Source of the DNA: Yuukianura sp. NJ FZ-2021
Lineage: Eukaryota
Assembly: GCA_046563655.1 (NCBI GenBank)
Contig: CM102283.1
Span: forward strand, 248,001-312,000
Length of the DNA stretch: 64,000 nt
Reading direction: 5' to 3'
Made by a program: the position numbers and the translations under genes. Positions 1 to 64,000 of the stretch are shown piece by piece. How positions within the stretch are numbered: position 1 is the first letter of the stretch; each line of letters starts with the position of its first letter. The notes under the pieces were generated by a model. The model saw nothing but the letters and a program-made list of their open reading frames with translations, had not been told where the DNA came from and did not search any database.

Positions 1-679
1 AAAGAATGTTTATTATTACAGCTCAGTGGTGTCGCACAACGTGGGGAAAACTGAAGGATTCCTACCGTAAGAAGAAGCAACAGCTAATTGGGAAAACAGG
101 TCAGGCTCGAAAAAAAAATCGAAGCTTGGACGTATTTTCATGCACTTCGGTTTATAGATGACTACTACCCATCTGCAAGGTCTGTCACCTTAATAAAATA
201 CTCAACTATCAACAAATGCAATGTATAACTAGGTTTACGATGTTAAATTACAGCACATCTGGAAACTTGGATTCACAAGTTAATGTCCAAGAGGAAGGGG
301 AGGAAACATTGGATGTAAAAGATACTTCGCAACCAATGAATTATATTGTAAGGAATTCAAATACTAGTTTCTAGATAGAAGAATGGCTCCATTCTAAAAT
401 TATTTTCTTTAGGATTCGGAACTTCAGGAAGTCCCTCCAAACGCTAGAAAACGAAAATGGAGTGGAACTAGTCCAAGTGATCGGGTGGAAGCGGAATTCG
501 TGAGATACATAAAGAGACCAAGAATGAATCAAGATGAATTCCATCACTTTGGGATGGACGTTGCTGAACAACTACGCAAAATGGAACCTGAGACATCCTC
601 GTTCCTGAAGTTCCAAATTTCGAAACTGCTGTTTGAATGCAAACATTCCGAAATCACTTTAGTTAATCCGGACACCTGA
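1..679 (+). pseudogene. MADF/Myb-SANT + BESS-like DNA-binding gene of a PIF/Harbinger element (5' part outside window, spliced)
   Basis: WCRTTWGKLKDSYRKK...WTYFHALRFI (MADF C-terminal half) and FGMDVAEQLRKM...FLKFQISKLLFE (BESS-like). One extra A in the run near 110-118 relative to copy B shifts the frame. Confidence 0.7.
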
Positions 680-738
680 ATACACAATCAAAAGGAGGAG
701 TATGGCGCCATACTTGTTAATTATTACCTATTTATTTT

Positions 739-1700
739 CTAATAAGTATTGTATCCGGGTAGTAAAGCTGCTTTTTCGTCTTGCCAAGAAACCTTTCCGT
801 TTTGAGAGATGAAATGATCAGCCAAGTTGTCACGCATTTGTTTAGCAGAGTTTGTCGCATTATGTGAGCCAGAAAACTTAACAGGAGTCAAGATTACATT
901 TGCGGATGTTTCAATTCTCCAACCTCCGTTTCGTTCGTCATCTGTGTCCACATAACCAGGGGGACAGTACATTCGGCTGGAGGGTTGCAGGCCCTCCTCT
1001 TGCTTCCTCACGAAATTATGAAGAACTGTTGTACCTGAAAATTTTAGGACTAGTTTCTATGTCTAGTTTAGCATGGAGCCATGCTGTAGTCATACGGATT
1101 TACGTCCTACCTCTTACAATCCTTTTCACTTGAGTATCGTCTGCGTACAGGCGGCGTTGAAAAATTCGATAGCGGATGACCATTATCCCAAATGTATTTT
1201 CTATAATACGGCGAGCACGGGACAGTCTATAATTGAAAATTCGTTTTCTAGCATCCTTGATAACTCCTGCATATGGTCGCATCATAAAGTCTGACAATGC
1301 AAAGGCTTCATCTCCCACAAGAGTACACGGCTGAACTAAATTCGTATTTGGGAATCTTCGATCGGAGGGAATGTCGACGGAGCCTGCAATTTAGCAAAAT
1401 TAAACTGAAATTAACTTTTTATTAAGTGAGTGTGGCTCCACACTGGACTCTTTTTTTAAATTACCTTGTAGTAGGCCTTTCCCAAGTGCTGAATTTTGGA
1501 ATATCCCACCATCACTTTGCCGGCCGTACGCTCCGATGTCAACAAATGTAAAGTTATAATCCGCGTCACAAGTCGCAAGCAGAACGATACTGAAAGAGCC
1601 CTTGTAATTGTGATAGTTTGTATCTTGTTTTGATATCTTTGGTGCAATGAGGTTGAGCAGTATATCAAAAGTGGATGGTGTCATCCTTGTATACTGAAAA
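739..1700 (-). pseudogene. PIF/Harbinger (HARBI1-like) DDE transposase, spliced, internally deleted and 5'-truncated
   Basis: Motifs [72 protein letters not shown] introns at ~1035-1110 and ~1385-1466 join the ORF pieces. [10 protein letters not shown] lacks the usual intervening region. Confidence 0.85.
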
Positions 1701-2094
1701 AAATGTTCTGGTTGGTTTTAGTTTTTCGAGGTTTGTGGTTGGTTTCGGTTTTTTCCCATTCTCTATTGAATCCCTCTCCTGCTGTGTCTTAACAGGGTAA
1801 ATATGGAAATGGATGGAGATTCAGCGCCGCTGGAAGTCTGGCTCAGGTGGACGTCCACAACTCAAAACCTTAAGAAAAGATGAAGGAAATGGAAATGAGA
1901 AATAAGAAAACATTTTTTGAAAAACATATTTGAAAGGGGCCTTTTGTTTCATTTTTGTTTGATTTAGGACGCCTTGACTAAATACAAATTAAAATTTCAA
2001 CGAGGAAGTGGACATGTTGTGGGTTTTAGAAGAAAATAAATTCTAAAAAGTCATTCCCAAATGCACATTTTCTCTTCCTCTGTATTTTACTTGT

Positions 2095-2749
2095 GGTTAG
2101 ATTGTCGTTGTTGGGGCAGTGAAAAGTTTTTCTGTTTTTTTGGTCAAAATTTTCGAAAAATTTTTTTTTCGTTTTTTTCACTTTTTATCATGTTTCAAAC
2201 GTTTTTGGAACGTTTGGAGCAAAAAAAATTTTTTGACCCTAAGGGTCCCCCCTTCCCATTTTTTTGAAAATCTTGACTCGAAAATTTTCAAAGTACGAAA
2301 ACTGAAGTGGTCACCCCTGACAACCTCAAAAATGACCCTTACGAAAGTTGTTTAGAATCATGAGGTGAGTATTTTTTGTCCTAAGGACTATGACCCTACG
2401 ACCACTCCCTGAGATCAGAGGTCAACACAAAGAAAAATTGGGGAAATGTTCGCATTGACCTCTGACCTCAACGAATGGTCGTAGGGTCATAGTCCATAGG
2501 ACAAAAAATACTCACCTCATGATTCTAAACAACTTTTGTAAGGGTCATTTTTGAGGTTGTCAGGTGTGACCACTTCAGTTTTCGTACTTTGAAAATTTTC
2601 GAGTCAAGATTTTCAAAAAAATGGGAAGGGGGACCCTTAGGGTCAAAAATTTTTTTCTTAAAAAGTGAAAAAAACGAAAAAAAAATTTTCGGAAATTTTG
2701 ACCAAAAAACAGAGAAAATTTTCACTGCCCCAACAACGACAATTTAACC
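2095..2749. mobile_element. Fold-back MITE with long inverted arms and 8-bp TSD (Merlin-like)
   Basis: GGTTAGATTGTCGTTGTTGGGGCAGT...ACTGCCCCAACAACGACAATTTAACC, ~300-bp arms. TTACTTGT directly repeated at 2087-2094 and 2750-2757. Confidence 0.85.
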
Positions 2750-2777
2750 TTACTTGTTTTGGAAATGGAAATATTGG

Positions 2778-3460
2778 GGTTAGATTATCGTTGTTGTGCT
2801 AGTTCAAATTTTTTCTAAGTTTTTTGGTCAAAATTTTCACAAAATTTTTTTTTCGTTTTTTTCACTTTTTATCACTTTTCAAACGTTTTTGGAACGTTTG
2901 GAGCAAAAAAAATTTTTTGACCCCAAGGGTCCCCCCTTCTCACTTTTTTGAAAATCAGGAGTCGAAAATTTTCCAAGTACAAAAAACTGAAGTGGTCACA
3001 CATGACAACCTCAGAAATGACCTATGAAAGTTGTTCGGAATCATGAGGGGAGTATTTTTTGTCCTATGAACTATGGTCCTACGACCACTCCCTGAGGTCA
3101 AAGGTCAACGGAAAGAAAAATTGGGGAAATGTTTGTGCTGACCTCTGACCTCAATGAGTGGTCGTAGGGTCATAGTCCATAGGACAAAAAATTCTTCCCT
3201 CATGATTCTGAACAAGTTTCACAGGGGTCATTTTTGAGGTTGTCAGGGGTGTCCAATTCAGTTTGCGGACTTGGAAAATTTGTGAGTCCAGATTTTCAAA
3301 AAATGAGAAGAGGGACACTTGGGGTCAAAAAATTTTTGCTCCAAACGTTCCAAAACGTTTGAAACGTGATAAAAAGTGAAAAAACGAAAAAAAATTTTTC
3401 GAAAGTTTTGACCAAAAAACTTAGAAAAATTTGAACTACCCCAACAACGATAATCTAACC
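2778..3460. mobile_element. Second fold-back MITE of the same family, 8-bp TSD
   Basis: GGTTAGATTATCGTTG...CAACGATAATCTAACC. AATATTGG at 2770-2777 and 3461-3468. Confidence 0.85.
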
Positions 3461-5459
3461 AATATTGGAATGGTTTTACAAATGTAAAGATCAAAATCCT
3501 GTTTTCTCTGTTGGGTTACGAATCTAGCATTAGCATTCCTCAATTTTAGAAGTTAGTTAGAGTTTAGAAGTATGATTAAGTTATACAAAAATGAGGAAAC
3601 GAGATACATGTTTTTTTTGTCAAAGAAATGGTAACCAGATTCACAAAACCTAAACGTTACTTTTTGTATTTTTCTTCTTTTTTCTTCCTGTTTTGTGTCT
3701 CCAGATCCGAGGGGAGATTATTTTTTTGAATAGCCCCCAGCCACCTCCCAACTAGTGGCTTGGAATCTCTGTGATCTTAAAAGAGCCAGTTCTAATCTGT
3801 ACATGTACAATCTCATCCTGCTGACAATTCCCTCGGAACTAGTTGTCTCACTTCCTCACTCCAAAACCACTTTACAACATAACTTTAAACTAAACACTCC
3901 AAAAGTTTAATAGAAATATAATATAAGTTCTTTAGATTTTAGTGTTAGAAATGATGAGAAAAGAGTTTAAAAGAGACAGCTACAAATTGCGGAGAGAAAT
4001 TGATAGGTGTTTTAGGAGAAAAAGTAATTAGGAGAGGACGATAGAATGCCATGGGGGCACATTAAACCAAAACTACAAAACTAATCACTTCCACTTCACC
4101 CGAAACACCACTTTCTTGCTTCCTAATTCCATTCTAAATCAGAAACTTCACATTTGTATCTTCACTTTCCCTGGATCTTAAACTTTTCAGTATAATTTCT
4201 TAGTGCCCTAATTCCTGGCCTACAAGTTGCGACTTATCTGAGAAATTCCGAACATTTTTGAAAACAAATTTTTTTTTCGCTGAAAACTAAAGAATTTTGT
4301 TAAAAATTTGCCGGAATTGCCGGTAAATGTTTTAAATCCTATTAAAACGGGTTTCATCTAATGTTAATTCATCAAATCCAGCATTTTTGACACGGTTCTG
4401 GTGTCTGGCGAATCAAATTTGCACGAATTCGTGCATAATTAAAAGATGTTTTGAGGAAACTGGGAATAATTTTACTTTCACTAGGTAACTCGGATTTTTA
4501 TAATTTCTTTCTGAAAAAAATTAACCTAACCTACCAACATTGTTTAAGCCCTTTAAAACGTAACCGAGTTAAGTTGTAAGAAAAAAAATTTACATGAGCC
4601 CTTATGGGGACATTTCAATTTTCAAACTTTTTTAAAAATTTCAGTTTTTGAGAGTATAGTAAAAAAAATATATATATTCCTGGTCAGGGGAGTAGATATG
4701 TAGACATGATCCAGACGCCAGGTGCTAAAAGCATTAGGCGGGGAAAGGAGGGGGAAGGGAAAGGTGACGTGGGAGGTCCCCCCTCCCTTGAGGTATTAAA
4801 GGAGAGCCCACGGGCAGTGTGTGGATATACCCACGTATCATTATGTGTAATACCAGCGGGCTATAGATTAACCACCCCACATAGTATGTTGCAAATTTCA
4901 TCAAAAATGTTTCTTCAAGTTCGAATTCCATTCCAAAACATATTCTACGAGATGACGTAATTACACATTGGTCAACACTTGTAGTAGTACTTAAACAGGG
5001 AGTTTTGAAAATAGCAATCTCAGTTCTGAAGTCGAAGCTGTAACATTCCTTTTCCATATTAGTTCTCGAGAGATGGAAGAGGTGAAGCATGAAATTGCTC
5101 TCCGAGTTAGAGGTATCCCGTGGAATAGACGTCCAAAAAAGTGTCCTGGATTTTATATATTTCCAATTTGTTTGCAACAAAACTTGTCGATGTTTAAAAT
5201 TCACGAAGAGTACAAAGCGCTTCCAGTTACTCGAATATGTGATCACACTCGATGTAATTACAGTGGTGAATACGACTACTTGATCGAAAAACTATTTGGA
5301 GATGGAGTATTTAAACCAGCTGATTTGGAGGAAATTATGGACGAAATTTCCCGGCTCCGAACGTTTAAAAATACTATTGCAAATATATGCAATGTTGTGG
5401 ATTCGTTTTGCGAAAGGGTAATGCTGCAACAGCCGAACCATATTCCCTAGTTCCTGGAT

Positions 5460-6038
5460 ATGACTTTTCTAGAAGCAAGGAAGCTCCTTACACCTTACCA
5501 TGTAATGGCTGGAAGTGGAATTTATAAGGTTGACAAACTTGTAGCAGACTTGCACAATAAGAAGAACTACATCCTCCACAGTGAAACTCTAAGAGAATAC
5601 TGCAAGCTGGGTGTGAAAGTCTCCAAAATTCATCGCGTACTTTCATTTAGACAAGTGGCTTGGATGAAGCCGTTCATAGATTTTAACACTGAGATGAGAA
5701 AAAAGGCTACGAGCGACTTTGAAAAAGACTTCTGGAAATTGCTAAACAATTCTGCATTTGGAAAAACAATTGAACAGGTTCGTGATAGACAAAACGTTCG
5801 AATTGTTACAGACAGACAAAAGGCGTTGTTCTATAACAAAAAACCTACTGTACAAAATATTGTCGTTGTGAATGAATCTACTTGTTTGTTTATGATGAAG
5901 AAAAAATCAGTCAACCTAAACAAACCAATTTTCACCGGTGTTGCAATTTTGGAAATTGCCAAAAAAATAATGTACGAAATGCACTACCAAGGAATTAAAA
6001 CCCTCTACGGGGATCGAGAAGTTTTACTCTATACAGAC
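5460..6038 (+). pseudogene. Protein-primed family B DNA polymerase fragment (Polinton pPolB)
   Basis: WMKPFIDFNT...EKDFWKLLNNSAFGKT, LNKPIFTGVAILEIAK..MY, LLYTD. Homology stops inside the YTDTDS motif at an LTR, and the N-terminal exonuclease region is absent. Confidence 0.9.
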
Positions 6039-6557
6039 TGCAACAACCCCGCAGTCCCTGAGACCAAAACTGTGATTTCCTCTACAGGGAAATCTACAGT
6101 TCAGGTCGAATCTTCCTGGAGAGAAGATTTGACCTGAGGTCAACAATACTTGGTTCTCCTAATGTGCCAACATCAACTGAGAAATGAACTGGTCGGAAAC
6201 AACAAAGTGAACTAATGGAATAAACTTTTATTTAGGTGTTCACTTGTTGAAGGTTGGGAAGAGACTCCCGCTACAGAAAAATGTGAAAAAGAATATTTCT
6301 GTATCCTATCTCGAGAACATAGTCCTACTACTCTACCTATTCCTGGCTACTCGGTTTCCTCCGGAGTTCCGAATCCGTCCTTCGTCAGTCCTTCTCCGCT
6401 TCATATTGCGCCCGGGAAATGCGCCTCCATCAGCGCGACCCTCATGCACGGTCCTCCGACCTCGACCAGCGGATACAATCTTCGTCTTCTTGTCGCCTCG
6501 TTTCCACTCCACACGTCTGGAATTAACAAAACAGCATGCAGAATTTCCAGATTGACA
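6039..6557 (-). mobile_element. Putative 3' LTR (519 bp) of a retrotransposon inserted into pPolB
   Basis: Minus strand: purine tract AAAAGAAGGGAGAAACTTAAGAAGAAA, then TGTCAA...GTTGCA, with an internal AATAAA. The edge coincides with the pPolB break. No partner LTR is present. Confidence 0.6.
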
Positions 6558-8330
6558 TTTCTTCTTAAGTTTCTCCCTTCTTTTGACATTCATTTTATGA
6601 GTCAAAGGATTTCTCTTTTCTGGACGTTGTTCAAAATAGATTTGCCGGTTTTGTTTTCTATTCAGAGTATTCCTTGCGTCCGGTTCTTGGTTGAATTTAG
6701 GACAATCGTGTCTGTTGTGCCCGTTTGAAAAACAAAGATAACAAACAAGTGAATCTTTGTAACTTGGCTTTTGAATTGATGCAGGAACTGTCACCACTTG
6801 TCTCTCGTTTTGTTGGATGCTGATCTGCAACTCGTCAGTTAGATCTTCCATATCCTCGTCAGCATGAATCTGCAGATATTCTGTCAATGATGGAAGCTGT
6901 ACAGTAAACGTTGGTTGGATGTCGGTTATTACGTCTTGTTGTGCCGGTTTAGTTTGAATTAAAGTGACGTTTCGACTGCTTGTCACTTTCGTTGGTTTGT
7001 CCGCACTTTGAGTGTTGTTGACACTTTTAGCAGAAGACGGCAATGACTTTGACCTCTTGTCATCTTCTTTAGCAGCGATGTTTCGAGTAGTGGTCACTTC
7101 CATTGGTCTCTCAACAATTTCAGTAGTTTTGTTACTTCTAGTAGACGTTGGTACTAATTTAGACTGCATGTCATCTTTCTTGTTACTTGCATTGGAATCC
7201 TTCTGTGAGCCAAAGAAGTAGTTGACTTTTTGTTTAAGTACATCGTAGTTGTACTTGTCATACTTTCTAGTAATTTTCACCAGATCGTCAGCTCGTTCCC
7301 ATGCCATTGAATTTTTTCGCAGAAAATCTTGAATTCCTGCTTGATTGTGGGATCTTGTGGTACGAATGGGGCAGTTGTTTGCCAATTCAAGTAAAGTTGT
7401 ATCTGACATGATAAATTTCGGTTCCACATTTTTCCTTTTGGCCAATTCTTGTCTCCATTTGTACAAGTCATCAAACAAACTGCTTTGACTGACAATTGTT
7501 TCACGAACTTTGACGACTGTGTAAATCTCCTTATTATAGTTTGCAGTATATCCTTTTTCGAATGTTTTCTTGTTTCTTGCAATCAAAACCCTGTCTCCCT
7601 CATAGAATTTTGAAGGTGTATATAACACAATTCGTTCTGGATATAGCGTATTGTACACTTTTGCTTCGTTTGCTTTTGTGACTTCGTTTGGCTTCATTTT
7701 TATGCTGCGATGATACGAATTGTTGTATAAATTTTCAAAATCATGAAGTTTATTTACAAATCGCTTGGTGTTATTGTGTGTCATGTAGCGTTGAATTTTT
7801 TCAAACAATGTACGAATGAATCTCTCGATGACAACACTTTTCAGAGGCGAATAACTCCAAAACAGTTTGATTCCTAACCCGCTTATGTATTTTTCCATCG
7901 TTTTGTTTAAGAACTCTCCGCCCTTATCAACATTTATTCGTTTTGGTATGGCACCGCTTCGTTGAAGAATTTTCTTTAAAGCGTTTGTTACAGTCATAGC
8001 AGTCTTATTTGGTATAGCTTCAATCCATGCTTGCTTGGAAAAAGCGTCAATGATGACGAGGAGGTACTTTTTTTTGAAGTTGTAATTTGCAAATTTTCTA
8101 ATATCCTTCAGATCCATTGCGTATTGTTCATGTATTTCGTTGGAGTAGACCCTACGGCTCAAAAATCGCCGTGTCACAGGGTAATGCAAGGTGTAGGCGG
8201 GCACTGACTTTAAACGCTACTGTGCAATTTTCCGTCTCGCTTTACCCCCCTTGGGCAAAAAGTGTGACAGTCCGCTAAAGCTGCCAGAGTTCTCCAAATT
8301 CCTCCAACGCTCTGTCACCTTCCTTTCCAT
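6333..8330 (-). CDS. Chimeric ORF: Polinton rve integrase (DDE core) fused in frame to retroelement-derived HRDC + CCHC zinc knuckle
   Basis: AMDL / NVDKGGEF / VIERFIRT triad and FEKGYTANY, then LYKWRQELAKRKNVEPKFIMSDTTLLELA (HRDC) and CYLCFSNGHNRHDC. The in-frame ATG at 8330 is followed by a TAG at 8217-8219. Confidence 0.8.
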
Positions 8331-8393
8331 GATCAAGAGTGATAAAAGCTGACAGCGCAAAGCAATATTTAATCAGTCAGAAAGCAGTCAGAC

Positions 8394-9050
8394 ATGGAAT
8401 TCGACTATCGTCTTCGACGTCCATTTGTGATGACGTGTGCAGGACCTACTCAGGCTGGAAAATCAACGCTAATTGAGGAACTGATAAGAAGAAAAGATGA
8501 ACTAATATTCCCAAGGATTGAGAAAGTTATATTCTGTTACAATGAGGATGAACCTGCTTTTGCAGACAGTTTAAAGAAGCAGCTCGGAGACTCACGCATA
8601 CATTTCCAAAAAGGAATTGTACTAGATGTTGAGGAAGGAAACAAGACTCCCACTTTAGTAGTTCTAGATGACTTTATGGAAGAAGCATCCACATCCAAGG
8701 ACGTTTGCAGCATGGTAACACGAGGTTCCAGCCACGGCAACTTCAGTGTTATTTTGACGCTGCAAAACTTCTTTTACAAAAACTGTCGTACTTTGACTCT
8801 AAACAGCAAGTACATTGCACTATTTCGAAATCCCAGAGACACAAGCATCATCAATTATCTTAGCCGTCAAATGAATGGAGGCAAGGATCATCCAATATTA
8901 GCAGCGGCATATGAAGATGCTACCAAAAACAAGCCAAATAGCTATCTATTTTTAGACATGTCCCAACAACAAAATGATGAACACAGAATACGCTCTGAAA
9001 TATTTCCAGATTCAACTTGTATTGTTTATTTACATCGGAAAAATTATTGA
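8394..9050 (+). CDS. Polinton DNA-packaging ATPase (A32/FtsK-HerA type)
   Basis: Walker A GPTQAGKS, Walker B LVVLDDFM, SVILTLQNFF, LFRNPRD. Intact, 218 aa. Confidence 0.92.
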   Translation: MEFDYRLRRPFVMTCAGPTQAGKSTLIEELIRRKDELIFPRIEKVIFCYNEDEPAFADSLKKQLGDSRIHFQKGIVLDVEEGNKTPTLVVLDDFMEEASTSKDVCSMVTRGSSHGNFSVILTLQNFFYKNCRTLTLNSKYIALFRNPRDTSIINYLSRQMNGGKDHPILAAAYEDATKNKPNSYLFLDMSQQQNDEHRIRSEIFPDSTCIVYLHRKNY

Positions 9051-9409
9051 ACGTGTTTCTTAAGTTCTAACATTGCTTGTAATAAACAATTAAACAATTC
9101 CAATTTCATGCTGACTCCAACGATTCCTTCGACCGGATTCCTAATGTTAATGTGGGTGGCGGCTGGGGACGCTATACCAACCTCGTCTCCAAGATATACC
9201 ATCCAGCCATCGTCCAAATGTACTTGGGGGGCTGGGTATGGCTTTGAAGCAGAGGTTTTAATTTCAACTAGAGTAGGGATGATTACGGTTCCCTTGATGG
9301 CAGATTTGACGTTCCGCTTCTTTAATCGCTTCAGTCTTGGCGGATTTGGTGCTTTGACGTGCTGAACTTCGTATTCAAAGGTTGGTGATGGAGAACGAGA
9401 CTTTTCCAT
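9044..9409 (-). CDS. Hypothetical Polinton protein (121 aa)
   Basis: ATG-initiated ORF, intact in both copies, convergent with the ATPase. No motif recognised. Confidence 0.5.
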   Translation of the reverse strand: MEKSRSPSPTFEYEVQHVKAPNPPRLKRLKKRNVKSAIKGTVIIPTLVEIKTSASKPYPAPQVHLDDGWMVYLGDEVGIASPAATHINIRNPVEGIVGVSMKLELFNCLLQAMLELKKHVQ

Positions 9410-9641
9410 TTTATTAACACCACAATTCAGAGAACACGACTTGCAAATGTTGATTGTTGTAGAGGATTTTTTTTGTGAAAAGAAATTAGAAAAATCTTGT
9501 AATCGCAGAGCAAGTACAGCTCATGACCAACACAAGTGACGAACTAACGAAAAATTTCAATTTCTGACTATTGAAATACCTTATTTTCACCATCAATGTT
9601 AGTCATGACGTCAGTCAAGCTTTGTCACGTGAGGAGTCACA

Positions 9642-9897
9642 ATGTCTGAGAAGATTAAGTCCAACAAACGTTTTTTAAAATACATTTCCAGTTGTACACC
9701 GGCTCAGCGAGAAGCGTTATTACGTCATGCCACCCCAGACGAGATAAAGAGTCTTTGTGAGTGCGTCATGAATGCGTACCGCAAAAACGTTTCCCTAACA
9801 CCATCTGTCGTTGCTAAACTCAAACCGTTCCGTGGCACAATAACGAAAATTGCAAGGTATCCAAAGCAATCAATTCGCAAACAAAGATTGCTTTTAA
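9642..9897 (+). pseudogene. Small conserved Polinton protein, truncated by piggyBac MITE
   Basis: Nearly identical to 38482..38811 up to the TTAA at 9894-9897. Confidence 0.75.
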
Positions 9898-10333
9898 CCT
9901 TTTCGCGACGGGGTCATTAGAACCGAGTGCGTTTGTTGGACGGGGGACCCATTTTGGGGTTCTCCCTACTCGTACATCTCAGACGGGTAACCAAATCGTA
10001 GACTGATTCCACCAGACGGGGGCTCTTTTTCTAAGCAACAAATCTCATTACAGTCTCTACCCATCAATCGAATCTCTCATTTCAATCACTATATTTATTA
10101 AATAATATTATTATGTATTATATAATATTAAATAATATTATACGTTATATTATACTCTATTATATATGTTATATAATATTACATAATATACTACATATTA
10201 CATATATAGTATGTAATAGAAAAATACAGTTATATAATAAGCATATAATATAATAACATTTTATTATTATTATATTATATATAATATAGTGTTATGATAT
10301 TATATGCTCATATATTATAACATATATGATATA
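9898..10333. mobile_element. Partial piggyBac-type MITE
   Basis: TTAA followed by CCTTTTCGCGACGGG. Reverse-complement match to the right half of 54249..55167, including the AT-rich core. Confidence 0.85.
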
Positions 10334-10872
10334 CAGTGAGTGCCACGAAAACCTGCACACCTCCATAGTAATTATTTTGTTTATTTTTCAAAATCTGGGG
10401 GGAAAACTTGCACAAAACAACCTAACAAAAAATCTGTGCCTAAATACAAATTTGAAAACTAACTAGATTTCATGCTCGAAGTGCTTCCCTTCAGCTACGA
10501 TGCAGTATTCTAAGCGATCATAAAATGCTCGCCGAGCATTTCGAAGTGTATCAGGAGTGATGGCGGCGAAAGCATCTCGGATTCTTTGCTCCAAGTGCTG
10601 AATTGTAGGGCTACGTACCAAAAAGACTTGGTGTTTTACAATGCCCCAAATGCAAAAATCCAGAGGTGAAAGGTCAGGAGACCTTGCAGGCCAAGGAATT
10701 GGCCCATCCCTTCCTATCCATCTTCCAGGAAATGCATCGTCCAGATATGATCGTACATCTTTCAGCCAATGCGCAGGAGCTCCATCCTGCTGAAAGTAAA
10801 TTTCTTCGTCGCCTGCAATTTGCTCCAGTGCTGGTCCAATTTCATTTTGAAGCATATTCAAGTATCCTATCC
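10334..10872 (-). mobile_element. Tc1/mariner DD41D (rosa-type) 3' fragment; transposase C-terminus at 10463..10861
   Basis: TA|CAGTG terminus. FQQDGAPAH...RWIGR...WPARSPDLSPLDF, with 41 residues between the last two catalytic Asp. Confidence 0.85.
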
Positions 10873-11320
10873 AAGTAATGAGTCAGTTGAGGGAAAGTGG
10901 TGTGGTGCCAGAAGATCTAGAGCACTATTAGGAACCAGAGACACCGACAACATCGCCAGAATATGACACCCCGGAGGTGCCAGGGGAGACTCCATGGCAT
11001 GATCACGTGCAAGAACGACGTGGAAAAGGTGTCCGGAGACGTTTATCGCAAACATGGGAGGAAATTGAGAATGCTGGAGCCTACAGTTAGGGAGGGGAAG
11101 GCCAGGCCCTCCCCCCGGGCTACTTTGGAGAATTCAGCGGGCCATGTTTAGATTAACCCACGGACAATAGAATTCCGATACAAGGGTTAAATTTCCAAGC
11201 ATTCCTACGTGCAATTGAGGGAATTCGGCGAAACCACTGTGAAAAATACCCACGCGCCATGTTTGCTATTTAATTGGTTGTTTTGTGTTTAATCGAACTA
11301 GTTACTTGCTAGACTTTACA

Positions 11321-12082
11321 ATGTCGAAATCATTTTATGTAACACTTCAGTCAAACGCTTCGGCAAACTTTTTGAACAATAAAATTTGTGATTTCAAAAA
11401 TCGACTTGGTACGGCAATTTCATTACCTCCAGGGCAATGGGAGTTGGCGCTAACGGATATCAGCTATACTGCGGGAATATCTTACATTAGTAAAGGTGAG
11501 TTGTTGTTTGTGAAATATCCCAACTCAAATTCTGTGCGAACGAGTGAAATTACAGCCAAACAGACTGCGGCTTCACTAAATGAAGTTGAACAAGTTCTTT
11601 CCTCAGCGTTGCCAAACTCAACTTGGCAAATTACAAGAACTGGAGTCAGCTACTCGCTTACACTTGAGACACCACAAGAAAAAGTTGAAACGACAGAAAA
11701 GATTAAGGATTTGCTGGGATTACGTACTACCGATTTGACGTGTCCAAAAAACACGTTTAAAGAGTTAAAAACAAAGTGTACTGGACGTAACGTTTTTCCA
11801 ATATTTCTATTATCTGGAAATACGAAATTGTTTGTGTATTGCAATCTCGCACGTCCACAGTTTATTGGCGATACAATGGCGCCATGCTTACGGGTTCTGA
11901 CATATAGCGGCGAAAACCGAGAGCAAAGACATCACGAATTTATTAATCCTCAATATGTGGATTTGGCTGTTTCTGAATTTGACATCATCCACATGTATAT
12001 ATTAAACGAGATGGGCGAAGTTGCGCCATTACAATTTGGGAACGTGACTGCTACACTACGATTTCGAGAAAAGAAAATATGA
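11321..12082 (+). CDS. Polinton minor capsid (penton-like) protein
   Basis: FYVTLQSNAS...F.NRL...L..QWELAL.DISY; LFVYCNL..PQFIGD..APCLR; F.NPQY; TLRFR. Confidence 0.85.
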   Translation: MSKSFYVTLQSNASANFLNNKICDFKNRLGTAISLPPGQWELALTDISYTAGISYISKGELLFVKYPNSNSVRTSEITAKQTAASLNEVEQVLSSALPNSTWQITRTGVSYSLTLETPQEKVETTEKIKDLLGLRTTDLTCPKNTFKELKTKCTGRNVFPIFLLSGNTKLFVYCNLARPQFIGDTMAPCLRVLTYSGENREQRHHEFINPQYVDLAVSEFDIIHMYILNEMGEVAPLQFGNVTATLRFREKKI

Positions 12083-12464
12083 GGGCAAACTATCAATACG
12101 GAGGATTTCAAGATGGCCGCCTTTTCTTCTCAGGCGTTCGCCGTCAGCGAGGGGCTGGCCTGGCAGGCATATTTGGAGCTGTGGCAAGATACCTTTTGCC
12201 ATTCTTGAAGAAATTTGTTTTACCACATGCGGCTACATATGGGTGACGTCAGTTGCTAAGGATAAGGTAGCTAAAAAGCAACCGCTTACGTCATCAATCA
12301 AGGAACATGGAAAACAAGCACTAAAGCGGGTCGGATCAGCTATTCTCTATCTGTCCGGTTCTGGAAAGCGAACGAAACGCAGCGCCATCCATGTTCCATT
12401 GCTCAAAACAAAACGAAAAATTCCAGTCAAATTCTCGCCTAAAAAAGGACGTTACTTATTTTAA
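12079..12464 (+). pseudogene. Basic core/membrane-active virion protein (QRGAG motif), frameshifted in copy A
   Basis: Homologous to intact 40594..40977, with +2 nt near 12236-12242. Confidence 0.7.
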
Positions 12465-12469
12465 AAAAG

Positions 12470-13771
12470 ATGGCTGTTCCCTACACATTTATCCGCTCTG
12501 AAACGCAATTGTTTGATGAGCCGCAATATGACGTCAGCTTAGCATCCACTCATTGCTCAGAGCACTACCCCATTACGTCAATTTCTGATCAAAACTCACC
12601 GATTGAGTTCTTTTTGCAAAGCAACGACTCACAATGGATTGATTTGGCAGAAACTAAGTTGTACATCAAAGCCAAGGTTGTAAAACCGGATGGAACAAAT
12701 TTTGCTGCAACCGATTCGATTACTACAGTCAACAACACCCTACACTCCATGTTCAATCAAGTGTCGATTTGGTTGAATGAACTTTTGATAACCCCAGCGT
12801 CAAATCAATATGCCTATCGAGCATATTTGGATACTCTTTTGAGTTACAACAAGGAATTCAAGAAATCGCAGGCTCAGTGTGCTTTGTATTTTCGCGAAAC
12901 TGACCCTGCAAACACTGATTCTAAAAAGGAGGATGGTTACAAGAGCAGATTCGAACTAACAAATACTTCCAAAGTATTTGAAATGATTGGTCGTCCATTT
13001 TGTGACATTTTTCTGCAAAACAAATATTTAATTCCGGGGGTTGACATGCGCATTAGTTTTGCTCGGTCAAGCCCAGAGTTTTGTCTCTTTGCTCCAGCTG
13101 ATACGAAAGCTAAAGTTGTTGTAACAGAAGCTCGACTCTTGGTGAAAAGACACACTTTGCTACCAGATTTGTTGACTGCCACGATTCAAAACATGGATAA
13201 GGGTCGTCATGCAACATATCCACTGAAGCGCGTCGAAATTAAATCGTACTCATTGTCACAAGGAAGTGTCGGCGACGTTAACGATTCGCTGCTGACTGGC
13301 ATGTTACCAGACAGAATCCTTGTCGTGATGGTGAGCTCCAAGGCATTCAACGGAGACGTCACGAAGAACCCTCTAGAATTTCAAGCTTTCAACTTATCAA
13401 GAGTCGAGGTTACAGTCAACGATGACATGACGTCATACCTCCCCTTACAGGTTGACATTAGTGGCGGCACCTACATTCAACTTTACAATAACCTTTTTGA
13501 GGGGTTGGGAATTTCAAACGATGACGTCGGCTTGGATATAACCCGGGAGTCTTTTAAAAAACACCCACTAATGCTTTACAACCTCCGCCACATTCGTGAC
13601 GGATTTGCATTGCCCAAATACGGTAACGTGAAAATTGACCTCAAGTTCAAGGAAGCCTTGACGGAAGCCGTAACTGTCCTTGTGTACGCGGAATATCAGT
13701 CTGTCCTCTACATTGACAAGAGCAAAAACGTCTACTTTAAGGATTTTTCAAACCACAACGCTATTCAATGA
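12470..13771 (+). CDS. Polinton major capsid protein (double jelly-roll, hexon-like)
   Basis: 433 aa intact. PIEFF...IDLAET.LYIK.KV, VNNTLHSMFNQV, YAYRAYLDTLL.Y, LP.RILVVMV...AFNG...NP.EF, VLVYAEY. Lies between penton and protease. Confidence 0.9.
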   Translation: MAVPYTFIRSETQLFDEPQYDVSLASTHCSEHYPITSISDQNSPIEFFLQSNDSQWIDLAETKLYIKAKVVKPDGTNFAATDSITTVNNTLHSMFNQVSIWLNELLITPASNQYAYRAYLDTLLSYNKEFKKSQAQCALYFRETDPANTDSKKEDGYKSRFELTNTSKVFEMIGRPFCDIFLQNKYLIPGVDMRISFARSSPEFCLFAPADTKAKVVVTEARLLVKRHTLLPDLLTATIQNMDKGRHATYPLKRVEIKSYSLSQGSVGDVNDSLLTGMLPDRILVVMVSSKAFNGDVTKNPLEFQAFNLSRVEVTVNDDMTSYLPLQVDISGGTYIQLYNNLFEGLGISNDDVGLDITRESFKKHPLMLYNLRHIRDGFALPKYGNVKIDLKFKEALTEAVTVLVYAEYQSVLYIDKSKNVYFKDFSNHNAIQ

Positions 13772-14097
13772 ACACCGAAGAAATTTATGGATATCTCGAC
13801 TGTTTTCTTAGAAAACAGCAATGTACTTACAGCGTTATTCCAAGCGACTATCTTTCAAGGTTTAAAAAGTCCTCCTACCCTTTGTGTTTAATCGTAAACT
13901 CAATGGACAGCACCCATCCTGGATTACATTGGCTAGCGCTCTACAAGCAATCAGAGGACTCTCCTTTAATTTTTATGGATTTTTATGGGGGTCAAATGGA
14001 TGATTATGGAACCTACTTTTCCGAATTTGCAAAAGGATTTCAAGTTATTCAAGGACGTCGACGACTTCAAAGCTATGAGAGCAACGTTTGCGGACAC
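13768..14097 (+). pseudogene. Adenain-type cysteine protease, truncated just after the catalytic Cys
   Basis: LIVN.....PGLHWLALY, FMDFYG, LQSYESNVCGH, followed directly by retroelement sequence. Confidence 0.85.
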
Positions 14098-15920
14098 AGT
14101 CACAGAAATTCGCAACTTAAGGTTTATAGGTCATAAATTGACACCTTAAATTACATTGTTTGTGCCACGAGGTACTAAACTGCAAAAAAAAACATAATAA
14201 ATCCGGAAGACTAAACTAAATTGGTGACAAAAAGGAAAACATTCTAAAAACAAACAAAATGTGAAGGCCGTTAGGCATCAATTTACTTTATTCTTTTTCT
14301 AAACCTGTAAGGCAGCGATTATAAAACAATGTAATAAAAATTGATTGGGAAATGACTTCTAAAACTTTAGTTAAGTGCTAATGTGTGCAAGGAGGGATAG
14401 AAGAAGGCTAATCGTGATTCCTGTTCATCCGTGAATTTAACTAACATGAGACAAACGAGTTAACGCGTGGTGGAGAGCCGTTGTACACAAAAAGAAAATA
14501 ACAAAATGTTTATTAACTTCTAGGCTCCGTCGATTTTTAATTAAGATGTGAGTGTGATTCTTCCAATTCAATGCCACTAGGTATTGCCAAATCTCCTTTT
14601 GGCAACTCGAATTCAACTTTACCTATAAAATGTTTCGCAGCATAAACTTTTGTTCAAGATGATATTTGAGATACTGTGGTACTTTTCAAGGTTCTCAGCT
14701 CAAAAGTGACACAGATTCTACATTCCTATCGACATATTGATACACTAAATTGTTATGCGTAACTTAGCCCGAGGCGTAAAATGCTAAAGCTGTTTTTGTA
14801 AAATGTAAGGGTCAACAAGTTCAACGGGCCACTTCGAATAAGTGCCCTACCCTGATGACCGCTTTTTGACGGGGCGTGGTCACTTGGCGCTGAAAGGCCA
14901 ATTGTATTTGTAGGTATTGAAAGTTTGACCCTTAAGGGGTCCGTAGATTGTAGAGTTGACCCCTGGTCAACTCCAGAAATGATCTGGAAAAGAGGACTGA
15001 TCGCGAGTAGGACTGGAAACAGACTGATCTTTATTCTCTGAATAAACCCAATAAACCAGTAGCAGCTACATCCGAATGGCTACAAGTGGAGAAAGGTAGC
15101 TGTAGCGTCGTTCGAATTCTGTCAGACGGATTATGTGTCGGCATGTCTGAATTTTGACAACTTTTGTATTCTATTGGATGATTATGTATACTATTGTTAG
15201 AAAACGTACAACAGAATACTTATTTACTACTTTGTCGCGCCTGAGCAGAATGTGGAACGCTGTAAGAAAGCTACATAAGGTACTGAAGTTGCTCTTGTTT
15301 AGAAATTGTGATCAACATCAGTTGATTACAAATTCGGCTGTTTAATTTTAATTACTAACTTACATTTATCACTTGTTTATAGTTTCTGCAATAATACAAC
15401 GATAGTCCCTGTATCTTTACTGTAGTTGCGTTATTTTTGTTTTTGGTTAAAATGACTCAAAGGTACAGATTGATCTTAAATGCCTAAGAAATCGAGGTTC
15501 TGGAGAAACCATCGAAAGAGTTTGTCTAACGATCTTTTGTGTCATCATTGTCCTCGTTCTTCAATTAAATTTCAAGTTACTCAACTTTAGAACTGCTGAA
15601 GACGACAGTTCGAGCTACATCACATCAAGTAAGCAGTGACACTTCAGTCTGAGATTCCAGGGATACTAGAATTGAAAGGTCAACCTGCGCGTAAGTGTTT
15701 AACCTAGTACATGAATTTACGAAAAATTGAGTTGCATGGGATAAGACCAAATACTATCCTACAGTACCAGTATTTCATTCCAGCTTCTTAGTACAATTCT
15801 ATAAAACAAAATCCCTAAGACTTTACTAGTTACCGATATACCCTCACTTTTGAGACTGGTTTGGACAATTCCATCGGATGTTGCCTAAATTATTATTATA
15901 TTTTTATTTGTCATAGAATC

Positions 15921-17948
15921 ATGAATGTTAACGGTCGTATGAAGCTGTACACACCCAGGCATATCAGACGTAAAGCTCTTCAATCAGCCAGGCGAATGTC
16001 AGGGCAGATTAGACAAGTCCGACTGTTTCCGACTCCGGATGTTCCAATTGGTCTGACTGGTATCGAGCAGGGCTCCGCTACTGTTTCATCCGATGTGCAT
16101 GAGGAAATTAACGGAATCATTAATAGTGTTAGCAGTGGCAGTGATAATGATGAAAGGGATTTGGCAGATTCTTCTGAAGTTCCTAGCTCATCAAAGGTTG
16201 ACACGATTAGTGAATCCCTTCGGAATTGGGCGCTGAGGAATAATGTGACTCATTCCGCGTTGACTGATCTCCTACGTGTTCTTTCCGAGTTTAACGTTTC
16301 TGATACCCTGCCAAGAGATGCTCGTACGCTTTTACAAACACCGCGAAGTGTAGTGGTTCGTGACATGCCTCCTGGTACTTATTGTCATTTCGGACTAAGG
16401 GCAAGGATTGAAAGTTTACTTTTAAAATATCAAGAAGTAGCAAATACATGCCCGCCTTCTCTGCTACATTTACAGTTCAACATCGATGGACTACCGTTAT
16501 TTAAAAGTAGCTCCGAGCAGGTCTGGCCCATTCTTTGTCATATTTGTGAATTAACTTTTCCACCATTTGTTATTGGCATCTTCTGTGGATCGGGAAAACC
16601 AGAAAGTGTTGAGTTATATTTGGAAGAGTTTGTAAACGAACTTTTCGAATTGACACAGTGTGGAATTCAAACCGATACTTTACATCATGATGTTTGCATC
16701 AAGAGCTTCGTTTGTGATGCTCCGGCTCGGGCATACATTTTAGGAATCAAGTCTCATTCTGGCTATTCATCTTGTGGAAAGTGTTGGATTTCCGGTGACT
16801 ACGTGCGAAATAGGGTTGTGTTTTCCGGCGTCAATTTCAAACTAAGAACAAATGAGGAATTTCGAAATCACGTAGATGAAGACCACCATTTAAAGCATTC
16901 GCCACTTGAAGTACTCACATCTCTAGATTTGGTAAAGGCAGTTCCATACGAATTTATGCATTTAGTGTGCTTAGGTGTCATGAGGAAGTTGATCTTACTG
17001 TGGCTTCGTGGTAACGTTACAGATTTCAGACTGGCTAGTGGAAGTGTCGACATAATTTCTGAAAATCTCCTGGCACTTGCTTCCCAAACTTGTGTTGAGT
17101 TTAATAGGAAGCCTAGATCATTAAGGGAAGTTGATCGCTGGAAGGCTACCGAATTTAGGCATTTTCTTCTGTACAGTGGTTTAATAGTGACAAAGAGTGT
17201 GCTACCACCAGAGCATTATGATTTGTTGTGTGTTCTATCTGTGGCAATTAGAATTCTGGCAACAAAATCTCTATGTATGAAGCTAAATAGTTATTCAAAT
17301 TCTTTACTTCTTCATTTTATCAAGAAATTCGAGAAACTATATGGAAGACACAACATGTCCTATAACGTCCACGGTCTCCAGCACCTTGCAGAAGATGTGA
17401 GAAACCATGGAGCTTTGGATTCGTTCAGTGCATTCAAGTTTGAGAACTTCCTAGGAGTGTTAAAAAAATTCGTTAAATGTCCAAAGACTCCTATCAAGCA
17501 GTTGCACAACCGCTTAACTGAACATTTTAATTCAGAACCGTTACAAATTTGTAAAACAAACAAGCCAGAATTACATCAGCAGCATTATCTAGGTCCAGTT
17601 CCTACAGGGTTTAAATGTGATCAGTTCAAGTCTCTGAGCTTAAACCAATTTACTTTGAAGCGCAAGGTTCCTGATTGTTTTTGTGAGGTGAAAAGTGGTT
17701 CTATAATTCAAGTGAAAAACATTTGTCGTTCTTCCGAAACAAATTTAGTTTACGTTTTTGGACTTGAGTTTCAATCCAAATCATCAGTGTTTCGACATCC
17801 TTGTGACTCGAAGCTTCTTGACATTTTCAAACTGAGTAATCTAAGTGAGGAGTTAAAGTTGTGGGAAATAAGTTCTATTATTCAGAAACATCAAGTTTAC
17901 AAACTGAATAATGAAACATTTGCTTTTCCATTAGTTCACTCTCAATAA
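15921..17948 (+). CDS. EnSpm/CACTA-type DDE transposase
   Basis: NIDGLPLFKSS...WPIL, FVCDAPARA, H.GY..C.KC, YEFMHLVCLGV, WKATEFR.FLLY, YNVHGL.HL, SAFKFENFL. Uninterrupted ORF (ORF track starts at 15861). Confidence 0.9.
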   Translation: MNVNGRMKLYTPRHIRRKALQSARRMSGQIRQVRLFPTPDVPIGLTGIEQGSATVSSDVHEEINGIINSVSSGSDNDERDLADSSEVPSSSKVDTISESLRNWALRNNVTHSALTDLLRVLSEFNVSDTLPRDARTLLQTPRSVVVRDMPPGTYCHFGLRARIESLLLKYQEVANTCPPSLLHLQFNIDGLPLFKSSSEQVWPILCHICELTFPPFVIGIFCGSGKPESVELYLEEFVNELFELTQCGIQTDTLHHDVCIKSFVCDAPARAYILGIKSHSGYSSCGKCWISGDYVRNRVVFSGVNFKLRTNEEFRNHVDEDHHLKHSPLEVLTSLDLVKAVPYEFMHLVCLGVMRKLILLWLRGNVTDFRLASGSVDIISENLLALASQTCVEFNRKPRSLREVDRWKATEFRHFLLYSGLIVTKSVLPPEHYDLLCVLSVAIRILATKSLCMKLNSYSNSLLLHFIKKFEKLYGRHNMSYNVHGLQHLAEDVRNHGALDSFSAFKFENFLGVLKKFVKCPKTPIKQLHNRLTEHFNSEPLQICKTNKPELHQQHYLGPVPTGFKCDQFKSLSLNQFTLKRKVPDCFCEVKSGSIIQVKNICRSSETNLVYVFGLEFQSKSSVFRHPCDSKLLDIFKLSNLSEELKLWEISSIIQKHQVYKLNNETFAFPLVHSQ

Positions 17949-19677
17949 TGTCGTTTCCCCGGTACTGGATTCTGGCTCACTTTCCGGATTCAGGAGAATA
18001 CGAAGTAGCCCCATCTTCATGGCTTGCAGAAGACGGATTTACTTGTTTTTGGCCACCATGGAAGAACATGTCAAAAGTAGTAGCAGCGGTGGAAAAAAAT
18101 ATTCCGTTGGACCCTTCCTGGCCTTCATATCGTTTCAGAATTATTGGAAATAAAATATTTGGTAAATTCGATTTTTAAAATTCGATCATACGGAATTTGA
18201 AGTAACTTTTCAATTGTTTTTTTTTTCAGACAACTACGAGGCTGCCGCGAGCAAGTTAGAAAATGCAGCCTACACTTCTGACTTCAGTGAAAATGAGGTG
18301 CCTGCAAAGCGACGGCAGCAAAAGAAGAGAAGTTATTCCAGCTCTCCAGAATCTTCAACAAATCAAGTCAACGGGAAAAATACACGTGATCGATTACCAG
18401 AGTTTCCAAAAGGTTTGCGAGATACCTAATTTATTCTCATTCTGACGTGTAGTATCGTTACTTTAATTTCATTTCTTACATTTGTAGATATTGCATGTGA
18501 GCTAGACGAATCCTCATTTACCCTGGGAATAGTTGCGGATGAGGCTGAAGTGACGATAACTCAGGGACAAAGTACCGCCAACACCAATGTCGGCACACAA
18601 AGTTCTGTGTCAGCTGTTGTAGTAAAGCACAATCAAGGCACAGAAACTCAAATCATGCCAGGTCCGACCCACTTACTATAAATTTAATTCTAAAAGTAGA
18701 TTTTTCTTGATTAATATAACCTCGTTTTCTAGTTACAGTATCACATCCCCTACCAGTGTCGGACGCTGTTTTCGAAGACAGAGAAGCTGTACTTGACACT
18801 ACAAATGGTAAATTACAATACGATAGCAACATAAATCAATAATCACTTCCACATGAAAACCAAAACATAGTGTTATTGGTATGTCATTTTTTTGTAGGTA
18901 TGATAAGCTACCTTCTCAAGAAACTGGAGTCTCAGGATCTTTTGTTACGTCAAATGCATGCAAAAATGGACAAGGTTTGTCGTCAGTATAAGCTTAAGAA
19001 TTCTGTCTAATTCAAAGCTCAGTAGTCATTTCATCTAAACTTCTTCAGTTTACTAAAGTTCGACTTTTTTTAAATACAGCTGATCAACATCGTGGTGTCA
19101 CTCAGTACCAAGGATCAATCCGCAGTACATCACGACCGTACTGGACTTCCAACATTTCCTATTGGAGAAATTGAATCCCTTGAAGCCTTGAACGAAAAGG
19201 TTGCTGGCGACATAACAATGAAGGAAAAGCTGGTATGCTTATGCCAGTTTGTACAAAACACTTATATTTTGAATGTACAGTTTCTTTTAGCTAACCAAAA
19301 TTATTATATATCTAGGTAACATACTTTCAACTGATAGGAGGAATGGATGCTGAAAATGGAATTAGGAGAATGATTGACCATTTTCTCACCGTGGAAATTC
19401 GTACTAAGCTCACATGGTGCGGCACAGCGCAAAAGAAGGGCTTCAAATTTTATGAATTTCCACGTATTATACTTGGTGAGTAACGTCTAACAAAATAAAT
19501 ACTGCATATTAGCACTTCTTTACTCAGTCTTTTGTCGTAGATGCTCTTGCGAAGAACAATTTGACGGCGATTGGAGCTACAGAAGCTCTAGTACAAAGTG
19601 TTTGCATGACCAAGTTCAAAAACGCAGCCAATGCAGTAAAAATCAAGGACAAGCGAGGCAACGATCATAGAGATTGA
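17948..19677 (+). CDS. Multi-exon accessory ORF2 of the CACTA element (DUF4806-like)
   Basis: VAPSSWL...CFWPP N-terminus; GT-AG introns of roughly 60-150 nt; last exon ...KFKNAANAVKIKDKRGNDHRD* ends at 19677. Exon boundaries are approximate. Confidence 0.65.
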
Positions 19678-20324
19678 ACAATGAAGGGGCAAAACTTGGA
19701 ACCTTAATTTAGTGTAGGCATCACGAAATTAAATAACTCATCTTCATTTCATTAAGGTAAAATGCAATTTATTTTGTGAGCTCCCCGTTTTCGCTTATCT
19801 CAAACAACTTTATTATAATCAATTAGTTTTAGCAGCTCGAACTGTTAGTTTTTACTGTTTTTAGAGAAATAAACTTCTCGGACTTAAAATTCGCTTTTGA
19901 GTGCATTTTTTTTAACTCCCACATGTGGACGTCGAAAAGGTGTAACATGTAGCACATTATCAGAACGCTACGGAACCTTGCCACTAGAGGTCTTTTTCGC
20001 TGCTGAAAATGTAGCTACAGTCGCAGTGAAATAGCCACCTTTCTGGCGGACATTTCACTCTGCATTAGCATTCTGATATATGTTGTAGAAACCGGGTCTT
20101 CTTTTCGACGGCAACACTTTCTCGTGTTGCCGTCTAAGATACATCTTTTAGCAATGCTGTGGTTTATTGGGAAGATCTGAATCAAAAATAAGAAATCAAA
20201 ACTAAAAGCTAAACTGTGCTGTGCGGTGTGGTCTGTCCTCCTCGTGGCTCTCTCCTCTCCTCCTCCTCCTGCTCGGACGGTGGCGAATACTGCGCCGTCA
20301 CATTCACCACGACGAGAGCCCCCT

Positions 20325-22003
20325 CTACTGGCGAAGCGTCGTCTTGCGTCTGTGTCGGTTACGATGGTGGGAAAGCCGTCTACGTCGATTCTCTTGCTGT
20401 CGTCTTTGGAGGGTGGAATTGATGAATCCCTTCCTGGCAGTCGGGTTCGGACAAGTACTGTGCTCGTGTGAAGTGTCGTGACAAAGGTAGCATCTTCTGG
20501 TGCTGATTGGTGCATCGGGAAGTGGAATTTCTGGAAATATGTCCGGCTCATCATCATAGTTCACATGGATTTCAATGTCTGGTTCTGTAGCTTGCATGTC
20601 AACATCAGGAGCTTGAATCGGCGAAATGATTTTTGGTTCTGGTACAATATGGTGTAAATTGGGAGTTGGTTCATCAGCTTCAGATTCCGTTTCTGGTTCT
20701 GATTCAGGAGTTCGTTTCTGGTTCACGACCACGATTTTACTTCTGATTTGGACATTCAAGTCAGACCAACTATCTTCGCTATCGTCGTCGGTGCTGACGT
20801 ATGATGGTGCTCTGGTTAGTGGTGCTGGAATGTTGGCGATTACATGGTAAACTTGAGCGATGGCGTCACAGATTTGATTTTGAATTTCAAGTGAACATTT
20901 GTAAATCTTAACTACGTCTTTTGGACATGAAGGAGCCACTATGGCTAAAGTTCTCATTTGATCGAATGTCATAATCCAATGTACTTGTTTGTCTAGAATT
21001 TTTGCCTGATTAAGTGCCCATTGGTACAATTTGCTAAAAATACACTTCTGAATTTGATTGAGTGCTTGTGCTTGCTTGCCTAAAACAATTTCTACCGTTG
21101 TTTTGTCACACGCACGGTACATTTTTAAAGATTTCTCCATAGATACTAGGAAAATTGGTAATTTTGCTTCTAACTTATGTACAAAGTCTAGTTGAAGGTC
21201 GCTGCCACTCGCTGCGTCCTTCCTTTTCTTAACACATTGATTCCAGATTAATATCAAACTATAACTATCATACCAAGCATATCTGAACAAATCCTGTGGT
21301 AAACGACTGAGCTTATCTCTCACTGTCCAATCTGCTGCTTGAGCATCCTTTGACACCTCTACATCAAGTAAATATTTACACATCGTGGAAAGTGAAGTAG
21401 CTTCAAATCTAGCGTCTACACCGAAAAATAACATATGATACAATTCTTGTAAGTCTATTATAGGGAAAATGAATATGTCAAAGTCACGCTGCGTCTCATG
21501 AGTTAATCATTGTCGCTGCCAACTAGAATTTTGCCAATATTCGTACAACAAAAGATTTTTGGGAGATTCTCCTTAAGCCAATTACAAATCGGGGGAACAT
21601 CTATCACAAAATCATGATCCTCTACTGAAATTTGAATAATAGTAATGAAATCTTTGTAACACTTAGTCTGATGAAACTCCACATCTACAAAAAGTAACTG
21701 TTTCTGAAGTAAAAACTCTAACATCTGATCTGCATGATAACTAGTCTTAATCCAGTGATGAGTTCTAAAATCTGGTACTTCTAATTCTCTAAATAATGAC
21801 AAATCTGGGTTCCAATTACGAATTTGATTCTCAAAGGGGTGTACTCTTGGAATTTTAGGCTCTATAGCAAAATTTACATTCTGTCTCATCTTTAAGAATT
21901 CGGGATACAAATCTTACGGTCTAGCTTCTACGGACTTCCATTTCAATTTAGCTTCTTTCTGTGCTAGTTTCCATTTCTGAGCCTGTCTCTGCTTGCTATT
22001 CAT
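20325..22003 (-). pseudogene. Rrp6/EXOSC10-like DEDDy 3'-5' exoribonuclease + HRDC + CCHC knuckle (retrotransposon extra ORF)
   Basis: HPFE; ExoI FVDVEFH; IIQISVEDHDFVID; ExoII VGSDND..QRDF; ADWTVR; ExoIII YAWYDSY; HRDC LYQWALNQAKILDKQVHWIM; CYLCHDTSHEHSTC. One stop (~21914) and one frameshift (~21495). Confidence 0.85.
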
Positions 22004-22224
22004 TTTGAGGGTACAGTCGCTGCCTGAATCGCTGCGTCTGTACTGTAAATAACCAAAAATACTAAAATTAGTCTAAATCAGAATCTTAACTAATTTCAAC
22101 CTAGCCTAAGTTATTTTCAACTTAACCTAGTAATTTCAATTTAACCTAAAATGATTTCCTTAACCTAAGGCGCCAACTAACTAAATTCTTAATCTAGCTT
22201 AACTAAGAGCTCTTCTAACCTAAC

Positions 22225-23880
22225 TTATGTCCTAAATCCTGCTAATTGCCTGTAGTTTACTGGTTTTCTGTCTCTGAGCTGTCGTTTTTCTGGTTCTTCT
22301 GGCATTTCTTCTGGAATTTTGATTCGAACTGTCTCGGTATCTCTTGGAAAATATGGTTTTAAGTCACTGACGTGTCTAACTCCTGCTAACTCTCTTTCTG
22401 GATAAGTACAAATTTGAAATGTAACTGGAGTGACTTGTTTGACAATAACATAAGGTCCTATCCGCTTTGGAGCTAATTTTTGAGCTATACCTTCGTCTTT
22501 GTTAGATTGTACTCTGTTTCTAGTCAAAACAAACTGATTTTCATCAAACGAAACTTCTCTACGATGTTGATCATAGTATTTCTTGTATGTAGCTTGAGCT
22601 TTGTCAATATTCGTTCTGACCCAACTAATTAGATTCTTTAAGTACTGATTTAATTCAATTGCATGAGACTCTGGTAACTCGAAATTTTCCTTTTCTGGTT
22701 CTGAAATTTGTCTGTCGAACGGCAAACTAATCTCACGACCTAAGTTTAACATTGCTGGTGTTACTTTAGTACTTTCGTTACAGACTGTTCTTATTGCAAG
22801 TGCGAATTTTTGGATATGTAAATCCCAACTCGAATGTTGACAGTCTACAAATGCACAAATCATTGCTTTAATGTTTCTATTTATCCTTTATGCTAAATTT
22901 GGCTGGGGATGGTACACTGCGATGAATCTATGGTCGATATTCCAAGCTTTACAACATTTTTTCATTAAATTAGACAAAAATTGAGATCCGTTGTCTGTGA
23001 TTATCGTTTTTGGACTTCCGTACCTGCAGAATACGTGATCCTCTAAACAATCTACAATCTTTTTAGCCGTTGCTTCTCGTAACGGAAACATTTCTGTCCA
23101 CTTTGACAATTGGTCGACTAGAACTAACAAATACTCATTTCGTCTGCCTCCTGCAGTAACCGGAAGTGGACCAATTAAATCTGCATAAATGACTGAGAAA
23201 ACCTCTTTCGCTGCTCTAATAATTCCCATAGTCCCTGCGGGTTTTAAGTTATCATATTTGACTTCCTGACAAACTTTGCATGTTTTAACGTAATTTGCTA
23301 TATCTTTGTTCATGTCTGGCCAATACACTCTGCTTTGAACTCTGAATTTTGTTTTTCTGACCCCTGGATGACCTGAATGAGGTTCATCATGTAACTCTTT
23401 TAGAACCAAATTTCTGAGACTTTTAGGCACAACAGGTAAGTACAACTTAACTCTATCCTTAACACTATTCTTATCTCTATTCTTAACACTAATCTTAACA
23501 CTAACGCTAGCTTCGTCTTCGTCTGTACGTACTTTCTTTTCGGAACGAGGAGCATCTTCGCATCCCACATTGTTCCTTACGAACGGAGAGCTCTTCGGCA
23601 TCCCACATTGTTCTTTTAGACGCTCTTGGTTCTTAGGGCTATCTACCCTTTTTGCTCTACCAGGCACTGCCGCTGGGAGTCTACCTAGGCCTTTCTCTTC
23701 GGTATTCTGTACAAAACAACTTTCGTTTGTAGAACCGATCTGTGGATCAACTCTGTCCACTTGTGGGGTCATGCTACCCACTTTGCGCGTCCGCAAACTT
23801 CTATTTTTCTTTGTGTGCACTATCCTAAACAGGATTCCATCTTTTATAACATAATTTTCTAAATTGCATGATTTTTTAAC
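22225..23880 (-). pseudogene. Ty3/gypsy pol fragment (integrase)
   Basis: HHCC finger (HDEPHSGH...CKVC), ADLIGPLP, TDNGSQF, YHPQPN, GPY motif. Stop at 22888. Confidence 0.92.
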
Positions 23881-25122
23881 CCTTTTTGTTACTTTATTAT
23901 TCTAGTAACTTTATTAAAATAAAAACTTACGATTTCATATTGTTCTAGAGCCCAGTTTTGAATTGGGCGGACATCAAACCCAGTTCCCATACTTCGGAAG
24001 AAACTGTTTTGTTTCTAATAAAAAATTAAATAGTTATTCTGTTGCAAGAAAATGAACGAGACCAACACCCAGGTAGTACATATGTACGTGGTACGTATGT
24101 GCTACTTGGGTGCAAAGCTTGCAGATTTTTTTACAAAACCCTGCGCAAACTCTGACACCTTATTGCAACCATACTCATAATCTTCGACAGCCAACTTAAA
24201 CCTAACCTAATAAAAACTTATTGTGTTACACTTACAGGTGTTCTTCCAAATTGTTTAGTTTGGATTCCTCTTCCATTCAGTACTGACTTCCGGCTCTTTG
24301 CTTTCTAAACAAAATAACAAACAAATTTTGAGATGAAAGCGTAAAAAAAAATAACAGCAATATCAAGACATAGTAACAATCAATGTTAGGTTAAGTCAGG
24401 TTACACTTACAGGAGTCCCACCAACTTGTTTAGTATTGCATCCTCTTCCTTCCTGTACTGAGTTCTGGCCTTTGTTGTTCTAAGCAAAACGACAAACAAA
24501 TATTAAAATGAAATCGTAACAAAAAATAACACCAAATTAAAAAATACTAACAAAAACATCAAAAATAAGATCCTCAACCTTATGTTGTACATGTGAAATT
24601 GTGTAAACATTAAATAAAAATTTGAACTGTAATAAAAATGTTATTGGTACCTTGTGGTTTTGTAGTTTGTTTTGTAGTTTCAATGCTTGCCATTTTTTCC
24701 CCATTTTTAAACTAAACGTATTAAAGCTTCTGCAAAATTTATTAACTTTCTTCTTAAAATTCTTTCTCAGCAACTGGGGAGGGTAGGGTATACGATTTAG
24801 TATTAGTTGGTTATTGTCGTCGAATGGCTTATAGCATTTTTTGTCATCTTGTACTAACGAACGGATGACAATAAACCAAAAGTGTGCAAGCAACTTTTTT
24901 GCAAGTTGAAGTTATATCCTTTGGTTCAGAGAACCGAAAAGGCGTCGTGTCAGTTCAACACAAAGACAATCAGACTTGGATGGGAAATTGACAGACTGCA
25001 TTTTTTGCCATCAAGTCATAAATACCTGTGGCAACTTGAGATTTGCTGCAGGCAGTAGTGGCTTACAGCCCTCATCAGAGAAGCCATTGCTTCCGAGTTT
25101 CGGGATCCAATTTGGTTTGGAC

Positions 25123-25947
25123 TCAGAAGACGATGAAAAAATCCCATTTGTCCACCTCCAGCTTCAATTGTTTGAGGGAGATGAAACATTGGTTGATGGT
25201 GTCGATGACCTTCCGTAAGCCAGAAGTGGTGTCAGAGACATTTGGAATGGAGAAGAGCTGTTGGAGGTGGGAAGAAGCGTTTTCCCGCTTCTTTTTGTAG
25301 CGTTTCTCCACCAACGCCCACGCTTCTTTGAAATTGAGGTTGGTCAGTGGAAATGATTTGGCAATGGAGGCGGCATCTCCGGTCAAGGCATTTTTTAGGT
25401 ACATTAATTTTGATGCACCTGAGAGTTTTTTGTTTTCGATGACTGCGGCCTTGAAGAGGTCGGAAAACTGCTGCCACTCGGAGTAGCTTCCGGAAAATGT
25501 CGGTGGTTTGGTGCGTTCCAATTGGAAATCGGAACCATCGGGGAGCTCTTCTGTTTCGGTGGAAGATTTGGATGCTTGTTCTGCTCGGAGCTTGGTCCTT
25601 GCAGCGATGTTGCACTGTTCGCGTGCGCTGAGGATTTGAAGTTGACACTTTTCCAGAAGTGTATCGCAGAGGTCAAGGGTCACTTGGTGGGACTGGAGAA
25701 CTTGGTGAGAATCCTTTACCACTGAGCATGCCAGGATGACTTTTTCCCTCCAGAACTCCAGTTGCTTTTCCATTTTGGAAAGTTTGCCCTCTTTGACCGT
25801 GACCTCTAGTGAGTTGAACTTGCTCCATCTTTGAGGGTCAACGGTCTCGGAGAACTTTTGAGCACTAATTCTGAAGTGTTCAAGTCCAAAAACTGCGTGC
25901 TCGTAGGGGATGTCGAGGTCAACCATCATTTCCTCTTGTTGGCTCAT
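25123..25947 (-). pseudogene. BEL/Pao gag fragment (DUF1759-like)
   Basis: PTFSGSYSEWQQFSDLF...KLMYLKNALTGDA...NFKEAWALVEKRY, paralogous to the gag in 56119..57714. Confidence 0.85.
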
Positions 25948-26009
25948 CTTGAGAGATTAGGTGAAAGGTCGTGTCACACACTACTCACTTTTACCAAAAT
26001 CGAAAAAAC

Positions 26010-26461
26010 TGTTGGAGTTCTAAGCAAACTCCTTTTTGAAATTCGGTGGAAAAAGAATCGGGCGAAAACAACAAGATGAGACGCTGGATTTTTTGGGGCT
26101 TTCGCCCTTTTATTATAAAAGAAAGAAAAACTGAGAAAATGTTGGGGACAATTTGGTGTTTCGATTGGTGTGAGAATCAGAATCTGATGACTACTTGTTT
26201 GCAAGAGAGCAGAAAACTGACTGAGGTTGGTGGGGCAGGAGAGTCTTGACATGGGTTGCTGAATGACCTTGGTCCCTCGTCAGTCCATGAACACAAAATG
26301 CTTCACCTTGTGACATGGACCATGTCACAAGGCATGGCACTAAGACAGGCTTTGGAGCCTGTAAGACTCAGGAGGAAGGAAACGGAATTTTAATTTAATT
26401 AACTGGAGGGGTTGACCAAGGTCGAGCAGTTCTTGGCTTGACCTTGTCAATTCTTCCAACA
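26010..26461 (-). mobile_element. 5' LTR of truncated BEL/Pao element
   Basis: Bounded by the 7-bp inverted repeat TGTTGGA...TCCAACA, directly upstream of gag. Confidence 0.7.
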
Positions 26462-27720
26462 GTGAACAACTTGAGTACTTAAATGAAAACTGTTCACTAA
26501 TTATTTAGTGAACTACTATGTTCACAATTTATCTACTTACATCACACTATGTTCACTAGTTATTTAGTGAACTAAAATGTGTGAACTTGACTACGAAAAT
26601 CACAAATGTTCACTGATTAGTTAGTGTACCACCAATGTGTTCACGAGTTTTATACTTACGACTCACTTTGTTCACACGTTATTTAGTAAACTAAATATGT
26701 GTGGACAACTTGATTATGAAATTACAAAATGTTCACTAATTATTTAGTGAACTACTAATGTGTCCACAAGTTATCTACTTAGCTTACACTATGTTCACTA
26801 GTTATTTAGTGAACTAAATAATTGTGAACACCTTGACTGCTAAAATCACAAAATGTTCACTAATTATTTAGTGAACCACCAATATGTTCACAAATTATCT
26901 ACTTACCTTGCACTATGTTCACTAGTTATTTAGTGAACTGAAATATGTGTGAACAACTCGACTACTGAAATCAGAAAATGTCCACTAATTATTTAGTGAA
27001 CTACTATGTTCACAATTTATCTACTTACATCACACTATGTTCACTAGTTATTTAGTGAACTAAAATGTGTGAACTTGACTACGAAAATCACAAATGTTCA
27101 CTGATTAGTTAGTGTACCACCAATGTGTTCACGAGTTTTATACTTACGACTCACTTTGTTCACACGTTATTTAGTAAACTAAATATGTGTGGACAACTTG
27201 ATTATGAAATTACAAAATGTTCACTAATTATTTAGTGAACTACTAATGTGTCCACAAGTTATCTACTTACCTTACACTATGTTCACTAGTTATTTAGTGA
27301 ACTAAATAATTGTGAACACCTTGACTGCTAAAATCACAAAATGTTCACTAATTATTTAGTGAACCACCAATATGTTCACAAATTATCTACTTACCTTGCA
27401 CTATGTTCACTAGTTATTTAGTGAACTGAAATATGTGTGAACAACTCGTCTACTGAAATCAGAAAATGTCCACTAATTATTTAGTGAACTACTAATGTGT
27501 CCACAAGTGATTTAGTGAACTGAAATATGTGAACAACTTGACTAATGAAATCACAAATGTTCATTTAAAATTTAGTGAATCACCAATGTGTTCACAAGTT
27601 ATCTACTTACATCACACAATGTTCACGAGTTATTTAGTGAACTAAAAATATTTACAAATTATTTAACAAACTAAATATGTGTGAACAACTTCGTTATCGA
27701 AATCACAAAATGTCCACAAA
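26462..27720. repeat. Tandem satellite: ~61-bp hairpin monomers, ~122-bp dimers, 488-bp higher-order period
   Basis: Core GTTCACTAA-TTAT-TTAGTGAAC. Registers recur at 26491, 26979 and 27467. Confidence 0.9.
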
Positions 27721-28642
27721 TTATATTTAATTTAATTTAATTTCCAGGTGCGTCTACACTTGTACACTTCAGTATTGAGCCAAGTTGAGTTCAAGTTAAA
27801 AAGTATGTAAAATAATTATTTGTCAAGAACGTTCCTTAACCCAGTTAAGAAAACCAAGAATATGTCCGAAAATATTTACTAAAAACCAGCAAAGTATTTA
27901 ACTAGATACAATATTTACTGAAAAAGGGCGGAATGTTTATGAACATTACGGGCATGGGTAGCTAAATAAACCTAACCAATTTGCTTGGGTCATTTCACTC
28001 ACAAAAAATTTCTAAAGTAAATTGGATTCTGTATCTTTATTATAGCCCAGGCATTTTTCAAACATATTTTCTTATTTGAATTTTCATTTTACTAGTCTAG
28101 AAACACAAAATTGCCGCCAGCAACGATAACTCGACGCAACAGGGAAAACAGGAGTGAGAAATACAACGCTAACTACGTCAGAACAATGGTGAAAAAAAAA
28201 ACATCTCGCCTTAAGGCCTGTTTATACCGTACCTCTGGATGGATTTTTCTTCCACTGGACGCCAATCCAGTCGTTCATACCAGATTTGCTTTCTCTGGAT
28301 GGATCATCCAGAGAAAGTTTGGGTGAATTTTTTATCCATGGATGGATTTCCGTCCGTTCACACAAAAAATTCCACTGGATGGATTTTTTTTCCACTGGAT
28401 TTTCCTGTAGTGCTGAGAGATGGGAGAAACGATCCAGACCAAAAGTTCAACCTCTTGAACTTTTGCTCTGGATTGAGCATGAAATTTGTTTCACTTTGCC
28501 CCAATCTCACACGGGAGCGCGAAACAGAAGGTTTGAAAGACAGGACAAGTCACATTTTAAAAAAGTGTTAAAAAAATAGAACCACATAAAATTAGGACCT
28601 CACTTTAGAGACTTATTTAGTTTTACTAAAAACTAAAAGTAA

Positions 28643-29514
28643 ATGGATAACGATAATCCAGAGAACGACGGAGAGGCGAAGGAGTTTTTGATAACAGCAG
28701 TACAAAAACGTAAAGTTCTCTACGATGCGAGTTCATCATCGAACCGGAACAAGTTCTTGCGGGAGCAAGCATGGGAAGAAGCCATGAAGCCAAGCCATGG
28801 AGCCATGCTATCAATTTAATTTAAATTGTAAAAGAATGTTTATTATTACAGCTCAGTGGTGTCGCACAACGTGGGGAAAACTGAAGGATTCCTACCGTAA
28901 GAAGAAGCAACAGCTAATTGGGAAAACAGGTCAGGCTCGAAAAAAAATCGAAGCTTGGACGTATTTTCATGCACTTCGGTTTATAGATGACTACTACCCA
29001 TCTGCAAGGTCTGTCACCTTAATAAAATACTCAACTATCAACAAATGCAATGTATAACTAGGTTTACGATGTTAAATTACAGCACATCTGGAAACTTGGA
29101 TTCACAAGTTAATGTCCAAGAGGAAGGGGAGGAAACATTGGATGTAAAAGATACTTCGCAACCAATGAATTATATTGTAAGGAATTCAAATACTAGTTTC
29201 TAGACAGAAGAATGGAGCCATTCTAAAATTATTCGTTTTTATAGGATTTGGAAGTTCAGGAAGTCCCTCCAAACGCAAGAAAACGGAAATGGAGTGGTAC
29301 TAGTCCAAGTGATCGGGTGGAAGCGGAATTCGTGCGATACTTGAAGAGACCGACCATGACACAAGATGAGTTTTATTATTTTGGGATGGATGTCGCTGAA
29401 CAGCTAAGAAAAATGGAACCTGAAACATCCTCGTTCCTGAAGTTCCAAATTTCGAAACTGCTGTTTGAATGCAAACATCCCACAACAATCACTGTAGTTA
29501 ATGCGGACGCCTGA
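28643..29514 (+). CDS. MADF + BESS-like protein (spliced), Harbinger ORF
   Basis: MDNDNPENDGEAKEFLITAVQKRKVLYD...REQAWEE, WGKLKDSYRK, WTYFHALRFI, FGMDVAEQLRKM. The first intron donor is unclear. Confidence 0.7.
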
Positions 29515-29572
29515 ATATACAAGCAGAAGAAGAGTATGGAGCCATACTAGTTAATTATTACTTACTTATTTT

Positions 29573-30535
29573 CTAGTAAGTATTATATCCAGGTAGTAAA
29601 GCTGCTTTTTCGTCTTGCCAAGAAACCTTTCCGTTTTGAGAGATGAAATGATCAGCCAAGTTGTCACGCATTTGTTTAGCCGAGTTTGTCGTATTGTGTG
29701 AACTAGAAAACTTAACAGGAGTTAAGATTACATTTGCGGATGTTTCAGTTCTCCAACCTCCGTTACTTTCGTCATCTGTGTCCACATAACCAGGGGGACA
29801 GTACATTCGGCTGGAGGGTTGCAGGCCCTCCTCTTGCTTCCTCACGAAATTATGAAGAACTGTTGTACCTGAAAATTTTAGGACTAGTTTCTATGTCTAG
29901 TTTAGCATGGAGCCATGCTGTAGTCATACGGATTTACGTCCTACCTCTTACAATCCTTTTCACTTGAGTATCGTCTGCGTACAGGCGGCGTTGAAAAATT
30001 CGATAGCGGATGACCATTATCCCAAATGTATTTTCTATAATACGGCGAGCACGGGACAGTCTATAATTGAAAATTCGTTTTCTAGCATCCTTGATAACTC
30101 CTGCATATGGTCGCATCATAAAGTCTGACAATGCAAAGGCTTCATCTCCCACAAGAGTACACGGCTGAACTAAATTTGTATTTGGGATTCTTCGATCGGA
30201 GGGAATGTCGACGGAGCCTGCAATTTAGCAAAATTAAACTGAAATTAACTTTTTATTAAGTGAGTGTGGATCCACACTGGAGTTTTTTGTTAATTAACCT
30301 TGTAGTAGGCCTTTCCCAAGTGCTGAATTTTGGAATATCCCACCATCGCTTTGCCTGCCGTACGCTCCGATGTCCACGAATGTAAAGTTGTAGTCCGCAT
30401 CGCAAGTCGCAAGCAAAACGATACTGAAAGACCCCTTGTAATTGTGATAGTTTGTATCTTGTTTTGATATCTTTGGTGCAATGAGGTTGAGCAGTATATC
30501 AAAAGTGGATGGTGTCATCCTTGTATACTGAAAAA
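29573..30535 (-). pseudogene. Harbinger transposase copy B
   Basis: Same motifs, introns and internal deletion as 739..1700. Confidence 0.85.
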
Positions 30536-30928
30536 AATGTTCTGGTTGGTTTTAGTTTTTCGAGGTTTGTGGTTGGTTTCGGTTTTTTCCCATTCTCTAT
30601 TGAATCCCTCTCCTGCTGTGTCTTAACAGGGTAAATATGGAAATGGATGGAGATTCAGCGCCGCTGGAAGTCTGGCTCAGGTGGACGTCCACAACTCAAA
30701 ACCTTAAGAAAAGATGAAGGAAATGGAAATGAGAAATAAGAAAACATTTTTTGAAAAACATATTTGAAAGGGGCCTTTTGTTTCATTTTTGTTTGATTTA
30801 GGACGCCTTGACTAAATACAAATTAAAATTTCAACGAGGAAGTGGACATGTTGTGGGTTTTAGAAGAAAATAAATTCTAAAAAGTCATTCCCAAATGCAC
30901 ATTTTCTCTTCCTCTGTATTTTACTTGT

Positions 30929-31584
30929 GGTTAGATTGTCGTTGTTGGGGCAGTGAAAAGTTTTTCTGTTTTTTTGGTCAAAATTTTTGAAAAATTTTTT
31001 TTTCGTTTTTTTCACTATTTATTATGTTTCAAACGTTTTTGGAACGTTTGGAGCAAAAAAAAATTTTTGACCTTAAGGGTCCCCCTTCCCATTTTTTTGA
31101 AAATCTTGACTCGAAAATTTTCAAAGTACGAAAACTGAAGTGGTCACCCCTGACAACCTCAAAAATGACCCTTACGAAAGTTGTTTAGAATCATGAGGTG
31201 AGTATTTTTTGTCCTAAGGACTATGACCCTACGACCACTCCCTGAGATCAGAGGTCAACACAAAGAAAAATTGGGGAAATGTTCGCATTGACCTCTGACC
31301 TCAACGAATGGTCGTAGGGTCATAGTCCATAGGACAAAAAATACTCACCTCATGATTCTAAACAACTTTTGTAAGGGTCATTTTTGAGGTTGTCAGGTGT
31401 GACCACTTCAGTTTTCGTACTTTGAAAATTTTCGAGTCAAGATTTTCAAAAAAATGGGAAGGGGGACCCTTAGGGTCAAAAATTTTTTTCTTAAAAAGTG
31501 AAAAAAACGAAAAAAAATTTTCTTCGAAAATTTTGACCAAAAAACAGAGAAAATTTTCACTGCCCCAACAACGACAATTTAACC
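30929..31584. mobile_element. Fold-back MITE 1, copy B
   Basis: TTACTTGT TSD at 30921-30928 and 31585-31592. Confidence 0.85.
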
Positions 31585-31612
31585 TTACTTGTTTTGGAAA
31601 TGGAAATATTGG

Positions 31613-32304
31613 GGTTAGATTATCGTTGTTGTGCTAGTTCAAATTTTTTCTAAGTTTTTTGGTCAAAATTTTTGAAAAAATTTTTTTTCGTTTTTTTTCA
31701 CTTTTTATCACTTTTCAAACGTTTTTGGAACGTTTGGAGCAAAAAAATTTTTTTGACCCCAAGGGTCCCCCCTTCTCACTTTTTTGAAAATCAGGAGTCG
31801 AAAATTTTCCAAGTACAAAAAACTGAAGTGGTCACACATGACAACCTCAGAAATGACCTATGAAAGTTGTTCGGAATCATGAGGGGAGTATTTTTTGTCC
31901 TATGAACTATGGTCCTACGACCACTCCCTGAGGTCAAAGGTCAACGGAAAGAAAAATTGGGGAAATGTTTGTGCTGACCTCTGACCTCAATGAGTGGTCG
32001 TAGGGTCATAGTCCATAGGACAAAAAATACTTCCCTCATGATTCTGAACAAGTTTCACAGGGGTCATTTTTGAGGTTGTCAGGGGTGTCCAATTCAGTTT
32101 GCGGACTTGGAAAATTTGTGAGTCCAGATTTTCAAAAAAATGAGAAGAGGGACACTTGGGGTCAAAAAAAAATTTTTGCTCCAAACGTTCCAAAACGTTT
32201 GAAAAGCGATAAAAAGTGAAAAAAACGAAAAAAAAAATTTTTCGAAAGTTTTGACCAAAAAACTTAGAAAAAATTTGAACTACCCCAACAACGATAATCT
32301 AACC
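31613..32304. mobile_element. Fold-back MITE 2, copy B
   Basis: AATATTGG TSD at 31605-31612 and 32305-32312. Confidence 0.85.
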
Positions 32305-34300
32305 AATATTGGAATGGTTTTACAAATGTAAAGATCAAAATCCTGTTTTCTCTGTTGGGTTACGAATCTAGCATTAGCATTCCTCAATTTTAGAAGTTAG
32401 TTAGAGTTTAGAAGTATGATTAAGTTATACAAAAATGAGGAAACGAGATACATGTTTTTTTTTGTCAAAGAAATGGTAACCAGATTCACAAAACCTAAAC
32501 GTTACTTTTTGTATTTTTCTTCTTTTTTCTTCCTGTTTTGTGTCTCCAGATCCGAGGGGAGATTATTTTTTTGAATAGCCCCCAGCCACCTCCCAACTAG
32601 TGGCTTGGAATCTCTGTGATCTTAAAAGAGCCAGTTCTAATCTGTACATGTACAATCTCATCCTGCTGACAATTCCCTCGGAACTAGTTGTCTCACTTCC
32701 TCACTCCAAAACCACTTTACAACATAACTTTAAACTAAACACTCCAAAAGTTTAATAGAAATATAATATAAGTTCTTTAGATTTTAGTGTTAGAAATGAT
32801 GAGAAAAGAGTTTAAAAGAGACAGCTACAAATTGCGGAGAGAAATTGATAGGTGTTTTAGGAGAAAAAGTAATTAGGAGAGGACGATAGAATGCCATGGG
32901 GGCACATTAAACCAAAACTACAAAACTAATCACTTCCACTTCACCCGAAACACCACTTTCTTGCTTCCTAATTCCATTCTAAATCAGAAACTTCACATTT
33001 GTATCTTCACTTTCCCTGGATCTTAAACTTTTCAGTATAATTTCTTAGTGCCCTAATTCCTGGCCTACAAGTTGCGACTTATCTGAGAAATTCCGAACAT
33101 TTTTGAAAACAAATTTTTTTTTCGCTGAAAACTAAAGAATTTTGTTAAAAATTTGCCGGAATTGCCGGTAAATGTTTTAAATCCTATTAAAACGGGTTTC
33201 ATCTAATGTTAATTCATCAAATCCAGCATTTTTGACACGGTTCTGGTGTCTGGCGAATCAAATTTGCACGAATTCGTGCATAATTAAAAGATGTTTTGAG
33301 GAAACTGGGAATAATTTTACTTTCACTAGGTAACTCGGATTTTTATAATTTCTTTCTGAAAAAAATTAACCTAACCTACCAACATTGTTTAAGCCCTTTA
33401 AAACGTAACCGAGTTAAGTTGTAAGAAAAAAAATTTACATGAGCCCTTATGGGGACATTTCAATTTTCAAACTTTTTTAAAAATTTCAGTTTTTGAGAGT
33501 CTAGTAAAAAAAATATATATATTCCTGGTCAGGGGAGTAGATATGTAGACATGATCCAGACGCCAGGTGCTAAAAGCATTAGGCGGGGAAAGGAGGGGGA
33601 AGGGAAAGGTGGGAGGCCCCCCCTCCCTCGAGGTATTAAAGGAGACCCCACGGGCAGTGTGTGGATATACCCACGTATCATTATGTGTAATACCAACGGG
33701 CTATAGATTAACCACCCCACATAGTATGTTGCAAATTTCATCAAAAATGTTTCTTCAAGTTCGAATTCCATTCCAAAACATATTCTACGAGATGACGTAA
33801 TTACACATTGGTCAACACTTGTAGTAGTACTTAAACAGGGAGTTTTGAAAATAGCAATCTCAGTTCTGAAGTCGAAGCTGTAACATTCCTTTTCCATATT
33901 AGTTCTCGAGAGATGGAAGAGGTGAAGCATGAAATTGCTCTCCGAGTTAGAGGTATCCCGTGGAATAGACGTCCAAAAAAGTGTCCTGGATTTTATATAT
34001 TTCCAATTTGTTTGCAACAAAACTTGTCGATGTTTAAAATTCACGAAGAGTACAAAGCGCTTCCAGTTACTCGAATATGTGATCACACTCGATGTAATTA
34101 CAGTGGTGAATACGACTACTTGATCGAAAAACTATTTGGAGATGGAGTATTTAAACCAGCTGATTTGGAGGAAATTATGGACGAAATTTCCCGGCTCCGA
34201 ACGTTTAAAAAATACTATTGCAAATATATGCAATGTTGTGGATTCGTTTTGCGAAAGGGTAATGCTGCAACAGCCGAACCATATTCCCTAGTTCCTGGAT

Positions 34301-34879
34301 ATGACTTTTCTAGAAGCAAGGAAGCTCCTTACACCTTACCATGTAATGGCTGGAAGTGGAATTTATAAGGTTGACAAACTTGTAGCAGACTTGCACAATA
34401 AGAAGAACTACATCCTCCACAGTGAAACTCTAAGAGAATACTGCAAGCTGGGTGTGAAAGTCTCCAAAATTCATCGCGTACTTTCATTTAGACAAGTGGC
34501 TTGGATGAAGCCGTTCATAGATTTTAACACTGAGATGAGAAAAAAGGCTACGAGCGACTTTGAAAAAGACTTCTGGAAATTGCTAAACAATTCTGCATTT
34601 GGAAAAACAATTGAACAGGTTCGTGATAGACAAAACGTTCGAATTGTTACAGACAGACAAAAGGCGTTGTTCTATAACAAAAAACCTACTGTACAAAATA
34701 TTGTCGTTGTGAATGAATCTACTTGTTTGTTTATGATGAAGAAAAAATCAGTCAACCTAAACAAACCAATTTTCACCGGTGTTGCAATTTTGGAAATTGC
34801 CAAAAAAATAATGTACGAAATGCACTACCAAGGAATTAAAACCCTCTACGGGGATCGAGAAGTTTTACTCTATACAGAC
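34301..34879 (+). pseudogene. Polinton pPolB fragment, copy B
   Basis: Matches 5460..6038, broken at YTD. Confidence 0.9.
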
Positions 34880-35398
34880 TGCAACAACCCCGCAGTCCCT
34901 GAGACCAAAACTGTGATTTCCTCTACAGGGAAATCTGCAGTTCAGGTCGAATCTTCCTGGAGAGAAGATTTGACCTGAGGTCAACAATAGTAGGTTCTCC
35001 TAATGTGCCAACATCAACTGAGAAATGAACTGGTCGGAAACAACAAAGTGAACTAATGGAATAAACTTTTATTTAGGTGTTCACTTGTTGAAGGTTGGGA
35101 AGAGACTCCCGCTACAGAAAAATGTGAAAAAGAATATTTCTGTATCCTATCTCGAGAACATAGTCCTAATACTCTACCTATTCCTGGCTACTCGGTTTCC
35201 TCCGGAGTTCCGAATCCGTCCTTCGTCAGTCCCTCTCCGCTTCATATTGCGCCCGGGAAATGCGCCTCCATCAGCGCGACCCTCATGCACGGTCCTCCGA
35301 CCTCGACCAGCGGATACAATCTTCGTCTTCTTGTCGCCTCGTTTCCACTCCACACGTCTGGAATTAACAAAACAGCATGCAGAATTTCCAGATTGACA
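34880..35398 (-). mobile_element. Putative 3' LTR, copy B
   Basis: Matches 6039..6557. Confidence 0.6.
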
Positions 35399-37171
35399 TT
35401 TCTTCTTAAGTTTCTCCCTTCTTTTGACATTCATTTTATGAGTCAAAGGATTTCTCTTTTCTGGACGTTGTTCAAAATAGATTTGCCGGTTTTGTTTTCT
35501 ATTCAGAGTATTCCTTGCGTCCGGTTCTTGGTTGAATTTAGGACAATCGTGTCTGTTGTGCCCGTTTGAAAAACAAAGATAACAAACAAGTGAATCTTTG
35601 TAACTTGGCTTTTGAATTGATGCAGGAACTGTCACCACTTGTCTCTCGTTTTGTTGGATGCTGATCTGCAACTCGTCAGTTAGATCTTCCATATCCTCGT
35701 CAGCATGAATCTGCAGATATTCTGTCAATGATGGAAGCTGTACAGTAAACGTTGGTTGGATGTCGGTTATTACGTCTTGTTGTGCCGGTTTAGTTTGAAT
35801 TAAAGTGACGTTTCGACTGCTTGTCACTTTCGTTGGTTTGTCCGCACTTTGAGTGTTGTTGACACTTTTAGCAGAAGACGGCAATGACTTTGACCTCTTG
35901 TCATCTTCTTTAGCAGCGATGTTTCGAGTAGTGGTCACTTCCATTGGTCTCTCAACAATTTCAGTAGTTTTGTTACTTCTAGTAGACGTTGGTACTAATT
36001 TAGACTGCATGTCATCTTTCTTGTTACTTGCATTGGAATCCTTCTGTGAGCCAAAGAAGTAGTTGACTTTTTGTTTAAGTACATCGTAGTTGTACTTGTC
36101 ATACTTTCTAGTAATTTTCACCAGATCGTCAGCTCGTTCCCATGCCATTGAATTTTTTCGCAGAAAATCTTGAATTCCTGCTTGATTGTGGGATCTTGTG
36201 GTACGAATGGGGCAGTTGTTTGCCAATTCAAGTAAAGTTGTATCTGACATGATAAATTTCGGTTCCACATTTTTCCTTTTGGCCAATTCTTGTCTCCATT
36301 TGTACAAGTCATCAAACAAACTGCTTTGACTGACAATTGTTTCACGAACTTTGACGACTGTGTAAATCTCCTTATTATAGTTTGCAGTATATCCTTTTTC
36401 GAATGTTTTCTTGTTTCTTGCAATCAAAACCCTGTCTCCCTCATAGAATTTTGAAGGTGTATATAACACAATTCGTTCTGGATATAGCGTATTGTACACT
36501 TTTGCTTCGTTTGCTTTTGTGACTTCGTTTGGCTTCATTTTTATGCTGCGATGATACGAATTGTTGTATAAATTTTCAAAATCATGAAGTTTATTTACAA
36601 ATCGCTTGGTGTTATTGTGTGTCATGTAGCGTTGAATTTTTTCAAACAATGTACGAATGAATCTCTCGATGACAACACTTTTCAGAGGCGAATAACTCCA
36701 AAACAGTTTGATTCCTAACCCGCTTATGTATTTTTCCATCGTTTTGTTTAAGAACTCTCCGCCCTTATCAACATTTATTCGTTTTGGTATGGCACCGCTT
36801 CGTTGAAGAATTTTCTTTAAAGCGTTTGTTACAGTCATAGCAGTCTTATTTGGTATAGCTTCAATCCATGCTTGCTTGGAAAAAGCGTCAATGATGACGA
36901 GGAGGTACTTTTTTTTGAAGTTGTAATTTGCAAATTTTCTAATATCCTTCAGATCCATTGCGTATTGTTCATGTATTTCGTTGGAGTAGACCCTACGGCT
37001 CAAAAATCGCCGTGTCACAGGGTAATGCAAGGTGTAGGCGGGCACTGACTTTAAACGCTACTGTGCAATTTTCCGTCTCGCTTTACCCCCCTTGGGCAAA
37101 AAGTGTGACAGTCCGCTAAAGCTGCCAGAGTTCTCCAAATTCCTCCAACGCTCTGTCACCTTCCTTTCCAT
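35174..37171 (-). CDS. Integrase-HRDC-CCHC chimeric ORF, copy B
   Basis: 623-codon ORF differing from copy A by one residue (R/G near the C-terminus), with the same upstream TAG. Confidence 0.8.
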
Positions 37172-37234
37172 GATCAAGAGTGATAAAAGCTGACAGCGCA
37201 AAGCAATATTTAATCAGTCAGAAAGCAGTCAGAC

Positions 37235-37890
37235 ATGGAATTCGACTATCGTCTTCGACGTCCATTTGTGATGACGTGTGCAGGACCTACTCAGGCTGGA
37301 AAATCAACGCTAATTGAGGAACTGATAAGAAGAAAAGATGAACTAATATTCCCAAGGATTGAGAAAGTTATATTCTGTTACAATGAGGATGAACCTGCTT
37401 TTGCAGACGGTTTAAAAAAGCAGCTCGGAGACTCACGCATACATTTCCAAAAAGGAATTGTACTAGATGTTGAGGAAGGAAACAAGACTCCCACTTTAGT
37501 AGTTCTAGATGACTTTATGGAAGAAGCATCCACATCCAAGGACGTTTGCAGCATGGTAACACGAGGTTCCAGCCACGGCAATTTCAGTGTTATTTTGACG
37601 CTGCAAAACTTCTTTACAAAAACTGTCGTACTTTGACTCTAAACAGCAAGTACATTGCACTATTTCGAAATCCCAGAGACACAAGCATCATCAATTATCT
37701 TAGCCGTCAAATGAATGGAGGCAAGGATCATCCAATATTAGCAGCGGCATATGAAGATGCTACCAAAAACAAGCCAAATAGCTATCTATTTTTAGACATG
37801 TCCCAACAACAAAATGATGAACACAGAATACGCTCTGAAATATTTCCAGATTCAACTTGTATTGTTTATTTACATCGGAAAAATTATTGA
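37235..37890 (+). pseudogene. Packaging ATPase copy B, frameshifted
   Basis: 1-nt deletion in a T run near 37613. Confidence 0.88.
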
Positions 37891-38249
37891 ACGTGTTTCT
37901 TAAGTTCTAACATTGCTTGTAATAAACAATTAAACAATTCCAATTTCATGCTGACTCCAATGATTCCTTCGACCGGATTCCTGATGTTAATGTGGGTGGC
38001 GGCTGGGGACGCTATACCAACCTCGTCTCCAAGATATACCATCCAGCCATCGTCCAAATGTACTTGGGGGGCTGGGTATGGCTTTGAAGCAGAGGTTTTA
38101 ATTTCAACTAGAGTAGGGATGATTACGGTTCCCTTGATGGCAGATTTGACGTTCCGCTTCTTTAATCGCTTCAGTCTTGGCGGATTTGGTGCTTTGACGT
38201 GCTGAACTTCGTATTCAAAGGTTGGTGATGGAGAACGAGACTTTTCCAT
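37884..38249 (-). CDS. Hypothetical Polinton protein, copy B
   Basis: Matches 9044..9409. Confidence 0.5.
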   Translation of the reverse strand: MEKSRSPSPTFEYEVQHVKAPNPPRLKRLKKRNVKSAIKGTVIIPTLVEIKTSASKPYPAPQVHLDDGWMVYLGDEVGIASPAATHINIRNPVEGIIGVSMKLELFNCLLQAMLELKKHVQ

Positions 38250-38481
38250 TTTATTAACACCACAATTCAGAGAACACGACTTGCAAATGTTGATTGTTGT
38301 AGAGGATTTTTTGTGTGAAAAGAAGTCGGAAAAATCTTGTAATCGCAGAGCAAGTACAGCTCATGACCAACACGAGTGACGAACTAACGAAAAATTTCAA
38401 TTTCTGACTATTGAAATACCTTATTTTCACCATCAATGTTAGTCATGACGTCAGTCAAGCTTTGTCACGTGAGGAGTCACA

Positions 38482-38811
38482 ATGTCTGAGAAGATTAAGT
38501 CCAACAAACGTTTTTTAAAATACATTTCCAGTTGTACACCGGCTCAGCGAGAAGCGTTATTACGTCATGCCACCCCAGACGAGATAAAGAGTCTTTGTGA
38601 GTGCGTCATGAATGCGTACCGCAAAAACGTTTCCCTAACACCATCTGTCGTTGCTAAACTCAAACCGTTCCGTGGCACAATAACGAAAATTGCAATGTAT
38701 CCAAAGCAATCAATTCGGAAACAAAGATTGCTTTTAAGTCAGCGAGGTGGCGCATTTTTACCTATTCTTCTCTCAGCTCTCTTACCGACAGTACTGTCTC
38801 TTTTCAAATAA
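38482..38811 (+). CDS. Small conserved Polinton protein with QRGG motif and hydrophobic C-terminal helix
   Basis: SLCECVMN...LSQRGGAFLPILLSALLPTVLSLFK, a pattern typical of Polinton/adintovirus small virion proteins. Confidence 0.7.
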   Translation: MSEKIKSNKRFLKYISSCTPAQREALLRHATPDEIKSLCECVMNAYRKNVSLTPSVVAKLKPFRGTITKIAMYPKQSIRKQRLLLSQRGGAFLPILLSALLPTVLSLFK

Positions 38812-39605
38812 TGATGCGTCGAATGCGTCTAGTTCCGGAAAAGGAGGCGTTAGAATGTCAAAAGGCATTAGAAAGTCAAAAGAATCCAACAAAGCACAAT
38901 TCAAAAAAGTCATCGTCAACGACTTTTGAGAAAAGGAAACATACTAGAAAACCAGTCAAAAAATCAAACCGTCAAACCGTTCTCTCTAAACCACCAAAAG
39001 AAGTGAAAAATATGATTTATCAAGACAAGATGCGCAGAACAATTGCCCGACAGTAAATTGCAGCTCAAAAACCGCTTTTGGTTAAAAACGTTTCCAAAGA
39101 AACTCTTGTGACGCAACCAATTTTTATGAAAGCAACTTCGCCGGAAGGTTATCAAGACTTGAATAGTTTTAGCGTTGTTTCTGCTCCATACATTCTCAAA
39201 ATGGTACCTAACAAAGAAACGAAACGATTTCTTCATGCAATCTTGGCCTCTGGAATACGTTACAATGAGGATTTTGAGATAATAATTGACGGAATAAGGT
39301 TTCCAAATTCTCACATTGTCAACGTTTTAAACCACATTCTCCGAAAAGAGGAACGAGAAAAATATGTCCCACCCTTTGCATATGGCGAAGTAATGAGTCA
39401 GTTGAGGGAAAGTGGTGTGGTGCCAGAAGATCTAGAGCACTATTTGGAACCAGAGACACCGACAACATCGCCAGAATATGACACCCCGGAGGTGCCAGAG
39501 GAGACTCCATGGCATGATCACGTGCAAGAACGACGTGGAAAAGGTGTCCGGAGACGTTTATCGCAAACATGGGAGCAAATTGAGAATGCTGGAGCCTACA
39601 GTTAG
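38811..39605 (+). pseudogene. Polinton hypothetical protein (in-frame TAA at 39054-39056); mostly deleted in copy A
   Basis: ORFs 38811..39056 and 39078..39605 share one frame. IRYNEDFEIIIDGIRFPNSHIVNVLNH motif. Confidence 0.55.
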
Positions 39606-39835
39606 GGAGGGGAAGGCCAGGCCCTCCCCCCGGGCTACTTTGGAGAATTCAGCGGGCCATGTTTAGATTAACCCACGGACAATAGAATTCCGATACAAGG
39701 GTTAAATTTCCAAGCATTCCTACGTGCAATTGAGGGAATTCGGCGAAACCACTGTGAAAAATACCCACGCGCCATGTTTGCTATTTAATTGGTTGTTTTG
39801 TGTTTAATCGAACTAGTTACTTGCTAGACTTTACA

Positions 39836-40597
39836 ATGTCGAAATCATTTTATGTAACACTTCAGTCAAACGCTTCGGCAAACTTTTTTAACAATAAAAT
39901 TTGTGATTTCAAAAATCGACTTGGTACGGCAATTTCATTACCTCCAGGGCAATGGGAGTTTGCGCTAACGGATATCAGCTATACTGCGGGAATATCTTAC
40001 ATTAGTAAAGGTGAGTTGTTGTTTGTGAAATATCCCAACTCAAATTCTGTGCGAACGAGTGAAATTACAGCCAAACAGACTGCGGCTTCACTAAATGAAG
40101 TTGAACAAGTTCTTTCCTCAGCGTTGCCAAACTCAACTTGGCAAATTACAAGAACTGGAGTCAGCTACTCGCTTACACTTGAGGCACCACAAGAAAAGGT
40201 TGAAACGACAGAAAAGATTAAGGATTTGCTGGGATTACGTACTACCGACTTGACGTGTCCAAAAAACACGTTTAAAGAGTTAAAAACAAAGTGTACTGGA
40301 CGTAACGTTTTTCCAATATTTCTATTAGCTGGAAATACGAAATTGTTTGTGTATTGCAATCTCGCACGTCCACAGTTTATTGGCGATACAATGGCGCCAT
40401 GCTTACGGGTTCTGACATATAGCGGCGAAAACCGAGAGCAAAGACATCACGAATTTATTAATCCTCAATATGTGGATTTGGCTGTTTCTGAATTTGACAT
40501 CATCCACATGTATATATTAAACGAGATGGGCGAAGTTGCGCCATTACAATTTGGGAACGTGACTGCTACACTACGATTTCGAGAAAAGAAAATATGA
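39836..40597 (+). CDS. Minor capsid (penton-like) protein, copy B
   Basis: Intact, matches 11321..12082. Confidence 0.85.
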   Translation: MSKSFYVTLQSNASANFFNNKICDFKNRLGTAISLPPGQWEFALTDISYTAGISYISKGELLFVKYPNSNSVRTSEITAKQTAASLNEVEQVLSSALPNSTWQITRTGVSYSLTLEAPQEKVETTEKIKDLLGLRTTDLTCPKNTFKELKTKCTGRNVFPIFLLAGNTKLFVYCNLARPQFIGDTMAPCLRVLTYSGENREQRHHEFINPQYVDLAVSEFDIIHMYILNEMGEVAPLQFGNVTATLRFREKKI

Positions 40598-40977
40598 GGG
40601 CAAACTATCAATACGGAGGATTTCAAGATGGCCGCCTTTTCTTCTCAGGCGTTCGCCGTCAGCGAGGGGCTGGCCTGGCAGGCATATTTGGAGCTGTGGC
40701 AAGATACCTTTTGCCATTCTTGAAGAAATTTGTATTACCACATGCGGCAACAGCGGTGACGTCAGTTGCTACGGATATGGTAGCTAAAAAGCAACCGCTT
40801 ACGTCATCAATCAAGGAACATGGAAAGCAAGCATTAAAGAGGGTTGGATCGGCTATTCTCAATCAGTCCGTTTCTGGAAAGCGAACGAAACGCAGCGCCA
40901 TCCAAGTGCCATTGCTCAAACCAAAACGAAAAATTCCAGTCAAATTCTCGCCTAAAAAAGGACGTTACTTATTTTAA
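40594..40977 (+). CDS. Basic core/membrane-active virion protein (QYGG, QRGAG motifs)
   Basis: FSGVRRQRGAGLAGIFGAVARYLLPFLKK amphipathic segment and K/R-rich tail. Lies between penton and MCP. Confidence 0.7.
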   Translation: MRANYQYGGFQDGRLFFSGVRRQRGAGLAGIFGAVARYLLPFLKKFVLPHAATAVTSVATDMVAKKQPLTSSIKEHGKQALKRVGSAILNQSVSGKRTKRSAIQVPLLKPKRKIPVKFSPKKGRYLF

Positions 40978-40981
40978 AAAG

Positions 40982-42283
40982 ATGGCTGTTCCCTACACAT
41001 TAATCCGCTCTGAAACGCAACTGTTTGATGAGCCACAATATGACGTCAGCTTAGCATCCACTCATTGCTCAGAGCACTACCCCATTACGTCAATTTCTGA
41101 TCAAAACTCACCGATTGAGTTCTTTTTGCAAAGCAACGACTCCCAATGGATTGATTTGGCAGAAACTAAGTTGTACATCAAAGCCAAGGTTGTAAAACCG
41201 GATGGAACAAATTTTGCTGCAACCGATTCGATTACTACAGTCAACAACACCCTACACTCCATGTTCAATCAAGTGTCGATTTGGTTGAATGAACTTTTGA
41301 TAACCCCAGCGTCAAATCAATATGCCTATCGAGCATATTTGGATACTCTTTTGAGTTACAACAAGGAATTCAAGAAATCGCATACTCAGTGTGCTTTGTA
41401 TTTTCGCGAAACTGACCCTGCAAACACTGATTCTAAAAAGGAGGATGGTTACAAGAGCAGATTCGAACTAACAAATACTTCCAAAGTATTTGAAATGATT
41501 GGTCGTCCATTTTGTGACATTTTTCTGCAAAACAAATATTTAATTCCGGGGGTTGACATGCGCATTAGTTTTGCTCGGTCAAGCCCAGAGTTTTGTCTCT
41601 TTGCTCCAGCTGATACGAAAGCTAAAGTTGTTGTAACAGAAGCTCGACTCTTGGTGAAAAGACACACTTTGCTACCAGATTTGTTGACTGCCACGATTCA
41701 AAACATGGATAAGGGTCGTCATGCAACATATCCACTGAAGCGCGTCGAAATTAAATCGTACTCATTGTCACAAGGAAGTGTCGGCGACGTTAACGATTCG
41801 CTGCTGACTGGCTTGTTACCTGACAGAATCCTTGTCGTGATGGTGAGCTCCAAGGCATTCAACGGAGACGTCACGAAGAACCCTCTAGAATTTTAAGCTT
41901 TCAACTTATCAAGAGTCGAGGTTACAGTCAACGATGACATGACGTCATACCTCCCCTTACAGGTTGACATTAGTGGCGGCACCTACATTCAACTTTACAA
42001 TAACCTTTTTGAGGGGTTGGGAATTTCAAACGATGACGTCGGCTTGGATATAACCAGGGAGTCTTTTAAAAAACACCCACTAATGCTTTACAACCTCCGC
42101 CACATTCGTGACGGATTTGCATTGCCCACTTACGGTAACGTGAAAATTGACCTCAAGTTCAAGGAAGCCTTGACGGAAGCTGTAACTGTTCTTGTGTACG
42201 CGGAATATCAGTCTGTCTTCCACATTGACAAGAGCAAAAACGTCTACTTTAAGGATTTTTCAAACCACAACGCTATTCAATGA
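40982..42283 (+). pseudogene. Major capsid protein copy B with nonsense mutation
   Basis: CAA>TAA at 41894-41896. Confidence 0.9.
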
Positions 42284-42609
42284 ACACCGAAGAAATTTAT
42301 GGATATCTCGACTGTTTTCTTAGAAAACAGCAATGTACTTACAGCGTTATTCCAAGCGACTATCTTTCAAGGTTTAAAATGTCCTCCTACCCTTTGTGTT
42401 TAATCGTAAACTCAATTTACAGCAACCATCCTGGATTACATTGGCTAGCGCTCTACAAGCAATCAGAGGACTCTCCTTTAATTTTTATGGATTCTTAAGG
42501 GGGTCAAATGGATGATTATGGAACCTACTTTTCCGAATTTGCAAAAGGATTTCAAGTTATTCAAGGACATCGACGACTTCAAAGCTATGAGAGCAACGTT
42601 TGCGGACAC
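42280..42609 (+). pseudogene. Adenain-type protease copy B
   Basis: Stop at 42496-42498 and the same truncation at CGH. Confidence 0.85.
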
Positions 42610-43713
42610 AGTCACAGAAATTCGCAACTTAAGGTTTATAGGTCGTAAATTGCCACATTAAGTTACATTTTTTGTACCGCGAGGTACTAAACTGCAAAAA
42701 AAAAAAAACATAATAAATCCGGAAGACTAAACTAAATTGGTGACAAAAAGGAAAACATTCTAAAAACAAACAAAATGTGAAGGCCGTTAGGCATCAATTT
42801 ACTTTATTCTTTTTCTAAACCTGTAAGGCAGCGATTATAAAACAATGTAATAAAAATTGATTGGGAAATGACTTCTAAAACTTTAGTTAAGTGCTAATGT
42901 GTGCAAGGAGGGATAGAAGAAGGCTAATCGTGATTCCTGTTCATCCGTGAAGTTAACTAACATGAGACAAACGAGTTAACGCGTGGTGGAGAGCCGTTGT
43001 ACACAAAAAGAAAATAACAAAATGTTTATTAACTTCTAGGCTCCGTCGATTTTTAATTAAGATGTGAGTGTGATTCTTCCAATTCAATGCCACTAGGTAT
43101 TGCCAAATCTCCTTTTGGCAACTCGAATTCAACTTTACCTATAAAATGTTTCGCAGCATAAACTTTTGTTCAAGATGATATTTGAGATACTGTGGTACTT
43201 TTCAAGGTTCTCAGCTCAAAAGTGACACAGATTCTACATTCCTATCGACATATTGATACACTAAATTGTTATGCGTAACTTAGCCCGAGGCGTAAAATGC
43301 TAAAGCTGTTTTTGTAAAATGTAAGGGTCAACAAGTTCAACGGGCCACTTCGAATAAGTGCCCTACCCTGATGACCGCTTTTTGACGGGGCGTGGTCACT
43401 TGGCGCTGAAAGGCCAATTGTATTTGTAGGTATTGAAAGTTTGACCCTTAAGGGGTCCGTAGATTGTAGAGTTGACCCCTGGTCAACTCCACAAATGATT
43501 TGGAAAAAAGGACTGATCGCGAGTAGGACTGGAAACAGACTGATCTTTATTCTCTGAATAAAGATCTGAATCAAAAATAAGAAATCAAAACTAAAAGCTA
43601 AACTGTGCTGTGCGGTGTGGTCTGTCCTCCTCGTGGCTCTCTCCTCTCCTCCTCCTCCTGCTCGGACGGTGGCGAATACTGCGCCGCCACATTCGCCACG
43701 ACGAGAGCCCCCT

Positions 43714-46700
43714 CTACTGGCGAAGCGCCGTCTTGCGTCTGTGTCGGTTACGCTGGTGGGAAAGCCGTCTACGTCGATTCTCTTGCTGTCGTCTTTGGAG
43801 GGTGGAATTGATGAATGCCTTCCTGGCAGTCGGGTTCGGACAAGTACTGTGCTCGTGTGAAGTGTCGTGACAAAGGTAGCATCTTCTGGTGCTGATTGGT
43901 GCATCGGGAAGTGGAATTTCTGGAAATATGTCCGGATCATCATCATAGTTCACATGGATTTCAATGTCTGGTTCTGTAGTTTGCATGTCAACATCAGGAG
44001 CTTGAATAGGCGATATGATTTGTGGTTCTGGTACAATCTGGTGTAAATTGGGAGTTGGTTCATCAGCTTCAGATTCCGTTTCTGGTTCTGGTTCAGGAGT
44101 TCGTTTCTGGTTCACGACCACGATTTTACTTCTGATTTGGACATTCAAGTCAGACCAACTATCTTCGCTATCGTCGTCGGTGCTGACGTATGATGGTGCT
44201 CTGGTTAGTGGTGCTGGAATGTTGGCGATTACATGGTAAACTTGAGCGATGGCGTCACAGATTTGATTTTGAATTTCAAGTGAACATTTGTAAATCTAAA
44301 CTACGTCTTTTGGACATGAAGGAGCCACTATGGCTAAAGTTCTCATTTGATCGAATGTCATAACCCAATGTACTTGTTTGTCTAGAATTTTTGCCTGATT
44401 AAGTGCCCATTGGTACAATTTGCTAAAAATACACTTCTGAATTTGATTGAGTGCTTGTGCTTGCTTGCCTAAAACAATTTCTACCGTTGTTTTGTCACAC
44501 GCACGGTACATTTTTAAAGATTTCTCCATAGATACTAGGAAAATTGGTAATTTTGCTTCTAACTTTGTGAGAGCACAAAAACAGAGCGTCAGTTGAAAGT
44601 GAGCCGTGGACGGCATACGCCATCTAGTGAGATTTTGAGTGAAACCTCTGCAAAGATTTCACTCAAAATTCAAACCAAAACTGTTCCCGCCGCAACCCCA
44701 GTACTTTTCCAAGCAAAACAGATAGACAAAACTTAAAACTAATTATTCAACTAATTAACGTTAAACTATAAAAACTAAACCTATTTTACAATTAACTAAA
44801 GAAATTAACTAAACTAATTCTAAAGTCTTATCCTACTTAACTAAATCCTAACTACGTTTAGAAAAGGGGTTTGTGTCGATGGTCGACTGTGCCTTTTGTA
44901 TGGAAAAGAATAGCCTCAGCTGCTTTTCCATACAAAAGGATCTTGCCATTTTCCAAGTAAAGTACGGGGAACCTCTGGAGGACTACACTACGACACAGGT
45001 ACGGTAGACGTGGTGAGATAACTCGCCTGCTACCACAGGTGGTTCGGATCTCTCTTGGTTTTCCGGAGATTCTTGTAGGGCACGGCGGTAGGCTACGACA
45101 TAGAGTTTTTCTTCGTTTCGTTTTCATCGATTTTTCTCACTTTGATTTAAAGTTAAAATCTTCACGAGTAAGAGTTTTCCTCGATTAATTTCAATTTCAA
45201 ATTAGAGTTTTTCACGCGTCTGAGTTTTTCCAATTAACTTTCAATTGTTAAATTCGATTTTTATCGCCTTCGCGCTTGTTTAATTCGATTTTCTCACACT
45301 GCGTTTTATTTAATTCGTTTAAAACTGGTTTAAAGTCAATTAACTTTCGATTAATCACAGTAACTTGCGCTCAACTTGTTTTGTTCAGTTTTTCCATCAA
45401 TTTAAAGTCGATTAATAACGCTGCGCGTTATTTTCTTCATTTGATTCTTTTGGTTTTTCTTCGATTAATTACAACTCATTGGTTTTTATTCGGTTTAAAT
45501 CAGCTACGTTTCACTCTAATTACCGGTATCACTTGGGGAAATTGCTCTCACGTACTCCGTTAAGGCAGAAGGTTGGGTTTTGGTTTTATTCAGAGTATTA
45601 ATCAACGGTCTACCAAATCTACGTGTTTTATTTCATTTTCTTTCACTGATTTTTCTCGGACTCGAACGTTAACGTATTGATTAATTGGAGTTTTGATCGA
45701 GTAATTGAGTCGAGAGTTGGAAGTTGACATTTGCCAGCCGGGGGTCAACTGAGGTCAAGGACATTGGGTCAATTTGGAAGGAGGTCACTGCACTGCACAA
45801 ATTCTCAGGTCATCAGCCTATCTGTCAACTAGGAGTCCTTCTATCGGCCCTTAGAAGCGAAGAAACCCGCTTTTAAGGTGAAACTGTCTGAGGCCCGTTA
45901 ATTAAGCGTAAGGGTAGCGATCGGAAAGGGCGGGTTATCAAATTAGAGCCGGATTTGTAGCCCTTAATTGGCTACTGGAAAATCGTATCCTTACAACTTA
46001 CAAAATACACTTCTGAATTTGATTGAGTGCTTGTGCTTGCTTGCCTAAAACAATTTCTACCGTTGTTTTGTCACACGCACGGTACATTTTTAAAGATTTC
46101 TCCATAGATACTAGGAAAATTGGTAATTTTGCTTCTAACTTATGTACAAAGTCTAGTTGAAGGTCGCTGCCACTCGCTGCGTCCTTCCTTTCTTAACACA
46201 TTGATTCCAGATTAATATCAAACTATAACTATCATACCAAGCATATCTGAACAAATCCTGTGGTAAACGACTGAGCTTATCTCTCACTGTCCAATCTGCT
46301 GCTTGAGCATCCTTTGACACCTCTACATCAAGTAAATATTTACACATCGTGGAAAGTGAAGTAGCTTCAAATCTAGCGTCTACACCGAAAAATAACATAT
46401 GATACAATTCTTGTAAGTCTATTATAGGGAAAATGAATATGTCAAAGTCACGCTGCGTCTCATGAGTTAATCATTGTCGCTGCCAACTAGAATTTTGCCA
46501 ATATTCGTACAACAAAAGATTTTTGGGAGATTCTCCTTAAGCCAATTACAAATCGGGAGAACATCTATCACAAAATCATGATCCTCTTCTGAAATTTGAA
46601 TAATAGTAATGAAATCTTTGTAACACTTAGTCTGATGAAACTCCACATCTACAAAAAGTAACTGTTTCTGAAGTAAAAACTCTAACATCTGATCTGCATG

Positions 46701-46967
46701 ATAACTAGTCTTAATCCAGTGATGAGTTCTAAAATCTGGTACTTCTAATTCTCTAAATAATGACAAATCTGGGTTCCAATTACGAATTTGATTCTCAAAG
46801 GGGTGAACTCTTGGAATTTTAGGCTCTATAGCAAAATTTACATTCTGTCTCATCTTTAAGAATTCGGGATACAAATCTTACGGTCTAGCTTCTACGGACT
46901 TCCATTTCAATTTAGCTTCTTTCTGTGCTAGTTTCCATTTCTGAGCCTGTCTCTGCTTGCTATTCAT
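43714..46967 (-). pseudogene. Rrp6/EXOSC10-like ORF copy B, split by a solo LTR
   Basis: Pieces 46467..46967, 46153..46407, 44296..44565 and 43714..44148 match copy A. Confidence 0.85.
44566..45995. mobile_element. Solo LTR-like insertion (1430 bp) with 4-bp TSD
   Basis: TGTGAG...CTTACA termini, ACTT on both sides, absent from copy A. Confidence 0.75.
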
Positions 46968-47188
46968 TTTGAGGGTACAGTCGCTGCCTGAATCGCTGCG
47001 TCTGTACTGTAAATAACCAAAAATACTAAAATTAGTCTAAATCAGAATCTTAACTACTTTCAACCTAGCCTAAGTTATTTTCAACTTAACCTAGTAATTT
47101 CAATTTAACCTAAAATGATTTCCTTAACCTAAGGCGCCAACTAACTAAATTCTTAATCTAGCTTAACTAAGAGCTCTTCTAACCTAAC

Positions 47189-49725
47189 TTATGTCCTAAA
47201 TCCTGCTAATTGCCTGTAGTTTACTGGTTTTCTGTCTCTGAGCTGTCGTTTTTCTGGTTCTTCTGGCATTTCTTCTGGAATTTTGGGTCGAACTGTCTCG
47301 GTATCTCTTGGAAAATATGATTTTAAGTCACTGACGTGTCTAACTCCTGCTAACTCTCTTTCTGGATAAGTACAAATTTGAAATGTAACTGGAGTGACTT
47401 GTTTGACAATAACATAAGGTCCTATCCACTTTGGAGCTAATTTTTGAGCTATACCTTTGTTTTTATATCGTTAGATTGTACTCTGTATCTAGTCAAAACA
47501 AACTGATTTTCATCAAACGAAACTTCTCTACGATGTTGATCATAGTATTTCTTGTATGTAGCTTGAGCTTTGTCAATATTCGTTCTGACCCAACTAATTA
47601 GATTCTTTAAGTACTGATTTAATTCAATTGCATGAGACTCTGGTAACTCGAAATTTTCCTTTTCTGGTTCTGAAATTTGTCTGTCGAACGGCAAACTAAT
47701 CTCACGACCTAAGTTTAACATTGCTGGTGTTACTTTAGTACTTTCGTTACAGACTGTTCTTAACGCAAGTGCGAATTTTTGGATATGTAAATCCCAACTC
47801 GAATGTTGACCGTCTACAAATGCACAAATCATTGCTTTAATGTTTCTATTTATCCTTTATGCTAAATTTGGCTGGGGATGGTACACTGCGATGAATCTAT
47901 GGTCGATATTCCAAGCTTTACACCATTTTTTCATTAAATTAGACAAAAATTGAGATCCGTTGTCTGTGATTATCGTTTTTGGACTTCCGCACCTGCAGAA
48001 TACGTGATCTTCTAAACAATCTACAATCTTTTTAGCCGTTGCTTCTCGTAACGGAAACATTTCTGTCCACTTTGACAATTGGTCGACTAGAACTAACAAA
48101 TACTCATTTCGTCTGCCTCCTGCAGTAACCGGAAGTGGACCAATTAAATCTGCGTAAATGACTGAGAAAACCTCTTTCGCTGCTCTAATAATTCCCATAG
48201 TCCCTGCGGGTTATCATATTTGACTTCCTGACAAACTTTGCATGTTTTAACGTAATTTGCTATATCTTTGTTCATGTCTGGCCAATACACTCTGCTTTGA
48301 ACTCTGAATTTTGTTTTTCTGACCCCTGGATGACCTTAATGAGGTTCATCATGTAACTCTTTTAGAACCAAATTTCTGAGACTTTTAGGCACAACAGGTA
48401 AGTACAACTTAACTCTATCCTTAACACTATTCTTATCTCTATTCTTAACACTAATCTTAACACTAACGCTAGCTTCGTCTTCGTCTGTACGTACTTTCTT
48501 TTCGGAACGAGGAGCATCTTCGCATCCCACATTGTTCCTTACGAACGGAGAGCTCTTCGGCATCCCACATTGTTCTTTTAGACGCTCTTGGTTCTTAGGG
48601 CTATCTACCCTTTTTGCTCTACCAGGCACTGCCGCTGGGAGTCTATCTAGGCCTTTCTCTTCGGTATTCTGTACAAAACAACTTTTGTTTGTAGAACCGA
48701 TCTGTGGATCAACTCTGTCCACTTGTGGGGTCATGCTACCCACTTTGCGCGTCCGCAAACTTCTATTTTTCTTTGTGTGCACTATCCTAAACAGGATTCC
48801 ATCTTTTATAACATAATTTTCTACATTGCATGATTTTTTTAACCCTTTCTGCGGTTTTTTAAGTTCTTCTTTTAACGTCAAAATTTCTACATCTGTTCTT
48901 TGTGCATCTTTTATGCTCTCTAAGGTAACTGAACTTCCAAAAATTGAAAAAATTTCCTGGGTCGTCGCCCCTCGCGTCGTCCCAAACGTAGGAATATCCA
49001 TAATTTCCATCTCATCGTCTAAATAACTTTGATCATCTTTGAGAGCTTTTACTGGAGCTCGTGATAGTGCATCTGCCACTATATTTTCTTTTCCTGGTCT
49101 ATGCTTAATCTCTAAATCCTGATTCTGAATCTGAGCAGACCATCTCATTAACTTTTTTGATTCGTTCTCCATTGTTTTCAACCATTGTAATGCGGAATTG
49201 TCCGTTTCTAGGTACACTTTCCGTCCAAAGATGTACTCCCTAAACTTATTTAGTGCAAAAATAATAGCTAAACACTCTTTTTCTGACGTGAACAACCTCT
49301 GTTCCGTCTCATTTAAGACCTTGCTTGCAAAATATACAGCCTTTTCTTTTCCATCTACTTTCTGAAACAAAACTGCGGAAATACCATAGTCTGAACTATC
49401 TGTGGTAATGTAAATTTTTTCTGAATAATCTATTCCATGAAGTGTAACATCTTCACACATTCTCTTTTTCAAATTTTCAAAAGATTTTTGCTGCTCTGGT
49501 CCTCAAACAAACAAACTTTACATCTTTTCTTAACAACTTATACAAAGGTGCTGCGATCTCAGCGAATTTTTCTATGAAAGAGGAATACCATAAACACATT
49601 CCATGAAATTTTTGAATTTGTCTCTTTGTTTTTGGAGCGGGATAATTAACAATTGCTCTAATTTTTTCTGGCTGCTTCTTAATACCTTCTTTTGTAATCA
49701 AATGACCCAAAAAACTAGTCTGTCT
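47189..49725 (-). pseudogene. gypsy pol (RT C-terminus, RNase H, integrase), multiple frameshifts
   Basis: ORFs 49477..49770, 48336..49472, 47857..48198 and 47449..47832. Confidence 0.9.
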
Positions 49726-51261
49726 AAGTTTAAGTTTAAGTTTATTATTCTGAAAGTTTCCTATAATCATAGGTTATTACACTTCAGCACTTATAAGTTT
49801 TTTTTTTCAATACTTGTTAGATCACTTAATTGGAGTATGTTTTAAAAGGTTTAGATTATTAAAATTATTAAAGTTAAGAATGGTGTACATTGGTAGAAAT
49901 GTTATTATAATTATGATTTTTTTTAAAGTAGGTAGTTAATTAAATTAAGGAGTTTCAGTTACGCAGTAGGTGATGATGAATATGGTTCAGGACAAAAACT
50001 GTAGCTCTGCTGGAAAAGACACAATAGTAGTTGATGCTTGCGTGACGAATGAGTTCACATGAAACGTTTTGTTTTTGCAAATGTAGTTTCCATCTCTTGT
50101 AGACTTCGTGTTATGAAGACAGGGTATGATGTTCAATTGTATTTTGGAAGTAAGGGATTTTGTGGAGCCAGTTCAGACCAGCAATTTTCAGTTGATTTTG
50201 TGATTTAAAATTGTTTCTTAGTCAGGACGGTTTTTGATTAGATTGTGTAGTGCGAATTGGAGACCTTGGAGTGAGGCTGCTGCGAGCAAATTGAGAAGTT
50301 GATTGGTTGTTTCGTGGCATTGTTACTTGGGAGTAAGATTACTGTGAATTATGTATTGATTCGTTCGGGTTCGGATTCGGTTGTTGTCGGCGGGCTGCAA
50401 TCTTTATTCTAGTATGAGGTGGTAGATCCTGGGTTATGTTGATATGAGGGGAGAGATTCTTAATAAGATTTCGGTTCTTCCAGATCGTATTTCTTGCTTC
50501 GAGAGACTTGAAGATGATTTTGATCGGTTTAGATGGAATCTGAGGATTAGGGCGACCCAGGCGGTAATTATCATCAATTAGTGGAATACCGATCATTGGT
50601 AGAGCAAGAGCAAATATTCTTTCAAGTTCGGCTTTGAGAGATTCAGTAGTCTCATTGTTGGTGTACTGGAGGTCATGTATGATTAGGTTGCTCTTGTTTA
50701 GTGCTATTTGCAGTTTTTCCAGTTCCGTATCATGTGATTGTACTTGGGAAGAAAGCGATTTCTGTGAATCTTCAGCAGCAAGAATTCTGTTTTTGATGGC
50801 TGTGACCTCTGCGTTCAATGACTGAAATTGTAGTGCGATTTCAGCGTGATTCGTGGCCATTCTGTTGTTGATTGAAGCAATGTTGTCATTCATTTTGTTC
50901 ATCGCTGCAAGTATGGAGGTTCCATCAAATTCGTTCATTTTCAACGCTTTCGTAGAAGGTGATTCGTCGTTTTTTGATTTCCGTTTCCTGCCGCGAGTGT
51001 TTGGGACTTCAGTTGAGGTCATGAGAAGTCATCAGTTGAGGAGGTCTTATATAAAGTAGATCAGCTGTGTCGTCGTTAGCCAATTATGGAGATTGTTAAG
51101 TTTTGTTCTCAGCTGAGATGAAGTCGACTCGAACGATTGATTTAGAACTGATGTAATGTTGATGTAATGTGAATATGTTGTATCTCCGAAGTAATTGATT
51201 TAATTTCTATTTAATTTCTTAGTTGAATGTGACGTTTCTAGTATATCCAAAAAAAATGTCC
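49726..51261 (-). mobile_element. Non-LTR (CR1/L2-like) insertion splitting the gypsy RT
   Basis: Removing it rejoins EKRHFFK|RQTSFLGH. The 3' end is AATAA(TAAACT)3, and it contains an ORF1-like gene. Confidence 0.7.
50339..51022 (-). CDS. LINE ORF1p-like protein (coiled coil + RRM-like)
   Basis: Heptad-rich region followed by NLIIHDL...YRLGRP...KPIKIIF...INITQDLP. Confidence 0.7.
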   Translation of the reverse strand: MTSTEVPNTRGRKRKSKNDESPSTKALKMNEFDGTSILAAMNKMNDNIASINNRMATNHAEIALQFQSLNAEVTAIKNRILAAEDSQKSLSSQVQSHDTELEKLQIALNKSNLIIHDLQYTNNETTESLKAELERIFALALPMIGIPLIDDNYRLGRPNPQIPSKPIKIIFKSLEARNTIWKNRNLIKNLSPHINITQDLPPHTRIKIAARRQQPNPNPNESIHNSQ

Positions 51262-52379
51262 CTTGAAAAAATGCCTTTTCTCCCTATTAATTGTTAGATT
51301 TGCCTCTGCTAACCTTCTAAAAATCAATTCTAAATGACGCTTGTGTTCTTCTAATGTTTTACTGTAGACCAAAATGTCATCCATGTAAATAGCAACGAAT
51401 TTAAGACAAAAATCACTAAACAGAACGGGGAGAATATATACCAGAACGGGGTGCCAGTATCTTGACCTCAATTTAATGTATGGATAGACCTTCGAGTCTG
51501 CATTTACTTAGTAAACTTACTTATATAAAGTAGATCAGCTGTGTCGTCGTTAGCCAATTATGGACATTGTTAAGTTTTGTTCTCAGCTGAGTTCAATTTG
51601 TCAAAAGATTTTGGATAATAACGTTAACTCAATAAGATTTTTTAATCTAGGATTTTTTAGACACTTTCTAAAAAGAAAACTGGGAGGATGTTGTCCCCTT
51701 CGCTGCTAAGTGTTATAAGTTTGGTGTTTTCAAGTGCCAGTATTTTTCATGTGTTTCCAATGTACTGGGATCGAGTCACGTGCAGAATGAAACCGATTTC
51801 TGATTGGCCTAAAATCCTCACAGTTTTTCTGTCTAAGCAGTGGATTTTGTTTTTGTTCCTTATTAGACAAACTGTGCAGAAAATGAGCGATGGAGCAACA
51901 CCTGGGAAATTCGTTTTTGTCCAACTCTTGGAAATTATTAGGCTTCTGGTTGGCTGTACCTGTCAAACAGTGTTTCTGATCTTGTGCATGAGTTGCACCA
52001 AAACTGGGTTGGCAATTCTACCATTTAAATTGCACCGGATTCATGTTCCAGTTTTAAACCCCAAAATATTTGCACTAAATTGATGTTCTTAATTTGTTGT
52101 GCAAGATGCACATAATGTATTGTCGGTGTTGCCATGGCAATGTACTATTAGCGAAAAGAGCGTAAAACTTTAGTGGCCTTTTGAAGGGTCAAAAGGTCAC
52201 TATCCAAAAAACAAGTCCATTTGGTCCCCCCACTACTGCTGTGGTGTCAGAATCCCGAAATTCAGTGTCAAGGTCAAAGGTCAATCTCATCAGTAAATAT
52301 GAAAACTTTGTCATTTTTGTAGGGATTTGCTGATGGACTGAAGAACAGTTGCAACAGCAGCCGAAGGAATGCGGTCGCT

Positions 52380-53730
52380 ATGCTCCTTATGAAATTACGA
52401 CGAAACTTTAGCCTGAAGACGTTGGCCTTTCTGTTTGGAATTGAGAATGAGTCAGTGGTGAGCACAACAATCAAGGCCGTCGCCACAGCTCTAGAGGAAA
52501 GTTTTGTACCGAAGTACTTAGGATACAGTCACGTGTCAAGAGATCAAGTGATTCAAGATCATTCTGTACCCGCCTTCCTGGAGCTTCTGAACCATGATGG
52601 CGACACAATGGCGCTGATTCTGGACGGGACTTACTTGTACTTCCAACGCCCTTCAGATCATGAGCTTCAGAGATTGATGTATTCCGGACAGAAGCTTCGT
52701 CATCTTCTCAAATTCATGATGGTGGTAACTACGACTGGACACATAGTAGAATGTGAAGGGCCGTATGGAGCATCTGGAGCAAATAATGACGCGGGAATTT
52801 TGAAATCGATGATGGAGAGAGAAGGTGAATCCATCTTAGGCTTCTACGACGTCGGTGATGTCGCTATTCTAGATCGGGGATTCCGAGACGTCATCGATGA
52901 GTTAGAGGACCGGCAAGTTTGGAGCCACATGCCTCAGTTACTGCCAAGGAACAGGTCAAAGTTCACGACGGAGGAGGCGAATCAGTCAAGGAAAGTTACA
53001 ATGGCTCGATGGATTGTAGAAGGGGTCAATGGTCGCCTAAAGAACAAGTACCATTTCTTGGATTCGGTGATCTCCAATTCCTACATTCCAATGATTGGTT
53101 CATTCTGCAGAATCGGTTGCAGCCTGATCAACGCTTACTCGCCACCTTTGTTCCAGGCTTCTGAATGTCATTCAAATGTAGTTAAACGAGCCCTAACGAC
53201 AAGCAATCAACTTCAGGCAGAAATTGAAAGGACGCGGCTGGACAGAAAGAGAGTCCCTTGGAAGTTAGCCTCCGAAGAGGAAGTTACTCAGTTTCCAAAA
53301 TTGACCATCGAAGATCTCAAAGAACTTACACTAGGAACCTATCAACTAAAAATGGCTTCCCAGTACGCAAGCGAGCACACTGCTGAAACAGGGAATTACG
53401 ACATTTTCGTCCACTGCAAAGATTCCAACTTGACTCTTGCTAAGCTACGTTCCCGGTTTTGCAAGAAAGAAATCAGAAAAACCTTCGTTCGTTTCTGCCC
53501 GGAAGGTGCTGGTAAACGAATCAATTTTGGGATGGACATGTACATGCAAAACTGGATCAAGAACCGTAGGCTGTTGTAGCCATGTCGCTACTGTAATTTG
53601 GTACATGGCTTTCATCCGTCGCAATCCTGAAGCTGCAACAAACCCTAGACCACTGGCACTATCTGTTCTGGATGTCGCTTCAAAAGCTGAACATGCCGAC
53701 GACACAGAAGACGACAGCGAAGAAGAATAG
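52380..53730 (+). pseudogene. PIF/Harbinger-ISL2EU-superfamily (DDE_Tnp_4) transposase with C-terminal SWIM-like finger, frameshifted
   Basis: ILDGTY, YSGQKLRHLLKFM, ILDRGFRD, SRKVTMARWIVEGVNGRLK, then CTCKTGSRTVGCCSHVA in another frame from ~53515. Confidence 0.8.
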
Positions 53731-54248
53731 GCAATAACGTCAACTTCATCATAAACAACTAAATATCGCTCATAAAAAAATGCTTAAGGTTGTAATAGAC
53801 ATAGGTCAAGTGCTGTTGGAGAAATAAAAATCGTTTTTGTCCATGATCAAAGTGAATTTCCATTTTAGCATTTTAACGCTAAAAATATCCCTCCTTCCTA
53901 TATCCCCCCCCACGTGACCCCCAAGTCACGTGCCCCCTTCCCCCAAACCACAAAATTGAATTTTTTTTTAAAAATCAATTTTGAAAAAAAAAATCATTTT
54001 TTGAAAAAAAAATTTTTCCTGAAATTTAGAAATTGGAAAATGTTTTGAAACTTGGAAATTGAAATCAAAAGTGAAGGTAAATTTCCCCAGATTACCCCAA
54101 CTTGAAATGTCAAGGTCACGCCAATTTTTTCAGGGTCATTCCAATTTTTTTTTCAAGGTCATGCGCGCCATTTGCATTGGCATATGAATTTGCGTCAGGT
54201 CATGCGCGCCCATTTGCAATTTCATGTAAATTGTTCAAAGTCATTTAA

Positions 54249-55167
54249 CCTTTTCGCGACGGGAAGCCCAAAAAGTGGCTTTGGCTTGCCCGTACTCACA
54301 GACGGGGTTGACAGAACCAAAGTGTGTTTTCTGGACGGGCGACCCAGAAAAGGGCTTTCGTTCCTGTGCATCCCTGGACGGGAGTCCCATAATAGGGTTT
54401 TCATATGTTTAAGCCTGCTTATTGCTTTTCGCTTGTGTCGTACTCTGCGCTTATTACTACCATCGTGTAGCCCCATCTGTTGTGACAATTTTTTGTTTTT
54501 ACGCGGTTCCAAAATTCCACTGCCTTCTCATTGAAAATTGGAGTTGATTTTATTTTGTGCTTTTTCTGGAGAGATTTTGGACGTTTCGGTCTGTGCCGTT
54601 TGTAATTAATCCTGGATCCGAATTGTTTTTATAGGACCAAAATCAATTCTTGAGATAATTTAATAACATGTAATATATATGTTATTAAGCCATGGCATAT
54701 ATATTATGTTATTATATGTTAACATATATCATATATGTTATAATATATGAGCATATAATATCATAACACTATATTATATGTTATTATATAATATAATAAT
54801 AATAAAATGTTATTATATTATATGCTTATTATTTAACTTTATTTTTTTATTACATACTATGTATGTAATATGTAGTATATTATGTAATATTATATAATAT
54901 TACATAATATACTAATATATTATATAATATCAAATAATATTATATAATACATAATAATATTATTTAATAAATATACTGATTCAAATGAGAGATTCGATTG
55001 ATGGGCAGAGACTGTAATGAGATTTCTTGCAAAGAAAAAGAGACCCCGTCTGGTGGAATCAGTCTACGATTTGGTTACCCGTCTGAGATGTCCGAGTAGG
55101 GAGAACCCCGAAATGGGTCCCCCGTCCACCAAACGCACTCGGTTCTAATGACCCCGTCGCGAAAAGG
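54249..55167. mobile_element. piggyBac-type MITE, complete (919 bp)
   Basis: TTAA TSDs at 54245-54248 and 55168-55171, 15-bp TIR CCTTTTCGCGACGGG. Confidence 0.92.
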
Positions 55168-55312
55168 TTAACTTTTTTCTCAAGGTCAATCGAGCATTTT
55201 GAGATTGTCAAGTCCCGGGAGCCCTTTTCTGGGATCCCGGGACCAAGAGGATCAAGTATGGTGCATGGGCAGTATTTTCGGCTGGTCAGAGGATTAGTTG
55301 GGTGCCACTCGT

Positions 55313-55416
55313 GCCAAAACAAACCGCTAACCACTTCCGGTTAGCCTGCCAAAACAAACCGCAAACCACTTCCGGTTAGCCTGCCAAAAGAAACCGCAAA
55401 CCACTTCCGGCTAGCC
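55313..55416. repeat. 35-bp minisatellite (3 units; 4th unit at ~62030-62058)
   Basis: GCCAAAA(C/G)AAACCGC(T/A)AACCACTTCCGG(T/C)TAGCCT units, interrupted by the BEL element. Confidence 0.85.
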
Positions 55417-58400
55417 TGTTGGAGCATGAAGCATCAATTTAATTTAGTTAAGACAAACAAACATTTCTTAGATTAAGTTATTCATGTGAGCAGAGAACAT
55501 TAGTTGGTTAACCCAAATGATGGTCTCTGCCGATCCGCAGCAGCGGACTCTGCGTTAAAAATATCAATTCCAAGGTTCTTATTTATAGTTTCTTAAGATT
55601 CATTCTTACAATTTTGCATTCAGTTCTCTTTTACCTGTCGTTCGGAACAGTCTTTCTTTTTACCAATCTCATTCGATTTAATAAACCAGTAAAGAAAGTC
55701 TACAGCTCCACATTCAACATTCATACCAGTTGAGGTCAACGAGGTCATCTAATGAACTGCTAGTTTGGAGCATCACATTACTGTCTAGTCACAATTCACT
55801 TTCAGTCTGCCATCATTCACGCTCTCCCAATAACGTGCATCCCTTTCGCACATTTTTTGGTGCCGAAAGACGGTTTCTCATCGTGGGATTGTGCTTCAGT
55901 TTGTGGAAAATTCAAACTACTATTCAGGTCAAGTACCTAAAGTGTGTTGTGCTTAACTTTCATTCGACCCCTTCAGCATGTCGGACATCTTGGCCCTTGT
56001 GCAGAAGCGTAACGCCCAAAAGGCAAGGCTCTCGAAGATTCTGAAGGATGTGCATAATTAAGCTCTGACACCACTGACCTCGTTTACGTTACGTGAGCTA
56101 CTTGAACAAACGAAATCCGTGGAGGCAAAGATCTTAGCGATTCAAGACGCAATCATTGGGTATGTGACCACAGAAGAGGACTTATCGCCACAAGTAGAAG
56201 CTATGGATGTCATCGACGACATGATTATCAGAATACGGTCGTTGATCAACGAAACGCTGGTGTCAATGACCCCTTTGGCGGATCCTTCATCTCAAGGTCA
56301 TTCATCTCAATCGCCACCGCAGCCACCATCAGGTCATTCAACTAAGGTAAAACTACCTAAGCTCGATTTGCCTACGTTCAGCGGGAAGTTCGAAGACTGG
56401 ATCCAGTTCAAAGATCAGTTCGAAGCTTCCATTGGAAACAACTCATCCCTTAGTGGCTGCGAGAAGCTCCAGTACTTGAAGTCAGGGTTGAAGGATGAAG
56501 CTGCTCGCCTTATCGATCCATTCGCATTAACCAACGCTAACTTCAAAGAAGCATGGAAACTGTTATCGGAACGGTATAGTAATCTACGTGAGATATGCTT
56601 TTCTTTGATTAGAAAGTTGATGGGAATTCCCAAGGTAACTACAGAGAATGGTAATGGCTTACGAGTCCTCGTAGACACTTTTGATCAATGTTGTAGACAG
56701 CTTAGCAATTTGCAAAGGAAGGTCAATGACTGGGACGATCTCCTTCTTATCATCCTTCTGGACAAACTGGATGCAGACACGAAGCGAGAGTTTGTCAAGG
56801 ATTTAACGAGAACTGATATGCCGTCGTATGACTCACTCAAGACTTTTCTTGATAGTCACATCAGAGGACTGCTCGCATCAGCCACCACAACAAACAAGGG
56901 AAAGGACTTTAGGTCTGCCGAAGGTCACCGTAAGCAATCATGTTTCTCGTCTTCCAACAATCGGAATTGCAAATTGTGTCCAGGATCGGACCATCCTCTA
57001 CACCAATGCTCAAAGTTCAACAAACTAACAGTTCAGGAACGGATGAACTTTGTGAAGGCAAATGGTATGTGCTTCAACTGCGTTGGTGAATCACATTCGG
57101 TAAAAACTTGTAAGTCAAATCGTAAATGCAAATCATGCGGTGGATCTCACCATACCTTGCTGCATTTGGGATCTCAAAGTTCAACAGGGAATGTAGGTTC
57201 ATCTAACAATCAAGGTCAAGGCGGCTACTTTGGCAGTTCAGGTTCATCAACCTCAAATCAAGTTCCAAGTAGTCGATCGACTAACACCGTGTCAAGCAAC
57301 CACACAGCGGGGAGAGGTGTACTCCTTGGTTCTGCAGTGATCAAGGTACAGGACTCCACCGGTGGGACCAAGCAGTGTCGAGTACTCCTGGATCCTGGAT
57401 CAGAGGCCACTTTTATCACTGAAGCATGCGTAAAAAAGTTGGGTCTGACCAGATCACGATGCGATGTCACTGTCAACGGAGTAGGAGCAACTCAAATTGG
57501 TAAAGCAAGGGGTCAGGTTGCGCTGAATTTATTTTCAAATTTTAATCAATTTTGTGCACCTGTCCAAGCTCTAATCATGAACAAAGTCGCAGGCAACCTA
57601 CCGTCATTCTCTTCCGGTGACACTTGGAAGGAATGGACACACATCCAGGATCTCATTCTTGCAGATCCACAATTTTACGAGCCAAGGGAGATCGAAATTC
57701 TTCTGGGAGCATAACACAAAAGATTTTTACTTGCAGAAGAGCCATTGGCAAGGATGATCAGCCAATCGGCTGCTCCAGCGAATTCGGGTGGGTCATCATG
57801 GGCCCCGTGAACACGCTGCCAGTGTCAACTTTCACCGTACAGACCCACACTGTCACACTTGAGCAAGCAGTGTCGCGGTTCTGGGAATTGGAAACTGTGC
57901 CCAGCATCCAGCATTTGACGGAAGAGGAGAAGGAGGCTGAATGTCACTTTGCCTCTCATCATTCAAGGGACTCAGAAGGGAGATATGTCGTGCCTCTCCC
58001 CTTCAAGTCCAACATCCGAGATCTCGGAACCTCCAGGGACATCGCCCTGAGGCGTCTCAACCAAGTGGAGAGGAGACTGGCAAAGTTTCCTGAACGTAAG
58101 ACTGAGTATGTAAATTTCATGAAGGAATATTTAGCACTGAATCACATGGAGGAAGTTCCTGCCGAGGAGTACGGTGACCAACATATCGACGGATCCGTCG
58201 CTTCCTGCTACCTTCCTCACCACTTCGTCACCAAGGACGATAGCACAACAACGAAACTAAGGGTTGTCTTCGATGGGTCCTGGGAGACAAGTTCAGGTTT
58301 GGCATTAAACAAATGCCTAATGGTGGGACCAACCATCCAATCGGATATATTTATTCATTTGGTAAAATTCAGATTTTATCCAATTGTAATCAAAGCTGAC

Positions 58401-61400
58401 GTAAATAAGATGTACAGGCAGTTTGCAGTCCCACCACAGGATGCTAACTTTCAGCGGATCCTCTGGCGGGAATCACCAAATGACCCCGTGAAGGAATATC
58501 GGTTGACAACCATAACATACGGAACTTCATCAGCGCCATTCTGTGCAGTCCGTGCGCTCCATCAACTTGCTCATGACGAAGGAGCTAACTATCCACTAGC
58601 AGCAGCAGCGGTCAAGAACAACTTCTTTGTAGATGACCTCATGGCTGGTGGATCCACCATCTCGGTCGTTTCGTCTCTCTACAAAGAACTTAACGAACTA
58701 CTACCAAAGGGAAAACTGAATTGAGGAAGTGGGCGTCCAATTCAGCGGAAGTACTCAAACAAATTCCTCCTCACCTTGTGGAGTCATCTCTTGTGTCACT
58801 GACGGACGAAACGACAACCAAGGCTCTTGGAGTACAGTGGGATCCCACAACCGACACCATACGATTCTCTGGATTCGAATTTCTTCCGACCACCAAGGTC
58901 ACCAAGAGGTCAGTCTTGAGAGATCTCTCACGATTGTTTGACCCCCTTGGCCTCTTAGCACCATTCGTGGTGGCTGTGAAAATCTTCTTCCAAAATCTAT
59001 GGGCACGTAAACTTGATTGGGATGAAGAACTTCCTTCGGATCCGAAGCAACAGTGGGAATTGTTCCAAAATGGGTTAGTGAACTTAAAGAAATTAATCAT
59101 TCCTCGTGCAGTGCTTTATTCACAGACAGAATCGCTTGAGCTTCATGGATTCAGCGATGCGTCAGAGAAAGCGTATTCGGCTGTTATCTACATCAGAACT
59201 TCACACGAGGGTCAGATCATCACAAAGATCCTCGTAGCCAAAACCCGAGTAGCTCCAGTAAAGGCTCAAAGCCTCCCACGGTTGGAACTTTGCGGAGCCC
59301 TTCTACTTGCAAGACTAATTTCGGTGATCACCGATACGCTCAGCCTCGCCTGCCCCATTCATTGCTACACGGACAGTGAAATTGTGTTGAAGTGGCTCTC
59401 AGCCCCTTCAAGGCGGTGGGTGACTTTCCTCGCTAACAGAGTCTCCGAGGTGCAGCAGACAACAGCGACCGAATCATGGCACTACGTTCCGAGTGAACTC
59501 AATCCTGCAGACTGCGCCTCCCGAGGAATATCAATTGAAGAACTTGTGGATCATCCCCTCTGGTGGACAGGCCCGGACTTCCTACGGGGAGCAGAAATTC
59601 CACTATTCCGTTCTGCCAGTGGATCCAGTGAAACCGTGCTCGAAGAACGAAAGGCTAATCTTCTAACTGTTCAGTGGTACTGCCCCATCTTTAAGAAGTA
59701 CTCAAGTTTCAAAAAATTACGCAGAGTCATGGCAATCGTCATCTCCTTCGTTTTCAAATGCAAGAAAACTGCAATACCGAATCGCGTGGATCTACTGAAG
59801 AAGGCAGTATTATCCTTAGTTCGGATCTCGCAAGGACAAGTTTTCAGTTCCGAAGTTGAGCGACTCACCAAAAAACTGTGGTTGAGCCAATCGAGTAAAC
59901 TACTCAGTTTACATCCATTTCTGGATTCGGATGGTCTGCTTCGGGTAGGAGGGAGGCTACAATCATCAGGAATTCCTGAAAACTCGAAACACCCATGGAT
60001 CCTGTGTGGTAAATCAAATTTGGCTAAATTAATCATGACCCATTACCATGTACAGCATCTTCACGCTGGGAACCGACTACTACTCTCGCTTGTTCAAGGG
60101 GAGTACTGGATTGTTGGTGGAAAGAATTTAGCCAAAACTGTCACGTCACGCTGCATCAGATGTCGGTTGTTACGGCAACGTACAGCTGATCAGTTGATGG
60201 GATCTCTCCCCAGGTCTAGAGTTACCCCAGCACCACCGTTCAGTAACACAGGAGTCGATTACGCCGGGCCCTACACTCTACAGACCATTGCTGGTAGAGG
60301 TCACAAGCAATACAAAGCCTACTTCTGTGTTTTTATCTGCATGGCGACGAAAGCAGTGCATCTGGAGGCAGCGACAGATCTGTCAACAGAAGCATTCATC
60401 GCCGCTTTCAACCGATTCGTGTCAAGACGGGGATCTCCATGTCACATGTTCTCGGACTGTGGATCCAACTTCAAGGGAGCCAACAACGAGCTACTTGAAT
60501 TCGTAAGGTCAATTGAGTTTAACCATTCCGTTTCTGAGTACTTTGCAGAATCTCACGTCCAGTGGCACTTTAATCCACCATCCCCCCCACATCATGGCGG
60601 GATATGGGAAGCCGCAGTACGATCCACAAAATTCCATCTTCAAAGAGTAGTTGGTGGATCTACTATGACGTTGCTGGCATTTACTACATTGCTAACACAA
60701 GTAGAAGCAGCTTTGAACTCAAGACCATTGATGCCATTATCATCTAACCCTGAAGATCTTGAAGTGTTGACTCCGGGTCATTTTCTTATCGGGCGGCCTC
60801 TTCTTGCTGATCCGCAACCAGATTTGACCACTACACCAGTCAATCGACTGTCTCTTTGGCAAAAACAACAACGGATGTTCCAGTGCTTCTGGAAGTCTTG
60901 GTCACTGGAGTACCTGTCTACGCTTCAGCAACGGTCGAAGTGGACAAAGGAGAAACCAAATATCAACATCGGAGATCTAATTGCTGTCAAGGAAGACAAC
61001 ACTCCCCCATTGCGCTGGAAATTGGGTCGAGTCATCAAAACGCATCCTGGAAGCGATGGCTTCGTTAGAGTGATCACCCTCAAGACTGCCACAGGAGAAT
61101 TAACAAGACCGATCACCAGCATTGTCCCGTTGATGGCAGTTGATCAACTGGAAGAATCTCCAAACTAAGATGAAACTGTAACTTTAACTTTACTACAATA
61201 CTAGGTTATTTACATTTGAACTACTGGGTTTTCTACATTTCAATTTAATTTTATTTTACTAGGTTCCTTTCATTTAAATAATTAGGTTAAATTATCATTT
61301 CAATTTTTCATTAATTTACATCTAAACTTTAGTCATGGCGACTCCGTGCCACCGCTTTTTAACTTTTAATTTTCTTATCAAGCCTTTCTACACTTGTCTT

Positions 61401-62023
61401 GACCCGTAGTGCGTGGCGAGAGGTCAAGTAAATTGGGCCACTCTTAGTTTTGACGGAGTTGAGGGCTATGCTTCGCGCTGCCCTAGAGCTCTCCCGACTC
61501 GTCACCGCGCTTGGGATCCAAAGATGAGTGTGAGGGCACTTAATTTAAACTTTAATTTTTTCTGACACCATTGTGTCAGGGGCGTGGGCATGTTGGAGCA
61601 TGAAGCATCAATTAATTTAGTTAAAACAAACAAACATTTCTTAGATTAAGTTATTCATGTGAGCAGAGGACATTAGTTGGTCAACCCAAATAATGGTCTC
61701 CTGCAGATCCGCAGCAGCGGACTCTACATCAAATATCAATTCCAAGGTTCTTACTTATAGTTCTTAAGATTCATTCTTACAATTTTACATTCAGTTCTCT
61801 TTTACCTGTCGTTCGGAACAGTCTTTCTTTTTACCAATCTCATTCGATTTAATAAACCAGTAAAGAAAGTCTACAGCTCCACATTCCACATTCATACCAG
61901 TTGAGGTCAACGAGGTCATCTAATGAACTGCTAGTTTGGAGCATCACATTACTGTCTAGTCACAATTCACTTTCAGTCTGCCATCATTCACGCTCTCCCA
62001 ATAACGTTCATCCATTTCGCACA
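55417..62023 (+). mobile_element. Full-length BEL/Pao LTR retrotransposon
   Basis: LTRs 55417..55852 and 61591..62023 (TG...CA), 5-bp TSD TAGCC, PBS TGGTGCCGAAA at 55858 (tRNA-Phe-like), purine-rich tract before the 3' LTR. Confidence 0.95.
55978..61168 (+). pseudogene. BEL/Pao gag-pol polyprotein, disrupted near 56060, 57710 and 58720
   Basis: DUF1759-like gag, three Cys/His knuckles, protease LLDPGS, RT KLRVVFD / FFVDD, RNase H HGFSDAS / PRLELCGA, integrase GVDYAGP / SDCGSNF / GGIWE. Confidence 0.93.
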
Positions 62024-62968
62024 TAGCCTGCCAAAAGAAACCGCAAACCACTTCCGGTCAACTTGCCCGTGCACATGCACGTACAATTCCATTTGAATTT
62101 TCACTTTGCAAAACAACATCAAGGTCAATGGTCAAACAGAGTTCAGCTAGCTCGGGGGCGTGACTAGTCGTCCGTCTCTTGAGCCAATCAGCTTTGAGCA
62201 TTTCAAAAGTGGGCGTGGCTCGAGGAAATGGAGACATTTGATTGTTCGAGACTTGCCGCTACGCTCGGGGGTGTCTCTAGCTCTAGCCAATGAACGTTTA
62301 CCACTTCAATCGTGGGTGTGGCGTCGGAAATTGGAGACATTTGATTGGTCGACAAAACTTTTTACACATTGGGCCCGCCATGAAGCCATAATGTTGTCAT
62401 TTCCTGCTTAAACTCAGACAAGTCGCCCGGGCGGACTGGTCAGAGCGTCCATTTCGATTACATCTTATGGTAGGGGCAGTGAGTTCGACTCAACCTGACT
62501 CCAAATAATTTTTATGTAGCTCAAGCGTTTACGGAACAATATATACTTAGGCTTGGCGTTTCTCACTGGTATGCCCGCAAGCTTACGCTTACACAACTAT
62601 GTTGAATTAAATTACGAAACCGTCTTATCAGAAAAACGTACGGCATGAACCTGACTTTGAATAACCGTATAAAACATAACCGGCAATTTGTGATAACACC
62701 AACAACTTGATGGAAAACCAAAAACATGAATGCAGTTTTTGGTTTCTTTTTTGTCCTAGGGCCTTGTCCTTGACCTTTTTTTGTTTTTTTTTCGTCTTTT
62801 TCTAATTTCTGTTTTTTTTTGTTTTTTTCATTTTTTTCTACTTTTATTTTTAAAAGACATCATGTTTTTTTTTTCAATAAATAGATTAGTTTTTTTTTCA
62901 TATTTTGAAAAGTTTACAACAAAAAAGACTTGAGACAGGGCTAATGAAGGTTAAAAATAAAGTTATTT

Positions 62969-63850
62969 TTAAAAGAATATTTTTTTGTTGGATGCAAGTC
63001 CAGTAATTCTATTTCGATCAATTTGTAAAGTTTCGTCTTCGATTCCGACGATGAGAACCACCAAATCCTTTGTCGTCGGGGTTTCAAAATGAATTTCCAA
63101 CCCGTATTGCCCACATCTGGTCGCATTGTATCCGTCAGTCCACAAATCCTGGACGTTAAATGCAAAGATTGCATTTCCGTGTACAAACTTGTCGTAGGAA
63201 ATGTCATTTCCTTTCAGTCTGACGAGAAACCAACTTGCACAAATTGTGGTAGGCAAGCATGTAATTTTTGTCTTTGAAAATCATTTTTTGATAGACCAAC
63301 GGTTTTTGCTCAAATTTTAGCAACAGACGGGTAACACCGTGGGGCTTAAAGTTGAATGGTGACTTTTCAACTTTTTTCCCTTCGTAAACTTCTCGTTCCA
63401 AAATGCCAACTAAAAGAAGTTTTGGCTGCATAGTACTGTGGTAGGCATTTGTCAAATCAACCGAACTGAGATTTTTCGACACATATTCTAAGCGCATGTG
63501 GGCCTGATCGTATGAATAGTTGGCCACTTTATTTTTGGCAAACCCTTGCCGGATCTGAGTCCCTATTTTTTCACTGGGATTCACTTGGCGAATATAATAC
63601 TCGGCCAATTCGACTGTAATTTTGTATTTGGTGGTAGTGGCCGGTCCTCGCAAGCAAAATGATGCATCGCTCTTTTTAATTTCAAAATAGAATTGAGTGT
63701 TGTGCGGGAATAGCTTCTTGTTAGTGAATAGGCGGACAAACGGGCGCCCAATCATTTCAAACGTTTGACTATTTTTTTGCCAAGTTTAAGCGCGCCTTGT
63801 AACTTGGGTTTGTGTCGTCGTAGGTGTCCATGACATCTCCAGCATAATAA
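62969..63850 (-). pseudogene. Second, divergent Polinton major capsid protein (C-terminal two-thirds, frameshifted)
   Basis: TFEMIGRPF...LF...SDASFCL, QPKLLLVGI...SPFNF, GNAIFAFN...LEIHF...LQIDRNR aligns by eye with 12470..13771. Confidence 0.8.
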
Positions 63851-63851
63851 C

Positions 63852-64000
63852 CAGAGATGTCAAAAATATTTTTTATCAATATTTTAAATGTTTTCAATAT
63901 TTCGGCCTTTTTAGTCAATACAAAATATTTACTTTTTAGTAAATATTTACATCAATATTTCACCGATGTCGAGAAATATTCACTAGAAAATCGGAATTGG
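63852..64000. mobile_element. Possible hAT-like MITE end interrupting the capsid gene
   Basis: Coding homology stops at CAGAGATGTCAAAAATATT, followed by repeated AATATTT motifs. The other end is outside the window. Confidence 0.4.

Follow-up and report, generated by a model that had tools for sequence, protein, structure and literature searches.

A third open reading frame with an Rrp6-like exonuclease in Ty3/Gypsy retrotransposons of the springtail Yuukianura sp.

Retroelements rarely keep captured host enzymes. The closest described case is that of the bdelloid rotifer LTR retrotransposons Juno and Vesta, whose third open reading frames (ORF3s) encode RNase D-like DEDDy proteins, of unknown function according to the available portions of the original description (Rodriguez, Kenefick, Arkhipova 2017, PMC5408684). 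In these ORFs the DEDD residues are changed to DEED, and the ORFs are closer to one another than to cellular enzymes including Rrp6; they were gained at least twice and are shared between element types, among them Athena/Terminon (PMC5408684). The word HRDC is absent from the text of that paper. Later reviews, in the sections available, mention only DEDDy or DnaQ-like cargo and cite Rodriguez et al. for it (PMC6431247, PMC6338049). In the literature covered here, most of it outside subscription journals and outside Repbase, no report of an Rrp6-derived ORF3 with HRDC and zinc knuckle was found, and none in springtails. DEDDy ORF3s as such are already known from the rotifer elements; the Rrp6-derived variant with HRDC and knuckle is new.

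For the cellular enzyme, Wasmuth and Lima delimited residues 128-516 of yeast Rrp6 as its catalytic module, and the accessible parts of their paper state that RNA binding is highest in a form without the exosome-binding region in which the basic lasso is retained, and that this form also surpasses the catalytic module in poly(A) degradation (PMC5314766). Yeast Rrp6 devoid of its C-terminal domain is described, in a source likewise available in part, as still processing RNA 3' ends (PMC2588529).

Here, we analysed a window of 64,000 nucleotides from Yuukianura sp. NJ FZ-2021 (assembly GCA_046563655.1, contig CM102283.1, positions 248,001 to 312,000 of the forward strand), the coordinates of which are used throughout. 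It holds a dead piece of a retroelement, which marks a real and lineage-wide gene. Almost certainly, this piece is a remnant of a Ty3/Gypsy clade whose ORF3 goes back to one ancient capture of the Rrp6/EXOSC10 catalytic module (N-terminal arm, DEDDy exonuclease and HRDC). PMC2NT was not taken over in this capture, and the module was extended by acidic linker, CCHC knuckle and basic tail.

The remnant and its probable Polinton host

Both peptides quoted by the original prediction are present on the minus strand, in a frame of 627 codons (8216-6333), which is a chimera of a Polinton integrase part and an ORF3 tail part. In this frame, Pfam places an integrase core at residues 34-118 (E 1.9e-12) and HRDC at residues 245-283 (E 2.6e-10), and it matches a zinc knuckle weakly at residues 491-507. 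The ORF3 part (6333..7493, minus strand; about 96% identity to the ORF3s of the full-length elements L021-L023) is the 3' portion of the gene, the exonuclease part with its DEDDy residues being deleted. It comprises the Pfam-matched part of the HRDC (7368..7484, minus strand; PF00570, 40.5 bits, over the curated cut-off), a low-complexity linker defined from the sequence, S/T-rich and then acidic (6744..7223, minus strand; pI 4.8 across the 130 residues preceding the knuckle in a full-length copy), a CCHC zinc knuckle of the form C-x2-C-x4-H-x4-C (6702..6743, minus strand; zf-CCHC_2, E 0.02, under the cut-off) and a basic tail (6336..6701, minus strand; pI 11.6 in the full-length copy). The HRDC proposed for this remnant is thereby confirmed.

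The 3' LTR has 365 bp and TG...CA ends (6039..6403, minus strand) and occurs in pairs in all eight two-LTR copies of this family (family A) that were examined, each with a 4-bp target duplication. The idea that the frame crosses into a TG...CA unit was correct in that the ORF3 stop (6335-6333) lies about 70 nt inside the LTR; the frame ends there, and the unit is 6403..6039. An LTR of 6039..6557, as formerly assumed, was never found as a pair, all 8/8 two-LTR copies defining 6039-6403, and the purine-rich stretch near 6560-6590, previously read as a polypurine tract, encodes part of the basic tail. The end of the feature has to be moved from 7497 to 7493, where retroelement similarity ends, 7494-7497 belonging to the Polinton integrase gene. 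A second copy of the remnant is located at 34880..36334 (minus strand) within a 28.84-kb tandem duplication, with 5 mismatches in 1455 nt and identical junctions.

The surrounding arrangement of integrase, polymerase and ATPase is what we take to be a Polinton, the polymerase and capsid labels coming from motifs and gene order, with no Pfam match. The integrase gene (7494..8216, minus strand; rve), its 3' end deleted, is joined in frame to the ORF3 remnant, the junction being set by the empty-site copies L164 and L165; a premature stop near the start of the gene (8217..8219, minus strand) is found in both tandem copies. At the other end, a fragment of what is presumably, by its motifs, the protein-primed DNA polymerase (pPolB; 5451..6038, plus strand; no match in a Pfam search of this fragment) is cut at the insertion site; its frame runs 142 codons further in the empty-site copy, and the convergent polymerase-like frame of the window spans 5451-6137. 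A packaging-type ATPase completes the context (8373..9050, plus strand; AAA_14 E 1.6e-4, Adeno_IVa2 E 0.003, Pox_A32 E 0.018, all under the cut-off). The Polinton host, the in-frame integrase fusion and the loss of the cassette in inserted derivatives (see below) had been missed by the original prediction.

L164, a third tandem copy upstream of the window, and L165, a sister Polinton on a different contig, carry 742 bp of Polinton sequence where the window carries 1455 bp of retroelement. From these empty sites it follows that a Gypsy element inserted into the polymerase gene and that a deletion came afterwards. Lost in this deletion were the 5' 7.8 kb of the element and 742 bp of Polinton sequence, so that both Polinton genes lack their 3' ends; no microhomology was seen at the join, and the unit was duplicated afterwards. 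Since the join keeps the reading frame, which stays open in both tandem copies, the 627-codon integrase-HRDC-CCHC fusion could be regarded as a new functional gene, which we consider very improbable: one third of joins are in frame by chance, the tandem copies differ by only 5 nt and there has therefore been no time for selection to show, and the 7493/7494 junction is absent from every other match in the genome search. Because the premature stop (8219-8217) precedes the join in both copies, a chance join is the simplest account and the fusion probably is a dead accident. Together with the empty sites, this stop makes a domesticated integrase fusion unlikely.

Full-length elements, families and ancestry of the ORF3

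Searching the own genome at the DNA level with the remnant (27 matches from 22 candidates scored) recovered two-LTR elements, as the original prediction had expected, eight of which were examined. Three loci (L021-L023) match nearly the entire query at about 96% and are full-length with 9.25 kb; the other five are deletion derivatives of 4.6-5.9 kb. TG...CA ends are present in all of them, and the LTRs of a pair are 95.9-100% identical (96-99.5% in the full-length elements). In L021, a gag of 548 codons is followed by a pol of 1197 codons in the order protease, RT, RNase H, integrase (Pfam) and by an ORF3 of 696 codons from stop to stop, containing DNA_pol_A_exo1 (E 7e-25), HRDC and knuckle. 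L022 is similar in coding content, and L023 has a shorter frame and has lost the first catalytic Asp. As foreseen for full copies, 3/3 of the full-length elements encode gag-pol and have the DEDDy domain ahead of their HRDC. After the 5' LTR, at the position of a primer-binding site, there is a conserved TGGCG-type site, presumably of the tRNA-Arg type; one pattern search for the primer tRNA gene gave no match. A canonical polypurine tract beside the 3' LTR is absent in families A, F, G and H and purine tracts are present beside the LTR in families C, D, E and K of the same lineage, which leaves the Ty3/Gypsy placement by pol unaffected. The source of the remnant is a Ty3/Gypsy LTR retrotransposon with three ORFs.

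An exonuclease-HRDC query, which very diverged ORF3 copies may escape, gave 39 matches from 45 candidates in the own genome. They include the host Rrp6, which contains introns; the remainder form about eleven groups (A-K) of low-copy families, with 1-9 loci each. In A-H and J, ORF3 lies directly behind a Gypsy pol that is 40-50% identical to the family A pol, K consists of gag and ORF3 without pol between LTRs of 99.6% identity, and family I has no pol nearby. The knuckle was found in 9/9 own families listed and a basic tail of pI 10.1-11.8 in 21/21 ORF3s examined. An integrase search (125 matches from 144 scored) showed ORF3 at 24 of the 30 best loci among these matches, the six loci without it being four family A and two family J derivatives; it was further present in one of three additional clade members checked and in none of eight more distant Gypsy elements (0/8). 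The claim that the captured exonuclease cassette is a maintained feature of the lineage is borne out by these counts together with the congruent trees and the purifying selection described below, and it applies to more families than originally predicted.

Family B also resides in the window. Its ORF3 (20328..21913, minus strand) has the order exonuclease-HRDC-linker-CCHC-basic tail, is split into two frames with a break at about 21503-21506, matches PF01612 and PF00570 (the latter, for the HRDC, with E 0.0094 and under the curated cut-off) and groups with the ORF3s; the 3' part of pol with the integrase (22225..23888, minus strand; Integrase_H2C2, rve, SH3_Tf2-1) contains an in-frame stop. In the integrase tree, this family branches off before all other ORF3 families of the genome; a search for an LTR pair at its C5 copy found none. 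CCHC knuckle and basic tail were rightly predicted to be common to families A and B (both C-x2-C-x4-H-x4-C; blastp E 6e-5). It was also correct that the family A remnant shows no evident similarity to family B at the nucleotide level (blastn, best E 0.36). The predicted old age holds for the split between the families but not for the copies, the remnant being 95.5-96.4% identical to the full-length elements and their LTR pairs being highly similar.

Outside this genome, the closest named pol is that of Orchesella dallaii (54%), and a pol gene model of O. cincta ends in an exonuclease fragment. The metagenome contig L084 carries an integrase and then a complete ORF3, being the one locus out of 80 with pol beside the exonuclease in a metagenome scan; L090 is ORF3-like, with no pol on its 2.2-kb contig. 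Among the best 150 results inspected from a HMMER profile scan of 1.84 billion representatives, 14 proteins combine the exonuclease with the strict knuckle pattern, and about 25 more have neither PMC2NT nor the strict knuckle. The 14 include two models from O. dallaii, in one of which the SH3 tail of an integrase is fused to the protein. Word-indexed homologue searches returned only Rrp6 and RNase D and not the ORF3 family, the ESM Atlas only Rrp6/RNase D clusters (best score 0.89), and no named rotifer sequence was returned by the homologue searches and the profile scan. In a sister group, a short ORF3 has a weak gag-like N-terminus (PNMA, E 0.006), a knuckle and a basic tail, and no nuclease. 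Judged from this architecture, it may be the scaffold that received the Rrp6 module; the sequence homology shown between sister and nuclease ORF3s is confined to the knuckle and a short motif. Unrelated elements of the same genome contain exonuclease-like ORFs without catalytic motif.

The best PDB matches of the ORF3, both by sequence (E 8e-28 for the single sequence) and by fold, are Rrp6/EXOSC10, with a profile match of 3e-53 versus 9e-24 for RNase D, and 25/25 ORF3-like rows score higher on the Rrp6 profile. An AlphaFold model covering ORF3 residues 40-400 (mean pLDDT 84) aligns with its residues 1-357 to yeast Rrp6 128-516, with Z 31-33 and an rmsd of about 4 over about 340 aligned residues, and to RNase D only from model residue 55 onwards (Z 23.6). 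ORF3 and Rrp6 have the arm motif [RK]PQ..N..HP in common, a loose form of which was seen in 34/48 ORF3-like rows and a stricter one in 19/24 canonical rows. The catalytic residues D, E, D, Y and D are invariant in 10/10 families, and the Exo I and Exo III motifs are intact in 21/22 long copies. The position of yeast D457, which we take to contact the N-terminal arm, is Asp in nine of the ten families and Asn in family A. On these grounds ORF3 is predicted to be a 3'-5' exoribonuclease. For PMC2NT there is no Pfam match in ORF3, and positions 1-170 of the Rrp6 profile found no match in 21/21 ORF3s. We infer that the exosome-associating region is probably missing too, noting that the structural alignment stops at yeast 516-520 because the model ends there and that alignments to the Rrp6 profile continue into the low-complexity linker for a small gain (about 9 bits in family A).

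ORF3 is about 34% identical to the host Rrp6 over the exonuclease part and has none of the introns of the host gene at matching positions, which would point to a capture through mRNA. Structure and profiles, as well as the tree, rule out an origin from RNase D. In a carefully built tree, with 39 rows selected out of 83, the 21 ORF3-like rows are united in a single clade (100/100), which lies within canonical Rrp6 (98/97) and does not include the host Rrp6. In a quick tree of all 83 rows the ORF3 group is less supported (SH-aLRT 91) and is placed beside, not inside, most canonical Rrp6, with one long RNase D row pulled into it and two rows of the PMC2NT-less set placed elsewhere. The ORF3 branches are long, and the position within Rrp6 is therefore insecure; a recent capture from the host Rrp6 is ruled out, the host enzyme grouping with canonical Rrp6. 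In the integrase tree, all ORF3 families and the Orchesella sequences form one clade (99/93). The groups F+H, F+H+G+J and L084+(C, D, E), with B outside, recur in the ORF3 and integrase trees, between which no supported conflict was seen, arguing for a single capture and inheritance together with pol.

Selection, dispensability and possible function

Estimates of dN/dS by Nei-Gojobori, to be read as coming from small samples of non-independent pairs, are low for the exonuclease: 0.11 in family C (0.07-0.17; 7 copies), 0.13 in E, 0.18 in A, 0.10 in F, 0.06 in G and 0.14 for F versus H, dS being saturated in the D-E comparison. The HRDC region gave 0.09-0.37, and knuckle and tail 0.11-0.24 in C, E and G, with intervals reaching 1 in A and F; the linker is indistinguishable from 1 in family A and lies at 0.15-0.29 in C, E, F and G. 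As controls, gag gave 0.14 and pol regions 0.03-0.27. The ORF3 exonuclease is under purifying selection, a pattern which is repeated across families. The loss of the exonuclease in several derivatives could suggest a neutral passenger, or several captures from the host; both are hardly credible, since the dN/dS intervals lie far under 1 and the ORF3s form one clade separate from the host Rrp6, with congruent trees.

Two family J derivatives, at two sites, show the same clean loss of ORF3 with an open gag and a pol of 1248 codons, and in one of them the LTRs are 99.6% identical and a target duplication is present. In family A, derivatives lacking the exonuclease and parts of pol outnumber full copies 5:3. 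ORF3-less elements appear only as terminal derivatives. Since such derivatives still inserted, ORF3 is accessory and not essential in cis; a single round either can do without it or can draw on protein provided in trans.

In 6/10 ORF3s a candidate splice acceptor is located no more than 30 nt from the start codon, the remaining 4/10 having no obvious acceptor next to it, and ORF3 might thus be translated from a spliced subgenomic mRNA. The product would be active as a 3'-5' exoribonuclease, having lost the docking to Rrp47 and to the core of the exosome, and would reach RNA by means of its knuckle and basic tail, which would play the part of the lasso of Rrp6. It would act in trans and blunt host RNA silencing, possible targets being the precursors of small RNAs or else those sliced and antisense intermediates whose 3' ends are unprotected. 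A role in trans against silencing is suggested because ORF3 is unneeded in cis for an insertion yet is selected in the long term, and the silencing RNAs of the host are favoured over the element's own RNA because an accessory gene can be shared and the element has its own RNase H. For this whole chain, up to an RNase that works in trans and independently of the exosome on the silencing RNAs of the host, we would put the probability slightly below even. Mature piRNAs are methylated at the 3' end and should resist such an enzyme, and one family A copy without the first catalytic Asp counts against an active enzyme. A product shared in trans also invites cheaters, so that long-term retention would need cis preference or an advantage in new hosts. 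The wider scenario, in which a springtail-associated Gypsy clade turned Rrp6, a host nuclease that degrades transposon RNA, into an exosome-free, knuckle-guided RNase suppressing piRNA/siRNA silencing in trans, the module being grafted on an older type of ORF3 with a knuckle, still seen in the sister group, is tentative.

Such a cis preference would be inherent if ORF3 acted on the element's own RNA: recruited to the RNP or particle, it could trim the 3' ends of primer tRNA, of poly(A) or of what RNase H leaves over, to the benefit of reverse transcription or strand transfer. The nucleocapsid-like CCHC knuckle and basic tail, conserved in C, E and G, and the missing canonical purine tract at the 3' LTR of A, F, G and H are in line with this, and 3'-end processing was proposed for the rotifer DEDDy ORFs by Rodriguez et al., in the part of their text available (PMC5408684). 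Yet the ORF3-less and tract-less family J derivatives inserted at least twice, possibly borrowing the protein, families C, D, E and K carry ORF3 despite their purine tracts, and RNase H is already encoded by the element; action on its own RNA is possible, if doubtful. The low copy numbers (1-9 loci) would also suit a self-limiting or host-benefiting factor, which degrades excess element RNA or the RNA of other parasites so that carriers are tolerated. Exosome-mediated decay is reported, in the portion accessible, to be part of Piwi silencing in Drosophila (bioRxiv 10.64898/2025.12.16.694471), and other accessory domains have been suggested to serve in host defence (PMC6338049, likewise available in part). 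As ORF3 is found almost only within elements, and ORF3-less elements should outcompete self-limiting relatives yet are seen only as terminal derivatives, we regard this as unlikely. Still less probable is a mimic or competitor of the host Rrp6/exosome pathway with secondary nuclease activity: the whole surface of the Rrp6 catalytic module is kept, and the exonuclease-like ORFs without catalytic motif in unrelated elements would fit, but the catalytic residues of ORF3 are invariant and PMC2NT is missing.

Comparison with described systems

The lineage has kept the Rrp6 catalytic module through more than 50% divergence of pol, and the Rrp6 pathway is one that helps to silence transposons. If ORF3 indeed suppressed piRNA/siRNA silencing in trans, it would be a transposon-encoded counter-defence nuclease in an animal. 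Families with and without ORF3 in one genome make the role of third ORFs other than env testable.

The RNase D of Trypanosoma brucei (PDB 7c42-7c4c) likewise joins a DEDDy exonuclease to a CCHC, but it is the weaker match (Z about 22, covering model residues 44-258 only, with neither arm nor HRDC in the aligned part) and probably is an independent combination. With three-ORF elements of the Ty3/Gypsy group (Metaviridae), the elements described here share the order LTR-gag-pol(PR-RT-RH-IN)-ORF3-LTR, overlapping gag and pol frames, the 4-bp target duplication and a candidate spliced ORF3; unlike in those, the ORF3 is a nuclease and not an envelope protein. With Rrp6/EXOSC10, ORF3 has in common arm, DEDDy exonuclease and HRDC in one module, equivalent to yeast 128-516, as well as a basic C-terminal tail, and it differs in lacking PMC2NT and a recognisable exosome-associating region, in the added CCHC and in being intronless. 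This natural construct of catalytic module and basic tail without PMC2NT resembles the engineered yeast Rrp6 with raised RNA binding and decay. As in Juno and Vesta, a DEDDy 3'-5' exonuclease occupies a third ORF behind pol, in the place of env, in Gypsy-like elements. Compared by description with the rotifer ORFs, the ORF3 found here is derived from Rrp6 with arm and HRDC and has a CCHC and a basic tail in addition, its acidic positions are D, E, D and D in 10/10 families in place of DEED, and after a single gain it was passed on with pol under purifying selection. Unlike for the rotifer ORFs, each of these points, the origin, the vertical inheritance and the purifying selection, can be demonstrated here.

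Nested elements and repeats in the window

Nested mobile elements form a unit of 25-29 kb, of which at least three tandem copies are present (window 1-28830 and 28831-48851, and G000:C1:219001-248000, which lies before the window); they are 98-99.5% identical and distinguished by insertions, and the upstream copy (G000:C1:219001-248000) is devoid of the family A remnant. Within the polymerase region, a putative Polinton fragment, lies a 530-bp repeat (window 4988-5517), which has many genomic copies at 83-86%, often paired at a spacing of 4.6-5.4 kb. The window further contains a nested palindromic repeat array (2091-3466), a satellite with a 62-bp unit and a higher-order 488-bp repeat (26462-27724) and a BEL/Pao element (56062-61168) in which the gag and pol frames are long and the LTR-like repeats (55414-55853 and 61588-62024) are 95.7% identical. 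A pair of 440-bp inverted repeats (9894-10333 and 54725-55171; 92%), separated by 44 kb and with AT-rich inner repeats, possibly represents the termini of a DNA transposon.

The end of pol and the flank of the 3' LTR

In the Gypsy clade bearing ORF3, the third frame with an Rrp6-type exonuclease, a conserved basic 'NYR-LAG' motif terminates pol (for example, window 22225-22260), both in the families of this genome and in most clade matches; it is not present in the two outgroup matches shown. Families A, F, G and H, as well as the family J derivatives, have no canonical polypurine tract 5' of their 3' LTR; a GC-rich stretch takes its place (for example, window 6404-6450).

Derivatives of the ORF3-bearing families and other elements

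Family K (L077:3344-9632 in element orientation; also L075) consists of gag and ORF3 flanked by 269-bp LTRs of 99.6% identity; pol is absent and the ORF3 reading frame is broken in both copies seen (L077, L075). Two derivatives of family J (L226, L227) retain open gag and pol and have cleanly lost ORF3, a loss common to both. In a 2.2-kb metagenome contig (L090), an ORF3-like exonuclease, HRDC and knuckle are spread across two frames, which adjoin a transposase-like fragment rather than pol.

Degenerate exonuclease-like frames, which may or may not be related to ORF3, were also observed alongside envelope-like sequences: one is the final ORF (427 codons, without the D-x-E motif) of a distant Gypsy (L223, L225), whose pol is ~30% identical to that of family A and which bears a long env-like ORF; another (L221, L224; 533 codons) is located in a related envelope-like cluster, with no pol in view. 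A sister Gypsy group (L207:1188-1928, also L215) carries a short ORF3 without exonuclease, in which a weak gag-like N-terminus is followed by a Pro-rich linker, a CCHC knuckle and a basic tail, and its integrase is 41-43% identical to that of family A.

Follow-up and report, generated by a model that had tools for sequence, protein, structure and literature searches.

The window, a stretch of 64,000 nucleotides of the Yuukianura sp. NJ FZ-2021 assembly (CM102283.1:248001-312000), carries on its minus strand an intronless open reading frame (ORF) of about 560 codons (22003..20325) that lies 220 bp past a Ty3/gypsy-type integrase and encodes a DEDDy 3'-5' exonuclease of the Rrp6 kind. This frame, referred to as copy A, runs from an ATG at 22003-22001 to a TAG at 20327-20325 and is interrupted twice, by a stop in frame and by a frameshift. 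Its first segment comprises 29 codons from the ATG and ends at an in-frame TAA (21916-21914). The second (21913..21506, minus strand, 136 codons) has GSDND as its last motif and then meets a stop; the homology switches frame within about 14 nt, from about 21505 to 21490, and the third segment (21506..20328, minus strand) continues for 393 codons up to the TAG. The N-terminal 166 amino acids, read with an X at the stop, align residue 1 to residue 1 with a relative from the springtail Orchesella (P0022; 33% identity, E 5e-26). This alignment identifies the ATG at 22003 as the genuine start of the family protein and places the stop within a conserved N-terminal motif.

The exonuclease (EXO) domain occupies 21237..21757 on the minus strand, begins about 80 residues into the ORF and is split by the frameshift. 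In Pfam it yields two matches to DNA_pol_A_exo1, one to the first half of the profile (positions 2-87 of 173, E 2.2e-7, 31.3 bits) and one to the second half (positions 92-167, E 1.7e-5, 25.1 bits). Each half exceeds the cutoff of 23.6 bits and jointly they span positions 2-167 of 173; the two matches are a single domain in two pieces. All five catalytic residues (D, E, D, Y, D) are present in the ExoI, ExoII and ExoIII motifs (VDVE, GSDND and YAWYD) and match the catalytic columns of the family. The Rrp6-like context motifs HPFE, IIQIS..DFVID, QRDF and ADWTVR were found as well, so that every motif named in the initial annotation, which gave the last as ADW.VR, was located on the minus strand. 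Sequence similarity links the N-terminal piece to yeast Rrp6 (2hbj, E 9.7e-7), the linker with its HPY/F motif being part of the match, and the C-terminal 393-residue piece to the EXO and HRDC domains of human EXOSC10 (3saf, E 8.5e-7, query 6-205).

Downstream of the exonuclease domain, an HRDC domain lies at 20892..21044 (minus strand; residues about 155-205 of the 393-residue piece). By Pfam alone it falls under the cutoff (E 0.0094, 16.3 versus 23.8 bits). We nevertheless consider it present, because the region aligns to HRDC-bearing relatives in hhalign (98.9%, E 1.1e-17, residues 4-205 aligned), because the 3saf alignment spans the HRDC domain, and because the structural model of a relative, described below, matches EXO plus HRDC. 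An acidic linker then leads to a CCHC zinc knuckle of the form CX2CX4HX4C (20451..20492, minus strand), which is followed by an Arg-rich tail reaching to 20328. The domain order proposed from the first inspection of the sequence (EXO, HRDC, acidic linker, CCHC knuckle, Arg-rich tail) is thus upheld by profile, sequence and hhalign matches, with the HRDC domain below threshold in Pfam alone. No Pfam match to PMC2NT was obtained in the exonuclease ORF.

The gene stands in a gypsy-type pol context. The copy A integrase (22225..23901, minus strand) has H2C2, rve and Tf2-type SH3 domains (Pfam Integrase_H2C2, E 4.8e-24; rve, E 1.5e-14; SH3_Tf2-1) and is broken in frame by a stop at 22890-22888. A stop-rich spacer (22004..22224, minus strand), which separates the end of the integrase frame from the start of the exonuclease, has a measured length of 220 bp that agrees with the distance and strand given originally for the frame of about 560 codons; a pyrimidine-rich stretch and an AG at the end of this spacer might be read as resembling a splice acceptor. 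More of pol is preserved in a second copy, copy B, where a pol region interrupted by several stops (47190..49773, minus strand) encodes the RT thumb, RNase H and integrase, the RNase H match (RT_RNaseH, E 1.1e-30 in Pfam) being in a frame continuous with the integrase. A further RT fragment containing the YxDD region (51238..51507, minus strand; RVT_1, E 3.6e-12) is separated from this pol by foreign sequence. Copy B thus preserves the arrangement of RT, then RNase H, then integrase, all on a single strand.

The two ends of the element are less well preserved. Upstream of the copy B RT fragment there is no gag, protease or 5' LTR, this space being filled by other repeats and a Harbinger-type transposase, and gag and protease are absent from both copies, which are 5'-truncated, so that this absence describes the truncated copies and not the family. 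On the 3' side, a sensitive BLAST search of the window with 42650-43720 matched the duplication partner only and revealed no LTR; neither a target-site duplication nor a primer-binding site was found in the window. Past the exonuclease stop, at a distance of 55 nt, lies an all-purine tract of 23 nt (20248..20270, minus strand), which may represent a candidate polypurine tract. We favour reading the region as the 3' portion of a Ty3/gypsy-type LTR retrotransposon, dead and truncated at its 5' end, whose LTRs were not found. The initial annotation, which described a gypsy retrotransposon with an exonuclease in the env position, was right in that the gene shares a strand with the gypsy-type integrase that it follows; that the gene lies inside the LTRs is a presumption, no LTR having been found and both copies being 5'-truncated.

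Self-comparison of the window showed that the two copies belong to a segmental duplication of 25-29 kb which is 98.4-98.7% identical and includes the flanks. The duplicated blocks are 1-9897 versus 28831-38737 (98.6%), 10873-15046 versus 39388-43562 (98.4%), 20172-21180 versus 43561-44568 (98.5%) and 21037-23885 versus 46002-48848 (98.7%), and the homology between the copies stops at 23885, within the copy A integrase. A single block, made up of the exonuclease, the integrase and about 15 kb of adjoining DNA, was duplicated. The copy B exonuclease ORF (43714..46967, minus strand) has a stop and a frameshift identical to those of copy A and is additionally split by an insertion of 1.4 kb inside the gene (44569-46001), flanked by a 144-bp duplication. 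Since the stop and the frameshift are shared, the insertion was already broken before the duplication, and the locus therefore makes no enzyme: the exonuclease gene is dead in both copies, which diverged only after its death, copy B pol having gained more stops since the duplication. Copies A and B are one dead, 5'-truncated insertion duplicated with its flanks, and not two transposition events. The presence of the gene in both copies with a shared stop and frameshift, which had been put forward in its favour, is thus correct as an observation and provides no independent support, as it reflects one segmental duplication.

Several other mobile elements surround the gene. In copy A only, a DNA transposon of 5.1 kb with 10-bp terminal inverted repeats (15047..20171) begins 153 bp past the exonuclease stop, and copy B represents the uninterrupted state at this site. 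The flank on the other side of the exonuclease gene is read, from weak points, as Maverick/Polinton-like. Its rve integrase has Preplasmiviricota integrases as nearest Protein Atlas clusters (score 0.77, scores of 0.77-0.79 being leads only), and the flank also shows a weak match to Adeno_IVa2/AAA. It further includes ORFs which we take to be capsid-like and protease-like, labels that are impressions of ours; Pfam, PHROGs and PDB sequence searches gave no support for either. When the tail of the Maverick-type integrase was compared with the tail of the exonuclease by BLASTP, the knuckle alone was matched (7/15, E 0.007).

What kind of exonuclease this was can be judged from its relatives. A HMMER search with the 393-residue piece against 1.84 billion representatives gave 62 matches at E<=1e-3, three of them at <=1e-10 and none at <=1e-30, and no outside relative exceeds 48% identity to the window exonuclease. 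This upper value belongs to a 144-residue fragment (P0002, 48% identity to the window piece), while an intact protein of 545 residues (P0003, 29% identity over query 6-385) has the same EXO-HRDC-CCHC layout as the window; in Pfam its EXO domain scores E 9.7e-18 and its zf-CCHC lies just under the cutoff (E 8e-4, 19.8 bits, cutoff 20.8). The knuckle, together with a motif that follows it, is common to the window, P0003 and P0031. Among the 30 of the 62 matches that were looked up, the springtail Orchesella dallaii accounts for seven representatives with at least 12 accessions on several contigs, including five accessions on one contig that are spaced three gene numbers apart (CAL8113214, 217, 220, 223 and 226); the others come from metagenome assemblies, soil metagenomes included, or from run assemblies, and are often annotated "ribonuclease D". 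A word-index protein search with the 393-residue piece returned no relatives, although the full HMMER search did find them, and the same kind of search with the family profile returned, apart from P0003, only an Rrp6-like protein of a plant. A metagenome profile search found one contig of 1082 bp (L001), itself with a frameshift and a stop and without flanks, and profile searches of viral contigs and genome contigs found no related locus.

In a quick maximum-likelihood tree of 59 rows (left out were two knuckle-only matches, close members of the same cluster and, P0002 excepted, fragments shorter than 250 residues), the 31 long rows of Rrp6 type fall into one clade with support 100 on a branch of length 1.64; two of these rows (P0009 and P0014) were confirmed to have PMC2NT. 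The remaining 28 rows are short proteins of about 500-550 residues, with about 160 residues before QRDF and a basic tail, and all lie outside the long clade. Among them the window sequence clusters with L001, P0002 and P0003 (support 96). These supports are SH-aLRT values only, and the long branches of the short rows make their inner order unreliable. Across the 26 aligned rows the catalytic residues are well kept, with the ExoI D and E in 22 of 22 covering rows, the ExoII D in 21 of 25 (E in two, Q in two), and the ExoIII Y and D in all 25 rows; such conservation speaks for catalytic activity in the intact members. An AF2 model of P0003 on the family alignment (mean pLDDT 77.6) places a disordered region at residues 378-473, followed by the knuckle and a long C-terminal helix. 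By Foldseek this model matches human RRP6 EXO plus HRDC (3saf, E 6.4e-15, 329 columns), with RNase D, Nibbler and WRN ranking below RRP6.

By these comparisons the exonuclease is no fresh host capture; the family of short proteins without PMC2NT to which it belongs is old and diverse. The suggestion that a host RNA-surveillance enzyme had been captured here is accordingly not supported in the sense of a fresh capture, given the position of the window sequence inside the short-protein family and outside the Rrp6 clade. For the same reasons it is close to refuted that the frame is a processed pseudogene of host EXOSC10/Rrp6 which landed beside a retrotransposon. Such a pseudogene would, like the frame observed, be intronless, broken and Rrp6-like. 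It would not be expected to match long Rrp6-type proteins at a mere 25-31% identity and with a best E of about 1e-6, and the near-identity to host EXOSC10 that had been named at the outset as a finding against the transposon reading is absent. Further evidence against it comes from the lack of PMC2NT in the ORF, the start-to-start alignment with short relatives, the placement outside an Rrp6 clade of support 100, the knuckle common to P0003 and P0031 and absent from Rrp6, and the multi-copy nature of the family.

Whether the gene travelled with the gypsy element is a separate matter, on which public sequence data have some bearing. Four runs, contig assemblies from two samples and two studies, matched the stretch, and contigs fitting copy B at 80% likeness or more numbered 695, 640, 276 and 248 in them, most being 90-99% alike. 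Contigs in the hundreds at this level of likeness point to a multi-copy family. In three runs of one sample, moreover, contigs bridge the junction from the integrase end through the spacer into the first approximately 45 exonuclease codons: one covers 46829-47534 with 27 differences from the window (X1 record 6), another 46748-47604 with 35 (X3 record 18) and the third 46922-47351 with 15 (X2 record 12). Being 15 to 35 letters off the window, about 4%, they are not identical to it, and the junction of integrase and exonuclease therefore exists in other copies. These contigs could be segmental duplicates of the composite locus and not transposed copies. Contig depth is unfit for ranking regions, and the lower depth of the Maverick-like flank thus carries no weight.

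The gene sits directly after the integrase, and we infer that it probably lay inside the transposed unit. The competing view, that it is foreign to the gypsy element and came to be nested beside a pol fragment either as Maverick-like cargo or as a stand-alone multi-copy gene, appears improbable. It draws on the 3' end of the copy B gene, which lies within about 1 kb of Maverick-like sequence with no LTR found, on the presence of at least five kinds of transposon in the region, and on the Maverick-type integrase 12 kb away, which has the same order of modules (HRDC, linker, CCHC, basic tail). Chance nesting accounts poorly for an exonuclease on the integrase strand behind a 220-bp spacer, for non-identical contigs that bridge this junction in three runs, and for the purine tract past the exonuclease stop; a zinc knuckle and a frame without introns are what retroelements typically show, and a position after pol has a published precedent (PMC5408684).

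Taking these lines together, our preferred reading is that the locus is the 3' relic of a gypsy element whose third gene, placed after pol, coded for an "Rrp6 core" enzyme consisting of linker, DEDDy exonuclease and HRDC domain, and that intact family members would most likely be free-standing, exosome-independent 3'-5' exoribonucleases; we give this explanation as a whole a probability of about 0.65. On its own, the EXO-HRDC core of Rrp6 is an active, distributive 3'-5' exoribonuclease; docking of Rrp6 to Rrp47/Mtr4 and to the exosome core depends on PMC2NT and the C-terminal region. In the encoded protein PMC2NT, and with it the tie to Rrp47/Mtr4, is missing, and an acidic disordered linker, a nucleocapsid-like knuckle and a basic tail take the place of the Rrp6 C-terminus. 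Knuckle and tail would keep the enzyme on RNA, and its work for the element would be the trimming or removal of RNA 3' ends. Its activity, its tethering to RNA and its substrate are predictions from sequence. As a substrate, the element's own template or primer is the leading candidate, at rather less than even odds; host small or surveillance RNAs would be a less likely target, on a par with some other substrate or none.

The functions put forward in the initial annotation (counter-defence, primer or RNA 3' trimming, proofreading in the particle) are all conjectural. A more specific proposal is that the gypsy ORF3 serves counter-defence, by degrading or trimming piRNA or siRNA precursors or by disturbing nuclear RNA surveillance, in which case the element's own RNA would not be its substrate. 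The DEDDy relatives Nibbler and Mut-7 belong to small-RNA pathways, and the EXO domain of Nibbler is among the fold matches (7jw2, E 1.9e-9; 7jw6). The conserved catalytic residues would suit such a role, and the occurrence of the rotifer ORF in unrelated classes, LTR elements and Athena, speaks against tRNA-primer trimming (PMC5408684). That the ORF is found in both LTR and Penelope-like elements favours, more broadly, a general role at RNA 3' ends or in host interaction over an LTR-specific step (PMC5408684). With Rrp6 and RNase D, and not Nibbler, as the best fold and sequence matches, we regard counter-defence as unlikely. A wider scenario would have an old and widespread "Rrp6-core" family in soil-invertebrate retroelements (a gypsy family here, many diverged paralogues in a springtail), descended from one ancient take-over of the nuclear surveillance nuclease, which would have lost its exosome-docking parts, acquired a nucleocapsid-like knuckle and tail and come to act against or around RNA surveillance, its HRDC-linker-knuckle-tail module being exchangeable between elements. 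The Maverick-type integrase 12 kb away with its HRDC, linker, knuckle and tail in the same order would suggest that this module can be exchanged between unrelated elements; the scenario in its entirety is doubtful, if a little less so than counter-defence by this gene.

To our knowledge, retrotransposons rarely carry accessory enzymes, and few of these have an assigned role. If the gene proves to be a regular gypsy gene outside rotifers, the DEDDy ORF3 will no longer be a bdelloid curiosity and will gain a defined architecture, that of an Rrp6 core without exosome docking and with an RNA-binding knuckle and tail. Intact members such as P0003 and the springtail paralogues would then offer natural material for assays of activity and substrate, and it would become testable whether a retroelement 3'-5' RNase serves the element's own replication or counters host silencing and surveillance. 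Genes of the family currently carry host-like annotations, "ribonuclease D" or "HRDC domain-containing protein".

The closest known systems are the RNase D-like DEDDy ORF3s of the bdelloid rotifer LTR elements Juno and Vesta, and the same kind of ORF in the Athena/Terminon Penelope-like elements (PMC5408684, Rodriguez et al. 2017). The statement in the initial annotation that DEDDy extra ORFs had been reported in bdelloid LTR elements is hence accurate. According to that article, the ORF3s form a retroelement-specific pool apart from cellular homologues, with no clear benefit found in the account it gives. The window ORF resembles those of Juno and Vesta in coding for a DEDDy exonuclease and in lying after pol on the same strand (PMC5408684). 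It differs in its catalytic signature, DEED in the rotifer ORF3s versus DEDD in the window, an E at the third position being found in 2 of 25 rows of the window's family (PMC5408684). It also has both an HRDC domain and a C-terminal CCHC knuckle, of which the main text of PMC5408684 contains no occurrence of the former and no mention of the latter, a Cys-His-Cys motif being noted there for Vesta2 and Vesta5. Among the 30 of 62 matches that were looked up, no named match was a rotifer sequence; the window family and the rotifer ORF3s could be one family or independent acquisitions.

Among cellular enzymes, Rrp6/EXOSC10 provides the best sequence and fold matches and shares the linker with its HPY/F motif ahead of the EXO domain, the DEDDy EXO domain itself and the HRDC domain. 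In contrast to Rrp6/EXOSC10, the window protein is without PMC2NT, its C-terminus of acidic linker, CCHC knuckle and basic tail is unrelated, it is shorter (about 560 residues versus 650-1176 in the long rows), and its gene is multi-copy and transposon-linked. The arrangement of a DEDDy EXO domain followed by HRDC, with no exosome-binding parts, recalls bacterial RNase D (1yt3, Foldseek E 3e-11), which is, however, a weaker match than Rrp6 and differs from the window protein, with its knuckle and basic tail. RNase D, an enzyme of tRNA 3'-end maturation, has two HRDC domains.

Other mobile or viral genomes have likewise equipped themselves with a 3'-5' exonuclease. The viral ExoN enzymes are of the DEDDh type, act in proofreading or immune evasion and are unrelated in origin. 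Those of nidoviruses and arenaviruses (10.1101/2021.02.01.429129) are joined by the Dada DNA transposons, in which a DEDDy domain lies inside the transposase and is proposed to process cleaved DNA ends (PMC3706591), and a DnaQ-like exonuclease is listed among the known accessory domains of LTR elements (PMC6338049). In the literature covered by our search, which lay outside most subscription journals, Repbase reports and supplements, no EXO-HRDC-knuckle ORF in an LTR element was found. The idea of an undescribed system therefore holds in part: no printed version with an HRDC domain or a knuckle was met, but DEDDy ORF3s as a kind are already in print (PMC5408684). What is probably new here is the combination of an Rrp6 core, an HRDC domain and a zinc knuckle on a retroelement DEDDy ORF3, and its probable occurrence outside rotifers.

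The window contains a segmental duplication in which positions 1-23885 recur at 28831-48848, giving a block of about 25-29 kb with 98.4-98.7% identity. The putative Maverick-like element and the gypsy fragment are both held in this duplication as one block, and copy A and copy B, its two halves, each acquired private insertions after it was formed. One such insertion, found in copy A at 15047-20171 and absent from copy B, is 5.1 kb long, is bounded by perfect 10-bp terminal inverted repeats and is probably a DNA transposon. A 709-aa ORF on the plus strand (15819-17948) lies inside it, for which a Pfam search returned zero matches.

Other mobile elements were also detected in the window. A BEL/Pao retrotransposon occupies 55414-62024, with 440-bp LTRs (55414-55853 and 61588-62024) that are 95.7% identical and long gag-pol frames carrying DUF1759, Peptidase_A17, H2C2 and DUF5641; a BEL-type gag fragment is found apart from this element, at 25123-25956. 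A Harbinger/PIF-type transposase ORF lies at 52323-53579 (DDE_Tnp_4, E 2.7e-18). Adjoining it, at 51752-52400, contigs from public sequencing runs form by far the densest pile-up on the compared stretch, a contig depth that cannot be used to rank regions. At 26462-27724, repeat units that are 80-99% identical to one another are arranged in tandem, and their periods (about 62, 123 and 488 bp) are nested. At the window end, a 193-aa ORF fragment (63204-63785, minus strand) resembles by eye the 442-aa ORF of the Maverick-like element (12443-13771), and judged in this way it may represent a second, diverged copy.

In the springtail Orchesella dallaii, the exonuclease proteins P0056, P0073 and P0074 come from one 5.39-Mb contig. 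The accession numbers of five exonuclease paralogues on this contig rise in steps of exactly three (CAL8113214, 217, 220, 223 and 226), a spacing in the numbering alone that would fit a tandem run of three-gene units. Outside the enzyme core, members of the short exonuclease family share an N-terminal basic motif immediately ahead of the HPY/F linker, as well as an acidic stretch with a Trp at its end, inside the disordered linker. In several sub-groups, the knuckle is replaced by a conserved basic C-terminal motif.

Within the window, an HRDC domain also occurs in a Maverick/Polinton-type integrase ORF of 627 aa on the minus strand (6333-8216; rve, E 1.9e-12; HRDC, E 2.6e-10), with a copy B partner at about 35170-37050. 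HRDC goes unmentioned in the 10 Polinton/Maverick papers covered by the search. The tail of this integrase has no direct similarity to the broken, Rrp6-like exonuclease ORF of the gypsy fragment beyond the HRDC and the knuckle; the two HRDC domains match by hhalign (76%, E 2.2e-5), and the knuckles are 7/15 alike. Behind its rve domain, the integrase carries HRDC and then a long linker that leads to a CCHC knuckle and a basic tail. The gypsy exonuclease ORF, which lies 12 kb away, has its modules in the same order in its C-terminal half.
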